This document shows, one piece after another, positions 1 to 64,000 of a stretch of 64,000 bases of DNA. A program made the translations under genes and the position numbers. The DNA is from Catajapyx aquilonaris (lineage: Eukaryota), in NCBI GenBank assembly GCA_000934665.2, contig JYFJ02000982.1, forward strand, positions 1-64,000, read 5' to 3'. Numbering within the stretch: position 1 is the stretch's first letter; the number at the start of each line of letters is the position of its first letter. The notes under the pieces are model-generated. The model was not told the origin of the DNA. It worked only from the letters and a program-made list of their open reading frames with translations, and did no database searches.

Positions 1-3000
1 GTAGCAGTGCTGGTCCACAGCCTACATCCGAGTTGACGTAATCCTGAAACAAATGACCATAAAATATTAATAAGTAAGGGATAACCCCAAATGGTCTTCT
101 TGTCATGAGAGAGCTACTCCGGTCATGTCTACAGGTTGGTTAAAAAGGAATGCAAGTGCACAACAACATGTTAAACATATACAAGTTGTTAAATCCCATG
201 TAAGTGACACAATAACGTGCAAGGAAGTGGGAGATGAGGGAGGGATGGGATGTATGTAGATCATCATAATTTACTGTCCCTAATTAGATCGAGCATTCGC
301 AGCATCCTTGTCCTCCAGATGTAAAGTGCTGGGTCCTCTTCAACTGCTAGATGACTCGAAATGTCCACTGACGATGGAAGGCTGCAGAAGATCCCTCCTG
401 TCTTCAAGTTCTGCTCGTTCTTCCACATCATAAGTAAATTATAAACAACATTCGAATTAGAATCTCACTACCCCTGAAGGAAATTTAATGCAATGTCTGA
501 GAACTTGAAATGAATTTGCCTTGTCTAAATCCCATTTAGACTGAGACGTAACATCCGGCAGCACACATGAAGACTGTCGACATGGGAGCTCATCGTCATC
601 AGGCTGAACCTTCTGATCAGAAGGTACGGTTGGTCCAGGCTGCCGACAGATGCACCAGCTGCATGACGACACTCCGTCTGATGCTCCCAATATCTAGCAG
701 GTGGCACCAGTATATAACTGCTGAATTACCTAGCAATGGTGGCATATTAAAACATGGTTGCTAGTGGAACTGGATGGAAGATAATGTGCACCTGCAATCT
801 CAAATGAAGCGGGATGCAACGATTGGGTTGCTTGGTTGCACAATTGGCCCACTAATAAACCAAGTTGCACAATCTGACACTGGGTTTTTCCATAGTTAAC
901 AGTGTCCTAAGTTGTGAATACCCAAGCTTGCAAAATTGTGCTAATTCCTAGCCAAACCAATCCCACGACACTTATCCGCTGAGTTGCTGTCCTGCGAGAG
1001 GCGCAAGTGAGCAGCCTATCCAGATATCACTCTAGTAGTCCAGTTGAATGCTTCATGTCCTCTCAACTTGCCCGTAAAAAGCTGGAAAGTCAGTCACATA
1101 AGTCCAAAGTCAGCATCGCAACCACATTCTCCCAATATTGTCCCCAATCTGGCTGAAGCTGCAGACATTCTATATGGCTCCATCTGTTGCCATCTGCCAC
1201 TTGGTTTCACAAGATATGTGCAGCAGCCATATCATTTCCGGTGATGGAAGGTCACATCTGTTTGGACAGTCCATCTGGCAGAACTAGCAACTGTTAGAAG
1301 TGATTTTACATTACGAACTGGACATTGCAGTACCAACTACTGGTGATAGTGTAGCAAAGGAAATACTTCAATCTTCAATTAAACATTCACTTACTCTGCG
1401 GCACTTGATGTGGTTGACCCCCCAATTGATTCTGTCGAGCCTCAGACTGCACTCGTCCAGCATCAGGTGCAAGTGGTGTCCTGTCTTGTCTTCAGTTTTG
1501 GTGGATCCAGACCTTGCAGACATTTCTTCCCGAACAGTCTGATGCGGCCATCCACTTGAAATTCATCCGCATTAGTTCAAACTGCGAACCACCACCACAT
1601 TAGCATTCTCCTCAAATCTCAATCAATAATCGAGAACGCCAACCACTTCTTCTTCAGTATCATCCTGCAACCATTGAAATTAGAAGACATTAGACAAGGC
1701 AGTAATAATCAGCCAAACAGGGTGGGTGGAGTACAATACCAATGGCGAGCCCAGTTTGTCTACCGGTTATTCTTCACCCAAAACAGCATGCGAACAACAC
1801 AAACCATACTTTGTTCAACCACCACCAGCTATCTATCACACGCCTCGAGGCCTCAGGGCAAATAAAACCACACAGCCGCAACATACACATGCCCAACCAC
1901 AGATCTACAACACTGGCGTCAAATAGGTGGGGTTAAATACTCGTAATGTGCAACACAGGTAGCCATAAAATGATATGAATGGTTATGTGACGATACGGTC
2001 CTGTCCAATCTAGTCCTGGTATGAAGAGCGACGACTGATGAGCTGGGCTCTTATCCAAATTGGGTCGAATTGAGAGGCGTGTCGCGCAGCAGCGATTGGC
2101 TGATAGGTGTGTGCACAGGTGGGATGGGTCACATTACCATTAGACTGTTGCCTCCCAATGTCAGTCAAATAGTCCCCATTCTTGAAGGTTCTTCTTTATA
2201 CTGGATGGGTTTAAGCTGATTTTTATGGCCTTGATTCATCTGAAAAAGAACCCACTTAATCAGGCGTCTACACTTCTTTTAATTCCCATTATGGTGTAGC
2301 CACAACATATTGTCGCCTTTATTCTTAGCTCCGTTGCATTGTGCAGAGCTAAATGATGACACTGATGGATGCCACACGTTCTCATTTCGCATGTAACGTC
2401 CTTGCTGATCACAGCTGATTTAAAATTTTGATCTCATTTAACATTGTACATCTAAGGCCCAGTAGCATCTGGGAAGATCAATAAATAACACACTATCATA
2501 TCTTAATCTAAGTGCATTTGAGAGTCAAATAGGGATTTGGCAAGAAATAGTAAGATTATCTCTATTGCTAATTACCTATTGCAACGGGATGACATATTGC
2601 GGCCACCATTAAATAACCTGATTTTGATTAGTATCACTTCTGTACTCACCTTCTGTGCATTCCAGGTCTGTCAAGTAGCGATGGTCATATGATTGTAGAA
2701 GTGCTCCATCTGAACCAGTGTTGGGATGCACCCTTCCCCTCCTCCAGGCAGGTCTAGACACAAAAGAGAGGGAAGGCCAAGAAGTGGGGAGGGGGTGGCA
2801 ACCTTCCCACCCTCCACCCTCCCAGCAGTGGCTATGACCTTGTGGTCAAATGCCTGGGTACATGTGCACCTCAGTAGATCCTGTGAAATCAGATGCCCCA
2901 GTTTAATGTACAACACAATGGGTCAGTGTTGTTACCCCTTTTTAAAATCAAGCTTTAATACATTGAAATGTGGTTCCCAGTTGTCCAGTCCTATAAGGAC

Positions 3001-4393
3001 CTGTTGCCATGGGCATAATTTTCGAGCCCAATAATGGATTACAAAATCAAACCAACTTTATTATTATTACTTTGCTACTTCATTTTTAATCGCTAGCAAC
3101 AAAAAATTGTTCTAGCTTGCATTTTGTCCAGAGTTTAAATTGCACATGGCATAGAAATACGTTTCCTGTATTACATCTCAGAATGACACCCTGACAAATG
3201 ACTGTTGCAATTTCAAAACAAAGTGGTCATGACATCTCCTTCATAAGCACCTCTCAATTAGCCTCGTGAAAACATGGCCATGTAGCCCGTAATTACAGAA
3301 TGTGAGGAGAAAAAAATGTAGGAATTTTAGGTCCATGGGTAACTTTTTAACATAATATGAAACACATGGCTGTGAAATACTCAAACTTGAGTAAAAAAAA
3401 AGAAAAAAAACAGTCTCTGGGACACAGCCATGTCTAGTTTATCTTGGCAAATTATATTATAGTGTGATTTTTATTGCTCAGTCTGTGTCACTGAAGCAGT
3501 GTGAGTCGTGAGCATCAGCATGATATGTGGCACTGAAAAGCACTGAAAAAATTGGCTAGATCTCACTAATTTGTTTGCAATCACCACCCACGCTTTCTAT
3601 TTAAAAAATGGCTGGATATTACACGAACATCCTAATGAAAAGCTGGCTCCCGACCCATAAACAATATGGCACAATAATTTGCAATGTTATTCTGTCTAAC
3701 ATAGAAGAAACCTGTTCGTGAGAGAATAATTTTATGGATCAGAGCGATTCTTCTAAACTTAGGTTTCACTGTGCTTCATTCATTGTGATAGCCTCGGTCA
3801 TGTTAACAATTTTCAGCTGGCAGATGGGCAGGTCTTGAAAAGAAAATCGAAGCTGACAAGTGAACCAGCATGCAAATCGATAAAGTCACGCATGATCGAC
3901 AAAGTCTTGCTTTCCAGGCTAGTTAGCAAAAAAGACAAAAATAATTGGAGCTCAGGAATCCAATAGGGTTTTGGGAGGACGGAAAAACTGAGATTCGACA
4001 CCTTCCACTTCAATAATACCAGAAGGTTTGAAGCTTTTGAAGCTTCACAGAGCAGATCTCCATCTAACGTGTCCTACTAAAAGTACCGAATGATTGTTGC
4101 AGAAGTTCAGTCGCAGCAGGGGGGAATGCCTAAAGCGAAAAAAATTATTTTCTTTCCACTACACACCCATGTAACTGCCATACAAAATTCTTTTTCTTTG
4201 AATAAATATTTTAAATCCCACCGTGTTAGAAAACTACTGGCACAGTCACTGTGACCTGAAATGGTCAGAAAATAAAGGTTAATAAAATACTGGTCGCCGA
4301 CCATTTGACAGGCTGGCCATCGTCCACACCATGAAAACATTTCCCCCACAATGCTGACTCACTTCTCTCGCCACACACAGATCTGCACTACTC

Positions 4394-5141
4394 TCAATCG
4401 TTGGCTTGATCAGAGTCGTCGTCTGTCACAAATTTAGATTCGTCTCCAGCATCGTCATCCTTGTCTTCCTCGTCCTCTGAGAATTCCCACTGCGGGTGAT
4501 GCTCCACCTTTTTGGCCTCCTTTACAGCAAGCTGCAACAATAATGCGATACTCACTTTCAGATCCTTCACTGAGCGAATTCCAAGTACGAATCCGACCTG
4601 AGACACACACTGAAGGTGTATGCTCCCGGCTTCGGAGGTGCCATAAACTTGAGCTGCACTTCCTCCTGGCTCACAAGGTCAGTCACGATATTCGGAGCCG
4701 TTATCAGCATCTGATTTTGGCGGTCCGACGCATACACCCACCAATACTCTGGCTTGTCATGAGATAAAAACAGGTAGTTATAAAAGGTTCATATTGCAGA
4801 CAATTGGGAGCTTACCTCAGGGAAAAAGGGGCAGTGAACAGGGTGCGAGACTTTGCTCTTTCCTTCCAGAGCCTGCTCCTTCTTGGACAGCTTGTTCTGA
4901 AACTTGAACCTTCTGGACTCAGCCGCATGCAATTCTCAATTGTGTGCAGGTCGGGAAAACGATTTACTGCAAACGCAAGTGCAATACGTTAGACATGTAG
5001 CATAATTTCAACCGCAGTGATCATACCTCTCCCAGCATATGCCAGCAACACAAGCTGTGAGACGTAGTTGACAATTTCCTGCAGCAGGTATGGCCCCTTC
5101 CTGACCACAAACTGCCTGTCCTGCTCCACTGTGTCCGAGAG
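4394..5141 (-). pseudogene. SEC63: SEC63 (ER translocon J-protein) 3' pseudogene fragment
   Basis: Minus-strand pieces translate to DRQFVVRKGPYLLQEIVNYVSQLVLLAYAGR | NRFPDLHTIENCMRLSP..NKLSKKEQALEGKSKVSHPVHCPFFPE | DKPEYWWVYASDRQNQMLITAP..EEVQLKFMAPPKPGAYTFSVCLRSDSYL..VKEAKKVEHHPQWEFSEDEEDKDDD, matching the SEC63 C-terminus as I recall it. Lesions: large internal deletion near 4912, acceptor reads CAT instead of CAG near 4759, frameshift/stop after SDSYL. Confidence 0.9.
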
Positions 5142-5475
5142 CCATGCCCTGGGTATGCTGCAAATTTCTTGCATTAATTGTCTTCATTTTAATTCGGTTC
5201 TCCCTGTATACTCGTAGTAATCATAAATCACGTTACACTTTCCTGTCCATATTTCTGACTACTAGCAGGCAAAATAATACTGTGATCATCTGATCATTAC
5301 ATTTTCTATGTTTGTAGTTAGAGCAGGCACAAATGCAAAATTCCGAGACATGAGAGATAGAAACTGATTATGCCCAGTACAGCCCCAATTCAACATTAGA
5401 ACTATCGCATCTGCAAAGTAGCGTGGCTGGAGCCTGAGGAGGATGTAATTGCGGAAAGAGTCTGTCATAAGGTGG

Positions 5476-6176
5476 CTTCAAATTGTCTACTATAGAATGG
5501 GTGGTCATTTTGTGCCACATTATGACTTTGCCAATGTGAGTTCATGCAGCATTCACGTGTACAGTTACTAGTATAATGATGGAGACACACTTGGTAGGGA
5601 ACACCAATGCACTCATCATCATTATGTTTCATATTCTCAGTCTGAATTTCAATACGATTACATAAACAGCTTTGGTACTGGAAACCGCATAACAACTGTA
5701 CTGTTTTATGAAAGCATTCATTTCTCTCCTGCAAATGCAAAATACTGTAAACCAGTGCAAACATTAACAACATACCATGTCTTCAAAATGTCCGATGTAG
5801 ATCAGGATGGTGCAACGGTATTTCCTCGCATTGGGAAGTTAGGCCACACAAGGGTTCAGCTGCCTTCTGGTACAATAACCTGCACCCAAGTGGCAAGGGT
5901 GACTGCCTCGCCGCCCATGCCGGATGTCCCATCCTCATTGCATCCAAATGGGGTGAGTATAGCACATACTCGAAGCATTTCTGGGTTATCAGTTTCAGTT
6001 TGTTTCTACTTGTGATGGGAGAAATATTTCAGAGTTGTTGCTATTATCATAAATGCCATTTAAAATGTTTTGAACAAGTGTCACTTAGGTTAATATTATT
6101 TTATATTTCAGTCTCAAACCTGTGGCCTCATGAACGTGGCCAGGAGTTTAGGAGACCTTGTGCCCTCACGCAGTAG
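5476..6176 (+). pseudogene. Prolyl 4-hydroxylase alpha subunit 3' pseudogene fragment
   Basis: Exon remnants: 5476-5535 LQIVYYRMGGHFVPHYDFA; ~5665-5709 GTGNRITTVLFY; 5788-~5951 MSDVDQDGATVFP..(frameshift)..KGSAAFWYNNLHPSGKGD..HAGCPILIASKW; 6112-6176 VSNLWPHERGQEFRRPCALTQ*. These are the P4HA catalytic-domain motifs. Donor reads GA instead of GT at 5710, no AG acceptor before 5788, and no 5' part of the gene. Confidence 0.9.
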
Positions 6177-7570
6177 ATTTAATTGGCAGGGGTTGACATT
6201 AGATGAGCACCAGTGCAAGACTTCATTTGAAATTGTTCAACTTGCCCATTCCCCATCCCATCTGAAACAAATCTCATCCAAGAGACAAAAACTGTACCAG
6301 AGAAATTAAATGTACAAACCTGCTTCAGATTTTCGCATCTTGCTACAAGGCGAAACTATACCTCCAATGACATCCTCAGAAATGATAATAAACCACTTTT
6401 GAGAGAAGAAAGAATTATTTCACAAATCTAAATAGGGTACAGAGCCAAAATGCAATGGAAAAAAATATTTATTAAACACCATCATTTATAGCATAAATTA
6501 TTGTCTTTACAATTGGAGGATTTTGATAGAAAATTTTAATATTGGATGTACTGACAGGGAAGGTTCAAGATAAAAGAAATGAAGCATAACTCCCCACAAG
6601 CTGCAGTTTCAGAATCCGATCTCCAAGTGTTACTGGAAAACTAAATGCATAAATGACTAATCAACATCACAGCTTTTTTTTTTTTTGTTAAAAGCCTATT
6701 GTCCTCACAAAATAATGTAGGCCTAACCTGATAATATAAAAAATACCACCTTCCTAGCCTGTCTCCTTTACAATGTTGAAATGTCCCCAACAAAAATAGA
6801 CTACTACAAAAACGTGATCTACAACTTAACAAATCTACTCGTTACCTGCACATCTTCATGTAAATTACTGGCAGGATCCATATTTTTACATTAACATTGT
6901 GATCATATCAGCAGATATCTGACTTGAGACACTTTAATGGCTATAATACAAAATTCTGTAGAGAATGTAGACTATAATGTGATTCGAAACAGAATTTTTC
7001 CAAATCTATTGTTCACGTAGATATCAACAGTTACTTGTAAAGTGACACTCGGCGAGAGTTAAGAACATGTTTTAACCCTTGTTAACAAATCCTTGCATTC
7101 TTTCTTATACATTTTCCCCCTGAGTGAGCATTGACCCATGTCTCTCTGGCCTCAATGCAATAAATGCCTGAGGACCCTGCGAGATTTCCAGCGTCTTGAG
7201 GAGGTCAGAGGGACAAAATATGACAGATGGGTAAATTTCTTTTACACGAAGCCCTGAAATGTAGCACAGCCAGAGTGACAACAATCCCCTTCAGAAGTAA
7301 GGGACTGAATTTTAATTCTCCCTCATGGGCTCACCTGTTTTCACATGTGTCAATTGCAGCAGGGAAAAGGGGAAAAATTGACCAGATCAACAGAAAGTAG
7401 GCATGGACTACATTGCACACTCATCTACTCAATTTTGACCAAAACATTATTGATGGCTTTGCATTTCAGGTATTCATAAAAGCTTCTTTTTGAATCGTAT
7501 GTTACAAAACACTGTGAATGGAATGAGGTTACAATACCAGTCCTTCCAACTCCTGCTACTCCTTTATCTC

Positions 7571-9530
7571 TTACGTTAAGTTCACATGAAGGTGTGGACT
7601 CAGTGAAGTAAGTGCGCTTGGATATTGTATCTGGGACTTGTGGAGGTTCACTAGCACAAGTTCTGGGCAGCATGTTACCAGACACTTGAGGCCTTGTTCA
7701 GTAATGTTGCTGCATCCTCCAAAGGACACACACTTCAGCCTGGGACAATTGGCAGCTATCAGTGACAGTCCTTCATCTGTCAGGCAACAACTGAATGAGA
7801 GATCAAGACTTTCCAGATTTTCAACTACTTGGGGACAGGCCATAAATTGCTGGAAGCCATATCTCATGTTGGAGGTGAGCCATCGTAGAGTAAGGTGCTT
7901 CAGATTTAACAAGGAGCCAACGCCATTCAGTAGGCCTTGGTCATTCATTGCCTTAGCATTGGTGAGGTGCAGCTCATTCAGCAGCTGGCAATTGGATAGG
8001 TGTATAAATGATGCTTTCTCCTTCAAGAATCCCACTGCCAGCTTACGAAGCTGCTTGCCAATGCTGTCAATTACTGCCACAAGCTCAATGTCAGAAGAGT
8101 TCCGGAAGATGCACACCTCCACCAGGTTGCCCCACTTCCTCTCTAGAGATGTATCTGGTTGAAGTGGTGGAACGGAGCCTATATATCCACTGCGTCTAAG
8201 ATACGTGTATGAGTGGCCCAGGATCAACCGCTTCAGATGAGAGAGCTGAGCCAGACGGTCCAAATGGTGCCTACCATCCTCTGGAATAATGCAATTAGTG
8301 TAGCTTATTGACACCTTCCCGTAACACTCGCACCTGTATCAACAACATATCTAGGTGCAAGAGGTGAGCCTGAAAGGTCCTGCAGTAAAGGTAAGTCAAA
8401 AGAAAAGGCTATAAAAAGAGAACCTGTACTTTTTCACGAGTGGATCTCTGAAAGCTAAACCTAGGACGTGAAGTCTGGGTCAGGAAAAATTCAATGCCTA
8501 TAGCTATGTCAGCGGCGCAGTGGAGAACGCTATTCATACTGGATGACTTGCAAGCCTTTAAATTGTTCCAGCATGTGGCATATTCTTTTTTGTGAGTTTA
8601 GTAAATGATCTGCAAGCTAAGATATTTTGTCTCACCTCTCATGCCAGCAAGAGAGATCTCCTGAAGCTTGCTCAATTTCTGGGGCAGTTGTATCAGTGAG
8701 ATGTCCTCCAAGTTGTAGATGTGTTGCATGCAGAGGGATTCCAGGTTCGGTGCAGTCCTCCAAACGGTGCACAAAATTCTCTGCACATCATTTCCACCCC
8801 ACCTCACCAACTCCAGCTTCTTCAGTTGGGTCATCCCCTGCAGTATCCTGACAGCAGCTGTCGCACTAGGCATCTTTGTGCCGTCTAGGGAAATCCCCCT
8901 CCACAACCTGGAGTCCAATGCAAGCACACTCCATTCCTTGCAAACGAGAGCCACGTTCTTGAGATCTCTCAGAGAGAGATATGCAAATATCTTGACAACC
9001 ACCTCTGGTAGCAGGTCCGAGAAGATTGTTTTCTTTCCCTGAAATTGAACCCATGTGATTAGACAACATTGTTCTTGCACCATGCACACCGAGGATGAAT
9101 TTTTACACACACACACTTTCATGACTTGCAGCGCCAGGTAAACTTAGCTGAGGTGAAGCAATAATATTTGTTGGGCTCCTTATAGTGCAAGTTATTCTTT
9201 TGCTGCTTTTCATTGCTGACTTACATTTCCATCTGTTGCTTTTCCCTTCTGGCCTGGTCCAGCCCTAGTCTTGGCCGTTCCCTTCATGTCGCTTTGTGCG
9301 GAGCCACCTTCTGACGCTGCCGTCTTCTTCTTCCTCGGAGGCCCATCTTGTTCAGTCTGTCCCCTCTTCTGGCCCGACATTCTAGCCTTCTTCTTCTTCT
9401 TCTTCTTGGGCATTGCTTGGTACTTGGGATGACATGTGGGACAGCCATGATGATGAACGAAGTCGAACTGATGGTTGGCGTGATGTTCCTCAGGCACTGC
9501 CGGCGCATACTTCTCCAAAATGTCCCTCAT
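7571..9530 (-). CDS. F-box/LRR protein, copy 1 (~472 aa)
   Basis: Exons 9530-9225, 9038-8636, 8280-7571 with consistent phases. F-box SDLLPEVVVKIFAYLSLRDLKNVALVCKEW..LDSRLW; Cys-containing LRRs (LESLDLSFSCCLTDEGL..CPRLKCVSFGGCSNITEQGL); basic PKKKKKKK stretch in exon 1. An alternative in-frame ATG lies at 9542. Confidence 0.85.
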
Positions 9531-12329
9531 TTTGTTACCCATTTTTTTGCCGGGATTAGCGACACGAGCACTTATCCTGGGCCTGGAATACGCACTGTAC
9601 AGAGAGAGGTCTTGCAATTTGCAAAATTTGGAACAAGAAAAACATAGACATGAAAGATTGCCTCAAAATGTCATCTAGTGTGAGAACCCACCGCCGTTGG
9701 GCAGCACGGGCATCATTTAAACCGTAATATTTAACACACTCCCTATCATAATTGATTCGAATATTTTATATGAAATTAAACTGGAAATTATCGAGCTTTA
9801 AATTGCCTTTTTAATAATGGCTGGTTTGCCTACAGCGCCGCCAAACGTACAGACTAGAAACGGAGAGATACAGTACTGTATATATATGTCTTGCCTATTT
9901 AGCTAATGCTAAATTATGTGTAGTACAAATGTCCAAAGAATAATTACTCCCTAAACATATCGCTGATCCCATGTGTGAGCTGGATTTATAATGCGGTCAC
10001 TATATTAGTGTGCCGCAATATTGATTGAGCTGTGATGGAATGTACAGAGTGGCGTATTAAAGGCTATTTACTCACATAAGGTCACTTTCATGTCTCAAAA
10101 TTATTCTAGCATTTTTATTGGTACAATAAAATCTTGGAAAACAGAAAACATTAGAAGTGAACGCTTTACTCAGAATCCCCAATAAACTTTTTCATCAACA
10201 CATTATAATAAATTATTATTGTCTTAAATTCCAGCCATTCTCTTAGAATATTTTACATTTTCTACTTTGAACCTGGTTTTTACCCTTGGTATTTACCTGA
10301 TTCTCTCGCTCAAGGACTGCAAGAAGAATAGAATATTCCACAACATGATTATTATGATGGCGTATTATGATGCGAGGTCTGCCGGAGAGATGCCAGACCA
10401 TGATTTTAAAATGCAGATTTAACATCTAATCCTATCATGTTTAATGGCAATAATAATTGTGAAATACTGTCTTATTAAATAGGCACGCTGTTAATTACTT
10501 ATTAATTTTACGATTATATGGGACTTTTTATGCAACACCTAATGTGGCGTCCTTTTTCGAATCCATATAATATGTGGACTCAAATGGAAGAGAAAATATT
10601 ATTTTCTCTACATACAGGGTGTAAATGAAAGAAGTGCACATTTTTTTTTTTGGCAGAATGATAAGAGTGACTCAAATACTACGTTACCTTTTATGAGTTT
10701 AAAAAATACTCGCTATGACATTTGACTCAACGCATGTAAGTCACAGGGTAAGATATGACCAAAACATGATAAAACCATCCTTACATAGCCTATAGCTGTG
10801 GTGAGAAAAAAGTGATGGAATTTTATTCTTCCCACGATCATTGATCGGTGCAGTACTGGGATAAGTTACTTGCCTACCTGTAAAGCTACTTAATAAGTCT
10901 TACAAACATGGGAATAATTTACAAAGTTATATGCTGCCTGTATATATCGACATAATAATTAACTACCTTCACTGTGATCCTCTGCAATTCAGATATACAA
11001 CAATTTTTTTTTAAAACCACACACATACTCGTACACACCCATCCAGACGCAATGAATACAAAATTCCACAAATCAAAATAATGTAAGAGCCTAAATCCAA
11101 TGGAAAAAAACATTTATTAAACGCTGTCAGTGATTGCATAAATTATTGATTATACAAATTGGAGGAATATCACATTTTGCTGTAAAATTTTAATATGGAA
11201 CGTACTGATTAATAGGCACCAGCAGGGAAGGTTTTACTATTGATATACAGTAAAAAACAAACCCTAACTGCACACAAACTGTAGTTTCAGAATCCAAACT
11301 CCAAGTACTATTGGAAAGATAATGCATAAATGATAAATCCGCATCACAACTTTGTGTTAAAAGGATTGTCCTGGCAAATGTAACCTGATAAGAAAAAACC
11401 ACCACATTTCCAGCTGGTCTCCATCATGAAATATCCCCAACAAAAATACTGCCAAATATACATTTTCAATGAATTAATCTACAACTACTTAACCAATAAA
11501 CTCGATGTTTCCTGCACAAAAATTTCATGTTAACCACGGGCAGGGGAATTTTATATTAACATTGTGATCATTTCAGCAGACAAGTGGTTTGAAACTTTAA
11601 ACAGCCATTTCAGTCCTTTCATACTGATGTCACAACCTCACATTGTTGAAATCCTGATATAACGCTCAATGTACTGGCAGTTATTATTCCACCTGATACA
11701 TACACGAAAATAATGCCCCTCTACATAATCCAGTATCATCAATTTTCCAAATATATTGAACAAAAAAAAAAAACATATGCCAAAATGACAAATCAACAGA
11801 AGTTCAAAGGGTTCTCCCAGCACATCTAATCTAAGCAGAGGACAACACCATTGCAGCAGGAGGTATCTACCACCATCTCCCTCCCGCTACAGAAAGTACT
11901 GCTTACAAAATGAAGGAACTGTAACAAATAAGCTCTAAGTGATCCGCACCGCATATTTTCTTGTTGCATCATCATTGACAATGAAGACCTAAAATGCAGC
12001 ACAGCCAGACTGGTTATGGAATGACCTTGAGAATGGGGGGGAATGAATTTTAATTAACATTAATTGGTTCAGGCTTTTCCATATATTTTTACAGCAAAAA
12101 ATAATTTCTCTCAGGAAAAAGTGACTTGACCATCAGAGAGTAATCATGAGGAATATATTTCACAATGCTAAACTCAATTTGACCAAAACGTGAAGGTTGC
12201 CTTTGCATTTGAGATCTTCACAAAAATACCATCAGCCTCTTGTGAACTGTATTCATAAAACACTGTATGGAATGGTTTTTGAAGTTTACAATACCAGTCC
12301 TTGCAATTGCTGCTACTTCTCGCTCTCTC

Positions 12330-15300
12330 TTATGTTAAGTTCACATGAAGGTGTGGAAACAGTTGAGTTAGCAAGCTAGGATCTCTGACCTGGGACTTGT
12401 GGAGGTCAATTCGCACAAGTTCTGGGCAGCCTGCTACCAGGCAGTTGAGATCTACAACACTCAAGCTGCCGCATCCTCTAAGAGAGACATGCTTCAGTCT
12501 GGGACAATTGGTACCCAAATCTGACAGGTCATCATCATCTGCCAGGCACAAACTGTATGACAAATCAAGGCTTTCCAACTTTTCAACTACTTGGTGACGC
12601 TCCCAAAATTCCTCAAAACCGGGCCCTGTGATGCAGTTAAGATGCCGCATAGTAAGGTGCTTCAGATTTAACAAGGAGCCAACGCCATTCAGTAGGCCTT
12701 GGTCAGTCATCTTCTCAGCAGCAATGAGGTGCAGCTCATTCAGCTGTTGGCAATTTGATAAGCGTACAAATGATTCTTCCCAATACAAGTATCCCACTGC
12801 CAATTTGTGAAGCTGCTTGCCAACACTGTCAATTATTGACCCAAGCTCAATGTCAGAACAATCTCGGAAGATGCACACCTCCACCAGGTTGCCCCACTTC
12901 CTCTCTAGAGATGTATCTGGTTGAAGTGGTGGAACGTAGCCTATATATCCACCGCATCTAAGATACGTGTATGAATGGCCCAGGATCAACCTCTTCAGGT
13001 GAGAGAGCTGAGCCAGACGGTCCAAATGGTGCCTACCATCCTCTGGAATAATGCAAATGGGTATAGCTTATTGACACCTTTCTTTCGGTACAATATCTAC
13101 ACCAACTATTAGGTGCAAGAAGTGACCCTGAAAGGTCCTGCAGTAAAGATATAAAGTTAAGGTTTTATGTTTCATTTCAAAATAATATTGCCATTCAAAC
13201 ATGAAAAATAACACCAGGATGAAAAAGTTCCGGGAATGTACTTTAATCACCCGGCTACCTTGAGAAGTAGAGACGCGCTTTCCTACTATGTACTATCCAG
13301 TAGGAATACAAACTTCCAATCCCAACCATGTCATTTAATGAATGCCAAAAAATGTGGGAAGCCCTGTCTTAAAGGGAATCTGCATTTGATTCACTAGCTG
13401 ATCTCTGAAAGGTAACCCTAGGACATGAAGTCAGAGTCAGGAAAAATTCAAAACCCAGCTACATCACTGCACTGTGGAGAACCACATTCATATTGGATGG
13501 TGCTTAAGTATTTTCAATGTTGCAGCATAATATTATGGGCTGTTGTTTTTTGTGACGCTAGTAAATGAAGTTAAGGTCCAAATATTTTATTCTTACCCTT
13601 CATGTTGGCTAGACAGATCTCCTGAAGGTTGGTCAATTTCTGGGACAGGCGTATCAGTACGATATCCTCCATATCACGTATGTGTTGCATGTAGAGGCAT
13701 TCCAGGTTGGGGGAAGTTCTCCAGACAGTGTACAAAATTCTACGTGCATCACCTCCATTCCATCTCACCAACTCCAGCTTCTTCAGTTGGCTCATTCCCT
13801 GCAGTATTCTGACAGCAGCTGTCGCACTAGGCATCCTTGTGCCATCTAGTGAAATCTCCTTCTAGACTCTCGAGTCTAATGCACATACACTCCATTCCTT
13901 GCAAACGAGAGCCACGTTCTTGAGGTCCCTCTTTGAGAGATATGCAAATATCTTGACAACCACTTCAGGTAATAGGTCGGAGACTGTTGTTTTCTTTCCC
14001 AGAAATTGATGCCGTGTGATTAGACAACATTGTGCTTGCATCATGTGATTGTAACACTGCATTTTGAAGGGTTGCCACATCCTGCAACAGCACAATGGTT
14101 CATTAAATGCCAGTTTTAGATAACAATGTACAATAAGCATCTAGTGACGAGTAACTACTAGTCATATGCCAATGGTGTAATAGGTAAGTGATGACTGATG
14201 ACTGAAGTCCGGATTTTTAGGCAAATGCCTATTTACGAGTAGTTCCTTAACAGTTGGGATGGTTTTGTGAAGAGATCCATTTCATAAGTGCAGGATCTGG
14301 AATATGTAGGTTTTATAAAATTGCCTAATTTCGTAGTTTTGGGAACTATTTTGCATATTCTGGCTTCTTGTGCCTTTTCATGCCTATTTGACCTGTTTTG
14401 GTGTAGTTTTGAAGTAGTTTCGGGACCTTTTCGGCCTATTTCGGACCTATTCTTTCAGAGGAGTCGGAGACATGTTGGTTTTTTTTTTGCAGAATATTTT
14501 TTGTGCTCCTGAAAGGACCAATATCATTCATAAGTAATACGAATCATGTTCCTGTTACACATATGAGCAGGAAGGCAGTTCCAATTGGAGGAAGGGATTA
14601 ACTCGACACCAGACATATGGAAAGCTGCATGAAATCCGCGAGCTTGTGAGGGATTAAGGCTTGGCTGCAGTTTCCCATGGTGCCTCATGAAGTTGTTCAT
14701 AGAAGGTTCTTATATGTAGAGGAAATTCCATTCTACTTTGCGCCTGTTACTTGTTGGTTGGTTGGTTGGTTGGTTGGTTGGTAGGAAGGGTTACCCAGCT
14801 TGTATGGCTCTGTGTGAGTCGAGCCTTGGCAGCCGGGGGTAGGAGAGGAAGGTGTGGGATTGCAAGGTAGGGGTGGGTGAGAAGGGTGGGGGAGAGGAGG
14901 GCTGGACCTGGCTGTACTGCAATGCCGGGTCCAACCCAAGGACGGGGGTGGGATATTCTCCCAAGCACCCCGTCCAACCAAGAAATGCGAGTCGGGTCCG
15001 AGGACCGCTCGAGGAAGAGAGTACCGTCGCTGGCGAACCAGCCGGGACCTCAATTAGCGTATGTGCTGTAGAGATGCCATTTCCTCTCTACAAAACTATA
15101 CTCACAGACAGGAGACATACTTTCGTAGATTCACTAATGAATATCTAGAAAAATATTTTGCTGACATATCTGTGCAAGTGGTCCAGTCCAGAGCAAGTGA
15201 TACATTCTTGAACTTTTGTGCCTTTTGCCCAAATTAAGTTTTGTGATTTTCTGACAGTTGATCGTGGTTAAGATGCGTTTAGGGCCCATGCGATGAACAG

Positions 15301-15592
15301 GCCAAAGATATCCTTTTAGCAGTGCATACCGTACCTTCTTGTTGCTTATTGGTGCGGACCCGGCCTTATCTACTCCGTCTGATGCTGATGAGCCTGCCAT
15401 CTTCTTCTTCTTTGCAGCCTTGCCCGACATCCCTTTATGCCCACCAGCAGCCTTCTTCTTCCTCTTGGGCATTGCTGCTGGAGAGCATGTGGAACAGTCA
15501 CCAGCCGAACACCCGTCGAACCCACGGTCAAACCCAAGGTAAACATGGGCATGTTTTCCAGGCAGTCCATACTTCTCCGAAAGATCCCTCAT
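12330..15592 (-). pseudogene. F-box/LRR copy 2, probable pseudogene
   Basis: Exons 15592-15335, ~13999-13597, 13042-12330. The exon 2 acceptor reads TTTCTG rather than TTTCAG, and an in-frame TAG at 13864-13862 replaces the conserved Trp (LDSRV* versus LDSRLW). Confidence 0.8.
14752..14782. repeat. (GTTG)n microsatellite in intron 1 of F-box copy 2
   Basis: ttgttggttggttggttggttggttggttgg, next to a GC-rich block (to ~15050) that is absent from the paralogs. Confidence 0.8.
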
Positions 15593-15775
15593 TGCAATAA
15601 GTGAAAAACCATTAGAAACTAGGCCTTGCAACAGGAAACATGGAGTGTTTCATCTAAGTTTCCGTATCCGCCGTTGGGTGGCACACATGCTGCATGTGCT
15701 GCCATCTGTGCACGTTTCCTACACTTATTTCCAATCCTGAGATGTCCATGTCTCATTTTGTTTAAAAATTAATAT

Positions 15776-16098
15776 AATAATAATAATTCATACCCCGTTA
15801 TCAGCCTTTTTCGGCTCTTTACGGGGGAAGTTTCTTTTTGCCTGGAACTCTTTGCTTTTCATCTTTACTGTGTTCTTTGGGATAGGATAGGGACGGAAGG
15901 AAACGGCTGTGGCCTATTTAATAGGCCACAGCCGCTTCCTTCCGTCCCTATCCGAAGCAACTCCGGAATTTTCCTGGAAAGACCGTGGGAAACCACAGAA
16001 AACCACGGTCAGAGTTGCCGGCCCCGGGATTCGAACCCAGGACCTCCCGATTAGCAGTCGGACACCATATCCCCTACTCCAAACTGCTTCGGTCGTTC
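15776..16098 (-). mobile_element. tRNA-derived SINE (family A)
   Basis: Reverse strand begins GACCGAAGCAG.. with ctGCTaa and B box GGTTCGAATCC; (TTA)n tail; flanked by 12-bp direct repeat AAAAATTAATAT (15764-15775 / 16099-16110); homologous to 50608-50842. Confidence 0.85.
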
Positions 16099-17486
16099 AA
16101 AAATTAATATGGAATGCACTGATGAATGGACAGGGAAAATGACTAACATTTCGTTTTAAAAAGGATTGTCCTGGCAAATGTAACCTGATAAGAAAAAAAA
16201 ATTACCACATTCCTATAAGCTCATCTCTCTTTCACTATGCAGCACCTACCCGGACAAAAATACTGCCAAATGTACTGCTACAAAAAAAAATTAATGTACA
16301 ACTGAACAAATCCTCTGCTTCCTGCATAAAAATTTCATATTAATTACTGGCAAAAGCATATATTTTATATTGCGAACATGGCGACACTTTCACGACCATA
16401 ATACAAAATTTCTAGGAGAATATTTATAGACTAACATGACATTCTCAACAATTTGCAAATCAAGTATTCACACATATACAAACAGATACTAACATTGTGA
16501 ATTTGCTACTTTGCCAGAGCAAACAACATTAATTGACACTTGCTAACAAATCCTTGCATTCACTCTTGACACCTCTTTCCCTGGAATGAGCGTGGCACAA
16601 CACTCTGGCCTCAAATGTATTGTATAGTAAATGCCTGAGGATCCTGTGACCACTGTTGATACTGCGTGTCTGAGGTGGTTATAGGGGCAAAGCACGATAG
16701 AGGCGTTTAAATATTTCAAAGTCATATATAAGTCCTTTCATATTGATATTTCAAACATTGTTGACATCATGATATAACTTATTGCTTAATGAGTACTGGC
16801 AGTTATTGCAGTAATGTTTCCAATTAATACACAAACCAAAATAATGCACCTCCACGTAGTCTCTTCAATTTCCCAATTAATATTGAACAAAAAAATGTGC
16901 AGAAGTGACAAATCTACACCATAGCTGCAGTTCAGAGGTATCTCCAAGCACCTCTATTGCACAGCAGGACGTATCTTACACCCTCTCTCGGAAAGTACTT
17001 CCTACAAAATAAAAGTTACAAAATCAAACTGTAACAAATCAGTTTAAGTACTGTACTTCCATGGATATCACACATTTACTTGTAGCGGGAACATTTTACA
17101 AGACCTGAGATGCACCAAAATTAGAGCGGCCATGAAATGACCTTGAGGTGCAACGGATTGAATTTTAATTATCATCCCTTATATTGGTTCAGATTTTTTC
17201 AAATATTTTTACCGCACAGAATAATTACGCTAGGGAAATACTGACTTGATCATCAGAAAGTAAACATGAAAACCATGCACATTCTGAACCCCCATTTTGC
17301 CCAAAACATAACCGATGGCCCTGTATTTTACGGCTTCTAATAAAATTTATTAGAAGCCGTAAAATACAGGGCCATCGGTTATTTAATAAGCTTCTTGGGA
17401 ACAGTACGTTATAAGATACTGCAAATGTACTGGTTTTTGAGGTTTGCAATACCAGTCCTTGCAGCTCATGCTAACTCCTTTCTCTT

Positions 17487-19091
17487 TTAATATGTGAAGT
17501 TCACATGAAGGTCTGGCCTTCGTTGAGTTAGCAAGCTAGGAACTCTTGTCTGGGACTTGTCGAGGTCCATTCGCACAAGTTCTGGGCAGCCTGCTACCAG
17601 GTTCTGGATGCCTACAACACTGATGCGGCTGCAACCTCCAAGAGACACACACTTCAGTCTGGGACAATGGAAAGCAATCACTAACAAGTCATCATCTGTC
17701 AGGCAACAACTGAATGAGAGATCAAGGCTTTCCAGATTTGCAACTACTTGGCGACGAATAAAAAATCCCTTAAAACCTGACCCTGTGATGGAGGTGAGAT
17801 GCCGCATAGTAAGGTGCTTCAGATTTAACAAGGAGCCAATGCCATTCAGTAGGTCTTGGTCATACATGTTCTTAGCATTAGTGAGGTGCAGCTCATTCAG
17901 CTGTTGGCAATTCGATAGGCGTACAAATGATTCTTCCCAATACAAGTTCCCAACTGCCAGTTTGCGAAGCTGCTTGCCAACGCTGTCAATTATTGACCCA
18001 AGCTCAATGTCAGAACACTCTCGGAAGATGCACACCTCCACCAGGTTGCCCCACTTCCTCTCTAGAGATGTATCTGGTGGAAGTATTGGATGAGAGCCAG
18101 CATATTGTGGGCGTTCCCGATACCTGTCAAACTGGCCTAGGATCAACCTCTTCAGGTGAGAGAGCTGAGCAAGACGGTCCAAATGGTGCCGTCCCTCCTC
18201 TGAAATAATGCAATTAGTAGCTTATAGACACCTCCTTTTGGGTACAATATCTGCATCAACTACAGTATATCTAGATCCAAATGGTAACCATGGTCTTGCA
18301 GTACAAATAAATTTGAGGAAAATTATGTTTCATTGCATTTGTATTTTTGTGTGGTTAGTAAATGAAGTTAAGGTGAAGATGTGTCTTCTTACCTCTCATG
18401 CCGACAAGAGAGATCTCCTGAAGTTTGCTCAATTTTTGCGGCAAATGTATCAGGGTGATGGCCTCCAAATTATAGATCCGATTCATATGGAGGCATTCTA
18501 GGTTGGGGGCAGTTTTCCAAACAGCGGACAAAATTTTGTGCGCATAATAACCACCCCAATCCACCAACTCCAGCTTCTTCAGTTGGGTCATTCCGTTCAG
18601 TATCTTGACAGCAGCTGCCACACTTGGCATCCTCGTGCCATCTAGGGAAATCTCCCTCCACAACCTGGAGTCCAACGCAAACACACTCCATTCCTTGCAA
18701 ACAAGAGCCACGTTCTTGAGATCCCTCTTTGAGAGATACGCAAATATCTTGACAACCACCTCTGGTAATAGGTTGGAGAATGTTGTTTTCTTTCCCTGAA
18801 ATTGAAGTCATGTTATTAGACAATGTTCTTGCACTCTCGCAGTGCATACCGTACCTTTACTTGGCTATGTACGGAACCAGCCTTACGCTCATGTCCGTCT
18901 GATGCAGATGAGCCTGTCGTCTTCTTATTTGGAGGCCCATCTTGGTCCGACATACGAGCCTTCCTCTTCTTCTTGTAGTGGACCTTCGCTTGGCATGTGG
19001 GGCAGTCAGCATGCGGACTGATGTCGTACTGATGGTTGGCATGATGTTTCTCAGGCACTGCCGGTGCATACTTCTCCAAAATGTCCCTCAT
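17487..19091 (-). CDS. F-box/LRR protein, copy 3 (~450 aa)
   Basis: Exons 19091-18855, 18795-18393, 18199-17487; canonical splice sites, open frame, F-box plus LRRs. Confidence 0.85.
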
Positions 19092-19880
19092 TCTATGACC
19101 TACAATACGGGACACAAGCTGTCAGCCTAGAGTACAGTACAGGACAAATACAGATGCGTACAGAGCTCACTTACATCGCAAATGAACCAGGCCTTACACT
19201 TGCAACCATAAAGAGAGACACGAAAGAAGGAAAGAGTCTTAAGAGTGTCACAAATTTTCATCTACTTTCATGATCATCCGTTGGGGGGCAGCAGGCGGCA
19301 CTGTCTGGAAAATATAATACGTCTATGGGAAAAAATGACTAGTGTGGCCGCACTGTGGCCAATGGTGACAACTAGAAATTCAAAAAGGTTTAAGGCGCCA
19401 GTTTGTACTAAAAATTTAATTAATGTTTATGTGCATTGCACAGAGCATACTTATAGTGGAGAGGTTTGATGGATTCTCTCAGTGTTAGCGTAGGTTTTCT
19501 CGGGGCTCTCCCGTTTCCTCCAACATGCAAAAAAGCACCATAGCATATACGATTCATGATTATTATAAGTGACAGGCATTTACATACGTATAAATACATA
19601 AATTACATAATTTTAAAAGCAGCACAATCAGACTTGCAATGTATTAAACGAAACCATACTTTAAAGATTTAATTATGACCCACTGGATTTTTTTATATTT
19701 ATTTATTTTACAAATATTTCATAACATAAATGAATACACTGCTCTACCAGAAAAGACTTCGCCATCAGAAAATAGGCATCGAGGATTACATGTCGTAATA
19801 ATGAACTCAACACATTATTGACATGTTTGTATATCAAAACCTCTGTGTAATTAACAACAGTTTGTGAATTGCCCATTTAT

Positions 19881-19987
19881 GGCCGGTTTCACCAAGCTCG
19901 GTTCTTTCAGAAAATCCCTATTCTATTTGCAGGGATTTTCTGAAAGAACCGGGGTTTTTATGAAAACCGGGCTTGGTGAAACCGGCC
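19881..19987. mobile_element. ~107-bp MITE-like element
   Basis: Terminal inverted repeats GGCCGGTTTCACCAAGC / GCTTGGTGAAACCGGCC plus internal inverted repeat ggttctttcagaaaatccct / agggattttctgaaagaacc. Confidence 0.7.
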
Positions 19988-20032
19988 ATTAAAAATACTG
20001 CGAATGAAATGATTTCCGAGGTTCATACAACA

Positions 20033-22604
20033 TCAATCCCGGCAGCACCTGCAACTCCTTACCATCCGAAGCGAGGTTCTAAAAAGCCGTGGAGTCAGCG
20101 TAGAAAGCACCTGATAATCTATCTGGAAATTACTGAGGACTAATTGCGTTAGATCTATGCAGGCTTTTACCAAGGGCTTCAGGCCTTGGGCAGTGACACA
20201 GCTGCATCCTTCAAGAGACACGTACTTCAGCTTGGGACAATTGGCAGCTACAAGAGACAAGACGTGGTCTGTTACACAGCAACTGAATGACAATTCGAGG
20301 CTTTCCAGATTTTCAACTACTTGGCGACGACCCCAAAATTGCTCGAAACCGGATGTTGTGATGGTGGTGAGCTCCCGCATAGTAAGGTGCTTCAGATGTA
20401 ACAGCGTGCCAACACCATTCAGCAAGCCTTGGTCATCCATTTTCTTAGCATTAGTGAGGTGCAGCTCATTCAGATTTTGGCATTTTGACATGTGCACAAA
20501 TGAGGCTTCACATTTCAAGAATCCAACTGCCAGTTTCTGAAGCTGTCCCCTAGTGCTGTAAATCACTGACGAAAGCTCAACGTCAGAAGGCGTTCGGAAG
20601 ATGCACACCTCCTTCAGACTGCCCCACTTGATATCCACAGATTTATCTGGAACAAGTGGTGGAATCGAGCCTATGTATCCTGAGCGTTCAAGGTAGGTGT
20701 GAGACTTGCCCAGGATGAACCTCCTCAGGTGAGAAAGCCGGGCCAGGCGGTCCAAATGGTGCCTGCCGTCCTCTGGAATGAAGCAAGAAGTACAGCGTAC
20801 CGACACCGTCCTACGAGTACAATATCTGACGTCAACTATAACTGAACACAGCAACTCTTTTTTTTTTTGGTGCTAGTGCATGAAAAATGATATTGCAGGA
20901 CAGCTCAGAAATAATTGTTAATAATTTTATGCAAAGGACTCATAAAGTGTTTCGCGCAGTTTTCTTGTTTTCCGCAACTGTCCAGATATTTATTCTCACC
21001 TCTCATGTTGACAAGACATATCTCCTGAAGGTTGCTCAATCTTTGGGGCAGGCGTATCAGTGAGACATCCTCCAAATTGTAGATGTGTTGCATGTAGAGG
21101 GATTCCAGGTCCGGTGCAGCCCTCCAAACGGTGCACAAAATTCTGTGAGCATCGCTTCCACTCCACCTGACCAACTCCAGTTTCTTCAGCTGGGTCATTC
21201 CCTGCAGTATCCTGACGGCAGCTGCCGCACTAGCCATCTTTGTGCCGTCTAGCGAAATCTCCCTCCACAACCTGGAGTCCAACGCAAACACTTTCCATGC
21301 CTTGCAAACCAGAGCTGCCCTCTTGAGATCCGTCTTTGAGAGATACACAAATATCTTGACAACCACCTCCGTCATAAGGTCAGAGAATGTTGTTTTGCTT
21401 CCCTGAAATTGTTGCCATATGATTAGACATCATGCACACTGAGAGAAAATTATTACAGGTGGTAATGATTTTCATAGGTGACCAATAGATGATTATCAAG
21501 GCTTTGTACCAGTATATTTACCAAATATGGTACAATGCCTCTCACGGCCTCCTTGGGGGGCCACGACTCCCAGGTTGGGAACCCCTGGCTTAGGGCCAAC
21601 AAATGGACACATTAGTCAGACAAGTATTTTGGATCACCCTGTATACAGGAAGCATTAGCTCTTGAAAGTACCCACTTAACGCTGAGCTTCATTTCATGCT
21701 GATTCACATTAGCACGCCACTTTCAAAATTACCTTTGAAAATTATTCAATTGGGAAAATACTTGGCAAGGGCTCATCACGCTTCTTTCGCGCCCCACACG
21801 CATCTGCGCCCTGTGCGGTAGCACTGGTCGCACACCCCTAGCGCCGGCCCTGAATTCAAGTCTAGTACACGTGTGTGCAGGGGGTGCCTCGAGAAGCAAT
21901 TTGATATAGGACACCCACACTTGGAAAACCAATCCCAACTGCGCTACAGGACCTCCAAGGCCCATTATTGCAACAGCCCCAAATATTGTTGTGTTTCCCA
22001 TTGTGCTCATTGTTTAGCTGCTATAAACAATTTCATTCAACATTGTAGGAGACATTGAGTACGTACTTACTGTCGATTTATTGTTACTCTTTTGTTTCGC
22101 TGCGGCAGCGGCTGAGTTTAGCAATGTACTCCAAGAGTACCGTACGTACTTATTGTTGTTTTATTCCTACTCTTTTGTTTCGCTGCGGCAGCGGCTGAGC
22201 TTAGCAATGTACTCTTTGATATTTTTGGAGCGTGAATTTTTCAGTGATAATGTGTCGACCGAACTTACATTCCCAACCGCTGCCATTTCATCCTGGCATG
22301 GTTCGGTAGGTGTCGTAACCGCAGTCCTCTTTGTGCTGCTTTGTCTGGACCTGGCCTTATTACGCTCGTCTCCTCCTGATGCTGCAGCAGTCTTCATCTT
22401 TGTAGGCGAGCCACCTTGGCCAGCTGCCAGCCTCCTCTTCCTCTTCTGCCCCGACACTGCCCTGCGTCCTCCTTCCTTCCTCCTGAACACCACACGGCTC
22501 TTGTTGCGCAGAGGACAATCGTCTCCCCACCACCAGTCGTTCTCAAGGCCTGGGCATTGGTCCACCCCATCAGCCGGTGCGTACTTCTCCAAAATGTCCC
22601 TCAT
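20033..22604 (-). CDS. F-box/LRR protein, copy 4 (~492 aa)
   Basis: Exons 22604-22269, 21402-21000, 20772-20033; canonical splice sites, open frame, divergent C-terminus. Confidence 0.85.
21437..21644. mobile_element. Mosaic of DNA-transposon terminal fragments in intron 1 of F-box copy 4
   Basis: CACTGAGAGAAAAT (CACTA-like start, 21437), GGTTGGGAACCCCTG (hAT-like TIR end, 21573-21587), GGATCACCCTGTA (Tc1/mariner-like end, ~21631-21643). Motif resemblance only; no partner termini found. Confidence 0.4.
22058..22214. repeat. Local tandem duplication (~55-80 bp)
   Basis: tactcttttgtttcgctgcggcagcggctgag(t/c)ttagcaatgtactc occurs twice, each copy preceded by gtacgtactta. Confidence 0.85.
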
Positions 22605-23091
22605 GACCTGTTGGTGGGAGACGTGCAGACTAGTACACAAGTAATTATTGCCAAACATGACTTACATGCTTACATTCAACATTGAACCAGAAGCGTAGAC
22701 AACAGGTAATGAGAGGCAGCCAGCTCAACCTACTCAGTGCGATGTCCGGCCGTTGAGTGGCGTTGTTTGGAAAGAAGCCCGCAGCGACCACAGGCGGAGG
22801 GAGGGCGAACTATATCCCTATAACAACCTGCCATAGAGATGTTTATACTTTGATGTTTATACTTAATCTCTATGCAACAACGATACGATAAGTGTCAAAG
22901 ACTAATATCGATTTATCGATAATTTTAATTGGATAGTTATTATTAATTACTTGCAAATTGTGCTAGTTATTAATAACATATGAAGCTGATTGTAAGCGAT
23001 GTTTTGCTTTACCGTAGATGATATTTTGTATATTATTTTTCACTGACTGTGAGTTTTATTATTTTACCTGTTCTACAGTGTGTCCCACAAG

Positions 23092-23222
23092 TTCCCAGAC
23101 AACACACGACGTCCACAGGACGTCGATAACTGGTCGACAGGTCCATGTCGAAACGTGGACGTCCGTGGGACATCCACTGGACGTCGAAATGTCCATATCC
23201 ATAGGAAGTCCATACGCATAGG
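23092..23222. mobile_element. Single terminus of a non-autonomous DNA transposon with GACGTC subterminal repeats
   Basis: CCCAGACAACACA followed by repeated (g)gacgtc motifs; no matching second end seen. Confidence 0.45.
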
Positions 23223-23463
23223 TATAATTGGATTGTATTGTTGGTTGTCAGCTGTGCCAACTCCAAATTCCAACAGCGCCCACCTCCACCGTTACTGATT
23301 GTCAACAAACTGCTAGTTGGCACAACACTGACGGAATAAACCAGCAATACAATCCAATTATTATAATTATTCTCTAGTCAATTAGCATGCAACACTAGCT
23401 AGTCTTTGGTGCTGCAATTTGCAGGACACCAATTGAATGAAGTGGTCTTGGTAGAGGAATTAA

Positions 23464-23581
23464 CCTCCTGAGACCCCTGGTACAGTATACTGTACCTTTG
23501 TTTTTTCCAGCACCTTCTGACTAACTCAAACGCGTGAAAAAACAAAAGGTGATTGAAAGGTGTACTAGGGGTCTCAGGAGG
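23464..23581. mobile_element. TTAA-flanked (piggyBac-like) MITE
   Basis: TTAA-CCTCCTGAGACCCCTGGTACA ... TGTACTAGGGGTCTCAGGAGG-TTAA. Confidence 0.8.
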
Positions 23582-24519
23582 TTAAAGAGTGGTTATATGT
23601 GAAGGGCACTAGCGCACTATAGCTGCCAAGAATATTCCATCCCCAATCCTGAGGGTGTTAAGAATTAATGTCTGACATCAAACAAAAGGCAGGAAGTTAT
23701 TAAATTAAGCAATTCATTTTGTCATCACTATAATACCATTTTGGGTGCTGCATATTAGTGGGGGGAAAAAATCATCAAGTTAAGAGGGGGAAAATTAAAG
23801 TGTATGCATACAGCACCATGTTTCCAGGGAAATATTCTCACAGAACAATATGAGTAAACAGTGTCAACAACAAAAAAGCAACAATGGAAGAAACTCCTCG
23901 AAGTTGTTGCTATCTATAATTAATTAGGCTACATATACCCAAATGGTTGAACAATTTCATTGCCGAGAAAGTTTTTTCTCTCTATGCAAAAGTGTATCTG
24001 GCGTCAGATTTCTACATTTTGGTACACTGTACATTGTGTGCGGATTATTTACTGGCAATAATATTATTTTAATACTTTAAAATCACTAGTTAAATGCCGT
24101 TAATTTAATTTATTTATGATCATGCCTGTTGCGGACATGCTGTTCTTATCATTACTTTGACTATTGATGACACGTGATGGCGGACATGACAAACCTCCAT
24201 GCCATAATATCCTCTCATCCACTCCGATAAGTTCACATCCGGATTGGCATCATTTTCATGGATCACTGAAAGAAAGCGCAAAAACGATCGAGTCCTTGAA
24301 TAATAATCGCACCGTGCATCTAAATTTGGACTTAGTAATGACACTAGCAGTAATTACTGTAAACTTAAAAAAAATTGCTGCTAAAGAAAAAAAAAATGCA
24401 GGAGTGGAAAGCCGGCTTGTGACTGTGCAGACCATGCAGTCACGTAACATTCTTCCAGTACCTTCCAACCCACCACCCTTCCGCAATCACGATACGAGAT
24501 TGCAGGTGCACAAGTTTGG

Positions 24520-24558
24520 TATAAAAACTAGCATGAACCGCAGCCCAAGGTCTCAGTC
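24520..24558 (+). promoter_or_regulatory. Core promoter of GST unit 1 (TATA + Inr)
   Basis: TATAAAA at 24520 and arthropod initiator TCAGT at 24553, ~95 bp upstream of the ATG. Confidence 0.55.
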
Positions 24559-24647
24559 TGTTTCCGCCAGCAGCTTCATACACTAGTGCTTGTTTATCCT
24601 TCGCTGCACCAACACTTGAGTGAATTGAAGGTAATCAACCTGTCGAT

Positions 24648-25521
24648 ATGGGCATCGATTTATATTACCATCCTGCCAGTACCCCATGCCGGGCAGTCAT
24701 GCTGACCGCAAAGGCCGTTGGGGTCGAGTTCAAGAACAAGAAGGTCATAAACCCGATGGAAGGCGAGAATATGAAGCCGGAATATCTCAAGGTAAAGTGT
24801 GTGAGTAATTATTAATTGTTGATCAAATGTGACATCGATATTATTTTTTGCAGATCAATCCGCAGCACACTATTCCCACCATAGTGGACGACAGCTTTTC
24901 TTTGTGGGAAAGGTAAGTGTCAGCCTTGCATGACATAATAATTATTATGTGTGTGTTTACAAAATTCATAATTGTAACTTGTAATAAATATTCCAGTCGT
25001 GCTATCATGGTGTACCTGGCCACAAAATACGGCAAGGGCGACACCCTGTACCCAAATGATGCCAAGAAGCGTGGAGTGGTCGAGCAGAGGCTTTTCTTCG
25101 ACATGGGAACACTGCACCAGCGTTTTGGAGACCTCTATGTAAGTTATGGGTGACCAATATATGTTTGAACCTGATTATATGACATCGAACTTTTCAGCAT
25201 CCAGTCATGATGGGTAAGCGGGACACTCTTGACGAGGAGAAGGTGCCAAAGCTGAATGAAGCCATGGAGATACTGGACGGTTTCCTGTCCAAGACCAAGT
25301 GGGCAGCAGATGACCACATAACCATCGCTGACCACAGCCTGGTCGCAAGCATCGGCTCGATGGACGCGGCTGGACTCGACCTGACCCCTTACAAGAACGT
25401 GACCCGCTGGTACAAACAGTGCCAGAAGGAGATGCCAGGTTACAAGGAATCCAACCAGGATGGAATAGATATGATTCGCGAAATGACAAAGAAGATGAAA
25501 GAGGGCAAGAAACCGTACTAG
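24648..25521 (+). CDS. Glutathione S-transferase, Delta-class, unit 1
   Basis: Exons 24648-24791, 24854-24912, 24997-25138, 25198-25521. [63 protein letters not shown] downstream. Confidence 0.93.
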
Positions 25522-26446
25522 ACACTGCAAGATTAAAATTTTGTAAAAACAACACCTGTGGCTGTCAAAAATGTTCATAATAATAAAACAATGAAAGGCT
25601 GGTGATGTCAGAACAACAGTTTATTACCGGTTCTACTCAAAGTTCCATAAATATGATTATATTATTAATAACAATAACATTGGCTCTAAAACGTATCTCC
25701 AAACATTTGAAAGCCAGAAACATCCAAGGATATGTCCAGTCAATAAGTCATGATGAACAGAACAAGCAACGTGAAATTATCGGCAAATAATTTATTATTC
25801 GCACCGAGTTTCCAAAAAAAAAAAAAAAGATTGTGACTCAGGTAATTGTTGCCCTTGATATGACGATCTCCACCTCTCTTCGCATTTCCGAATATGATTA
25901 CGAAATACGTATACTATATATATTTATGCAAAAAAAGTCATGCGAATCAGGAAACCAAGGTCAACTTTGTTGCATGTTAAGGTATATCTGCTTGCACTCT
26001 GCATCTGATAGTTCCTATTGTGCAAGTATTATCGCAGGCTATCTCATATTATCATACATCATGTAAAGTGAAGGAATAATATTGTAGTACTTGTACAGTA
26101 AATTTTTAACCTAATAAAAATCTCTCAAAATTAAATAAAACTAATTCAGGCATATATTGGTTAATGAACTGTCAATTCGCGTCATGTCTACCATTATTGT
26201 GGTGTCATTCAGTCGTCATGCAGAATATGAAGCGTGTCAATTCCTGGTTACATTAAGCCACATTAAGCTATGAAGGAAAAAATAATACCAAACACGGAAC
26301 CATCAAAGTAGATCAAATATTCATGAGGGCAGTTCCAGCAATTCACTCTCACTGTCAGAGGAATTAAGTGCGCATTTCGTTAGACAGCTTCGCATTCAGT
26401 TATTCTTAAGAGAACTGTGACATGTTTTATACTCTCAGTAGCACCA

Positions 26447-28627
26447 ATGGCGTTGAGGATGAAGGTAATTTGTGCAATACTGTGTATAGCAGCCAGTTAC
26501 TCCTGGACAACAGGCAGTGACAAGTTGATAATTCAATCAATTGAAAAAATACTCAGAGAAGTTGGAAGTGACTGCGATTTGGTGATGAATCACGACGTAG
26601 ATGGCCTTCTTCCAAAAGTGATCCTGGATTTTTTGGCCAACATATCAAGACCAGTTGTCATCACTCTCTCAGCATCACTCAGCAACTGGAAATGCACAAG
26701 TTATGTCCGTTCACATGTTAAAATTATTGAAGGAAGTGTCAGGCCTAATTGCGCCACGTACCTGGTGGCCACATGCTCTCAAAATTACGCTCAGATCATG
26801 TCGCAACTGTTGTACGAAGATAACGTGATCAGAAAGACCAAAGATCGGTTCGTGTTTTGGATCAGGGATAGTTCAGACTCCAGCTTCTTACTGGAACATC
26901 CAGCAAACCGGATCAAGTTTAAGATCGCTTTAACCACGCGTTTAAACCAAGTTCAGGCCAGTTCTGCCTGCTTCTTCTGCGATCGCGGAAAACCAGCAGT
27001 TCAGACCCTTCAGGACGGATTGTTTCAGGACATGGCTTCAGACCTGCACGGAATATTCTTGAACAGCGTATTCGAAGAAAGTATGAGCTACGAGCAATGC
27101 GGTCCTTTCTCCTACTTTTACGAAATCTGCTTTCTCGGTCAAGCTCTTAAATTCAGGTGGGAAGTGACCGCCATGAACTTTGCGGATGTCGTCAAAAATG
27201 TGTCAGCCACAGTCGACTTTGTGGACAAGTTTGACAGCGGAGAAATTGCATTTTCGCCTAGAATACCACATATTCCAATAGCATTCCTGGTAAGTTCATG
27301 CAAAGTGTTATAAGGTATAGTCAGGGAGCATATACTACTACATAAGAGGCGCAAACATTCGATTTCCGCGTCTCTCTGTTTGGGGCGTTGCCAAGGCTGG
27401 CGGCCATCTTGAAGTGTGGGGAACGCCAACGAGGTATAAATAGGGTACAGTCAAAAATAGGTGCCGCCATCTTTGATTCGCGCGTGTTCTGCCGTGTAGT
27501 TGCCATAGCCGCCACAACCATCAAAGATGGCGGACCCTATTTTTGCCTGTACCCTATTTATACCTCGTTGGAGTTCCCCACACTTCAAGATAGCCGCCAG
27601 CCTTGAGCCTTGGAAATATATGTAGTATATGTTCCCTGGTAGGTATAGTATGGTATTAAAATATATTGTGACATAACAGGTGTTTGACTACACTTCGGCG
27701 TACGACAACCAGCGAATGACGTTCCTGGTACGTCAACCTCGTGTCACCAACACGACGTTTGTCGCAATCACACCTTACCAGCCTATCCCCTGGTTCGTGT
27801 TCTTCGCCAGCATGTGTTTGTCCAGCCTCTTCATGTCCATTTTGTCAAGTGTGGACGGGACACATCGCTCTGTAACATCATGGCTCCAGTACCTAGCACG
27901 AATATCTATCGAGCAGTGTCCTCGTCCGCCAGAAACGTCGTCAACCCGGATATTCGTCTCAATCTGGTTTTTCTTCTGCATCATAGTCGGTACAGGCTAC
28001 AAGAGCAAGTTGTATAACATAATAGCATTTCCGGATAAAGAAAATGTGCCTCAAAATTTTCTTGAACTGTTCAACTCATCGTTCACAATCCAACTGAGCG
28101 AACTGGTTTACCACTTGGTTGTCTCATACAGTGATTCGGAATTCCTCCTAAATTACAAGGACGTGTTGGCGAAAACGACATCTGTTAAAAACGAGCAGGA
28201 ATGCATGAAAGGCATTATAGATATCGACACAGTCTGTATGAATTCTGAGTATGTGCTGGACACATACGCTCGAAACTTGGATCCGTACGGTACCGGTAAG
28301 ACTGTCATGTCCTCAGACTCATTCATGACCGTGCACAGGTCCATGGTGTTGCCGAAGGACGCGGTGTACACTGACAACTTTGACTTTTGGATCCAAGTTT
28401 GTGTCAGCATTGGGTTGAAATCCAGACATGACAGTCTGATGATGCATTTGCATGGTCTGGAAGCGGCTAAAGCGAGAAGAGACAACGGATTTCAAGAGAA
28501 GAATGGGCCGTGTCCATTCTCATTGGCTCGTCTAATAGGGTCATTCGCAATTATTTTGGCTGGATACGCCCTGGCATTTGTACAATTTTTGCGTGAAATT
28601 TGCAACATTATTACAATACATTGCTAA
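26447..28627 (+). CDS. Divergent ionotropic receptor (IR, iGluR-related chemoreceptor), ~596 aa
   Basis: Exons 26447-27289 and 27680-28627 (phase 0). Signal peptide; FDYTSAY..TFLVRQP; TM1 PYQPIPW..; SSTRIFVSIWFFFCIIVGTGYKSKL..FP; final TM PFSLARLIGSFAIILAGYALAFVQFLRE; AATAAA overlaps the stop. Confidence 0.88.
27322..27638. mobile_element. Fold-back MITE (family M1) in the IR intron
   Basis: Ends CAGGGAGCATATACTAC / GTAGTATATGTTCCCTG; ~85-bp internal inverted arms; direct repeat AGGTATAGT at 27313-27321 and 27641-27649; second copy at 59007. Confidence 0.85.
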
Positions 28628-29902
28628 ATAAAACAACACATTCAAGGAAATTTAAAACATGCGCTTGTGCAATATTCAACATTTCGAAAAAAACTTTGCA
28701 ACCGGTTTTTGCAATCGAGACAGGCACGTCGAACACCAATTGTCACCCCCGAAAAAAAAACAGTGTATAAAAATAGTGACTGAGCACAACCCAAGTGTGA
28801 CTGTTCTCCTCCGCTGAACGGGAAAAATAATGGGACTGCACCGGAGAATCAACGAAAATTTGTCTCTTCCTGTGGTTGTCTGGATCATTATGAAAATATT
28901 GGCACGAATTTGCGGTCATGATTCATCAAATTGGGCCAATTCTGCCTCTGTGATTCTATGGAAAGTCTTATAAACCACTAATATTTGTCACAGATAGCTT
29001 TAAATATGACCACAGACATGACCGTTGAAAGTTAAATATGACAACGTGTACAAAAATTATTTAAATATCACACACAGGAAGTGAATGAAACAATGTTACT
29101 AATGTCGTTTATAAATTATTAAGTACCTAGGATTAAAATGACGAAATTTATGGCACAGTACAGGCCCGGATTTGGGCATTTTAAATTATTATTTATTACT
29201 ATGTTAGTATTAAATAATTTTTATTTTAACTTCTATAATTATTTTAATTACAGTGGGGACCACTGGCTCTATGGGATTTATGCCTCTCCCGTGAGGATAG
29301 GAATGAATGGTTATTATTAACTGTATCAATAATATTATTTATCATTATTTATTACAGTATTACTTGTACTATTATTTTAGTATTAATTACAACTAATTTA
29401 AATTTAATTGACACTTTACACGTGAAATAATATTGTCAGACATACTGTCGATTAAAAGATGCTATAAATTAATGTTACGTATTACTCCTTTAGTATTGAC
29501 CATGGCCTCATATTCGGTCAATTATTAACTACAATTTTTATACCTAAAATGATGCTGTAAAATGCGGTTGTTTCATCACATAATGAGCCAGCAGAATTCG
29601 ACGCTGAGCTAAAAAAAAGAAGAAGAAGAAAAAAGGCGGAAGCTTCCAATACGCATGCATTAAACTGGAGTCTCGTGCAGATGAGTTGCATTCCTCTGAC
29701 TCACCCTGGTCACATGACATCCTTTTTTCACACAATGTTGGGCCCGAATCCCATCCTGCCTCGGGCCAGACTTGTTTCGTGGCTTGCAAAAAAACACTGT
29801 GATGTACACGTAGCCAAGCCTCAGTCGGTCGACAACCTTCCAAGAGAGCGGATCTATTTTGGATACATTCCCTCCCAGTGCATATAGTGTTTGGATCTAA
29901 CA

Positions 29903-30807
29903 ATGGGCATAGATTTCTACTACCTTCCCGGAAGTGCCCCATGCAGGGCTGTGATGCTGACCGCAAAGGCCGTGGGGGTTGACCTTAACAAGAAGATTAT
30001 CAATTTGATGGAAGGCGAGCAGCTCAAGCCTGAGTTCGTCAAGGTAAATATTAATTTCATAATTAATATGTTCAGCATTAGTCATGTTGTCACAATGTTT
30101 TGTGTAATAAAATATGAGGTTGTAATGGCCATTGACCTTTTTCCTTCCAGATAAACCCGCAACATTGCATCCCAACCATCACAGACGACGGTTTCGCCCT
30201 GTGGGAAAGGTAAGTGTAATTTCTCGGTGCAGTGGAGCTGTCACGGTTCTGAGCCTCATTTTTTTTCCTTTCCTGTTTTTTTGTGTGCAATAGTCGCGCA
30301 ATCCAGGTGTACCTTGCGACCAAGTACGGCAAGGACGATGCCCTGTACCCGAGCGATGCCAAGAAACGTGGATTGGTCGAGCAGAGGCTGTACTTCGATA
30401 TGGGGACACTGTACCAGCGATTCGCGGATGTATACGTAAGTAATGAACGACTCTCGTGTGAACCCAGCTTTTAACACACCCTATTGCAGTATCCGGCCAT
30501 GTTCATGGGCGCTGAGAAGATAGTAGAGGACAAGTTACCAAAGCTGAAGGAGGCTCTGGAGCTCCTGGACGGCTTCCTGGCCACCTCGAAGTGGTCAGCC
30601 GGTGAGCAGATAACCGTGGCTGACCACAGCCTGGTTGCCAGCATCGGTACCTTAGACGCGGTGGGATTTGACCTGACCCCTTACAAGAATGTGACCCGCT
30701 GGTACAAGGACTGCAAGGACACCATGGCTGGATACCAGGAGGCCAACCAGGACGGAATCGAAGCCTTCCGAGAGTTGGTCAAGAAGCTGCTGGCCGGCAA
30801 GATCTAA
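29903..30807 (+). CDS. GST Delta-class, unit 2
   Basis: Four exons with the same intron positions as unit 1; [33 protein letters not shown]. Confidence 0.93.
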
Positions 30808-31631
30808 GAAAATGACTGGTGCAAGAATTAATTAAATACCCCCCGATTAATTTGTGTAATTGAATAAACCTCGCTGTTTGGTGAATCTGAACTGTTTTTG
30901 ATCTATCTTCCCATGTGCCAAGGACAAGTGTTGCCGGATATTCCCCAGCCGCATTGTGACAATGCACATTGCAACCTCATTTCGTGGTATTCCTGGTATT
31001 CCTATCATGAAACGACGCAGCCTGCCCAGTAAGTTGCAACAGTACACTTCATTACGTAAAAAATCGAAGAGGATGTGATGAGTAGTCTGCACATGATACG
31101 CCAGGTTTACGTTTCCAAGGCCAACAACCGAAAAAAGTCGTCTGGTAGTTGCAATGAAAGCGGAAACCCACACGAGCGGAACGGATTATTATCAAAACTT
31201 TTTTTGCTAATTTTTATAAATTTTATTAAGTTGAAAAACACGTAGGCATACGGCCAGATATTAATTTGTAGCCATCTGTTCCTGCTGGACTGTCAGTATA
31301 GGGGTTGGCTGCATTTGACACCAATATAAATTACAATAAATTAATATTATACTACTCACTATATAGCCTAAGCAGAGTCGCCATAGCCATAGCAAGAACG
31401 CCATAATGTGGTCTGTCTACTCCGAGGTTTGCAAGGAAGTCAGCCAGAAACTAAAACCTACAACTCCCCAATTTCTGTCGGAAATTCCTCTGTAATCTTT
31501 GTACTGTGTAATGTTGAAAAAAAATAGAAAGACTCCGCCTGTTTGCGCCCGTCAGATAAATCATATCACCTAACCCTATCCGGCCTGCACTGAGCCAATG
31601 ACATTCTTGTCGGTACTCAACACACGACAAC

Positions 31632-32770
31632 ATGTCGATAGACTTTTACTATAATTCTCTAAGCTCTCCGTGTCGAGCTGTGATGCTGACTGCGGAAGCT
31701 GTAGGATTACATCTGAACAAGAAGTGCATCCGGATCCAGGACGGCGAGCATCTCAAGCCCGAGTTTATTCAGGTCAGTAAATGTTGCAGCAATTATAGTC
31801 CTCAAGAGACACCATCTATCAAGAATCACATTTTTCAGATCAATCCACAGCACACTATTCCGACCATAGTGGACAACGGATTCACTCTGTGGGAAAGGTG
31901 GGTTGTATCCAAACTGTAACGACTAAAAAATGACACAACTGATGGCATAAATGTACCGATGTTTCAGCCGTGCAATACTGGTGTACCTGGCCACAGAGTA
32001 CGGAAAGGACGATGCCCTGTACCCAAACGACGCCAAGAAGCGCGGATTGGTCCTGCAGAGACTGAACTTTGACCTCGGACTGTATCAGAGATTCGCGGAG
32101 GCTTACGTAAGTTGTTGTACAGTATCAGCTACACAATACGATAAAGGAAAATTTATGTGCCATTTTTCTGGCCATTACTTTTACAATGAAGTTGCCAACC
32201 AAGACGGCATGCTGCACTGACCTAGTAACTTGCAAATGAGTTTATTGCACTGCATAGCAAAGCTATGCCAGGATAAAAATAGAGCAACAACATCAGGCAA
32301 GTGCGTGCATCAACGCTAACAATTTCCTGATCTGACGTACTCAAGGACAATAGTCGTGTGCTATAAATACAGATGTTTGATAAACTTGGCCTCCTTTTGA
32401 AGACCTTATGTAGCAATGTGCTTACCCTTACAATTATTGCTATTGATTTTAGTACCCACCAATGTTCATGGGATACGACACATTCGAGCCTGAGAAACTG
32501 AAAAGACTTACTGAAAGCTTGGACATTCTGGACTTGTTTCTGTCCCAGAGTCAATGGGCGGCTGGGGATCACTTGACCCTTGCTGACCACAGTCTGGTGG
32601 CCACAGTCAGCACACTGGACTCGGTAGGAATTGACCTCTCCGGGTACCAGAACCTCACCAGATGGTACCTCCAGTGCCAGGAGGCCATGGCTGGTTACCA
32701 GGAGGCCAACCAGGACGGAGTGGACGTCTTCAGAAGAATGGCCAACAAGTTACTTGTCGGAAAGCACTGA
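31632..32770 (+). CDS. GST Delta-class, unit 3
   Basis: [17 protein letters not shown]..; four exons; ends NKLLVGKH*. Confidence 0.92.
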
Positions 32771-33476
32771 CGATAATGTACGGTATATCTGAAATAACAT
32801 AGTGTGCAGAAATTTGTGTGTTTGATGACAACTTACATAATTATGCATCGCCGACTGACTCAAATAATTCGGAGTTACTGTATTGAGTAAATCCGAGCAA
32901 ATATCATTTTTAATGCCAAGGTTGAGAAGCTTTATCTGTCATTCATCTCTTGTCCTTCGGCGCCCTACAACTCACAATTTATCAGTCTCATCTTGTAAAG
33001 ATATTGTCGATATTAACTCACGGTTTCTTTATAATATGTACTGTAGATTACAGCAACACCAGACAATCAAACACGGATGGCTCATGTTATCATTCGGTTA
33101 TCAAGCGAAGAAACAAAGTGCTTGATAATGATAATAAGTGAAGCTCTGCAAGCTTCTAGAAGGTGGCCTGCGACTCATGGGGTGGTTAATCATATTAACG
33201 GGCAGTTAATATATTGACCGAATTTATCCCTACTTCCGAAACATGTAAACTGACCGTAAATTGATAATTCCAGATTGTTTTTTTTTTCACTTACGCTATA
33301 TACAGTTAGCTTGCAACTTTGGTCACTTACAAAGTTACAAGTGAATCAATCGTTACACTATATCGCTGCATTCCTATATTCCCCTTGTCAAGATTGTGAA
33401 CTGGTGACATATTCTTTAACACAAATAAATGAGTCCTTATCATCCTTGACGATATATCTGAAGTACATCAGTTTGC

Positions 33477-33534
33477 TATAAAACGGTGCAAATCCCCCAG
33501 ACTCTTCCTCAGTCGAATTGAGACTCATCCACAG
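33477..33534 (+). promoter_or_regulatory. TATA/Inr and non-coding first exon of GST unit 4
   Basis: TATAAAA at 33477, TCAGT at 33509, donor CAG|GTAGC at ~33534, acceptor ctgacag ending 33628 just before ATG 33639. Confidence 0.55.
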
Positions 33535-33638
33535 GTAGCACCTTGCCTCTATATATACAAGTAAGTCCTTTGCCTAAATTAAAACCACTGGTTAGTGCTT
33601 AACCTCCCGTTATTTTTTTTCCTGACAGTCCAGCAACC

Positions 33639-34832
33639 ATGACCATCGACTTCTACTACACCGCCGGAAGCTCGCCATGCCGAAGCGTTATGCTGACGGC
33701 CAAGGCTGTTGGAGTCGAGCTCAACAAGAAGGTGACCAACCTCATGAACGGAGATAACATGAAGCCGGAATACCTCAAGGTAATTACTTAATTGCACTAA
33801 TTACAGAACATCCTGTAACCTCTATAGCTGGACAGCAATGGTCTCCAATTGTAATGGCCAAATTAGTCAGCATTAAAAAAATAGACTACTAAGCAACAGT
33901 TACTTCGGAATAGCTATACTTTAGGGAACATAAAATATTAGCTGATTATACTTTAGGTTGAAACTTTGATGCTCGACGCCAATTGTGGACCATTCCTTAT
34001 AGGAAATACTGTATAATTAATTGTCATCCTTGGCTAGATGATTTCGGACTAATTTTAGCAGTCACTACTATTGATAGCCACTAAAAATAACTACTGTTTA
34101 TCAGATTTAGACGAAAATGAAAAACACTGTGTAGTTGTAAATTCAATGCCTGAATTGTTGCATTTATTGTTTACCCAGATGAATCCCCAGCATTGCATCC
34201 CAACCATTGTTGACGACGGATTCTCCCTCTGGGAAAGGTACGCACACACAGCTGCAGTCATACTCTGCAGTTTGTTCTGAAACAATGTATTTTTCAGCCG
34301 TGCAATACAGGTGTATCTGGCCACCAAGTACGGCAAGGACGACACCCTGTACCCAAAGGACGCCAAGAAACGCGGCATGGTCGAGCAGCGCCTCAACTTC
34401 GACATGGGAACACTGTACCAGCGATTTGCTGAGACTTACGTGAGTCAATGTCTTGTATATTGAAAATGTCAAGTGAAGTCGTTGTATTAACAATTTTTTT
34501 TGCAATAATTGCAGTACCCACCCATGTTCATGGGAGGTGACAAGGTGGACAAGGAGAAGCTTCCCAAGCTGAAGGAAGCCTTCGAGCTTCTGGATGGTTT
34601 CCTGTCCAAGACCAAGTGGGCCGTTGGTGACAACATCACCGTGGCCGACCACACCTTGGTGGCCACCGTCAGCACCATCGAGGCTGTCGGGTACGACATA
34701 ACTCCCTTCAAGAATGTGACCAAGTGGTACAAGCAGTGCCAGGACAACATGCCCGGATACAAGGAGGCCAACCAGGAAGGAGCCGCAGCCTTCAAGGAAA
34801 TGGCCAAAAACCTGTTGGCCGGGAAAATGTAG
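33639..34832 (+). CDS. GST Delta-class, unit 4
   Basis: [19 protein letters not shown]..; four exons; ends NLLAGKM*. Confidence 0.93.
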
Positions 34833-35187
34833 AGAACCCTAACACACTTTAGCTCTAGCATGAGCCAGAGTCGCACTGAATAAACGTTTCAAGACTGTCA
34901 TTCGCTTGCATTTATTATTTTCCAGCATTCAACAGGGGGCCTTGGTGTGGGTTTGGGAAATTTGTACACAAATAAACACGCATTGCACCAATTTTCAGCA
35001 CTAATAAAATGTCAATCATCGATTTTTTACGTGGGCTAGGACCCCCTTAGCTGAACTATAGTGTAACTCTGTATGTTGACAATAAATCCATTGTTGATCC
35101 TTGGCGTTCCATGGCGACAGGTGCGTCAACACAGTCTGTGAACCATACAGATCATCCCAATCGGAGGAATCGTGAAGAACACTCAAA

Positions 35188-36036
35188 ATGCCAGTGGACT
35201 TTTACTTCGCACCACCCAGTGCCCCTTGTCGCGCGGTCATGCTGACCGCAAAGGCCGTCGGGGTCGAGCTTAACAAGAAGATGGTCAATCTCATGAATGG
35301 AGAGCACATGAAGCCCGAGTTCCTCCAGGTACGCCATACATCACTATTGCACCTAAACCTTAGACACAAGCATTTATCTAATGATCTTGTCACAACCCAG
35401 ATCAACCCTCAACACTGTATCCCAACCATTGTAGACGACAAATTCACTCTTTGGGAAAGGTGAGCTTGTTCGATTTACATGCTGTGGTCATTCCCTGTAT
35501 GCTCTTGACCATTTCAGCCGTGCAATCCAGGTGTATCTGGCCACCAAATACGGAGGTGACGACTCTTTGTACCCAAAAGAGGCCATGAAACGCGCCTTGG
35601 TCGAGCAGCGTCTCAACTTCGATTTGGGAACACTGTTCCAGCGCTTCATGGAAGCATACGTGAGTTAGCAATATATTACAACAATGATGATGTGATAGTT
35701 ACGCTGACCATTTCCGGACAGTACCCGGTGATGTTCATGGGAGTCGAGAAGGTGGACCCGCACAATATGTCCAAAATAAAGGAGGCCATGGAGCTCCTAG
35801 ACGGGTTTCTGTCGCTGTCCAAGTGGGCCGCAGGGGACAGCATAACCGTCGCTGACCACAGTCTGGTGGCCACCATCAGCCAGTTAGAGGCTACCGGGTA
35901 CGACCTGTCCCCATTCAAGAACGTGACCAAGTGGTACAAGCAGTGCCAGAACGACATGCCCGGATTCAAGGAGGCCATGCAAGGAGCCACCATGTTCAAA
36001 GGAATGTTTGAGAAGATGGTGACCGGGAAAGTGTAG
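35188..36036 (+). CDS. GST Delta-class, unit 5
   Basis: [17 protein letters not shown]..; four exons; ends EKMVTGKV*. Confidence 0.93.
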
Positions 36037-36268
36037 CCATTCTTCTGATAACAGTGACACCGAATTTGCAGTAAATAAACATCAAATTCTACCTGCTCTT
36101 GTTCATTCCTTTTTTTTAAAAAAAAATCTCTAGCATAGCCCTGAGGGAAAAAACATAATGACAATAAATCCATTGTTGTTCCATGGGCGTTCCATGGCGA
36201 CATGTGCGTCAACACAGCCTGTGAACAATAGGTCATCCAAATTGGAGGAATCGTAAAGAACAGTCAAA

Positions 36269-38502
36269 ATGCCCGTGGACTTTTACTTCGCACCTGCCAG
36301 TGCCCCTTGTCGGGCGGTCATGCTGACCGCAAAGGCCCTCGGGGTCGAGCTCAACAAGAAGATGGTCAACCTCACGGCCGGAGAGCACATGAAGCCCGAG
36401 TTCCTTAAGGTACATCACTATATTATGTCGGGTTTACAGCCCATTCGCCGAATCAATTAGGAAACAGTACCCGCGGCTTTCTGACCCTTTGTATCGTGGT
36501 TTTGTGTGGGTTTTAAGTGGGGGAAGTGACTAGGGACACCGGAATTAATTCCTCAAGCTAGATCAGAATGCAGACAGGATCATTGTCATGATGATTGCTG
36601 CAGTTCCCAAAGGGCTATTCCATCCTATATAATCACCTCAAAATCCGTCCCGAATTGAATCCACGAAGACCCGGTAAAAAAATGTATTTTGTTGCCAACC
36701 ACCAGAAATTTCAATTTCGGTAAGTTGGCGTCGTTGGAGTGATTCGGCCTGAGATATATAGCAATCAGTCACCTTCGGTCTGGTTCAGCTTCTGGAATTC
36801 ATACCGAGATTCCTAGTCACTTCTCCCACTTTAAACCCACAGAAAACCACGATGCAAAGGGTTGTCAGCAAGCCTCATGTACTCTTTCCTAATAATTGAT
36901 TCGGCGTCTGGCCTGTAAACCCGACTTCAGCCAATCTAAAGATCTTGTCACAATCCAGATGAACCCTCAACACTGCATCCCAACCATTGTAGACGACAAA
37001 TTCACTCTTTGGGAAAGGTGAGTTTGTTCGGTTTACATATGCTGTGGTCACTCCTTGTATTATCTTGACCATTCCAGTCGTGCAATACAGGTGTATCTGG
37101 CCACCAAATACGGAAGTGACGACACCTTGTACCCAAACGACGCCATGAAACGCGCCTTGGTCCAGCAGCGTCTCAACTTCGATTTGGGAACACTGTTCCA
37201 TAGCTTCAGAGCAGCATACGTGAGTTGGGAATTACAATAATGATGATGTGATAGTTACGCTGACTATTTCCGGACAGTTAGCAATTGCAACTATGATGAT
37301 GTGATTGTTACGCTGACCATTTCCGGACAGCACCCGATGATGTTCATGGGAATCGAGAAGGTGGACCCGCTGAAGCTGTCCAAAATAAAGGAGGTCATGT
37401 ACCTCCTGGACGGGTTTCTGTCCCAGTCCAAGTGGGCCGCAGGGGACAACATAACCGTCGCTGACCACAGTCTGGTGGCCAGCATCAGCCAGTTAGAGGC
37501 CACCGGGTACGACCTGTCCCCATTCAAGAACGTGACCCAGTGGTACAAGCAGTGCCTGAACGACATGCCAGGATTCAAGGAGGCCATGCAAGGAGCCACC
37601 ATATTCAAAAGACTGTTTGAGAAGATGGTGGCCAGGACACCCAAAATACTTAAAATGCCCGTGGACTTTTACTTCGCACCACCCAGTGCCCCTTGTCGCG
37701 CGGTCATGCTGACCGCAAAGGCCCTCGGTGTCGAGCTCAACAAGAAGATGGTCAACCTCATGGCCGGAGAGCACATGAAGCCCGAGTTCCTTAAGGTACG
37801 CCATTCGTCACTATTGCACCTAAACCTTAGACACAAGCATTTATCATTCTAATGATCCTGTCATAATCCAGATCAACCCTCAACACTGCATCCCAACCAT
37901 TGTAGACGACAAATTCACTCTTTGGGAAAGGTGAGCTTGTTCTGTTACATGCTGTGGTCACTCCTTGTATTATCTTGACCATTCCAGCCGTGCAATCCAG
38001 GTGTATCTGGCCACCAAATACGGAGGTAACGACACTTTGTATCCAAACGACGCCATGAAACGCGCCTTGGTCCAACAGCGTCTCAACTTCGATTTGGGAA
38101 CACTGTACCAGTGCTTCATGGAGGCATACGTGAGTTAGAAATTACAACAATGATGATGTGATAGTTGCGTTGACCATTTCCGGACAGTACCCGCCGATGT
38201 TCATGGGAGTCGAAAAGGTGGACCCTCAGAAGCTGTCCAAAATAACGGAGGCCATGGACCTCCTGGACGGGTTTCTGTCCCTGTCCAAGTGGGCCGCAGG
38301 GGACAACATAACCGTCGCTGACCACAGTCTGGTGGCCACCATCAGCCAGTTAATAGCCGCCGGGTACGACCTGTCCCCATTCAATAACGTGACCAAGTGG
38401 TTCAAGCAGTGCCATAACGACATGCCCGGATTCAAGGAGGTCATGCAAGGAGCCGCCATGTTCAAAGGAATGGCTGATAAGATGTTGGCCGGGAAATTCT
38501 AG
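36269..38502 (+). CDS. Tandem double-GST fusion gene (units 6+7), ~440 aa
   Basis: Exons 36269-36409, 36959-37017, 37078-37219, 37331-37795, 37872-37930, 37988-38129, 38188-38502 (1323 nt). The fourth exon reads ..[20 protein letters not shown].. with no stop; the second ATG at 37655 is in frame. Confidence 0.8.
36427..36925. mobile_element. ~500-bp MITE with long imperfect TIRs in intron 1 of GST unit 6
   Basis: GTCGGGTTTACAGCCCATTCGCCGAATCAATTAGGAAA.. / ..TTTCCTAATAATTGATTCGGCGTCTGGCCTGTAAACCCGAC; inverted similarity extends ~125 bp; absent from the homologous introns of units 5 and 7. Confidence 0.85.
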
Positions 38503-38790
38503 TAATTCTTCTGATAACAGTGACACCGAATTTGCAATTAATAAACATCAAATTATACCTCCTGTTGTGCATTCCTTTTTTAAAAAAAAAAGTCTCTAAG
38601 GAAAAAACAATGAAAAATAGAGAACGTTTCAATAAAAGCGGACCTGGTCTGGACCAGGTCCATTATTTTTGTTACAGATTCGACTGTTGCTATTTCCGAT
38701 ACGGTATTGTATTTCTTCCCAGAACCTGCCATGGAAATGTCTTTGGATCAACAATGCCTATCTTCAGAACATAGTTATTTAGGGAAAGAC

Positions 38791-41700
38791 ATGGCGAGGA
38801 TTTTGGTTGGAAGTCTCGCTCTCTTCCTTCTCTTGTGTTTGTTAGAAGTCCATGTTACATCAGGAAGTTATAGGAAATCGTACCTGAAGAAGTATCACAT
38901 CGTTTCCAGTCGCGTGAAGGTAAGAGTGGTCGAGTGATACTTGGCTACACCTGACCAGTGGGAACAAAAGGTTCAAACCTGTGTCTGTACCTGCCCTTTC
39001 CAGATTCCCAGGATAAGACGGGTGTCCTTAGAAGACAGTTCTGACTCCATATTCGATGATCACCCTGACTACTGCATTTATCTCCGGATAAAGAACATCC
39101 CTCCTGGACTCGACATTTGCCTCCGTATCCGTCAAAGAAGCGACATGAACTTGACCTTCATGTCTACCGACGGCAGTAATCTCGTCGAGATACCGGACAA
39201 CATCCGAGGAGCCATGGTGTACGGACATGCCAACCAGGACAGACTCAACTCATTTGTGTCCGGGTACATTCACAACGGCCAGTTCTTCGGGGAGATCACC
39301 TTTAGAGGCCGGATCTTCGCAGTGGAAGAGCTCTGGTCGCACGACGAGACCATAAGGAACAGCGGTGGTAGTCCTTTCCCGACGTTGTCCAACAGGAAGA
39401 GCGTACTGTATGAGCTCGTGGACTTCATGACTGACTCAGGACAGCTAACGCTTCGAAGACAGAAGCTCGGAGACGTCATGACTGACCCAGGACAGGTAAG
39501 GCTTCGAAGACAGAAGCGCAGTGTGTCCAAGAAGGCTGAACGGTACAGGCCTTACGGAAGGTCCTACGACTTGGAGGACCAGTCCCACCTATTCAAAACG
39601 AACAGGATCTTCCACCCTCTCAGGTAAGACTCGACATTTCCGAGTAACCTAGAGATGATTTTTTTTACAAGCCACCCGAGTGCGCACCCACATTCGCGCA
39701 GCTCTGTTGTCCAGACAACAACGTTGCCAGAATTACTCGTATCTGCCGATTCTTTTCAGGCAGTACGAGGTGGTGTGCAGACTGGCTATACTAGCGGACC
39801 ACTTCTTCTTCAAGAATATGGCTAACGAGGATAGCCTTCTGGCGTTTCTGAAGCTGGTGAGCTTCGCCGAGAGAGTGCGGTACATTTTCAGCCACATCAA
39901 CTACGACCCCGGAAACCCAAATCCTGGCACCAGATCGGACGAGATTCGCTACAGGATAAAAGACGTGAGTTGCTCATTATAGGTTCAGTACTTCAACCAT
40001 CAGGTTCCCTAAGCTGAAGCATATTGCGAAACCCTTTCCCACAGTTTGTCGTGTTCGAGAAAGAGGACGTGGAGGGATATCCCATTACCAGCAGCACCCT
40101 CCACCTAGACATAGCCGAACGATACGTGTCCACCATGAGCAAAGGCTTAAACCTACAGGAATTCTGCATAGGAATAGTGATTTCGGGACACAACTTCACT
40201 GGGGATCCAGGCAAGTACACATTACAAGTCTTGACTCACGTCTTATAAATCCGTCGCACCACGAACCATATGAGAAAAGGGAGGCCATCACCTTTGAAAT
40301 TTTATCTACAATTATGCCACTGGTTTATTGTGCCTTTATACCGATGGTGACTCGTTTGGTTCGGACTTGACCAATTGATGACTTTTTCTGAACTGTGCAG
40401 CGACCGTGAACTTCTGTTTCAGGCAAGGCTTTTGAACCCGATCCCGATCGAGAGCTCGGAGGTCTGTGCGAGTCAAGCATTTCGATCGACGGAGAAACAT
40501 GGAGCAGGAACATCCTGGCAGTGTCGGCCGCAGCTTCTGGAGGGACGAGTGCACTTCCCAGCAGGAAGGCCAGCACTCTCATCGCCTACTACATGGCGAG
40601 GGCCATGGGGGCCAAAGACGACGACTCATCCTGCGATCCTCCAGGTATATATGCCAAGTGCACATAACACATCTGCGGTATGTACATAATAATGTTGGCC
40701 CGCGGTTTCCTTTCCAGATTCGGAGAAAAACGGTTACTACTTGATGCACAGCCACGACCAGGACGGCTCAAAGAAGAACCACTGGCTGCTGTCACAGTGC
40801 AGCAAAATGCAGATCAAGGTCATCTTGGACAAGCAGGCAAACTGCTTCACAATCGGCGACACCTCATATTGCGGGAACGGTACTTGCTTGTATCGTCTAC
40901 AGACAGAACGGATGTAATGCTATGTTCTTAACAGGCATAATCGAGAATGGCGAGGAGTGCGACTGCGGTACGGAGCACGTTACCTTTGGCTGCGAGGCGC
41001 ACGACGGATGCTGCCACCTGCCCATGTCGAAGGACGCGTGCAAAGTCGTGTAAGTTGCGTGACGTCATGCAAATGCGACTATTTTCTTCCTGCAACATTT
41101 AGTTGGACCGTGTGTCGTTTTGGATATTGCTGTTGTGATGCATACCCGGCATTTTACAGCACCGCGAAGCCATGCGAGAACGATGCGTGGCCCTGCGTCA
41201 TGTGCAACAAGACGGGCTGGCCCAAGTGCCAGTCCCACGAGAGGCCCTGCGATAAAGGCGAGGTCCCATGCTTACCAAGGTCCATCTACTGTCTCAACCA
41301 GACGAACCAGCCGGAGCCCTGCTGGTGCCTGTCCGACGAGACTCCCTGCTGCAACGAGACCAAACTGACCATGTGCAAGTCGAGGCCCTGCCGGTTCAAC
41401 GAGGTCCCCTGCAAGTCCCGGAAGCCGGGGCTTCCGTGCAAGATGGACGAATACCCTTGCATCCCTTGTGGCAAGCCAAAGCAGCCTCCCTGCAACCAGA
41501 CGTTGTGCAACGATAACTGCAATAGCTCCACTGATTGCAGGCTGTGCAGACCAGAGGAAGAGCCGTGCCGGTTGTTGAGGGGGTGTGGTGAATATGAGAT
41601 GCCTTGCTCGTACAACTGCACAGGAGTGGAGAACAGCGTTGAGTGCAGGGAATGCGAGGTTGGGGAAGAACCGTGCTTCCCCAAGCGTAGGAATTGCGCA

Positions 41701-44254
41701 TTCTATGAGGTCCCCTGCATCGAGTGCATCGTTTTTGACGGCATCAGGGAATGCCCGTTTATATCGGAGGCGATGCGGTGCGAGGAGGGAAAACCACAAC
41801 AAAACCAAAAACACTGCTTTCGGCAGTGCGAGGAGGGTGAAGAACCCTGCCTAGAGATTCAAAACTGCTTCAAGTTGACGAACGATAGCAGGCCGGGCAC
41901 CAAGCTGTATGATAGCTGCGCGGAGTGCGGGACCCATGGGCGGCCAGCTTGCACCGAGTGCAAACAGCCGTGCAAAGCCGACCAGCGAAATTGCTTGGAG
42001 ACGGTCTCCTGTCCCTCCTTCGTCACACGCTTCCGTGATTTTGTACCCCTCTGGTGCTTGGAGGTCGAGCCCTGCATCGGTTCGAACAGGCCCTGCCACC
42101 CCTGCGGCACCGAGTATTTCCCGGCCTGCGATAAGGTCCGGCTGCCGTGCAAGTTCTTCCAGCCCTCGTGCAATCTGTCGATCAAGTGCGTGCCAGGACA
42201 GGCGCCCTGCTGTCCACACCAAGGTAGGTAGGATAATTAACTTGCCACACACCCACGTCACATTAGACCTCGTGCTTGCAAAATTTCTTTCTGCAGCTAA
42301 GGATGAGCACTGCCTGCAGCAGAATTACAGGAGATGCAACAGAAGCGAGGCTACCTGCTTGTATGAGACGGAGTGCACAGTCGGACAGGAGCCTTGCAGA
42401 GAGTGCGGCGGTCCCTATCAGATGTCCTGCGAATACGGCCGTTGCAAGAGCGAATGCTTGTGCGGATCCCGATCGCCTTACAAAAGTTGCCGCGAGTACG
42501 AAAACGTCCAAGCATGCCTGACAGTGTGCGAGATGCACACCGAGTTGTGTAACGCCACGTGCCGTGAGCGAGACCCCTTCATGGCCGAGATATGTCAGGA
42601 GGACTGCCAAGACAACATGGACCTGTGCAACTACACGTGCCAACACCAGCTAGATCTCTGCGACAAGGTGTGCAAAGACTGCCTCGAGAAGTGCGAGTTC
42701 TGCAAAAATAATTTCTGCGACGCCGAAACACTTCCGTGCATCAGGGCCAATTGCACGAAAGGACAGGTGCCGTGCACCCCTTGCGGAGGACCCGAGGAGT
42801 GCCGCAAGGTGATGAACCCGTGCAGAGGCGAGGGTTCGTGCGTCGACAAGGCCCGGCCATGCGATGAGGGAGACGTCCCATGCAGGCTGGATTCGTGCGG
42901 ACCTGCCGCCAACACCTGCAGGCAGTGCGAGACAAATGAGACTCCGTGCTTCTTCCCAACCCGTACCTGCACGCAGGACGAGATTCAGTGCGTCCCTCGG
43001 CACTTGCCTCTCACCTGCGACGACCGCAAGTGCGATGACGACGAGACTCCCTGCAAGGCTCCGGTTCCTTGCGAGTACGGCGAGATGCCCTGCCAGCCCT
43101 GCGTCGACGACAATTGCACCGATCTCGAGCGTCCCTGCAAGTTGGGCCAGCTTCCGTGCGTCAAAGGGCGTCCCTGTTTGGCCAAGGAGTTGCCGTGCAC
43201 CCCGTGCGGAGAGTATGGCCAGCCCAAGTGCTACGACGTGACGAAACCATGCGGTCTCTTCGAGGTGCCTTGCAGGCTTCCAAAGGTGTGCGGGGTGGAC
43301 GAAACACCGTGCGAGCCGCCCAACTGCACCGATCTGCCTTGCCTCAGATGGCGGTGGTGCGAGCTGTGGGAAAGGCAGTGCGTGCAGTGCGGCCGGGAAG
43401 GACAGCCCCCGTGCGACCTGTTGTCCTGCAAGGACACGTGCAAGACGGACAGTTGCAGGCAGACGTGTGAGATGTGCCACACCTGCGACGCGGACGAGGT
43501 ACCTTGCCGCCCGAGGTTGCCTTGTGACTCCAGCGAGTGCAGGCGTCCGGACCCTGATCCTGCCTGCAAGTTTTGCGAGAGGATAGTGTGGAGGTGCCGT
43601 AGGGGGCAGAAGCCGTGCTCGGAGGACCCAGACTGCATAGAGGATGGCAATCCGGCGTGCAAAGGAGCCGAGCCGTGCAATCAGGCAAGCAAACCCTGCG
43701 CTGTTCCCAGGGCGTGCAAAGAAGGCGAGACATCCTGCGTGCTGTGTGGCATCTCAGGTCGGCCCCCGTGCACCAACTGCAGCGAGAGGATCTGCGACAT
43801 AGGCGAGATGCCGTGCAGCAGGCCGCAGATGTGCACGTACGACAAGCCCTGCGTCATGTGCGAGAAGCCAGGCTACGAGAACGTGCCGTGCTCCAGCGTC
43901 GTGCCGCCCAACCGCCCGTGCATGGACAGCGAGCTGCCGTGCGTGGAGCAGATGATATGCGACCACTTCGAAGAGAGGCCATGCGTCCCATGTGGCTGGA
44001 TAGGGACGCCCGAGTGCGAATCGATACAGGTTCCGTATCGGCCGTGCGGTATGCTCGAGATTCCTTGCCGAGCCAGGTGCACTCCGAGCGAGCTGGCTAA
44101 CCAGACGATTCTGCCTTGGAACTACGTGGAGATGATGAGGCCCAAGAGGAGGACCCAGTACGAGAAAGCGGCGGCTCATCGCGCGGAGGGGCTGCGGATT
44201 GGATTGGTTTTGATTGGGATGTTTGTCGCGTTTCGTCGACTGCTTGGGCAATGA
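38791..44254 (+). CDS. ADAM17/ADAM10-like pseudo-metalloprotease with long Cys-rich repeat extension (~1,546 aa)
   Basis: Nine phase-consistent exons: 38791-38919, 39004-39623, 39760-39964, 40045-40210, 40423-40644, 40718-40879, 40935-41049, 41160-42223, 42297-44254. Signal peptide, prodomain ending RQKR, CRLAILADHFFF, Met-turn GYYLM, SQCSK, CGNGIIENGEECDCG, hydrophobic C-terminus. Confidence 0.82.
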
Positions 44255-44537
44255 TTGGAGACAGATGGTTCAGTTGATTTGGAGGATTCTCAGTGAAGTA
44301 TAGGTTATGTTGAGACTGAGCAATAAAGACAGCGGTATTACGATCTTGTGTGTTTGAAAATACTATTTATCCGCTCAAATGTAGCCTACAGTGCTGGACG
44401 TTAATGGTGTCGTACTGGTGGCGCTGACGGCAAAAGAGCTCATTCATCACTTAGGTTCGCTCTTTTGTCGCCAGAGACTTGGGCGCCACCAGTATGAGAG
44501 TATGGCCCCCAGCCCCCCCAGCACTGTACTCCACATA

Positions 44538-44873
44538 ATCGGGTTAGTGCACCGCCCTAATTGGGCATCTGGCACGGTACCTTTATTTGCTTAAGCTGTA
44601 CAAGCTTTTACAAGTGGTCCTTTTCCGTAACGCCCGGGTACCGCGAGCGAAGGGGGAATGAATAGGAGGGGATGTGCAAAGTGCAAGTGCAATGTCGTTG
44701 CTTGGTCATTTTGTGAACTCCCCCGGGTGGCTTAGTCTGTCGGAAATTGCCACCCGAAATGAAGCCAGAGATGGCCCAACTCTGCACGGATAAAGGTGGG
44801 AACCCCGGGTGGGGATTGAACCCGGGACCTTAATATCTGTGGGCGCGCGCGTTACCGCGGCGCCACTTCATCT
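44538..44873 (-). mobile_element. tRNA-derived SINE (family B)
   Basis: Reverse strand GTGGCGCCGCGGTAA..GGTTCAATCCC (A/B boxes); perfect 16-bp direct repeat CACTGTACTCCACATA at 44522-44537 and 44874-44889. Confidence 0.85.
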
Positions 44874-45596
44874 CACTGTACTCCACATATCTTAGCTTAT
44901 TATTACTTTATTTCATTTTATTTATTTTAATATGCAAATTCTTGTGGTGTTTTGGAAAGCTACACTCAGTAGTTGAAATAGAAACACTTACACTAATTAT
45001 TAATTGTTTAGTATGATGTTGCATCTGATTACCATGCTAAGATTTTATCCTTGACCTAGGCAACCAAAATCACATGCATTGCCAACCTAATATTAGCAAA
45101 AATCACACCATATGCACTATTGGCGAGTTTAAAAAAATAAATTAAAATCTAAGTAGCCTACCCATTCTGAATATTTTCGGACGTTTTACGGCACTCAACT
45201 TGCGAAACAGTCATCTTCGCAATTTCCGAAAATTAGCCCATTGACTCAACGCTGTACGGCTGCCCCGTTGCAAAAGGCAAATTAATTGCAAAATGCCCAC
45301 ACAAGCACAGCATTAATTTGAGTGGATTAATCTGTGTCTAAAATATGTATTCTATACAATCATGCACTGCGCTAAACGGCTAAAGTACTATTCCGCCAAT
45401 CTCTGGACGTTATTTACTTGACCTTCACATGTTGTGTAATCAGCCGCACACCATGTGCTGGGCACAGTCTCTTCAAAGCGTTCAAGGCTTGTTAACCGGC
45501 AGTCTTCGTAGCGAACAGATCTGAAACAGATCGTGAGTTACAGTGTTACACGTGTGATAATTCACGTCGTTTCTCAAGTGAACGTAGTCACTGGCC

Positions 45597-46724
45597 ATGC
45601 CTGTCGACTTTTACTACCTGCGATGCAGTCCGTGCTGCAGGACTGTGGTTTTGACGGCAAAGGCTCTTGGTGTTGAATTCAACATGAAGGAACTCGATTA
45701 TCGCAAAGGAGAGCACCGCACACCCGAATTCACCAAGGTCAGTGTCTTTGTAGTGATGGGCAGTCGTGCTCCATTTTCACAGCATATATTTCAAATATTT
45801 TTTTTTACGCAGATAAACCCACAGCGCATCCTTCCAACCATCGTGGATGACGGTTTTGCAGTCTGGGAAAGGTGTGTTCTTCATCATTACCATAATATTA
45901 ACCATTGTTGCTATAACCATCTCGTTTTCAGCCGTGCAATATCCGTGTACCTGGCCACCAAGTACGGCAAGGATGACACTCTGTACCCGAACGACTCCAA
46001 GAAGCGAGCCATTGTGGAACACCGGCTTAATTTTGACCTAGGCACCCTGTACCGACGCCTTTCCGACGCTTATGTATGTACAGACATATGACAGGGTGTC
46101 CCATAACAATTCCAACAAATCTATAATTAGTCTACTAGTGTAGCGGACTCGTTGCCAAATATCGGCAACACTGCCTGGCCCACCCCCAACATGGATGTAA
46201 TACGATATGCCACTACCAGTTGTCGCAAAGGCTCTCCCTCTGTACACTCCTGCCACTCTCAGGGAGAAAGTAGTACTACATGCACGTTGGTGATGAATCA
46301 CAGCGTGGACAAAGTCCACCAGGGCGCTATACTACTTTGTCCTCTAATTATTGTTGATCGATTGTAATCGACAGGTGTGAGTGTCAGTTATATTTATCCA
46401 CAGTTTGTGCCTATCTTCTTGGGAGGCACCAGGGTCGAACCAGAGAGGGTCAAGCAGTTGGAGGAAGCTTTGGAGCTGCTGGACGGATTTCTCTCCAAGA
46501 CCAAGTGGGTCGCAGGTGATGTCGTGACCGTGGCTGACCACACCATGGTGACCACGATCGGAACCATGGACTGCATAGGGATTGACCTGATCCGCCACAA
46601 GAATGTGACCAGGTGGTACAAGCAGTGCCAGGTTGAAATGCCTGGTTACAAGGAGGCCAGCGACCTGTTCGGAATCGAGCAGTACAGCGAAATAGCAAGG
46701 AAAGGACTGGAAGGAAAGATGTGA
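45597..46724 (+). CDS. GST Delta-class, unit 8 (divergent)
   Basis: MPVDFYYLRCSPCCRTVVL..INPQRILPT..; four exons; ends GLEGKM*. Confidence 0.9.
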
Positions 46725-47117
46725 AGGTGTCAAGTTCTGTATGTTCTGGACCAAAATAAATTTTGCCAATATAATAAATACATTTCTACCAGTCATTATG
46801 AGATACCTGATTACAATCATGAAAGTACCGACAGTTCTAGCCAATTTTGACAAAAATGTGGCAGATCTGCATTTCAGGTCTTCATATTGTTGTCAAACTT
46901 GCACTACCATTATTTTGATGTGCAAGGGTCATTGGCACTACGTAAGCCTGATTCTCTGACACATTCCTTCATTACGTGGAGTGACCACAGTTTCCTTCGT
47001 GTCTTCGGGTCGGTTGGTGTCACAATACTTTTATAACATTTATCATGGTGTGTGGTTTTACAACTCTGTACAGTTCGTTTTGATTATCAGGTTTGAATTG
47101 TCCTAGAGCACATCAAA

Positions 47118-48529
47118 ATGGATCAACTGTCAATTTGGGTTATTATTGTCTTGGCTGGTGCCGCCGTCTTAGCTGAAGGTATGGTTCACTATTTTGCTGA
47201 TTAACTCCTTATCCATTTAATTATAGCATTTTGCATTATTTTAAAACTCTTCAAGTGACCCCCCTAGTCAGGTTATTTTTCAAGTTAATATACAAAGTTC
47301 TGCACTAGTTCAGAGATAAACAGCGTGCATCCTTACAATAAAGCATGTTTATTATTATTTTTTAAATTACCCAGGTTCGTCAAATTCAAGCGAGCAGTGC
47401 CTGACAGAACAGGGTGACGTGAAAGAAGGTTGTGCGGCCATCTTGGTTCCATGGAAATCGACCTTCATGTTTGCTTGCCCAGGTTAGTGTTAAATCCGAT
47501 TTTATGTCTGGCTCCATGAGGTAACTTACTCAGGTAGTTAACCCAAACTTGATTCGAATAGTTCTGCAGTTCAATTCTTAATTTTTATTATAATTTTTCC
47601 CCCTCATTACGCGTATGTAGGCGAGGATGACAATTACACAATGGAAGATTGCTCCCATAAAACATACCCGATGTGCAATTTACCAGAATGCAGTGATGAT
47701 GCATTTAAGAAAGATTTGGACAACGTGGAGAGAGGCTCATTTGCTGTGCATGCCATCCACGAATGTCGATCCAGCCTCTGCGTTTCTCATCCTGGTAAAT
47801 ACCGCTCTTATAATCAGTCAATTATCTGATTATTTTTTCTCAGATTATTGCAGGAACGTCGAGTGTCGTCCCCCACCATACAATCGTACCGAATGCAAGG
47901 AATTAAATCAACACAAGTGCTGCTCCGACTATGTGTGTGGGAATTACAGACGACGTCATGAGAGTGAGTTTTGCATTAATATGTGGGTCATATGTAACAT
48001 TTAGATCGGTATACTGCTCATGTAAGAAATTAATTATTTTTGACGATTTTTGTTCGCTACAGCAACACGAGTAAAGAGAAGCAGCAATCTCGCTCCATTT
48101 CACACAAGTTGTTGAAGTAAACAATCCTATCTTCTATTGTTGGACCTTTCAGATGATCCAACATGTGATGGAAGATTGTATTGTTCGCCGGAGGCATTAA
48201 TTTACATGGATTCGATAAATTCGAAGCTGAATCCAGATGGATCACCTTGCGTGGTCTTTCTAGACGAGTACAACTGCGATGCTCCAGTTCACATGTGCAA
48301 AAGTACAAAATGCGATTATTTATTCCCCCTTTTTTAACGCTGATGATATTTTATGACAATTTCAGGCGATGAAAAACCCGGCCGTTGCCCCACAATAAAT
48401 GAAATTGATCAAGACATCGGCTTACTTCGGTCCTGTGTGGGAGACTACACCTGTCCCTCTGAGCAGAAGTGTTGCAAGTATTACATTTCTGCCATGTCGG
48501 GGTCATGCTTGGACCCTGTCAGCGACTAG
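47118..48529 (+). CDS. Secreted Cys-rich protein with VWC-like and 6-Cys WAP-like domains, copy 1 (~258 aa)
   Basis: Exons 47118-47178, 47375-47482, 47621-47794, 47844-47963, 48153-48302, 48366-48529, all introns phase 1. Signal peptide MDQLSIWVIIVLAGAAVLA; last exon KPGRCP..CVGDYTCPSEQKCC..SCLDP. Confidence 0.8.
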
Positions 48530-49340
48530 CATTGTTATTACAAGTGCTGTTGTGGAAAATAACAAAGATATCCGTCGCCTATTTCTATTGTGCACAGGCC
48601 TTATGTTTTCATCATTTGTAATTGTGTATTAAGCACTCGGAATTGAAGCTTCACAATCAAAAGATGACAGTTTTAATCAGCCCTCTCCCAAAGTTACAGT
48701 CGTTGTGCGCAAGTGACAAACGAGGAAAATAAAACTAAAAATCAACATTTTACGGTATGAAAATTAAAAGTAACTACGTTAAATATGAAATACCAAATAA
48801 ATAAATGAAATAAATTATTCAGAAAATAAATGGCATAATTATATGATAAAAATAAGATGACACGTATAAAAATAGAGTATTTCTTCTTATAAAAGGCTCT
48901 TTGTTTGTTTGTCCAGGTTTGATGGTTATCACATGGCAGCCCGTTATCATATATTGCTAGGAACTCACAGGTAAACCGGACATTATACATTTTGGGGTTC
49001 AAACCCAGTTCAAACCGAACAATTTCATCCATGCATTATTCAAAGTACGAGCATATTTTTGTGGGTAAATAGCGAGTTGTGTCCATTTTTCGGGGGTTAC
49101 TCTGAGTATACCCAGTGTCGGTGTAGGTTATTCACCGCACTATACTTTGCGTCATTCCGGAATTATTACTCACAACAACAATCATTTCTCTGCAAGTCAT
49201 TCGCATTGGTTCTGCGGAATGACACGCATACGGAAATACTCGTGTATTTAACCTGCAACGGTGTACTCCATGCATAATTTACTAGCTAGAGTTCATAAAT
49301 TTTATCAGTTGTAGCCGGTTGTAGCCCACTGCGTCACCAG

Positions 49341-51526
49341 ATGGAGAAGCTACCACTGCTGATTCTTATGGCAACGCTGATCATCTCAGCTCATGGTGAG
49401 ATGTCTTTACATATTATTATTAAACAGGATTGCGCACTACACAAGTCCATGAGCTGCAAGAGGGGAGGAAAGTGACAATATATATTTGAAGGGTTTATTC
49501 CGGTAATCAGTTTAAAAAGGTGAAACAGTCACGACAGGCGACATTTTTAAAAACATATGGTTTCTTCTTTCCAAACTGGTTGCTAGGAAAAACATTTCAT
49601 TCCTTCCCCGTTGTGCTTCCATTAATTGTTGAACCTCTGGACTTGGACCAATATTTAAATACCTATTATTATTTAAATGAGACCGTATTTGCATCCCTCG
49701 ATGCCAAGAGAGAGATAAAAACTGCAACATGAAATACATTACGATATGTAGTTGTAAAAAGGGTGAAATATAGTTCAATTATACAAGCCACGTTCGCAAG
49801 AAAATCTTATTACTATTCGTGTGAGCGCTTGCTGCAATGTTTCATCTTACATTTTTCACACCTTTTTGCGTAGTTCATTTTTGATATGTTTTTGCTCTAA
49901 AACTTCTCTTTGCCGCTTAGAATCCTGTGATATACACTTGGGATTGTTAAATCATGACACACATGTTCAGTCAGGTTGAAAAATCATATTTGTTTAATAT
50001 TTTCTTGCTGCTGCAGGGTCCTTTAATTCAAGCCCAGCGATTTGCCTGACAGAAACTGGAGATCTGACAATGGGCTGTGTTGCTATGCAAGTCCCCTGGA
50101 AATCGACCTTTATGTATCTGTGTCCAGGTTAGTATATCGACAAACTACAGGACCTATACACCGTAAAATAGAGGCAAAATAATTTGAATTTTGACTCCAG
50201 GAAAGGAAGACAATAATTACGAGAAGAAGGATTGCACATGCATTGTTGAGACGCCTGATGCGAAAGGACCCTACAGTTGCAAAAGGGAAGAATGTGCATA
50301 CAATGTCATTCATTCAGATCTGTCTAATGTCGTGGAAACTGGGATATTAGCAGTCCACTCGCTCGACAAACGGTGGAGGACAAATCTTTGCCTTTCGGAC
50401 CCTGGTATGTGCACTGTAAGTTTACCAATAAAAGTGACAGGAATTTTCATGCGTTATTCTCATGCAGATTACTGCAAGCACGTCCCATGCAGGCCACCAC
50501 CTTACAATATGACCGAGTGCAAGGAGATTAGAGGAAAGCCGTGCTGCTCCGATTACGTGTGTGGACGTCAGGAACACAGTAATGAGAGTGAGCTAGTCAT
50601 TATATCGGACCGAAGCAGGTTGGCATAGTGGATAAGGCGTCCGACTGCTAATCGGGAGGTCCTGGGTTCGAATCCCGGGGCCGGCAACCTTGACCGTGGT
50701 TTTCTGTGGTTTTCCACGGTCTTTCTAGGATAATTCCGGGGTCGCTTCCGTATAATAGGCCACAGCCGCTTCCTTCCTTCCCTATCCTTGGAGGTTGAAT
50801 GGCAAATGCTGGGCCAACCTCCTTAAATATCAATTAAAAGTCAGTCATTATATTGGAAGGAACCCTGTGGATGTGTGAACCTTCAGACATATACCCTGTA
50901 TAATACGTACTCTAACTGTATGTGCTGTCAAAAAAGTTTCGCCAAAGCTTATTCTGGCATTACGACATTCGACCTAAGTGAAGTTGACAGAAAAACGACA
51001 ACAAATGTATTATTATCTGATGCATAGCGCCGAATTTCATTTGGACATAGACATGAGCAGTATATGTCTACTTTAATATCTATCACCTACAGTATAATGC
51101 AAACGTGGCACATGTTGTTTGTTTGACCAATTTCCAGGTGTCTCGCACTGTGTCCACACAAGGTGTTCCGGAGTGGCTTTAATGGCTCTTTACTCGGAAT
51201 ATCCAAGACGGAATCCAGATGGATCTCCCTGCTCAGCCTTCATAGATGTTTACAACTGTCATGATAGTCTAGTTATCACATGCAAAGGTGATGTCTATGC
51301 TACATGCATTTAGTGTCTTGGACAGTACTCTGCTAATATGTTGCAATATCACATTTCAGAGAAAGAAAAATCTGGACGTTGTCCGACTGCCAATGAGATG
51401 GACGTGAACATCGATACTGGCTTTGCTCGTCTCTGTGTGGGAGACTACACCTGCCCGGATGACCAAAAATGTTGCACCTTTGACCCCTCAGGCGAAGGGC
51501 TATGCATGGAGCCTGTCACAGACTGA
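49341..51526 (+). CDS. Secreted Cys-rich VWC-like/WAP-like protein, copy 2
   Basis: Six exons homologous to copy 1: MEKLPLLILMATLIISAH | CLTETGD..VPWKSTFMYLCP | .. | CRPPPYNMTEC..CCSDYVC | NPDGSPC | KSGRCP..CVGDYTCPDDQKCC..CMEPVTD*. Confidence 0.8.
50608..50842 (+). mobile_element. tRNA-derived SINE (family A) in intron 4 of Cys-rich copy 2
   Basis: A box TGGCATAGTGG, ctGCTaa, B box GGTTCGAATCC; flanking repeat AGTCATTATAT(C/T)GGA at 50595-50609 and 50843-50857. Confidence 0.88.
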
Positions 51527-52851
51527 AATTATTTTAACGTCTGGTGGAATTGAAGCGATATTACTTTGTTGCAGTAATGTTCGGGCGAAAGTTGCCCGAC
51601 GTATGAAGGAAGACAAGGGAACACAGAAAGTACATAAAAAGCGCCTGTAACTGCAGTTTTAGTAAAATAAACAATATTGTTTCATAGACACGCTTGTCTG
51701 AATTTTATTTAGATAATTGCGGATTTAGTACACTTATAGTCCACAGTTACCCTTACCACCCGAATTTAGATCAGGTGACCAGGTCTGTGAAAGAAAACGG
51801 AATCCAGAGGAATCTTGTCCGTATAACGGATTTTTTATTTTCTTCTATTTGTGAAGCCAAATGCACCTGTACGATGTATTTTTGTCCCACAATATCGACA
51901 TCAACGTAGTGGGTTTTAAATGTTTTCCTGTTCAGCATTACCATGTTTTTGTATTAAATTTTCTAATGGTAAGCTTTTAAGGGAAGATACAGTCGGCACA
52001 GACAGGGATAGTAATATTTCTATATTAACAGTTCAGAGTACCTTCACGGAGATATCGGTTATAACAAATTTAAAAAAAAAATATGCCACAATAAGAGTTA
52101 ATGACCTGAAGACACGCATAAATTTGCATTGGTAGATATCCGTTCTCAGACGAACATTATAGCGGAAGTGCACATTAAATACGTACATTTTCTTGTTTTG
52201 ATAAAGTAAAATGAAGTATATTATGAGGCAAATATGATGGGAACTAAAACATCGTAAGCGTGAAAATAATGGGGATGAGTAAAATAAGCGACGTAAATAA
52301 AAATTAGAATTAGAATTGCAGTGCGTACAAGCATCGGTTGGAGTTAACATGAATGATACAATCGTTTTATCTTGCGTTTTATAATGTTGTTAAATAGATT
52401 GGTCTATTATAGAGGGCTTTGACTTTTAAACAGTCAAATTATAATCATCAGCATGTACGTGCTCATCTTGCCGGAGTTTCTTTGACCACCTTGTTTTGAT
52501 AGTTTTGATTATAGTTACATAATTCCGGAATATACTCACAATAACAAGCCATTCTTCGGAAGTCATTCGCATTAGATCATACTGAATTATTATATGACTA
52601 GCATGCTACAATAGTACAACCTAGGGGAGGCGCGGACAATACATACTCAACGCCACAGTGTATTTGAAAGGTCATTCTCTGAGTAATAATTACAGCTTGT
52701 TTTGAAACGCGAATATTGTTTGTTTCTTACGATACAGTATGTTCCGGACTCGTCATATTCTAAGCAGCGTCATTGCATGTCACACCACTGATTTCAATAA
52801 TTACGCGTTAATGTGCCCATGTTGCTAGTGAGTAGAGTTCTAATGTCCAGC

Positions 52852-54244
52852 ATGGCTCAAGGCAAGGCTGCAGCTGTAGCTGTGGCCTTATTTCTGTTGG
52901 TCATCATTGTAGTACCCTCCCAAGGTATGAACTTCTCGAGTGCCTCATGTATATAGTGTAAAAATAAGTTCGAAGAAACGTATAGTTCTGTAATCTTAAC
53001 AAGACGGAGATTAGAGGAAGAAAACTCTCTACCTTATTATAGTGCTGATGGTTGCACACAACCAGAATACGTTTATCTGAACAGTGAATTAATATGAATA
53101 TTATACTGCAACACGCTCTTAATTTCAGTCGTTTCGTCCAATTCGAGCAGCCTGTGCCTGCAAGAGAGTGGCAACCTTAAAGATGGCTGCATCGCCATTC
53201 AAGTCTCATGGAAGTCTTCAATCGCATACCTTTGTCCTGGTAAGATTCACTTTTCGTTACTGATGTTAAGCAAGCCTATGGGATCATTAGTCGCAGGCCT
53301 GTCTCGGATTAGATATTTGGCGTTACAAATCAGTGTTTTGAATATTGCGTCTTATTACCAGAGTGTACAGTGAGAACAGTTTGGCCTAATCAATAACTCA
53401 ATGGCATTGCTTGATTGCAGGCAGTGAAGAGGAGCGGTACAAGATGAGAGATTGCGCAATTCCAACAATACCCGAAAATCACCCTAGAGGAGCATTTGCT
53501 GTTTACACGGCTTGGGGATGCGGACAAGGGATTTGCAAGTCAAAAAGTTCAGGTTGTGACAAGCTTCTCGCACAATGACATTAACTGTGAGTGTACTGGG
53601 ACTCAAATTTTTTTCCAGCTGCTGTGTACCGTGAGCCGTGGATTACAACAGAGAAATGTAGGCCTGCCCCATACAATCGGACAGAATGCACCGAAATAAA
53701 GGATGAGCCATCGAATTATTCAAGTCCTCGTTGTACACGATATTGGTGTGGAAATGGAGGTGAGGCTAAGAAATGTTCAGTCACTGGTACTGTTTAAGAT
53801 GTGATTTTTTTGACACAGATATATCCGACTGCAGACCAAAAGGTGTTCATAAAGTAGAACATGGTTATGCAATCTACTTCCATGAATTAAAAGAGCATAA
53901 TTTACCTGCCCCTCCCAAGAATCCCGATGGCAGCAACTGTGTCACTTTTAAAGACTCATATAGCTGCGACAGTGCTGTTCATATGTGCAAAGGTACTTGT
54001 ACATCGTATTTAACCAGCCATTAAGCAAAAAATGGTGGCGTGCTAAATGCACAATGACTGCATTTCAGATCAAGAGAAACCAGGACGTTGCCACCTTCCG
54101 AGCGAGTTGGATATCAACAACTTCAGTGTAGATGGGCTGCGTCTGTGCGTTGGTGACTTTTCGTGTCCTGGAAGACAAAAATGCTGCAAACATCGCCCTG
54201 GATTCACAGAGGGTTACTGCATGGAACCTTACAACGGGGTGTAA
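52852..54244 (+). CDS. Secreted Cys-rich VWC-like/WAP-like protein, copy 3 (most divergent)
   Basis: Six exons: MAQGKAAAVAVALFLLVIIVVPSQ | CLQESGNLKDGCIAIQVSWKS..LCP | .. | CRPAPYNRTEC | NPDGSNC | KPGRCH..CVGDFSCPGRQKCC..CMEPYNGV*. Confidence 0.78.
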
Positions 54245-55022
54245 AATGTTTATACTAAATTTTGTGTCGAATACTGTAGTTGTTACTACTCGTAATATTT
54301 TGAGTATTACCACAATGCCTTTTATGTAATAAGTCTGCCTGTATTTTTAATAAACATTATGCAGGCAGATTTAATAAAACTACATTATTACTGATACGTA
54401 GGCTGTAACGCTATAGCATGTGGCCACATAAATGCGGTAGAATTGTCCCATAATCGTAATAATTTATTATGTAAACAATTCTCGAAAGTTTGACATAGAT
54501 GGAAATAAACACTGATACAAAATATATTATTTCATTTTTACTCCCACAATTATGCTATCATTTAAATACACACAGTTTACGTTTGGAATGAATGAATTAC
54601 GAGTATTATTTCAATTGATGTATTCGCAAAGACATTATGTCTTGCGTATATCAGTGAAAAAATGTTACAGCCAATTAACCGCTGATAACGAGGGCACAGT
54701 GTACTGCACACAAAATAATTATTTGCAAATTAATTTTGGGTTTGAAAAGCAAGGACGAATCGTCCTGCCAATATTGAAGCAGTTATTTCACCCATCCAAT
54801 ATTGACGGAGGTTGTTCACCGCACTTCTTTGCGTCATTCCCGGAATCATTACGCACATCAACAATCATTATTCTCCGCAAGTCATTCACACTGCTGGATC
54901 CCGAGGAACGAAACGCCCATACGGAAATACTCGTGTATTTAGCCTTGCAACGCTGCACTCGACGGGTAATTTACAAGCTAGAGTTCATCATTAAACACAG
55001 TTGGAGCCCACTGTGTCAAGAG

Positions 55023-56356
55023 ATGGAGAAACTACTACTGCTGATTTCAATGACGCTGATCATCTCAACTCATGGTGAGGTGACTATACATGCACATCTT
55101 CAGTCAATCGAAAAAAGGAGGACCTATCGGTACTTAATGTAATTTTTTTTTCAAATTTTTTCAAATTTTTCAAGATTTTTTTCAAATTCAAGCCCAGCAG
55201 TGATGTGCCTTACAGAAACTGGAGATATCACAATGGGCTGTGTTGCTATCCAAGTCCCCTGGAAATCGACCTTCATGTATCTCTGCCCAGGTAATTATTA
55301 TTGGCAGCCTGTATCAAAAACCAGCGGCAAGAAATTGTGTCAAAATTTTCACTCCAGGGAAGGAAGACAATTACACGATGAATGGTTGTGGGTCAAAGGT
55401 CGATACTCCTCGGAAACGCCAGCGCTACAGGTGCTGCAGAGATAGAGAATGCGAATACAGGAGGTTCAGCCTCTATGCGAACATGTCGGAAGTATCAGTG
55501 GAAAGGGGAAAATTAGCTGTGTACAAACTGGACGAGAGGTGCCGACCAAGATTATGCGCTTCGGAACCTGGTATAAGTTGGTAAATGTTAACAAGGGACA
55601 GCAGTTATTTTCCGGCGTTATTCTCTTGCAGATTACTGTCAACACGTCTCGTGTCGGCCGCCGCCTTACAATCGCACCGAGTGCATGGAGATTAAAGGAA
55701 ATTCGTGCTGCTCCAAATACGAGTGTGGACATCATAGTAATGAGAGTGAGTTAGGTTTATCATTACATCGTAAGGAACTTGGGTCCTAAAAGAGGTGTGA
55801 ACCCTGAGACACCCTGTAAACGTAATATGAACAATGCAGTCGCCTTTAGCGGAGAAGTGTTTGACAAATACAGTACAATATGCATCTATCACTATAAAGA
55901 TTACTGCGAATGAAAATGTAACATGTTTTTTTAAATCACTTTCCAGGTGACACACATTGTGTTCATCGTTTCGGTTGTTTTGGTAGCCTGCATTTTATGT
56001 ACATTTACTCGAAATATCCCAGACGGAATCCAGATGGATCTCCCTGCCAAGTCTTCATAGATGATTACAACTGCAATGATCTAGTTACCATGTGCAAAGG
56101 TGATGTATATAGTATATAGGCTGCGTGCTTTTAGTGTCTTGGATTGTTATCTGCTAATATGCCATAACTTCCTATTTCAGAGGAGGAAAAACCCGGACGT
56201 TGTCCGACTGCCAATGAGATGGACGTGAACATCGACACTGACTTTGCTCGTCTCTGCGTGGGAGACTACACCTGCCCGGATGACCAAAAATGCTGCACCT
56301 TTTACCCCTCACTGTCCTCAGGCAAGGGGTTCTGCGTGGAGCCTGTCACAGACTGA
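55023..56356 (+). CDS. Secreted Cys-rich VWC-like/WAP-like protein, copy 4
   Basis: Close paralog of copy 2, including the upstream region. The exon 2 acceptor is ambiguous: in frame only at the CAGCAG at 55195-55200. Ends KPGRCP..CVGDYTCPDDQKCC..CVEPVTD*. Confidence 0.72.
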
Positions 56357-57455
56357 CACTGTTTTAACATCTGGTGCAATTTAAGTTATGTTTCTGTAGT
56401 GCAGTAGTGTCAATAGCCAGGTCACGACCCAGGCTAAAGTTTCTCATTGTCTGAAAGAATACGGTATAGCTTGGAATATAGGGAAACACAAAAAGAACAG
56501 AAAACAATGTTTATCCCAATCTTGTATAAGTGGCTCAAGGGCAGTGGTGTACAATACTGTCACACTCTTGAAAGGTCCCCGTATTAAAAAATAAAGTAGA
56601 AAAGTGGTAGCATGAATAAGATTTCCATGGGTGCTATTTATGTTAATATTACGTTGATAATATGACCTACTCTGACCATTCAGTCTATATCCGTCCACAT
56701 TGATTGATATCGTCTAATCATATTTGATTATTAAGCTCAATCCTCTTCAGGTCAACAGACAGGTCACCTTGAACTTGCCTCATTTCTCCTCTTCACAATT
56801 TATCTCGGCCTCAGACATAGTATGTGCTTGAGATAAAAGTTCTTATCCGCAGTTATCCGCTCCATTACAGATAAAAACCGAGTGAACTGAGCATGTAATG
56901 TACCCGTCTTAATGATAAGTTAATAATTATTGTTAGCAACGATAAACCTAAAAATAAAAATATGGACAAATCACCGGTTCATGGCCAGTATGGTGCAGTT
57001 GGTCATGAACAAGTGCACGGGTGCACTCAATAACTACTGGTTTGACATATATTACATTGCACCACATATCCGTTATGTAATCAGTTTGAACGCGCTCTTA
57101 TCACGCAGCACTATATCAACATGAGGAAAAAAATATGAGAAGCCTTGAATACATTTGGCATATGTTTAGTCTCTCTCAGTCGTCGCTTGGCTACCGAAGT
57201 GAGCAGATCGCTTCATTTCAACTACTGGTTCAGGTAAGAAATATTGGGGTCACATTTGCATAATTATTTTATTGTCATCTAGGAAACTGGATGGTCATCT
57301 AGGATTGGTTGGTTTGCTAAGGGAAAACATAAAAATGCTGGAAACGTCGCGTCGTATCTCTATAGACCGAGTTCACTTGTTTCGGTACTGTGTATATGCC
57401 TCTCACTATAATGTGGAATCTAACATTGTTTTCAGGAATAGGAGGACTCGCAACA

Positions 57456-58906
57456 ATGCCCATTGACTTCTACAACATTGTAGGCAGCCCGCCTTGCAGT
57501 GCAGCATTGCTAACCGCCAAGGCTCTGGGTGTTCAGGTCAACATTAAGAAAATCGACTTCGAGGGAAAAGAACATCTGAAGCCAGAATTTCGCAAGGTTC
57601 AGTATACGCCGAGCTTATTAAATTTGCACTCCACTAATTAGTTGACTCTGCTAACAATACAATTTTGGAGCCAAACGCAAACTACTTGAAGACCTGATCT
57701 ATAGTCACACTCAAACTAAGTTTACAGTAGATTCCCAATAACGCGAATACCGATAACTCGAAGAAAGTGGCATTGTTGTTAAGCAAAATGCTGGTTGCAG
57801 CAACTGACGGGGAATTTTAGTAATATTTCACTTCACGCCTATTTATTGTAATGGCTGTGACACAGCCATTACAATAAATAAGACGCCTCCTACCTATTAG
57901 TGTCAGATAAATAAAAGCTTACTCGAGGGGGAAAAACCCAGACAATGCACTGCTTGTTTGACGATATAAATAAACAAAAATAAATACTTCCTGGGATATG
58001 GTTCGTCACATGTTTTATTATGATACAAGTTAGTTACTGACGACAGGGTGTTACTAATTAATACATTTAAAACCATTGCAGCTCAACCCCCAGCACACTG
58101 TCCCGACCATAGTGGACGATGGATACGTCTTGGCAGAAAGGTATGTAGTTAACACTTGCAACAAATGAGATGTCAATAAGTATTTCCGGTATTTCCAGCC
58201 GTGCAATCCAGGTGTACTTTGTGACCAAGTACGGCAAAGGTGACACCCTGTACCCGAACGACGCCAAGAAGCGCGGTATTGTCGAGCACAGACTCAACTT
58301 CGACCTGGGCACCCTGTACCAGCGCTTCGTGAACGTTTATGTGAGTGAAGTTCGATGTAATGAGGTCAGATGTAAACTGAACCCTGTCTAGAACCGCCCC
58401 GTAATTGGATCGGCTACTCAACACATCCATAGACAAATTGTTCATCAGATTACATGACAGATTTTATGTCATGTAAAATAATCAGGTCAGCCCTGCCCTC
58501 AGCAACCAAATAGTGGACCGGATCCGGAACGGGTTCGGACCCAGTCCAGCTTACTCACGGTCGTGTGATTGACTCTTACTGTCATCAGTTCCCAGCCCTG
58601 ATATATGGAGCCAGCACCATCGAAAAGGAGAAGATTCCGAAGCTGACCGAAGCCCTGGAGATACTGGACGTCTATCTGTCCCAGACCAAGTGGTCAGCAG
58701 GAGACCACATAACCGTCGCTGACCACAGTCTGGTCGCAAGTCTGGGGGCAATCGACGCCGTGAACTTTGACCTGACTCCGTACAAGAACGTGACCCGTTG
58801 GTACAAGCAGTGCCAGGAGGAGATGCCTGGTTACAAGGAGATAAACCAGGCTTCGGTCGACGCCTTTCGACAGTGGGCCAAAGCAGCATTGGCCGGAAAG
58901 GTGTAA
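57456..58906 (+). CDS. GST Delta-class, unit 9
   Basis: [19 protein letters not shown]..; four coding exons plus a likely non-coding exon at ~57178-57233; ends AALAGKV*. Confidence 0.92.
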
Positions 58907-59006
58907 TTATATCCGAAAATGTGACGTAATTACTGCTTAATAAAATAATCAGACCAAACACCATTGTCGTTTTTATGCCAACCTGTCATGGACATACTGT
59001 AGGAAT

Positions 59007-59362
59007 GGAGCATATACTACATAAGAGGCGCAAACATTCGATTTCCGCGTCTTTCTGTTTAGGGCGTCGCCAAGGCTGGCGGCCATCCTGAAGTGTGTGG
59101 AACGCCAACGAGGTATAAATAGGGTACAGGCAAAAATAGGGTCCCCCATCTTTGATTCGCGCGTGTTATTGCCGTGTAGTTGCCATGGCCGCCAAACCCA
59201 TCAAAGATGGCGGACCCTATTTTTGCCTGTACCCTATTTATACCTCGTTAGCGTTCCCCACACTTCAAGATGGCCGCCAGCCTTGGCAACGGTCCCAAAC
59301 AGAGAGACGCGAACATCAAAGGCGCCGACAGAAGTTTGCGCCTCTTATGTAGTATGTGCTCC
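59007..59362. mobile_element. Fold-back MITE (family M1), second copy
   Basis: GGAGCATATACTACATAAGAGGCGCAAAC / GTTTGCGCCTCTTATGTAGTATGTGCTCC; nearly the whole element is palindromic; homologous to 27322-27638. Confidence 0.88.
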
Positions 59363-59689
59363 TTGCTGTAGAACAAAAAGTTTTTAAATATTTTTTTCTC
59401 CGTCTAATCATAAGTCACAATGTTCTTGTTGAATCAATTTGTTTAACTTGTATGTGTTAATTAGAATACTGTATATGTTACAGTGTGCAATGAATTTTGC
59501 AACACTGCAATATTCGCAAAACAGCACCTTATCATCCATAGGCAGGTATATATAAAAAATAGCTCAAGGTTGTCCTTGAAACGCCGCGCGCATGTTACAG
59601 CCTGCATGGCAGTCCATGCTCGACTCTTGCACTGAAAGGAAGTGTGCAGTCTATACCAACGACACTTATTGTACCAGAAGCTTCTAGCA

Positions 59690-61256
59690 ATGGCGCCGAT
59701 AGTCTTCTACAGAATGATTGGCAGCCCGTCATGCAGCGCCGCTCTTCTGACGGCCAAGGCTCTTGGACTGCAGCTGGAGATGAAGATGCTGGACTACATG
59801 GCCAAGGATCATCTCAAGCCAGAGTTCGTCAAGGTATTATTTACACAGTTTGCAGGGAAATGCAATGAAGTGTCAATGATTATTGTATCTCAGGTGAGGT
59901 GACCTTCAACAAAGGTGACGAGGTCGGCAACTAGGTTTTGTTCCTAAGTTGTCATGCTTGGAAGCACACTTGTGGCGTAATTATTATGTAATTAGGACAT
60001 ACAATCGAGGCAGGTGCCGCTAATATATAAAATAAATTACTGAGTTCTCACGAGTAATTATCATGGGCAGCTTGATGCCGACATGTGTGAATCGTGATGA
60101 GTATTTCTCTCTGTTAATGCACCCGGAAATTGCATAATATTCAGCAGCTGGCAATGTCCAAAATGAAGAGAAAAAAACGAGTGACGTTAATTAAGAGCAG
60201 ATTCCGATAAAGGTTAGTTGAACATACGGTTGGAAATATTTGGAATTGGGGAATTTGACTTCGTTTTCTTCCAGACGGTTTTTTAAAAATTGGGTGTATT
60301 TGTAATTAGAAAAGAAAATAATTTTTACGTGGTGGCATTAAATAGCTCATGATCTTATTATTCTGCAGATTTAAGATAATACAGGCATTAAGCAAACAAT
60401 ATGCATGTAATGCATGTAACAAGCAATTATGTTCAAATTGTCATATTGTGCTTATTTCATTTTTATTGCAGATTAATCCACTACACTCAGTTCCAACCAT
60501 TGTTGATGATGGATATGCCCTGTCAGAAAGGTAACTTCTTCCATAAAATTATGTCTTAGCAATTTGTGTCGAGTGCATCAATTACTTTATAAGCATTAAA
60601 TGAACCACAGTGCAGCACAGGACAGAGTATAGGCTACATAAACAGTGATATTCAGATGTATTGCGCGCATTAACCAAAAATTGTGCATATTTTTATTGGT
60701 AATAACAGTATGAGAAATATGTCACTTGTTGCCTACATTACAGCCGTGCTATCCAGGTGTACTTTGCAACCAAGTACGGTAAGGACGATTCGCTGTACCC
60801 CAACGATGCCAAGAAGAGAGGTGTCGTTGAGCAACGACTCTACTTTGGCATGGGGACACTCGAGAAGCGCATGTGGGACGTTTATGTGAGCATAAACATT
60901 TGTAAATGTGCATATGACATATTAAGTGGATAATATTACAGGGACCTCCATTTGAAACCGGCGAACCTATCAACAAGGAGAAGATCCCTCAAATGAAGGA
61001 AGCCCTGGAGATACTGGATGGCTATCTATCCAAGAGCAAGTGGGTAGCATGTGACCACATAACCATCGCTGACCACAGTCTGGTAGCAAGCCTGGGTGCG
61101 TTTGATGCTGTCGGGTATGACCTGACCCTGCACAAGAATGTGACCCGTTGGTACAAGGACTGTCAGAAGGAGATGCCAGGTTACAAGGAGACCAACCAGA
61201 CCGGAATTGATGAGTTTCGAGACTATGCAAAGGGAACTTTAGCTGGAAAAGTGTAG
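59690..61256 (+). CDS. GST Delta-class, unit 10
   Basis: MAPIVFYRMIGSPSCSAALL..; four exons (last starts 60942); ends GTLAGKV*. Confidence 0.9.
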
Positions 61257-61630
61257 ATCACCCACTGAAACCGAATAAAATCCATATGATCGATCACAAT
61301 TTTTCTGCCGGCTAATTACTTTTAGTGTGTAAACTACCGAGATGCGACCTATCCCACGACCTAGCAGCTTAAGAATGTGTTTATGCAACCTGTAGTTAAT
61401 TCCTCCAACATGTTGCGCAAGGCAGATTCCAGCTTCCTCCTGTCACAAAAAAAGGACCTTGAATTCCCTCACCATGTGGCATGCTTCATATGGCCAGTTC
61501 GAGTCTAGTTCCTGCAGCGTGCGTTTCATTTATCTAGCAATGTAACGAAGACTTGACAGTGCAAAGAGTGATATTATTTACTTGTGTTTGTGACACTGGT
61601 TTTTGTTACTAATCAGATAAAAGTACAAGC

Positions 61631-62674
61631 ATGCCGATCGACTTCTACTGCATGGATGGCAGCCCATCCTGTGGGTCTGCCTTGTTGACTGCCAAGGCCC
61701 TTGGCATAAAGGTCAACTTGAAGAAGTTCGACTGGATTTCTGGGGATCACAAGAAGCCTGAGTACCTCAAGGTAATGCACTTCGATTAGTTCGATATTAC
61801 CGTCATCGAGTATACTAATACAATACTTCGATGATGATGATGCTGTGATGATGGCCTTGAATGTCTTGCAGATTAACCCCCAGCACACTGTGCCTGCCAT
61901 TGTTGATGACGGATTCGCCCTGGCCGAAAGGTAATAATACCAATAATCTACTAATCAGTCATACCAGATCACATTGATCGAACTTTCTGGGTGCATGTCT
62001 TTGCCTTGAAAGACCAGCCTCACAGTTTGATGAGTAAGAATAGTACATGACAAGCGAAACAGTTCTGTAGTCTATGACGTTGAAGCATTGTTATGCATAG
62101 AGAGTCTGTATGCCTATAATATTTATTGTTGCGGATATTTCAGCCGTGCAATCCAGGTGTATTTTGCCACCAAGTACGGCAAGGACGACTCGCTGTACCC
62201 GAATGATGCCAAGAAGCGTGGTATTGTTGAGCAACGGCTCTTCTTTGACATAGGGACACTCGATAAGCGATTGTGGGACGTTTATGTGAGTCAAATCTGT
62301 GTGAAAAACACGCTAGTAACACCCGTCGGGGCAAGATATTTAATCAGTAATTGTTATTACAGGGCCCTGTTTTCGAAAAGAAGCCACCCAACAATGATAA
62401 GCTCCCCCAAGTGAAGGAAGCCCTGGAGATACTGGATGGCTATTTGTCCAAGACCAAGTGGGCAGCTGGTGACCACATAACTGTCGCTGACCACAGTCTG
62501 GTGGCCACCATCAGCTCGTACGATGTTGTGGGTATCGACTTCTCTGCTTACAAGAATGTGACCAAGTGGTACAAGCAGTGCAAAGAGGAGATGACCGGAT
62601 ACAAGGAGGCCCATGGAGATGGGGCCGAATTATTCAGAGAGTGGGCCAAACAATTTTTGGCCGGAAACGTGTAA
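61631..62674 (+). CDS. GST Delta-class, unit 11
   Basis: MPIDFYCMDGSPSCGSALL..; four exons; ends QFLAGNV*. Confidence 0.9.
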
Positions 62675-63362
62675 ACGGTGACCTTGCTCCAAGCTGAATA
62701 AACATCTCATTGCAGTGGAGTATTTCTTTGAATTTTTTTCCGTAACCTGTGTACTTTCAATAATTTAATGTTGACGATTTTCACGCCTTGATGGCCAAAA
62801 GTGAACCGGATATTTTAAAGGTAGAGCTCCTATTTGTGATCGCCAATGTTTCTGTCGCATATTATGGAAACCTGTAACATAATAGACCAAAAAGTTGCTG
62901 ACCCGCGTTGACCTCTACGGGCATTTCAATTAAAACACACGCCTGACACACTTAAGGATAAGGCACACAGCAAATATGTGCCACAAAAATAATACCATTA
63001 CGTAATCCGAGATATAGTTACCGCCCACATCACGTAACCACTGGAGAGCTTTGTTTATACAGTATGCGTAAGAGAACTCTTAAAAATGATGTTGAAAGCA
63101 TTTAGCAGCCGCATTTGTTATCAAGCTGTAGAAAGTGAGCAGATCGCTTCATTGCAACTACTGGACAGGTAAGGAGAATTCAATCATATTGGTAGGGTCA
63201 CAAGGGTCACGTTTTATCAAGTGGTTTGTTGTAATCGCATAGATATATCACTGAATATCGCATTTTACACTTGGGTCACGTTTTATTTGTTACGAGTCTT
63301 GGCTCGCATGTAGAAACCGTATATTTCCTTCAGGGGTCGGAAGACTTGAGATAGGTACGACA

Positions 63363-64000
63363 ATGCCCATTGACTTCTACCATGCTTTGGGAAGCCCGCC
63401 TTGCTGCGCGGTGATGTTGACCGCCAAGGCTCTGGGTGTCGAGGTCAACATTAAGAAAATTGATTTCGAGACTAAGGATTACCTGAAGCCAGAATTCGTT
63501 AAGGTAAAATGTCCATGATATATGCACAGAGCATCCAGCGTCTAAATGAGTTGTCCTGCATTAACTGCTCAGTAATTTTCAGTGTCATAAATTGCTAATC
63601 ACTATTATAAACTAATAATAAAACACTTTATTTGTCCTGTCAGATCAACCCTCAGCATACTGTCCCGACCATAGTGGACGACGGATTCGCCTTGGCAGAA
63701 AGGTACGAGTTATACTTTTTAGTAGTTACACTTGCAGCAATGAGATGTCATGATACGAGTATTTCCGAGTATTTCATGTATTTCCAGCCGTGCAATCCAG
63801 GTGTACCTAGTGACCAAGTACGGCAAGGATGACACCCTGTACCCGAACGACGCCAAGAAGCGCGGTATTGTCGAGCACAGACTCAACTTTGACCTGGGCA
63901 CACTGTACCAGCGTTTAATGGACGTCTACGTAAGTACTCTACATGTAATCTAATTAGTAACTAATTCGTGTAAATGATATGTTTTCAGTACCCAGCAATG
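63363..64000 (+). CDS. GST Delta-class, unit 12 (runs off the window end)
   Basis: [19 protein letters not shown]..; exons 1-3 complete; exon 4 starts at 63989 (YPAM). Confidence 0.9.

Follow-up and report, generated by a model that had tools for sequence, protein, structure and literature searches.

Background

According to passages of PMC4138524, GSTs are mostly dimers, Leishmania TDR1 (PDB 4AGS) is a trimer of two-GST-domain chains and not a canonical dimer, and TDR1 is listed among the cysteine-type GSTs. The two domains of Trypanosoma cruzi Tc52 are of similar size, as stated in an excerpt of PMC5342303. In PMC13745539 the term two-domain GST denotes ordinary GSTs. No description of a genome-encoded tandem Delta GST was found in the literature searched, the scope of which excluded most subscription journals and supplements.

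The DNA analysed, called here the window, is a stretch of 64,000 nucleotides from Catajapyx aquilonaris (assembly GCA_000934665.2, contig JYFJ02000982.1, positions 1 to 64,000 of the forward strand). Units 6 and 7 of its Delta GST cluster are fused in one reading frame and, as in TDR1 and Tc52, one chain contains two complete GST domains. In the assembly the fusion is real, and very probably it is so in the animal too. To judge from the models described below, it most likely encodes a tandem GST of the Delta class, the halves of which would be unable to pair with each other.

Organization of the fused reading frame

In the spliced gene model units 6 and 7 constitute a single forward-strand frame of seven exons, 1323 nt long, which encodes 440 amino acids plus a stop (about 49.6 kDa), and all introns have GT..AG borders. 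The upstream region of unit 6 (promoter and 5' UTR, 36150..36268; 15 substitutions in 116 aligned nt relative to the upstream region of unit 5) is the only one remaining for the fused gene, and carries a TAA in the codon frame at 36254-36256. Exon 1 (36269..36409) encodes the N-terminal thioredoxin-fold part of unit 6 with the SAPCR motif, and is followed by exon 2 (36959..37017) and exon 3 (37078..37219). Exon 4 (37331..37795, 465 nt, an open frame of 155 codons) is the fused one: it includes the C-terminal helices of unit 6, the linker and the first exon of unit 7, and reads stop-free through RTPKILK to the unit 7 ATG at 37655. The linker (37634..37654, 21 nt) is assigned by UTR alignment to the 5' UTR of unit 7's ancestor; its seven residues stand in for the three that naturally close the C-terminus, GKV or GKF in units 5 and 7, so that the chain is longer by four. 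Exons 5 (37872..37930), 6 (37988..38129) and 7 (38188..38502) correspond to exons 2, 3 and 4 of unit 7, the last one giving a GST_C match and ending with the sole stop, a TAG. The 3' UTR (38503..38600, forward strand; 8 substitutions in 78 nt relative to that of unit 5) has a poly(A) signal at 38540, 3' of unit 7, the first 3' UTR signal found downstream of the unit 6 promoter region; an AATAAA at 37384 lies within exon 4, and is also present in unit 5.

The ancestral layout is provided by unit 5 (35188..36036, forward strand, 218 aa), the unfused sister gene and a possible dimer partner of the fused chain. Units 5 and 6 are separated by a spacer of 232 nt, which has no counterpart between units 6 and 7. 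The first-pass annotation had claimed that unit 6 lost its stop, 3' UTR and a spacer of about 230 bp, that it runs through a 7-residue linker into the ATG of unit 7, and that unit 7 has no upstream region of its own; the missing spacer, the stop-free fused exon and the deletion of the ancestral unit 7 upstream region bear this out. The SAPCR motif is found in both halves, which, as had also been claimed, keep splice sites and open frames, and the frame for a two-domain protein of about 50 kDa is present in the genome. Unit 6 is the only unit without its own stop, and hence called the only fusion, among the 21 cluster units checked, which are 19 gene models located at 24648-81025 of contig C395 and two unit ends read by translation, the GST-like pieces beyond 82 kb on this contig being left out of the count.

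The best solved-structure matches of both halves are Delta GSTs, and Epsilon entries are about 20 orders of magnitude weaker. Exon 4 matches the Nilaparvata lugens Delta GST 3WYW through both of its parts (E 1e-36), and the Pfam GST_C domain in residues 15-77. GST_C is above cut-off in both halves; the 47-residue first exons taken alone have no Pfam match, and align to the N-termini of Delta GSTs. In the tree units 5-7 are placed inside the cluster, among arthropod Delta-type GSTs. The whole product, with its 440 aa and 49.6 kDa, departs from the single-domain format of about 25 kDa of Delta GSTs.

Residues S11, H40, N49, P50, H52, I54, P55, E66, S67, R68, T156, A158 and D159 are kept in both halves, and we take them to be the glutathione site and the N-capping motif. 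S11 is presumably the catalytic serine; N49, P50, H52, I54 and P55 form the motif NPxHxIP, and E66, S67 and R68 the motif ESR, both assumed to belong to the glutathione site. R109 is changed in both halves and kept in unit 5 and in all 16 other cluster models; S or A is found at this position in other insect Delta GSTs.

Neighbourhood of the cluster

The GST cluster is preceded at 6400-21450 by a second tandem family of four related units (blocks 70-85% identical), and is interrupted at 38700-44254 by a multi-exon gene with open frames of 437 and 791 aa. By eye this gene presumably resembles a metalloprotease of the ADAM type whose cysteine-rich tail is very long; three of its frames were tested and none has a Pfam match. 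An element of about 280 nt, found at 27322-27605 and again, together with an inverted copy, at 59007-59365 (93% and 81% identity), is probably another small transposon. Many GSTs at 57456-81025 of contig C395 have an altered SAPCR motif in which the arginine is lost (SPPCS, SPSCS, CPFSG, SPNCG, SPYCG, SPPSA), and in the gene at 67735 a Cys takes the place of the motif serine. The isolated GST last-exon fragment found between two whole genes at 66169-66318 of the same contig (L011) is probably a deletion remnant.

Origin of the linker

In unit 5 as in unit 6, an in-frame stop precedes the ATG by 15 nt. The first 12 nt of the linker match the unit 6 upstream region at 36230, in frame, at 10 of 12 positions, a likeness reached in 0.95% of shuffles and in 3 of 221 control stretches, the segment length having been picked after the fact. 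The same 12 nt match at 10 of 12 positions also at 35176, where the last 12 bases of the unit 5 UTR are found, and the last 9 nt of the linker match the end of this UTR at 7 of 9. On these alignments the linker is read as former 5' UTR, from which the blocking in-frame stop is gone by either of two routes. Two in-frame deletions, the second taking out 18 nt with the stop, fit the data; one deletion ending directly behind the stop, combined with a 9-nt duplication, fits as well. Loss of the spacer as an intron through cDNA was discarded, because the candidate sites give the wrong frame. UTR differences build up both before and after a fusion, and thus assign no date to it.

In exons 1-3 unit 6 resembles unit 7 more than unit 5, and in exon 4 the reverse holds (p 0.017). 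From this pattern unit 6 (36269-37654) looks like the product of an unequal crossover, the two halves of which possibly joined at a duplication in intron 3.

The course of events favoured here starts with a deletion in a young tandem triplet of Delta GST genes. As the sequence shows, it took out the unit 6 stop, 3' UTR and poly(A) signal together with the unit 7 promoter and in-frame 5' UTR stop, leaving both coding regions whole and in frame. A transcript starting at the unit 6 promoter would have to extend as far as the poly(A) signal of unit 7; if spliced at the downstream acceptor of intron 3, it would give the tandem GST of 440 aa and 49.6 kDa. Each half would retain an ordinary serine-type glutathione-conjugating site.

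Splicing, selection and the state of the locus

The first-pass annotation recognized the fusion and missed two features of unit 6. The first is a 53-nt tandem duplication in intron 3 (37225..37330, forward strand), the copies of which differ in the alignment at 7 of 53 nt and provide two acceptors, one with an AG that ends at 37277, the other with one that ends at 37330. Use of the former, upstream acceptor leads to a TGA after 8 codons, and defines an intron of 58 nt, similar to that of unit 7 and belonging to the commonest size class in the cluster. The intron-side scores of the two acceptors are alike (-2.6 and -2.85); by the weight matrix, built from 54 cluster acceptors, both are poor, as are the sites of the sister units. 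The duplicated acceptor could truncate unit 6. The second feature is a high-copy, MITE-like inverted-repeat element located in intron 1 (36427..36925, no strand assigned) and made of three nested pairs of inverted arms, 82-91% complementary, over which the summed contig depth is about 3000-3900 versus about 30.

Sister units 5, 6 and 7 differ by dS 0.10-0.12. Branch dN/dS values, which have little statistical power, are 0.40 for unit 5 (9 synonymous and 13 non-synonymous changes; p 0.036), 0.75 for unit 6 (7 and 19; p 0.48) and 0.79 for unit 7 (6 and 17; p 0.61), the last two not different from 1; in the comparison with unit 4 the ratio is 0.21-0.28. By these counts selection on the fused halves appears to be relaxed or diversifying. 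No frameshift distinguishes units 6 and 7, versus about 7 expected under neutrality by a rough estimate, and this lack may predate the fusion. The estimate derives from non-coding alignments with 8 indels in 612 aligned bases, counted over 9 overlapping and non-independent pairs. The near-neutral ratios and the rival splice acceptor weaken the case for a maintained enzyme.

The deletion might accordingly be real and yet recent or private, and the locus decaying: it would be little transcribed, or spliced mostly to the upstream acceptor with destruction of the message, unit 7 would be silenced, and the open frame would be a matter of luck. This is a serious possibility, though not one that we regard as probable. 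It agrees with dN/dS near 1 on both fused branches, with the similar scores of the acceptors, with the occurrence of both the element insertion and the duplicated acceptor in unit 6, and with the finding of the fused stretch in one sample only; substitutions in the linker may moreover stem from its UTR stage, and hence give no date for the fusion. Decay is less easily reconciled with 440 codons free of stops and frameshifts, and with a break that takes out exactly the in-frame UTR stop and keeps the frame. The 7 differences in 53 nt between the acceptor copies also suggest that unit 6 may long have stayed intact with the duplication, unless the copies come from different paralogues. The chances that the fused gene is expressed and maintained are about even.

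As for transcription signals, the sequence TCATCC, followed by AGTCA at +28 to +32, is found at 36233-36266, and unit 5 has the same arrangement with a mismatch in the second motif; the two motifs are presumably comparable to an initiator and a downstream promoter element. In unit 4 one finds instead a TATA box at 33477 and, at 33509, a site resembling an initiator. A bacterial promoter scan, a type of scan not relevant to an arthropod, found no site.

Pairing of the two halves

The way in which the double protein would assemble was explored on two stand-ins, the database models P0049 and P0063, which share both Delta domains (99% identity) and are distinct in the linker only. P0049 has 55 residues between the marker motifs, versus 54 in the window's fusion. 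Its AlphaFold2 fold (pLDDT 90.6, pTM 0.54) shows two good domains with no confident relative position, and in the model the linker extends the last helix straight into the next domain. P0063 has 77 residues between the motifs, 22 more than P0049, and folds with pTM 0.87 (AlphaFold2). The linker of the latter model is disordered at 216-245, and the fold is read as the canonical pairing of the domains. By analogy with these models, a single pair of predictions matched in their domains, the linker of the fusion is probably not long enough for one half to dimerize with the other in the usual GST manner.

The structure prediction proposed by the first-pass annotation was thus made on stand-ins; it returned two well-folded domains and, at the short linker, no confident placement of one relative to the other. 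The intramolecular pseudo-heterodimer, which had been the preferred proposal, is not supported, as shown by the pTM of the stand-in with the window's junction length. The fallback proposal of higher oligomers is the better reading, within what folds of stand-ins can tell. A single-chain pseudo-heterodimer might still form if the last helix of unit 6 unwinds to lengthen the link. Both halves have complete domains, and given a long linker AlphaFold2 readily arrives at such a pair; the stand-in that paired, however, needed about 30 disordered residues, and at the junction length of the fusion the linker continues the last helix into the next domain, so that this form of the protein is very improbable.

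Pairing between chains, in the manner of Leishmania TDR1, is on the models likelier than pairing within the chain. Since GSTs are mostly dimers and the linker appears too short, each half should find its partner in another chain, fused or single. The partner would be either a second fused chain, in a closed dimer or a TDR1-like ring, or a single-domain sister such as the product of unit 5. That a real deletion gave rise to a tandem GST pairing in this way between chains, and predicted to work as a serine-type glutathione-conjugating enzyme, has in our estimate an even chance of being correct.

The join in the assembly

A collapsed assembly, named by the first-pass annotation among the circumstances that would undo the fusion, was looked for. 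The join lies within a stretch of unique 31-mers (37573-37690), and the longest repeated word in 37625-37660 is 11 nt (within 96 kb of sequence). A collapse needs a repeat at the join, and is therefore unlikely in unique sequence. A genome search made with 37330-37800 gave 28 matches, and the whole query was covered at one place only. The window contains no N.

Three runs (X1-X3) were compared with the assembly. They derive from one sample, which may be the source of the assembly, and test the assembler, not the population. In each run the 8 contigs listed have no letter differing from the assembly. Both predicted unitig ends are matched by 6 of the 8 listed contigs in X2 and X3 and by 5 of 8 in X1, where one listed contig is 2 bases longer than predicted. 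Upstream of units 5 and 6 the depth is that of the single contig found there, and hence there is no third copy at 90% likeness. Among the contigs and loose ends listed no joint, differing letter or loose end is found at the join; the junction-spanning contig, a piece of 118 nt and too short for the listing, is not among the contigs listed, beyond which there are 342 further pieces and 68 further loose ends. A depth model of this contig agreed with one bin in X1 and X2 but gave too high a value for the adjacent bin in X1-X3, and was discarded. Among the data sets listed as containing the stretch none is of RNA. In run X5, the kind of which is unrecorded, one loose end corresponds to a neighbouring cluster gene at 30 of 30 nt; the run has no contig piece on units 5-7, and the blank was not counted as evidence.

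An assembly error, in which two separate genes are joined by collapse, could be imagined where three paralogues share about 85-91% identity and the assembly is fragmented, with 20,583 contigs, the more so as the bridging contig is absent among those listed. It is very unlikely: the join is not in a repeat, nor is it an exact copy of either sister, and neither an N in the window nor a third spacer, joint, differing letter or listed loose end at the join in X1-X3 points to it. Just as unlikely is the continued production of unit 7 as a protein of its own (25 kDa), which would leave the fusion with little consequence. Such a protein could come from a cryptic promoter in unit 6 or from cleavage of the linker, which is basic and presumably exposed. 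In its favour, the unit 7 ATG has a start context resembling that of its sisters; against it stand the deletion of the ancestral upstream region and the lack of TATA- or initiator-like matches at 36765-37844 in a simple motif scan.

Double-length relatives and an independent case

Arthropod double-length GST entries are usually treated as annotation errors. According to PMC12220653, GSTs make up one of the largest clusters among chimeric mis-annotations. Of 263 longer candidates compared with the fused exon 13 gave a score; 9 of these span the junction, with at most 44% identity, and junction-spanning matches remain at most 45% identical when a search of 1.84 billion representatives is included. 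No close relative containing the junction was found in these searches, and the matches among 81 proteins of near length cover at most 66% of the fused exon. Ten double-like matches were looked up among the 1.84 billion representatives; nine are NCBI gene models, and one is P0146, which derives from three short JGI contigs.

The database doubles (Neodiprion, Hylaeus, Ceratosolen, Drosophila, Cochliomyia and others) have two Delta units per predicted chain and a junction similar in length to that of the fusion. Judged from the entries, most have the appearance of gene models that were merged. In Neodiprion the same gene supplies the second half of a double in two species and the first half in another two; such changes of pairing between congeners match what is described for chimeric mis-annotation. 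Drosophila guanche is represented by two entries, of 431 aa and of 211 aa. Unlike in these doubles, the join is found in the window inside a single genomic exon.

A metagenome scan returned two loci out of 117 pattern matches. Both (L020, 191-1510; L021, 77-1396) encode in a continuous intronless frame a double Delta-type GST of 439 aa, P0146, with two GST_N and two GST_C matches and a junction of 52 residues, versus 54 in the window's fusion. The two frames differ by 8 synonymous codons and 1 non-synonymous codon. The halves of the protein are identical at 163 of 220 positions, and the second unit lacks its Met. The contigs are mRNA-like because of the intronless frame, the AT-richer 3' flank and the AATAAA signals, and from this anatomy they are taken as transcripts. 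In the tree the halves of P0146 are each other's sisters, far from the window's cluster, which indicates an independent origin. L020 and L021 show that purifying selection can maintain a tandem Delta-type GST with a short linker; they do not show this for the window's locus, and are a stronger candidate than it for an established tandem GST.

A second fusion, hinted at by equal frames on contig C655, was rejected, since the DNA has a TAA stop and a spacer of 133 nt. The two Delta/Epsilon-like GST genes found there (C655, 72120-73990, corresponding to L015, 6120-7990) thus lie 133 nt apart, and the second carries at its C-terminus about 55 additional residues, rich in Ser and Thr.

Comparison with known systems

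An unfused sister with the ancestral spacer adjoins the fusion, and the birth of a fused gene can thus be read base by base. If expressed, the gene would show how an obligate dimer adapts once its subunit is chained to a paralogue, and would be a young Delta-class counterpart to TDR1; if not, it is an ordinary accident of a cluster. Taken with the L020/L021 gene, it suggests that among the doubles set aside as mis-annotations some are real. More speculatively, and we rather doubt the statement as a whole, short-linker tandem Delta GSTs might be a real and undescribed architecture which has arisen at least twice, at the window's locus, seen soon after birth, and in the established L020/L021 gene. 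The linker would forbid self-pairing and lead to rings or closed multi-chain oligomers in which two different substrate sites are kept in a fixed 1:1 ratio, converging on Leishmania TDR1, and the deletion would have been favoured by selection because it rescued a promoterless downstream gene.

The fusion resembles the arthropod Delta GSTs, with 3WYW, Bombyx mori 3VK9 and Drosophila GSTD1 (3EIN) among the best solved-structure matches of each half, in the serine motif and in the residues of the glutathione site. These are single-domain chains of 208-254 residues as deposited, whereas two complete units per chain are found here. The organization of the chain is that of TDR1 and Tc52, from which the fusion is set apart by GST class and lineage and by its youth, the halves differing by dS of about 0.1. 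TDR1 is missing from the 51 sequence matches obtained, and compared with the Delta stand-in model it has 18% identity and an rmsd of 19.7 A over the whole chain; a serine is present in both halves of the fusion, in contrast to the cysteine-type TDR1. By analogy the fused protein may work like TDR1 and Tc52, and it is no member of their family.

What the first reader, a model, noticed from the sequence alone, without database searches (positions are those of the whole stretch)
41160..44254. ~1,000-aa Cys-rich repeat array replacing the ADAM disintegrin/membrane-proximal region
Seen: after only the start of the disintegrin domain, two long exons encode over 25 copies of C-x3-[E/Q/D]-x-P-C (CDKGEVPC, CRFNEVPC, CEVGEEPC, CEYGEMPC), interleaved with about 10 copies of C-x2-C-G-x2-G-[QR]-P-x-C (CGTHGRPAC, CGEYGQPKC, CGREGQPPC). 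It ends in a short hydrophobic tail with almost no cytoplasmic part. The first motif faintly recalls the start of LDL-A repeats but lacks their acidic DxSDE end. Inference: a possibly undescribed disulfide-rich repeat forming a surface stalk, matrix or metal-binding protein.
Basis: partly seen in the sequence, partly recalled or inferred. Interest (0 to 1): 0.75.

Follow-up and report, generated by a model that had tools for sequence, protein, structure and literature searches.

The report
Dead ADAM on cysteine-repeat stalk
An arthropod gene joins a protease-dead ADAM10-like head to about 950 residues of an unrecognised six-cysteine repeat and a probable lipid-anchor signal; sister genes in the same genome carry the same head with either no stalk or an even longer one, so this is most likely a cell-surface binding protein held at a distance rather than an enzyme.

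Summary
The feature is real. A nine-exon model reads open for 1,546 codons: signal peptide, ADAM10/17-like head, half a disintegrin, about 950 residues with 155 cysteines, and a GPI-like tail. There is also a conserved C-x3-C block. The head has lost all three zinc histidines and the catalytic glutamate. The junction 41049>41160 has the same phase in 5 of 5 repeat-bearing paralogs tested. Three sister genes share the dead head but put one cysteine and the GPI-like tail directly after it. Relatives with an intact zinc motif and the same truncation also exist. Repeats are under purifying selection (dN/dS 0.2-0.55). No relative of the repeat was found in Pfam, PDB, 1.84 billion proteins or metagenomes; it is not LDL-A or VWC. 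Best reading: a GPI-anchored pseudoprotease on a disulfide-beaded stalk. Expression, anchor and partner are untested. The scan had noted a paralogous pair on other DNA (e1-7708273).

The parts
38791..38919 (+). Exon 1: start codon and hydrophobic signal peptide
   Evidence: 19-residue hydropathy 1.65-2.46 for windows starting at aa 1-9; no signal-peptide predictor was available
39004..39623 (+). Exon 2: prodomain-like region with a multibasic furin-like site near aa 209-215; a 51-nt tandem duplication (39413-39517) doubles part of this site
   Evidence: matches the equivalent exons of paralogs; no Pfam hit
39760..39964 (+). Exon 3: start of the metalloprotease-like domain
   Evidence: 61-65% identical to paralog exons at C1325 (second gene), C3688 and C4455
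40045..40210 (+). Exon 4: metalloprotease-like domain; followed by a GC-AG intron
   Evidence: the GC donor gives the phase needed for exon 5
40423..40644 (+). Exon 5: pseudo-active site; Y, Y, R and D stand where ADAM10 has His, Glu, His and His
   Evidence: profile A1 against PDB: the only 3 matches are ADAM10 (E 0.3), aligned through the motif
40718..40879 (+). Exon 6: Met-turn and last helix of the metalloprotease-like domain
   Evidence: profile A2 matches ADAM10 at E 4.9e-8 and ADAM17 at E 4.5e-7; the Met is invariant in 8 of 8 rows
40935..41049 (+). Exon 7: N-terminal part of a disintegrin domain; phase-2 GT donor at 41050
   Evidence: PF00200 1-25/75, E 0.05; junction analysis
41160..42223 (+). 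Exon 8: one further disintegrin cysteine, then about 350 aa of Cys repeats
   Evidence: 51 of 52 aligned Cys kept in four paralogous exons at 44-45% identity
42297..44086 (+). Exon 9, repeat part: 8 strict 6-Cys units, further C-x6-C half units, and the C-x3-C block
   Evidence: 90 of 97 aligned Cys kept against C1804 at 48% identity
42431..42730 (+). C-x3-C block with 11-residue spacing, probably a disulfide-stapled helical hairpin (inference)
   Evidence: 14 invariant Cys in 5 of 5 aligned copies; no Pfam or PDB match
44087..44254 (+). Cys-free C-terminal segment with a small-residue triplet 28 aa from the end, a short spacer and a hydrophobic tail (GPI-signal-like); stop codon
   Evidence: rule-based scan of family tails
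44322..44327 (+). AATAAA 68 nt after the stop; none occurs between the start codon and the stop

Best explanation
One gene encodes a secreted-pathway protein with four parts. (a) The prodomain is probably cut off at a furin-like site (inferred). (b) The ADAM10/17-like domain keeps its scaffold and Met-turn but cannot bind zinc (shown by sequence), so it binds rather than cuts (inferred from vertebrate pseudo-ADAMs). (c) After half a disintegrin comes a chain of small disulfide-locked modules, a 6-Cys unit and its C-x6-C half unit plus one C-x3-C block, with many N-glycan sites (modules shown; disulfides inferred). (d) The C-terminal signal is swapped for a GPI anchor (inferred from tail anatomy). 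The chain most likely works as a protease-resistant spacer that holds the dead head tens of nanometres from the membrane, for adhesion or recognition or as a decoy. It may add weak multivalent binding. The family arose within this lineage. An ADAM10-like gene expanded, lost its C-terminal half, lost catalysis, and in one subclade grew the stalk inside the last exon; the order of the middle steps is not resolved.
For: Open 1,546-codon model with consistent phases. Same phase-2 junction as top-ranked splice in the window and 5 of 5 repeat-bearing paralogs tested; the join gives the C-x7-C spacing seen in this genome's Kuzbanian-like disintegrin. Zinc motif absent in 10 of 10 heads of the clade. 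Tree of 27 rows: 7 repeat-clade heads form one group (99/96) inside 10 dead heads (100/100), inside a 16-row group of this genome's own ADAM10-like genes (98/94), apart from Kuz, Kul and TACE. The 7- and 10-row groups persist after dropping 4 long or short rows. Three dead paralogs have last exons or last open frames of 62-77 aa, going from a single disintegrin Cys straight to the tail (the C528b acceptor was not mapped). All 12 family tails examined have a small-residue site 19-36 aa from the end and a hydrophobic end without a long cytosolic tail. 17 sequons against 3.1 expected. dN/dS 0.21-0.55 in repeat exons for pairs with unsaturated dS, and 0.08-0.49 in head exons. Single-unit AlphaFold model has mean pLDDT 82.9.
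Against: No transcript or protein evidence. GPI was judged by a hand rule, not a trained predictor, and the rule is loose; the window's tail has two arginines after the hydrophobic stretch, which also fits a very short transmembrane end. Strict 6-Cys units cover only 30% of the array (55% with all C-x6-C segments), so the bead model is incomplete. The multi-unit model failed (pLDDT 39.9), and the single-unit model has pTM 0.32 with no disulfide read-out. Stalk exons keep 44-55% identity with paralogs at near-saturated dS, more than a passive spacer might need. For the C382 short paralog the acceptor I favour ranked second of the two shown. No partner or tissue is known.
Confidence: 0.58

Rival explanations
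1. The protein is shed or secreted and its Cys/Pro-rich array is a structural material (egg, spermatophore, cuticle or gland coat) cross-linked by inter-chain disulfides; the dead ADAM head serves for folding, targeting or docking.
For: 15% Cys, 11% Pro, 17 sequons; several copies with 1,000-1,350-aa arrays in one genome; low-order repeats within one paralog.
Against: All tails examined keep a GPI-like end. Cys positions are fixed between paralogs (51 of 52; 90 of 97), as in intra-chain modules. Stalk-less paralogs keep the same head and tail.
Confidence: 0.17
2. The repeats are the main functional part: a multivalent ligand-binding cluster working like the LDL-A clusters of lipoprotein receptors, with the dead head secondary.
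For: 6 Cys in about 40 aa; the first four Cys align with LDL-A (HHalign 22 columns, E 0.0054; control LDL-A against VWC E 0.059); Glu at the fifth position in 21 of 36 C-x5-P-C segments; purifying selection.
Against: HHalign probability only 6.7%. No D-x-S-D-E. The conserved Phe and Asp residues of LDL-A are missing from the unit consensus. Heads are more conserved than repeats.
Confidence: 0.12
3. Same architecture, but the tail is a minimal transmembrane helix and the protein is a type I membrane protein with no signalling tail.
For: Hydrophobic stretch followed by two arginines in the window gene; 19-residue hydropathy reaches 2.0-2.6 in 4 of 12 family tails.
Against: The window's hydrophobic core is about 12 residues; 19-residue means are 0.8-1.8 in the other 8 tails; several end within 1-5 residues of the hydrophobic stretch.
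Confidence: 0.08
4. Exons 8-9 are a separate gene or a metallothionein-like metal sponge, unrelated to the ADAM exons.
For: No RNA confirms the junction; CxxC motifs give weak zinc-finger matches (PDB E about 2; Pfam best E 0.009 in 1 of 34 members).
Against: Exon 8 starts at a splice acceptor with no start codon or signal peptide. Head and repeats lie in the same order and strand in 6 loci. No AATAAA lies inside the gene. Only 12 His in 1,007 aa, many sequons, and a secretory-type tail.
Confidence: 0.04

Closest known systems
ADAM10/Kuzbanian and ADAM17/TACE
   Same: Signal peptide, prodomain with multibasic site, metalloprotease-domain sequence, Met-turn, start of the disintegrin.
   Different: No zinc ligands or catalytic Glu; disintegrin cut after its first part; no cysteine-rich or membrane-proximal domain; no transmembrane helix with cytosolic tail; about 950-aa repeat stalk. 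Genuine Kuz-, Kul- and TACE-like genes exist elsewhere in the genome (labels are mine, from sequence and tree).
Pseudopeptidase ADAMs (ADAM2, 7, 11, 18, 22, 23, 29, 32; C. elegans UNC-71), PMC11266112
   Same: Lost zinc-binding and general-base residues with the Met-turn kept; they act by binding, in sperm function, axon guidance and synapses.
   Different: The review describes ADAMs as single-pass proteins with disintegrin, cysteine-rich and EGF regions and a cytosolic tail; 'GPI', 'arthropod' and 'invertebrate' occur 0 times in its main text. This family comes from the ADAM10/17 side and drops most of the disintegrin, the part those proteins often use.
Invertebrate 'ADAM10-like' proteins (Strigamia T1J3M3, Mya, Cryptolaemus; P0001, P0002, P0009)
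   Same: Best database matches to the active members of the same expansion; P0009 also ends in a hydrophobic tail with no cytosolic part.
   Different: They keep HExxH, a full disintegrin and a cysteine-rich region, and have no repeat array.
LDL receptor class A repeat (PF00057)
   Same: About 40 aa, 6 Cys; similar spacing of Cys 1-4.
   Different: Cys4-Cys5 gap is 2 instead of 5; no Phe, no acidic calcium cage; HHalign probability 6.7%.
Ciliate immobilization/surface antigens (Tetrahymena Ser family), PMC4136848
   Same: Design analogy: signal peptide, periodic Cys blocks (6 per block in SerL) and a GPI signal, in a multigene family.
   Different: Blocks of 55-100 aa, no enzyme-derived head, no sequence link found (one search gave no hit of any kind). 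Analogy only.

Membership tests
ADAM10/17 | Metalloprotease domain homologous to ADAM10/17 | tested here: met
   A2 against PDB: ADAM10 E 4.9e-8, ADAM17 E 4.5e-7; A1's only 3 matches are ADAM10, E 0.3
ADAM10/17 | HExxHxxGxxH zinc motif | tested here: not met
   All three His and the Glu replaced in the window; motif absent in 10 of 10 clade heads
ADAM10/17 | Met-turn | tested here: met
   Met invariant in 8 of 8 rows and aligned to the ADAM10 Met
ADAM10/17 | Signal peptide and prodomain with furin site | tested here: inconclusive
   Hydrophobic N-terminus and multibasic site seen; exon 2 has no Pfam match
ADAM10/17 | Complete disintegrin domain | tested here: not met
   PF00200 1-25 of 75 only; sequence departs at the Cys that precedes S-P-x-Q in Kuzbanian-like genes
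ADAM10/17 | Cysteine-rich / membrane-proximal domain (PF21299, PF16698) | tested here: not met
   0 Pfam families at E<=1 for exons 8 and 9
ADAM10/17 | Transmembrane helix plus cytosolic tail | tested here: not met
   About 12 hydrophobic residues, 7 residues before the stop
LDL receptor class A | Six-Cys spacing C-x6-C-x4/5-C-x6-C-x5-C-x8-C | tested here: not met
   Unit is 6-5-6-2-7 against the LDL-A alignment from the same genome
LDL receptor class A | Acidic D-x-S-D-E calcium cage and conserved Phe | tested here: not met
   0 occurrences; HHalign probability 6.7% over 22 columns
von Willebrand factor type C | C-x2-C-x-C and CC-x2-C pattern; profile match | tested here: not met
   HHalign probability 0.65%, 8 columns, no better than the LDL-A/VWC control
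GPI-anchored proteins | Small-residue omega site, polar spacer, hydrophobic C-terminus, no cytosolic tail | tested here: met
   Hand rule following the description in PMC4136848; 12 of 12 family tails pass, 0 of 3 outside proteins (P0001, P0009, P0010) have an omega-like site
GPI-anchored proteins | Trained-predictor score or biochemical GPI attachment | not testable with these tools
   No predictor or experiment available
Disulfide-bonded module | Three intra-unit disulfides with fixed connectivity | tested here: inconclusive
   6 invariant Cys in 34 of 34 units, but units were picked by that pattern; model pLDDT 82.9 gives no bond list

The most novel reading that the evidence does not exclude
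A lineage has turned an ADAM10-like sheddase into a family of GPI-anchored, non-catalytic recognition proteins whose reach is set by stalk length, from none to about 1,300 residues. The stalk is built from a disulfide module with a new fold (C-x6-C-x5-C-x6-C-x2-C-x7-C). Active, half-dead, dead-short and dead-long forms all survive in one genome, and the dead forms may act as decoys or adhesion partners for what the active ones cut.
Probability: 0.3. Interest if true: 0.75.

Novelty: new variant of a known kind. Interest (0 to 1): 0.55.

Why it matters
Known dead ADAMs are single-pass proteins that rely on their disintegrin or on surface loops. A dead ADAM10/17-type head on a GPI-anchored repeat stalk was not found in the seven literature searches run, which cover only open-licence papers. 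The genome holds graded forms of the same gene, so how an enzyme becomes a binding protein, and what stalk length is for, can be tested by direct comparison. The 38-residue unit is small, has many natural variants, and could be a new disulfide scaffold. The limit: it is seen in one genome only, with no expression data.

Tried and rejected

Homolog searches for the repeat were all blank: phmmer of exon 9 against 1.84 billion representatives, 0 at E<=0.001; unit profile A4 against the 5.8-billion set, 0 of 1,721 candidates at E<=0.01 (weak by the tool's own note); Atlas best 0.76 to an unnamed cluster and no usable hit for the C-x3-C block; metagenome scans, 0 of 62 and 0 of 154 pattern matches confirmed. 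These collections may simply lack this lineage. Dead-head profile A2 found 1 of 650 candidates, an ordinary ADAM10.

Pfam on 34 units gave 10 scattered families, none in more than 2 members, all under cut-off. PDB sequence search gave only E about 2 or worse. Fold searches of the 38-residue model gave nothing; the model is probably too small to score. The 162-residue multi-unit model was unusable. A C528 frame that includes in-frame introns did not find ADAM in PDB. LDL-A and VWC membership were rejected.

Tree rows dropped for length under 110 aa: C1070, C3534, C1553, C712; four more were left out in the repeat tree. Contig C11027 was not fetched. Only the last 6.6 kb of C2226 was fetched, so whether its repeat exon has a head upstream is open. 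No complex was predicted, since no partner is known.
Full report
1. The gene. The finding is the 3' half of a nine-exon gene on the + strand, 38791-44254, lying between two delta-like glutathione transferase genes in a cluster of 11 (the class label is recalled). With GT-AG introns and one GC-AG intron the exons join into 1,546 open codons. The only AATAAA between the start codon and the next gene's upstream region that follows the stop closely is at 44322; none lies inside the gene. Third-position GC is 0.68 in exons 1-7 and 0.76 in exons 8-9. The gene content (GST cluster, two Kuzbanian-type genes) points to an arthropod; I did not try to identify the record.

2. The observation. Residues 540-1546 hold 155 Cys and 109 Pro. 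C-x3-[EQD]-x-P-C occurs 27 times (shuffle mean 0.47). Laying out the window gene and three paralogous genes shows that the motifs are linked: two C-x6-C segments five residues apart run straight into x2-C-G-x2-G-x-P-x-C. The commonest cysteine-gap series are 5-6-2-7 and 6-5-6-2. A pattern for this 6-Cys unit finds 9 copies in the window and 39 in the 10 frames examined, against about 0.01-0.02 per shuffled frame. The consensus of 34 units is R-x-C-x3-E-x-P-C-x5-C-x3-E-x-P-C-x2-C-G-x-P-G-x-P-x-C. Strict units cover 30% of the array and all C-x6-C segments 55%, so the array is irregular. A second element at 42431-42730 has C-x3-C pairs spaced by 11 residues, with 14 invariant Cys in 5 of 5 aligned copies. 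That spacing suggests a disulfide-stapled helical hairpin; this is inference, since no model was made.

3. The head is a dead ADAM10/17. A profile of exon 6 from 8 paralogs matches ADAM10 (E 4.9e-8) and ADAM17 in the PDB, with the Met-turn kept. A profile of exon 5 from 10 paralogs has only ADAM10 as match (E 0.3) and puts Y, Y, R and D where ADAM10 has His, Glu, His and His. The replacements differ among paralogs while the helix-packing residues are invariant, which fits a kept scaffold without metal.

4. The junction. Exon 7 ends in phase 2 and exon 8 opens in phase 2. In the window and in C1804, C3688, C2534 and both C1325 genes, the acceptor with the most pyrimidines among open-frame candidates gives the same join (6 of 6). 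In all six the join places the next Cys seven residues after the last Cys of exon 7, as in this genome's Kuzbanian-like gene C5157, where that Cys precedes S-P-S-Q. The intron between exons 8 and 9 is also phase 1 in C1804, where it is about 27 kb long; the C1325 genes have a single repeat exon of about 1,290-1,350 codons. This is genomic evidence; no RNA run was listed.

5. The family. Searches of the own genome gave 5 matches for exon 8, 14 for exon 9 and 10 for exon 5; counts are lower bounds. Head and repeats lie in the same order on one contig in 6 loci. Several pairs are 95-98% identical and may be alleles, so I count five to seven stalk genes. Three genes (C528 twice, C382) have the same dead head, but their last exon gives one Cys and goes almost directly to the tail. 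Searches with PF00200 and PF13688 brought in further relatives: C5793a with an intact motif and a disintegrin that continues; C7651 and C5262 with an intact motif, the same truncation and a hydrophobic end; C4771a and b with a partly lost motif. In a tree of 27 rows the 7 repeat-clade heads group at 99/96 within the 10 dead heads at 100/100, within 16 genes of this genome at 98/94, apart from Kuz, Kul, TACE and Meltrin-like rows. The result holds with 23 rows. For one of the 7 (C4455) the contig ends before any repeat exon. The backbone among the active forms is unresolved and the root is the midpoint, so only one step is supported: the stalk arose once, among dead heads.

6. Selection. Repeat exons give dN/dS 0.21-0.55 for pairs with unsaturated dS. 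The window keeps 51 of 52 aligned Cys in exon 8 and 90 of 97 in exon 9 against paralogs at 44-48% identity. Head exons give 0.08-0.49. The gene is therefore not a decaying pseudogene; a broken fragment does exist at C6074.

7. The tail. All 12 family tails examined have a small-residue triplet 19-36 residues from the end and a hydrophobic end with at most 13 trailing residues; P0001, P0009 and P0010 have no such triplet. This follows the GPI-signal description in PMC4136848 (passages read). It is a loose hand rule, not a predictor.

8. What the repeat is not. It has no Pfam family, no PDB sequence match better than E about 2, and no hit in 1.84 billion representatives, in the word-indexed set or in metagenomes. 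Against LDL-A units of the same genome HHalign gives probability 6.7% over the first four Cys; against VWC 0.65%; the control pair gives 0.93%. A single unit folds with pLDDT 82.9 and pTM 0.32 and no regular secondary structure. Fold searches are blank and a 162-residue model failed.

9. Mechanism. Shown: one open gene, dead active site, truncated disintegrin, periodic conserved cysteines, selection, stalk-less and longer-stalk sisters. Inferred: secretion, prodomain cleavage, disulfide beads, GPI anchoring, binding by the head. If each 40-residue stretch spans 2-3 nm, as small disulfide modules do (my knowledge), the stalk could reach some 50-70 nm. Vertebrate pseudo-ADAMs act by binding in sperm function and at synapses (PMC11266112; passages and part 1 of 2 of section 4 read), which makes adhesion, recognition or decoy action the leading guess (0.58). 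Rivals: structural coat (0.17), ligand-binding cluster (0.12), transmembrane end (0.08), separate gene or metal sponge (0.04).

10. Novelty. Seven searches of the open-licence library listed no paper whose title or abstract describes a GPI-type or repeat-stalk ADAM; I saw listings only, apart from the three papers named. PMC9885460 (passages read) notes that half of secreted cysteine-rich repeat proteins have unrecognised domains, so an unknown Cys repeat alone is not rare. No supplements were read. New here are the unit, the C-x3-C block, the stalk-less and active relatives, and the tree. Verdict: real, a new variant of the pseudo-ADAM kind with an unclassified module, known from one genome; interest 0.55.

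Noticed in passing
window 25183-62665 (+): Eleven glutathione-transferase genes by tblastn of one C-terminal exon. The ADAM-like gene sits inside this cluster; no GST match was found in the stretches fetched around its paralogs, so it may have moved here.
   Followed up: partly
window 37247-37852 (+): The last exon of one GST gene reads without a stop into the first exon of the next GST gene; a fusion, a deletion between tandem copies or an assembly join.
   Followed up: no
window 47500-55600 (+): Two or three small Cys-rich genes with WAP-domain exons (48347-48526, E 1.5e-8; 51314-51523, E 2.7e-7) and similar upstream exons at 47621, 50188 and 55204.
   Followed up: partly
window 7574-21429 (-): Tandem copies of ORFs that look like F-box plus leucine-rich-repeat genes (label by eye, not scanned).
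   Followed up: no
window 26384-28624 (+): Two long ORFs resembling an ionotropic chemoreceptor (label by eye), split by a palindromic element at 27322-27605.
   Followed up: partly
window 59007-59365 and 27322-27605; G000 C1325 near 33.8, 42.7 and 44.6-45.3 kb: A 280-360-nt interspersed element that matches its own reverse complement at about 78-84% and other copies at 84-93%; MITE-like.
   Followed up: partly
window 40211-40422: Intron 4 of the ADAM-like gene has a GC donor.
   Followed up: yes
L027 (C7651) 1625-2557 (-); L033 (C5262) 4490-5335 (+): ADAM10-like genes with an intact zinc motif, a truncated disintegrin and a GPI-like end: candidate GPI-anchored active ADAMs.
   Followed up: partly
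L031 (C4771) 3373-3882 and 6709-7461 (-): Two tandem ADAM10-like genes that keep two His but have lost the catalytic Glu and the third His.
   Followed up: partly
L014 (C1325) about 7530-7660 (+): A recent 7-residue C-x2-N-S-V-E/V tandem repeat inside one stalk.
   Followed up: no
L026 (C6074) 5871-6092 (-): Broken fragment of the end of exon 9, with a stop and shifted frames.
   Followed up: partly
P0009: A beetle ADAM10-like protein with a full disintegrin also ends in a hydrophobic tail with no cytosolic part.
   Followed up: no

Follow-up and report, generated by a model that had tools for sequence, protein, structure and literature searches.

According to the excerpts cited here, ADAM10 and ADAM17 form a branch of the ADAM family that 'stands out as a separate clade' and is highly conserved across animals (PMC4550289). 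Non-catalytic ADAMs are also known, among them ADAM11/22/23, the group II testis ADAMs and Xenopus ADAM15 (PMC4550289, PMC3055250; a further account is given in PMC1867822), and as far as these passages go they sit outside the ADAM10/17 clade. In the parts of the literature cited, the dead ADAM22 binds LGI1 via its metalloprotease-like domain and keeps its disintegrin, Cys-rich, EGF-like, transmembrane and cytoplasmic parts (PMC5906670), the prodomain of an ADAM binds to the metalloprotease domain and acts as its inhibitor (PMC4550289) and ADAMDEC1 tolerates Asp in place of one zinc-binding His (PMC3055250). In a further group, the ZP proteins, a furin consensus site lies C-terminal to the ectodomain and cleavage there is thought to precede polymerisation (PMC4970718, in excerpt).

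The Catajapyx aquilonaris gene described here, on contig JYFJ02000982.1, encodes a predicted protein that shares with ADAM10, Kuzbanian and Kuzbanian-like (PDB 6bdz, 6be6, 8esv) a signal peptide, a prodomain (weakly, at 8.5 bits), a furin site, a collinear metalloprotease domain with six cysteines, a Met-turn and a CDCG-type disintegrin start, with 26–32% identity over the motif region. When exon 6 alone was searched against PDB, ADAM10 was the best match (E 1.7e-4), followed by ADAM17 (E 5.2e-4), and 21 of the 22 rows returned were ADAM10/17. Unlike ADAM10, the predicted protein lacks the zinc ligands, the catalytic Glu, a full disintegrin domain, the Cys-rich domain, the transmembrane helix and the cytoplasmic tail, and carries 950 aa of repeats instead. 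The likeness to ADAM17/TACE (PDB 2i47, 1bkc, 8snl, and the genomic fragment L069) consists of exon 6, a weak match of exon 3 and the G-A-x-x-D signature, whereas the losses are those listed for ADAM10 and no membrane-proximal domain was found in the tail.

On its predicted domain content the gene is outside the active ADAM10/17 sheddases, the zinc motif, the full disintegrin and the membrane parts all being missing, and it is a separate catalytic loss in which the C-terminal two-thirds of the predicted protein are new. It resembles the non-catalytic ADAMs in being an intact gene with a metalloprotease-like domain that has no zinc motif, and it probably works as they do, although it does not keep the downstream parts that ADAM22 retains. 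Dead ADAMs are already known; our literature search, by title and opening of the abstract, found no description of a dead ADAM10/17-clade gene with this architecture, with most subscription journals uncovered and with gene tables of genome papers that could hold some. Every dead ADAM named in the excerpts above belongs to the other group. A dead ADAM10/17 copy that evolves fast and has a new 950-residue repeat tail would demonstrate re-use of the sheddase scaffold in the absence of catalysis. The gene would also allow a natural test of what the ADAM10/17 head binds when cutting is set aside, and its disulfide-rich repeat is a new one for study; knowledge of ADAM10/17 themselves is left unchanged.

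Genomic context and predicted gene structure

The window, that is the whole 64-kb stretch of DNA that was analysed, looks arthropod-type and compact, with short introns, and contains F-box/LRR genes, a ligand-gated-channel-like gene and glutathione transferase (GST) genes. The dead-ADAM gene is on the + strand and is flanked on both sides by GST genes, i.e. it lies within a GST cluster. The gene model, for which splicing was predicted, comprises nine exons (38791-44254, +) with a CDS of 4641 nt encoding 1546 aa, open from ATG to stop, and eight predicted introns of 55–212 nt each, seven GT-AG and one GC-AG. The sequence-only reading had described an intact ORF of 4.6 kb; a coding sequence of that length is indeed open throughout, but the DNA holds no such ORF, since the CDS is assembled from nine spliced exons and the longest stop-to-stop frames at the gene are 437 and 791 aa. 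The GC-AG intron is intron 4 (40211-40422), for which 11 nearby GT donors were tested, the only one in frame running into a stop. The features of the model are as follows.

38791..38919, + strand: exon 1, with the ATG, the predicted signal peptide at about aa 1-24 (hydropathy by Kyte-Doolittle reaching 2.46 in 19-aa windows), the start of the prodomain and a GT donor
39004..39623, + strand: exon 2, ADAM10-type prodomain with furin motifs at its end (ADAM10-type profile score 8.5 bits; 1.7 at most in 500 shuffles)
39413..39517, + strand: recent tandem duplication of 51 bp, in frame and with 88% identity, just 5' of the prodomain furin site
39499-39522, + strand: R-x-K/R-R furin motifs of the prodomain, by motif match (aa 209 and 212)
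39760..39964, + strand: exon 3, in which the metalloprotease-like domain begins, with Cys256 (12.4 bits against the ADAM10-type profile)
40045..40210, + strand: exon 4, with Cys359, a further part of the metalloprotease-like domain that keeps collinear order when the whole protein is aligned; the GC-AG intron follows
40423..40644, + strand: exon 5, with Cys389 and Cys444, the strands of the cleft and the active-site helix that bears the erased motif
40587..40622, + strand: erased zinc motif YYMARAMGAKDD, aa 429-440, by translation and profile alignment
40718..40879, + strand: exon 6, Met-turn (Met457, 40744-40746), Cys475, Cys490 and the first disintegrin-region Cys (36.8 bits against the ADAM10-type profile)
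40935..41049, + strand: exon 7, first part of the disintegrin domain, CDCG type (matching positions 1-25 of the 75 in Pfam Disintegrin at E 0.051, short of the curated cut-off)
41160..42223, + strand: exon 8, repeat tail part 1, rich in Cys, Pro and Glu, by its repeat units
42297..44254, + strand: exon 9, second part of the repeat tail, which includes a CxxxC block (42515-42718) and the furin motif and runs to the hydrophobic end and the stop
44138..44152, + strand: furin-type motif RPKRR, aa 1509-1513, 33 residues from the C-terminus
44198..44233, + strand: 12-residue hydrophobic stretch with six residues between it and the stop (19-aa hydropathy windows reach 1.63 at best)
44322..44327, + strand: AATAAA poly(A) signal 68 nt past the stop, the sole one in 38640-45000

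Loss of the zinc-binding motif

References for the head of the protein were obtained by scanning metagenome contigs for an intact zinc motif, which gave 121 loci, 15 of which scored 31–69 bits against the model head (next best locus, 8.7). An ADAM10-type profile was built from the eight full-length proteins among those 15; seven of the eight (L011, L058, L051, L041, L076, L039 and L033) carry Pfam PF21299, the ADAM10 Cys-rich domain. The profile matched the model at 141.6 bits over aa 112-654, as one collinear match through exons 2–7 in order, of which the part past about aa 545 is cysteine-driven and unreliable; the head alone scored 139.6 bits, compared with 3.1 for the best of 200 shuffled heads. 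The HExGHNFGxxHD of the profile falls on aa 429-440 at top posterior, the segment encoded by 40587-40622, and a 16-row alignment (A1) gave an identical register. When exon 6 was aligned with residues 429-480 of the ADAM17 chain 8snl_A, Met457 of the model fell on Met435. In ADAM17, according to the excerpt cited, 30 residues lie between His405 and Met435 (PMC9715963), compared with 28 from Tyr429 to Met457 here, and the Met-turn is thus at the expected distance.

The motif-bearing exon was also considered separately. Exon 5 alone scored weakly (3.4 bits) against the full ADAM10-type profile, and came first among the 2693 pieces taken from all six frames of the window when these were scored with a profile of the motif region (12.9 bits, E 0.012); in Atlas it reached metzincin-clan clusters at 0.85, which is a lead only. 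Its low-confidence predicted structure (pLDDT 53.6) places a possible helix at aa 420-434, ending before the motif Gly, and fold searches with this model, which is too poor a query to carry meaning, gave a best E of 7.8 and one row at Z 2.1. Sequence support for a metzincin fold comes from the six conserved cysteines of the domain and from these Atlas clusters. A look-alike, HxxxHxxG, that is read in a different frame across the motif was ruled out, as it is without the Glu, has an upstream stop and is out of frame with exon 6.

The proposal of the sequence-only reading that the zinc motif had been fully erased at 40587..40622 is therefore upheld by the register of the profile, as is its account of the individual positions. 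None of the four zinc-binding and catalytic residues is retained, the three His having become Tyr429, Arg433 and Asp439 and the Glu Tyr430. The surroundings that it listed as remaining, namely G-A-x-x-D, the next Cys, the Met-turn and S.CS, are kept as G436, D440, C444, M457, S473, C475 and S476, and P446 and G453 are retained as well. Among 67 columns conserved in at least seven of the eight references the model keeps 30, with all six Cys, 8 of 11 Gly, both Pro and the Met retained and 0 of 4 His/Glu of the site; the metalloprotease-like domain holds exactly these six cysteines. The difference between Cys and catalytic retention gave a Fisher p of 0.005 for a comparison picked after the fact. 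At the background loss rate the chance of losing four given non-Cys residues is about 0.075 ((33/63)^4), so the motif looks released from constraint rather than specially targeted. The strand ahead of the GGxC motif, which we take to be the one that holds the substrate, is altered too (L to P373, L to K375, W to F377).

Without its zinc ligands and catalytic Glu a metzincin binds no catalytic zinc and hydrolyses no peptide, and the predicted protein is almost certainly non-catalytic. An alternative exon supplying an intact HExxH, which the sequence-only reading had named as evidence that would count against it, was not found in the 64-kb window: a search of all six frames gave six HExxH matches, none within the gene, and no second ADAM-like piece was found among the 2693 six-frame pieces.

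Descent within the ADAM family

A careful tree of 28 rows grouped the model with the ADAM10/17-type rows with support of 91/88 (not starred) and an end branch of 3.76 changes per column, compared with a median of 0.49. In a quick tree of 23 rows, from which four long rows and one duplicate had been dropped, the same grouping received 97 (starred) and the branch of the model was 4.59. The tree set comprised one partial ADAM17 (L069, a genomic fragment) and no identified animal group-B ADAM. Placement as sister to L069 (p-AU 0.56) and placement outside all ADAM10/17 rows (p-AU 0.45) were both retained by the tests, and G-A-x-x-D in the motif accordingly does not single out ADAM17 over ADAM10. 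Intron positions were compared with L069, L004 and L001 and were uninformative. Together with the exon 6 rows and the profile match, the position of the model on the ADAM10/17 side of the tree agrees with the sheddase branch to which the sequence-only reading had assigned it and with the phylogeny it had proposed as a check; as judged from the predicted protein, the metalloprotease-like domain descends from the ADAM10/17 clade along a very long branch.

The remaining exons were less informative on their own. In the PDB search ADAM17 was the sole family among the 18 rows of exon 3, at weak E values of 0.25-0.55, and exon 4 on its own was not significant (-2.0 bits against the ADAM10-type profile). 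Exons 2, 4, 5 and 7, when searched by sequence in PDB, brought up no ADAM row (for exon 5, none at E<=10), and Pfam on the nine exons gave the sub-threshold Disintegrin as sole match, the prodomain being without one. No relative was found for exons 5, 6 and 7 in word-index protein searches, for which such short queries are weak evidence, and of 593 pattern matches to exon 5 in a metagenome scan none was confirmed. Three phmmer matches of exon 2 against 1.84 billion representatives were all discarded, their scores being summed over repeats of unrelated proteins.

The repeat tail and C-terminus

The sequence-only reading was silent on the tail, which is the most unusual feature of the predicted protein: past half a disintegrin domain nothing of the usual architecture is left, its place being taken by some 950 aa of unrelated Cys repeats with a short hydrophobic end. 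The disintegrin domain is incomplete, its later conserved Cys columns being gaps in the alignment. The tail (aa 541-1490, about 950 aa) contains 155 Cys and 23 CxxC pairs, as well as 17 of the 19 N-glycosylation sequons. The short unit C-xxx-[EQ]-x-P-C occurs 26 times in the tail vs 1.2 in Cys-fixed shuffles, and a longer unit of ~40 aa with the core CxxC-G-xx-G-x-P-x-C recurs about 12 times. Using a leave-one-out profile, 12 of 12 units, which had been chosen by motif and include two overlapping pairs, beat shuffles (11 with 0/300 and one with 1/300). There is little DNA-level similarity among the units, so the amplification appears to be old.

Relatives of the tail were found neither in Pfam (exons 8-9) nor in Atlas (exon 8), and the Pfam families of the ADAM10 Cys-rich and ADAM17 membrane-proximal domains were not found in exons 8-9. 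A profile of the tail unit gave four rows in PDB, none significant (best E 0.77), and the predicted structure of the unit is of low confidence (pLDDT 51.2, pTM 0.27). The short unit resembles the disintegrin motif of four of the eight references, these being the only 4 of 36 C-x6-C windows to match, and the first tail unit aligns at the position of that motif but without the Glu; the tail as a whole has no profile-level similarity to ADAM10 ectodomains, the best score being 7.7 bits with bias correction off. That the short unit was derived from the disintegrin motif is a weak idea, but could be entertained.

At the C-terminus RPKRR is followed by small residues (aa 1519-1521), a 7-residue spacer, 12 hydrophobic residues and a basic end. 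There is no cytoplasmic tail, and the short hydrophobic end stands in place of a transmembrane helix and tail; by eye, it might be GPI-signal-like or a short anchor. A furin motif 20-60 aa from the end occurred in 2.3% of 5000 shuffles, the distance window having been set after the motif was seen.

Possible role of the protein

It seems somewhat probable, taking the predicted parts together, that the gene encodes a maintained dead pseudoprotease of the ADAM10/17 branch that acts as an anchored or furin-released binding or matrix protein. The protein would enter the secretory route via its signal peptide, and the prodomain would chaperone folding before being removed by furin. The zinc-free head would then serve as a protein-binding module, by analogy with the dead ADAM22 domain and LGI1, and the 155-Cys tail would form a chain of small disulfide-bonded, N-glycosylated modules acting as a stalk or cross-linkable scaffold. 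More tentatively, a GPI-type or short hydrophobic anchor might keep the protein at the surface, and a furin cut at RPKRR might free it into an apical matrix such as cuticle, egg envelope or gland secretion. On these separate points, a binding or structural role, as the sequence-only reading had also proposed, is somewhat more likely than not, whereas a furin-released matrix component is possible but doubtful. The ZP-domain matrix proteins provide a mechanistic analogy only, as the gene has neither a ZP domain nor homology to them, and polymerisation would be conceivable only by that analogy. A bolder proposal, which we consider unlikely, is that the gene belongs to an undescribed lineage-specific family in which a dead ADAM10/17 head was converted to binding and the tail arose by amplification of a fragment from the ADAM10 disintegrin (C-xxx-[EQ]-x-P-C), giving an anchored, furin-released protein built into matrix. 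If all of this were true, a signalling protease would have been turned into structural material.

The retained prodomain and furin site, and the inhibitory precedent of ADAM prodomains in the excerpt cited above (PMC4550289), would also suit a regulator of active ADAM10/17, with the prodomain inhibiting an active paralogue in trans or the head drawing away substrates, TIMP or partners in trafficking as a decoy. Such a regulator is decidedly unlikely here, since the prodomain is very divergent (8.5 bits), the ADAM10 Cys-rich domain that is present in seven of seven reference ADAM10s was not found, and the transmembrane helix and cytoplasmic tail are missing. The altered strand ahead of GGxC, presumably the substrate-holding one, points the same way, and a decoy leaves the 950 aa of repeats unexplained.

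A recently defunct duplicate, silent or free of selection with its lesions yet to come, would be in keeping with the very long branch (3.76 and 4.59 in the two trees) and with the fact that no relative was found in protein or metagenome collections. However, in simulations of neutral substitution (2000 runs, no indels) the first CDS or splice lesion appeared at a median of 0.003 changes per site, with a maximum of 0.037, so that a gene decaying neutrally would be broken at about 0.3% divergence, yet the 1546 codons and 16 splice sites of the predicted model are intact. As the divergence of the gene is far beyond this point, nearly all of its change, the loss of the motif included, would have taken place under selection for an open frame, and the catalytic loss must predate any silencing. 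The six cysteines are kept, and the recent 51-bp duplication preserved the reading frame. The poly(A) signal also speaks for a maintained gene, as does composition: the GC3 of the CDS is 0.73, similar to the 0.78 of a neighbouring GST exon, vs an intron GC of 0.44. A defunct duplicate is accordingly quite improbable; the gene is very probably maintained by selection, as the sequence-only reading had suggested in calling it a maintained pseudo-protease.

The number of cysteines in the tail, 155 with 23 CxxC pairs, and the GST genes on either side might be taken to indicate that the tail is the working part, engaged in thiol metal binding or redox buffering, with the ADAM head merely routing export. 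In an oxidising secretory route, however, cysteines form disulfides, and it is to this route that the predicted signal peptide and the many sequons point. The fixed spacing of Pro and Glu fits folded modules, the sole zinc-finger row in the PDB profile search was non-significant (E 1.3), and adjacency to GST genes says nothing on function, making this role very improbable.

As the linkage of head and tail is made through the predicted intron 7, at the exon 7/8 junction, the model could be wrong in joining exons 1-7 and exons 8-9, which would then be separate genes or transcripts. The splicing is a prediction only and the tail is without profile-level similarity to ADAM10 ectodomains, both of which would be compatible with such a split. 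Intron 7 is nonetheless a 110-nt GT-AG intron that keeps the frame, no signal-like hydrophobic stretch is found ahead of the tail and no AATAAA lies between head and tail, and two separate units are very unlikely indeed. By their place in the sequence, His458, His460 and His469 are close to the former cleft, and ADAMDEC1 has Asp in place of one His (PMC3055250, in excerpt), but continued proteolysis through a metal site rebuilt from Asp439 and His458/His460 past the Met-turn, or through an unseen catalytic exon, is scarcely credible when both helix His and the Glu are also lost here and the window holds neither an HExxH in the gene nor a second ADAM-like piece.

Related loci and features of the ADAM-like gene

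Two metagenome loci recovered in the scan for an intact zinc motif, L050 (172-2688) and L096, fall on the ADAM10/17 side and retain that motif, and both lack the Cys that follows it as well as the partner Cys after the Met-turn. A Pfam search of L050 did not find the ADAM10 Cys-rich domain.

Directly across the erased motif of the ADAM-like gene, a reading frame shifted by a single base gives H-R-L-L-H-G-E-G-H (40580-40606, plus strand). This frame was rejected as a zinc motif, as it lacks the Glu, contains a stop at 40433 and is not in frame with exon 6; the look-alike arises because codons ending in C precede Ile/Met codons. The GC-AG intron (40211-40422) has a strong donor context and, if left unspliced, read-through from exon 4 meets a stop after 12 codons. 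Within the Cys-rich tail, a block of approximately 68 aa (42515-42718) shows a distinct pattern, with repeated CxxxC and CxxC pairs and scarce prolines, and may represent an inserted helical disulfide module.

Other genes of the window

about 32200-38500, 45600-46900 and 58500-62400: glutathione transferase genes, flanking the ADAM-like gene on both sides (GST_C E 1.6e-7, one exon)
7571-21429, minus strand: about four tandem F-box/LRR genes (F-box-like E 3.4e-13)
26384-28627, plus strand: two long frames (Lig_chan E 5.2e-5, below cut-off)
47621-55584, plus strand: three mutually similar small exon groups containing Cys

The upstream glutathione transferase gene ends less than 300 nt from the start codon of the ADAM-like gene. 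Basic low-complexity ORFs lie among or near the F-box/LRR genes (about 9200-9660, 15130-15650 and 22170-22660), and those of them that were searched against Pfam gave no match. The two long frames look like a single divergent ionotropic-receptor-like gene. The Cys-containing exon groups, which had no Pfam match, may resemble single-domain VWC proteins.
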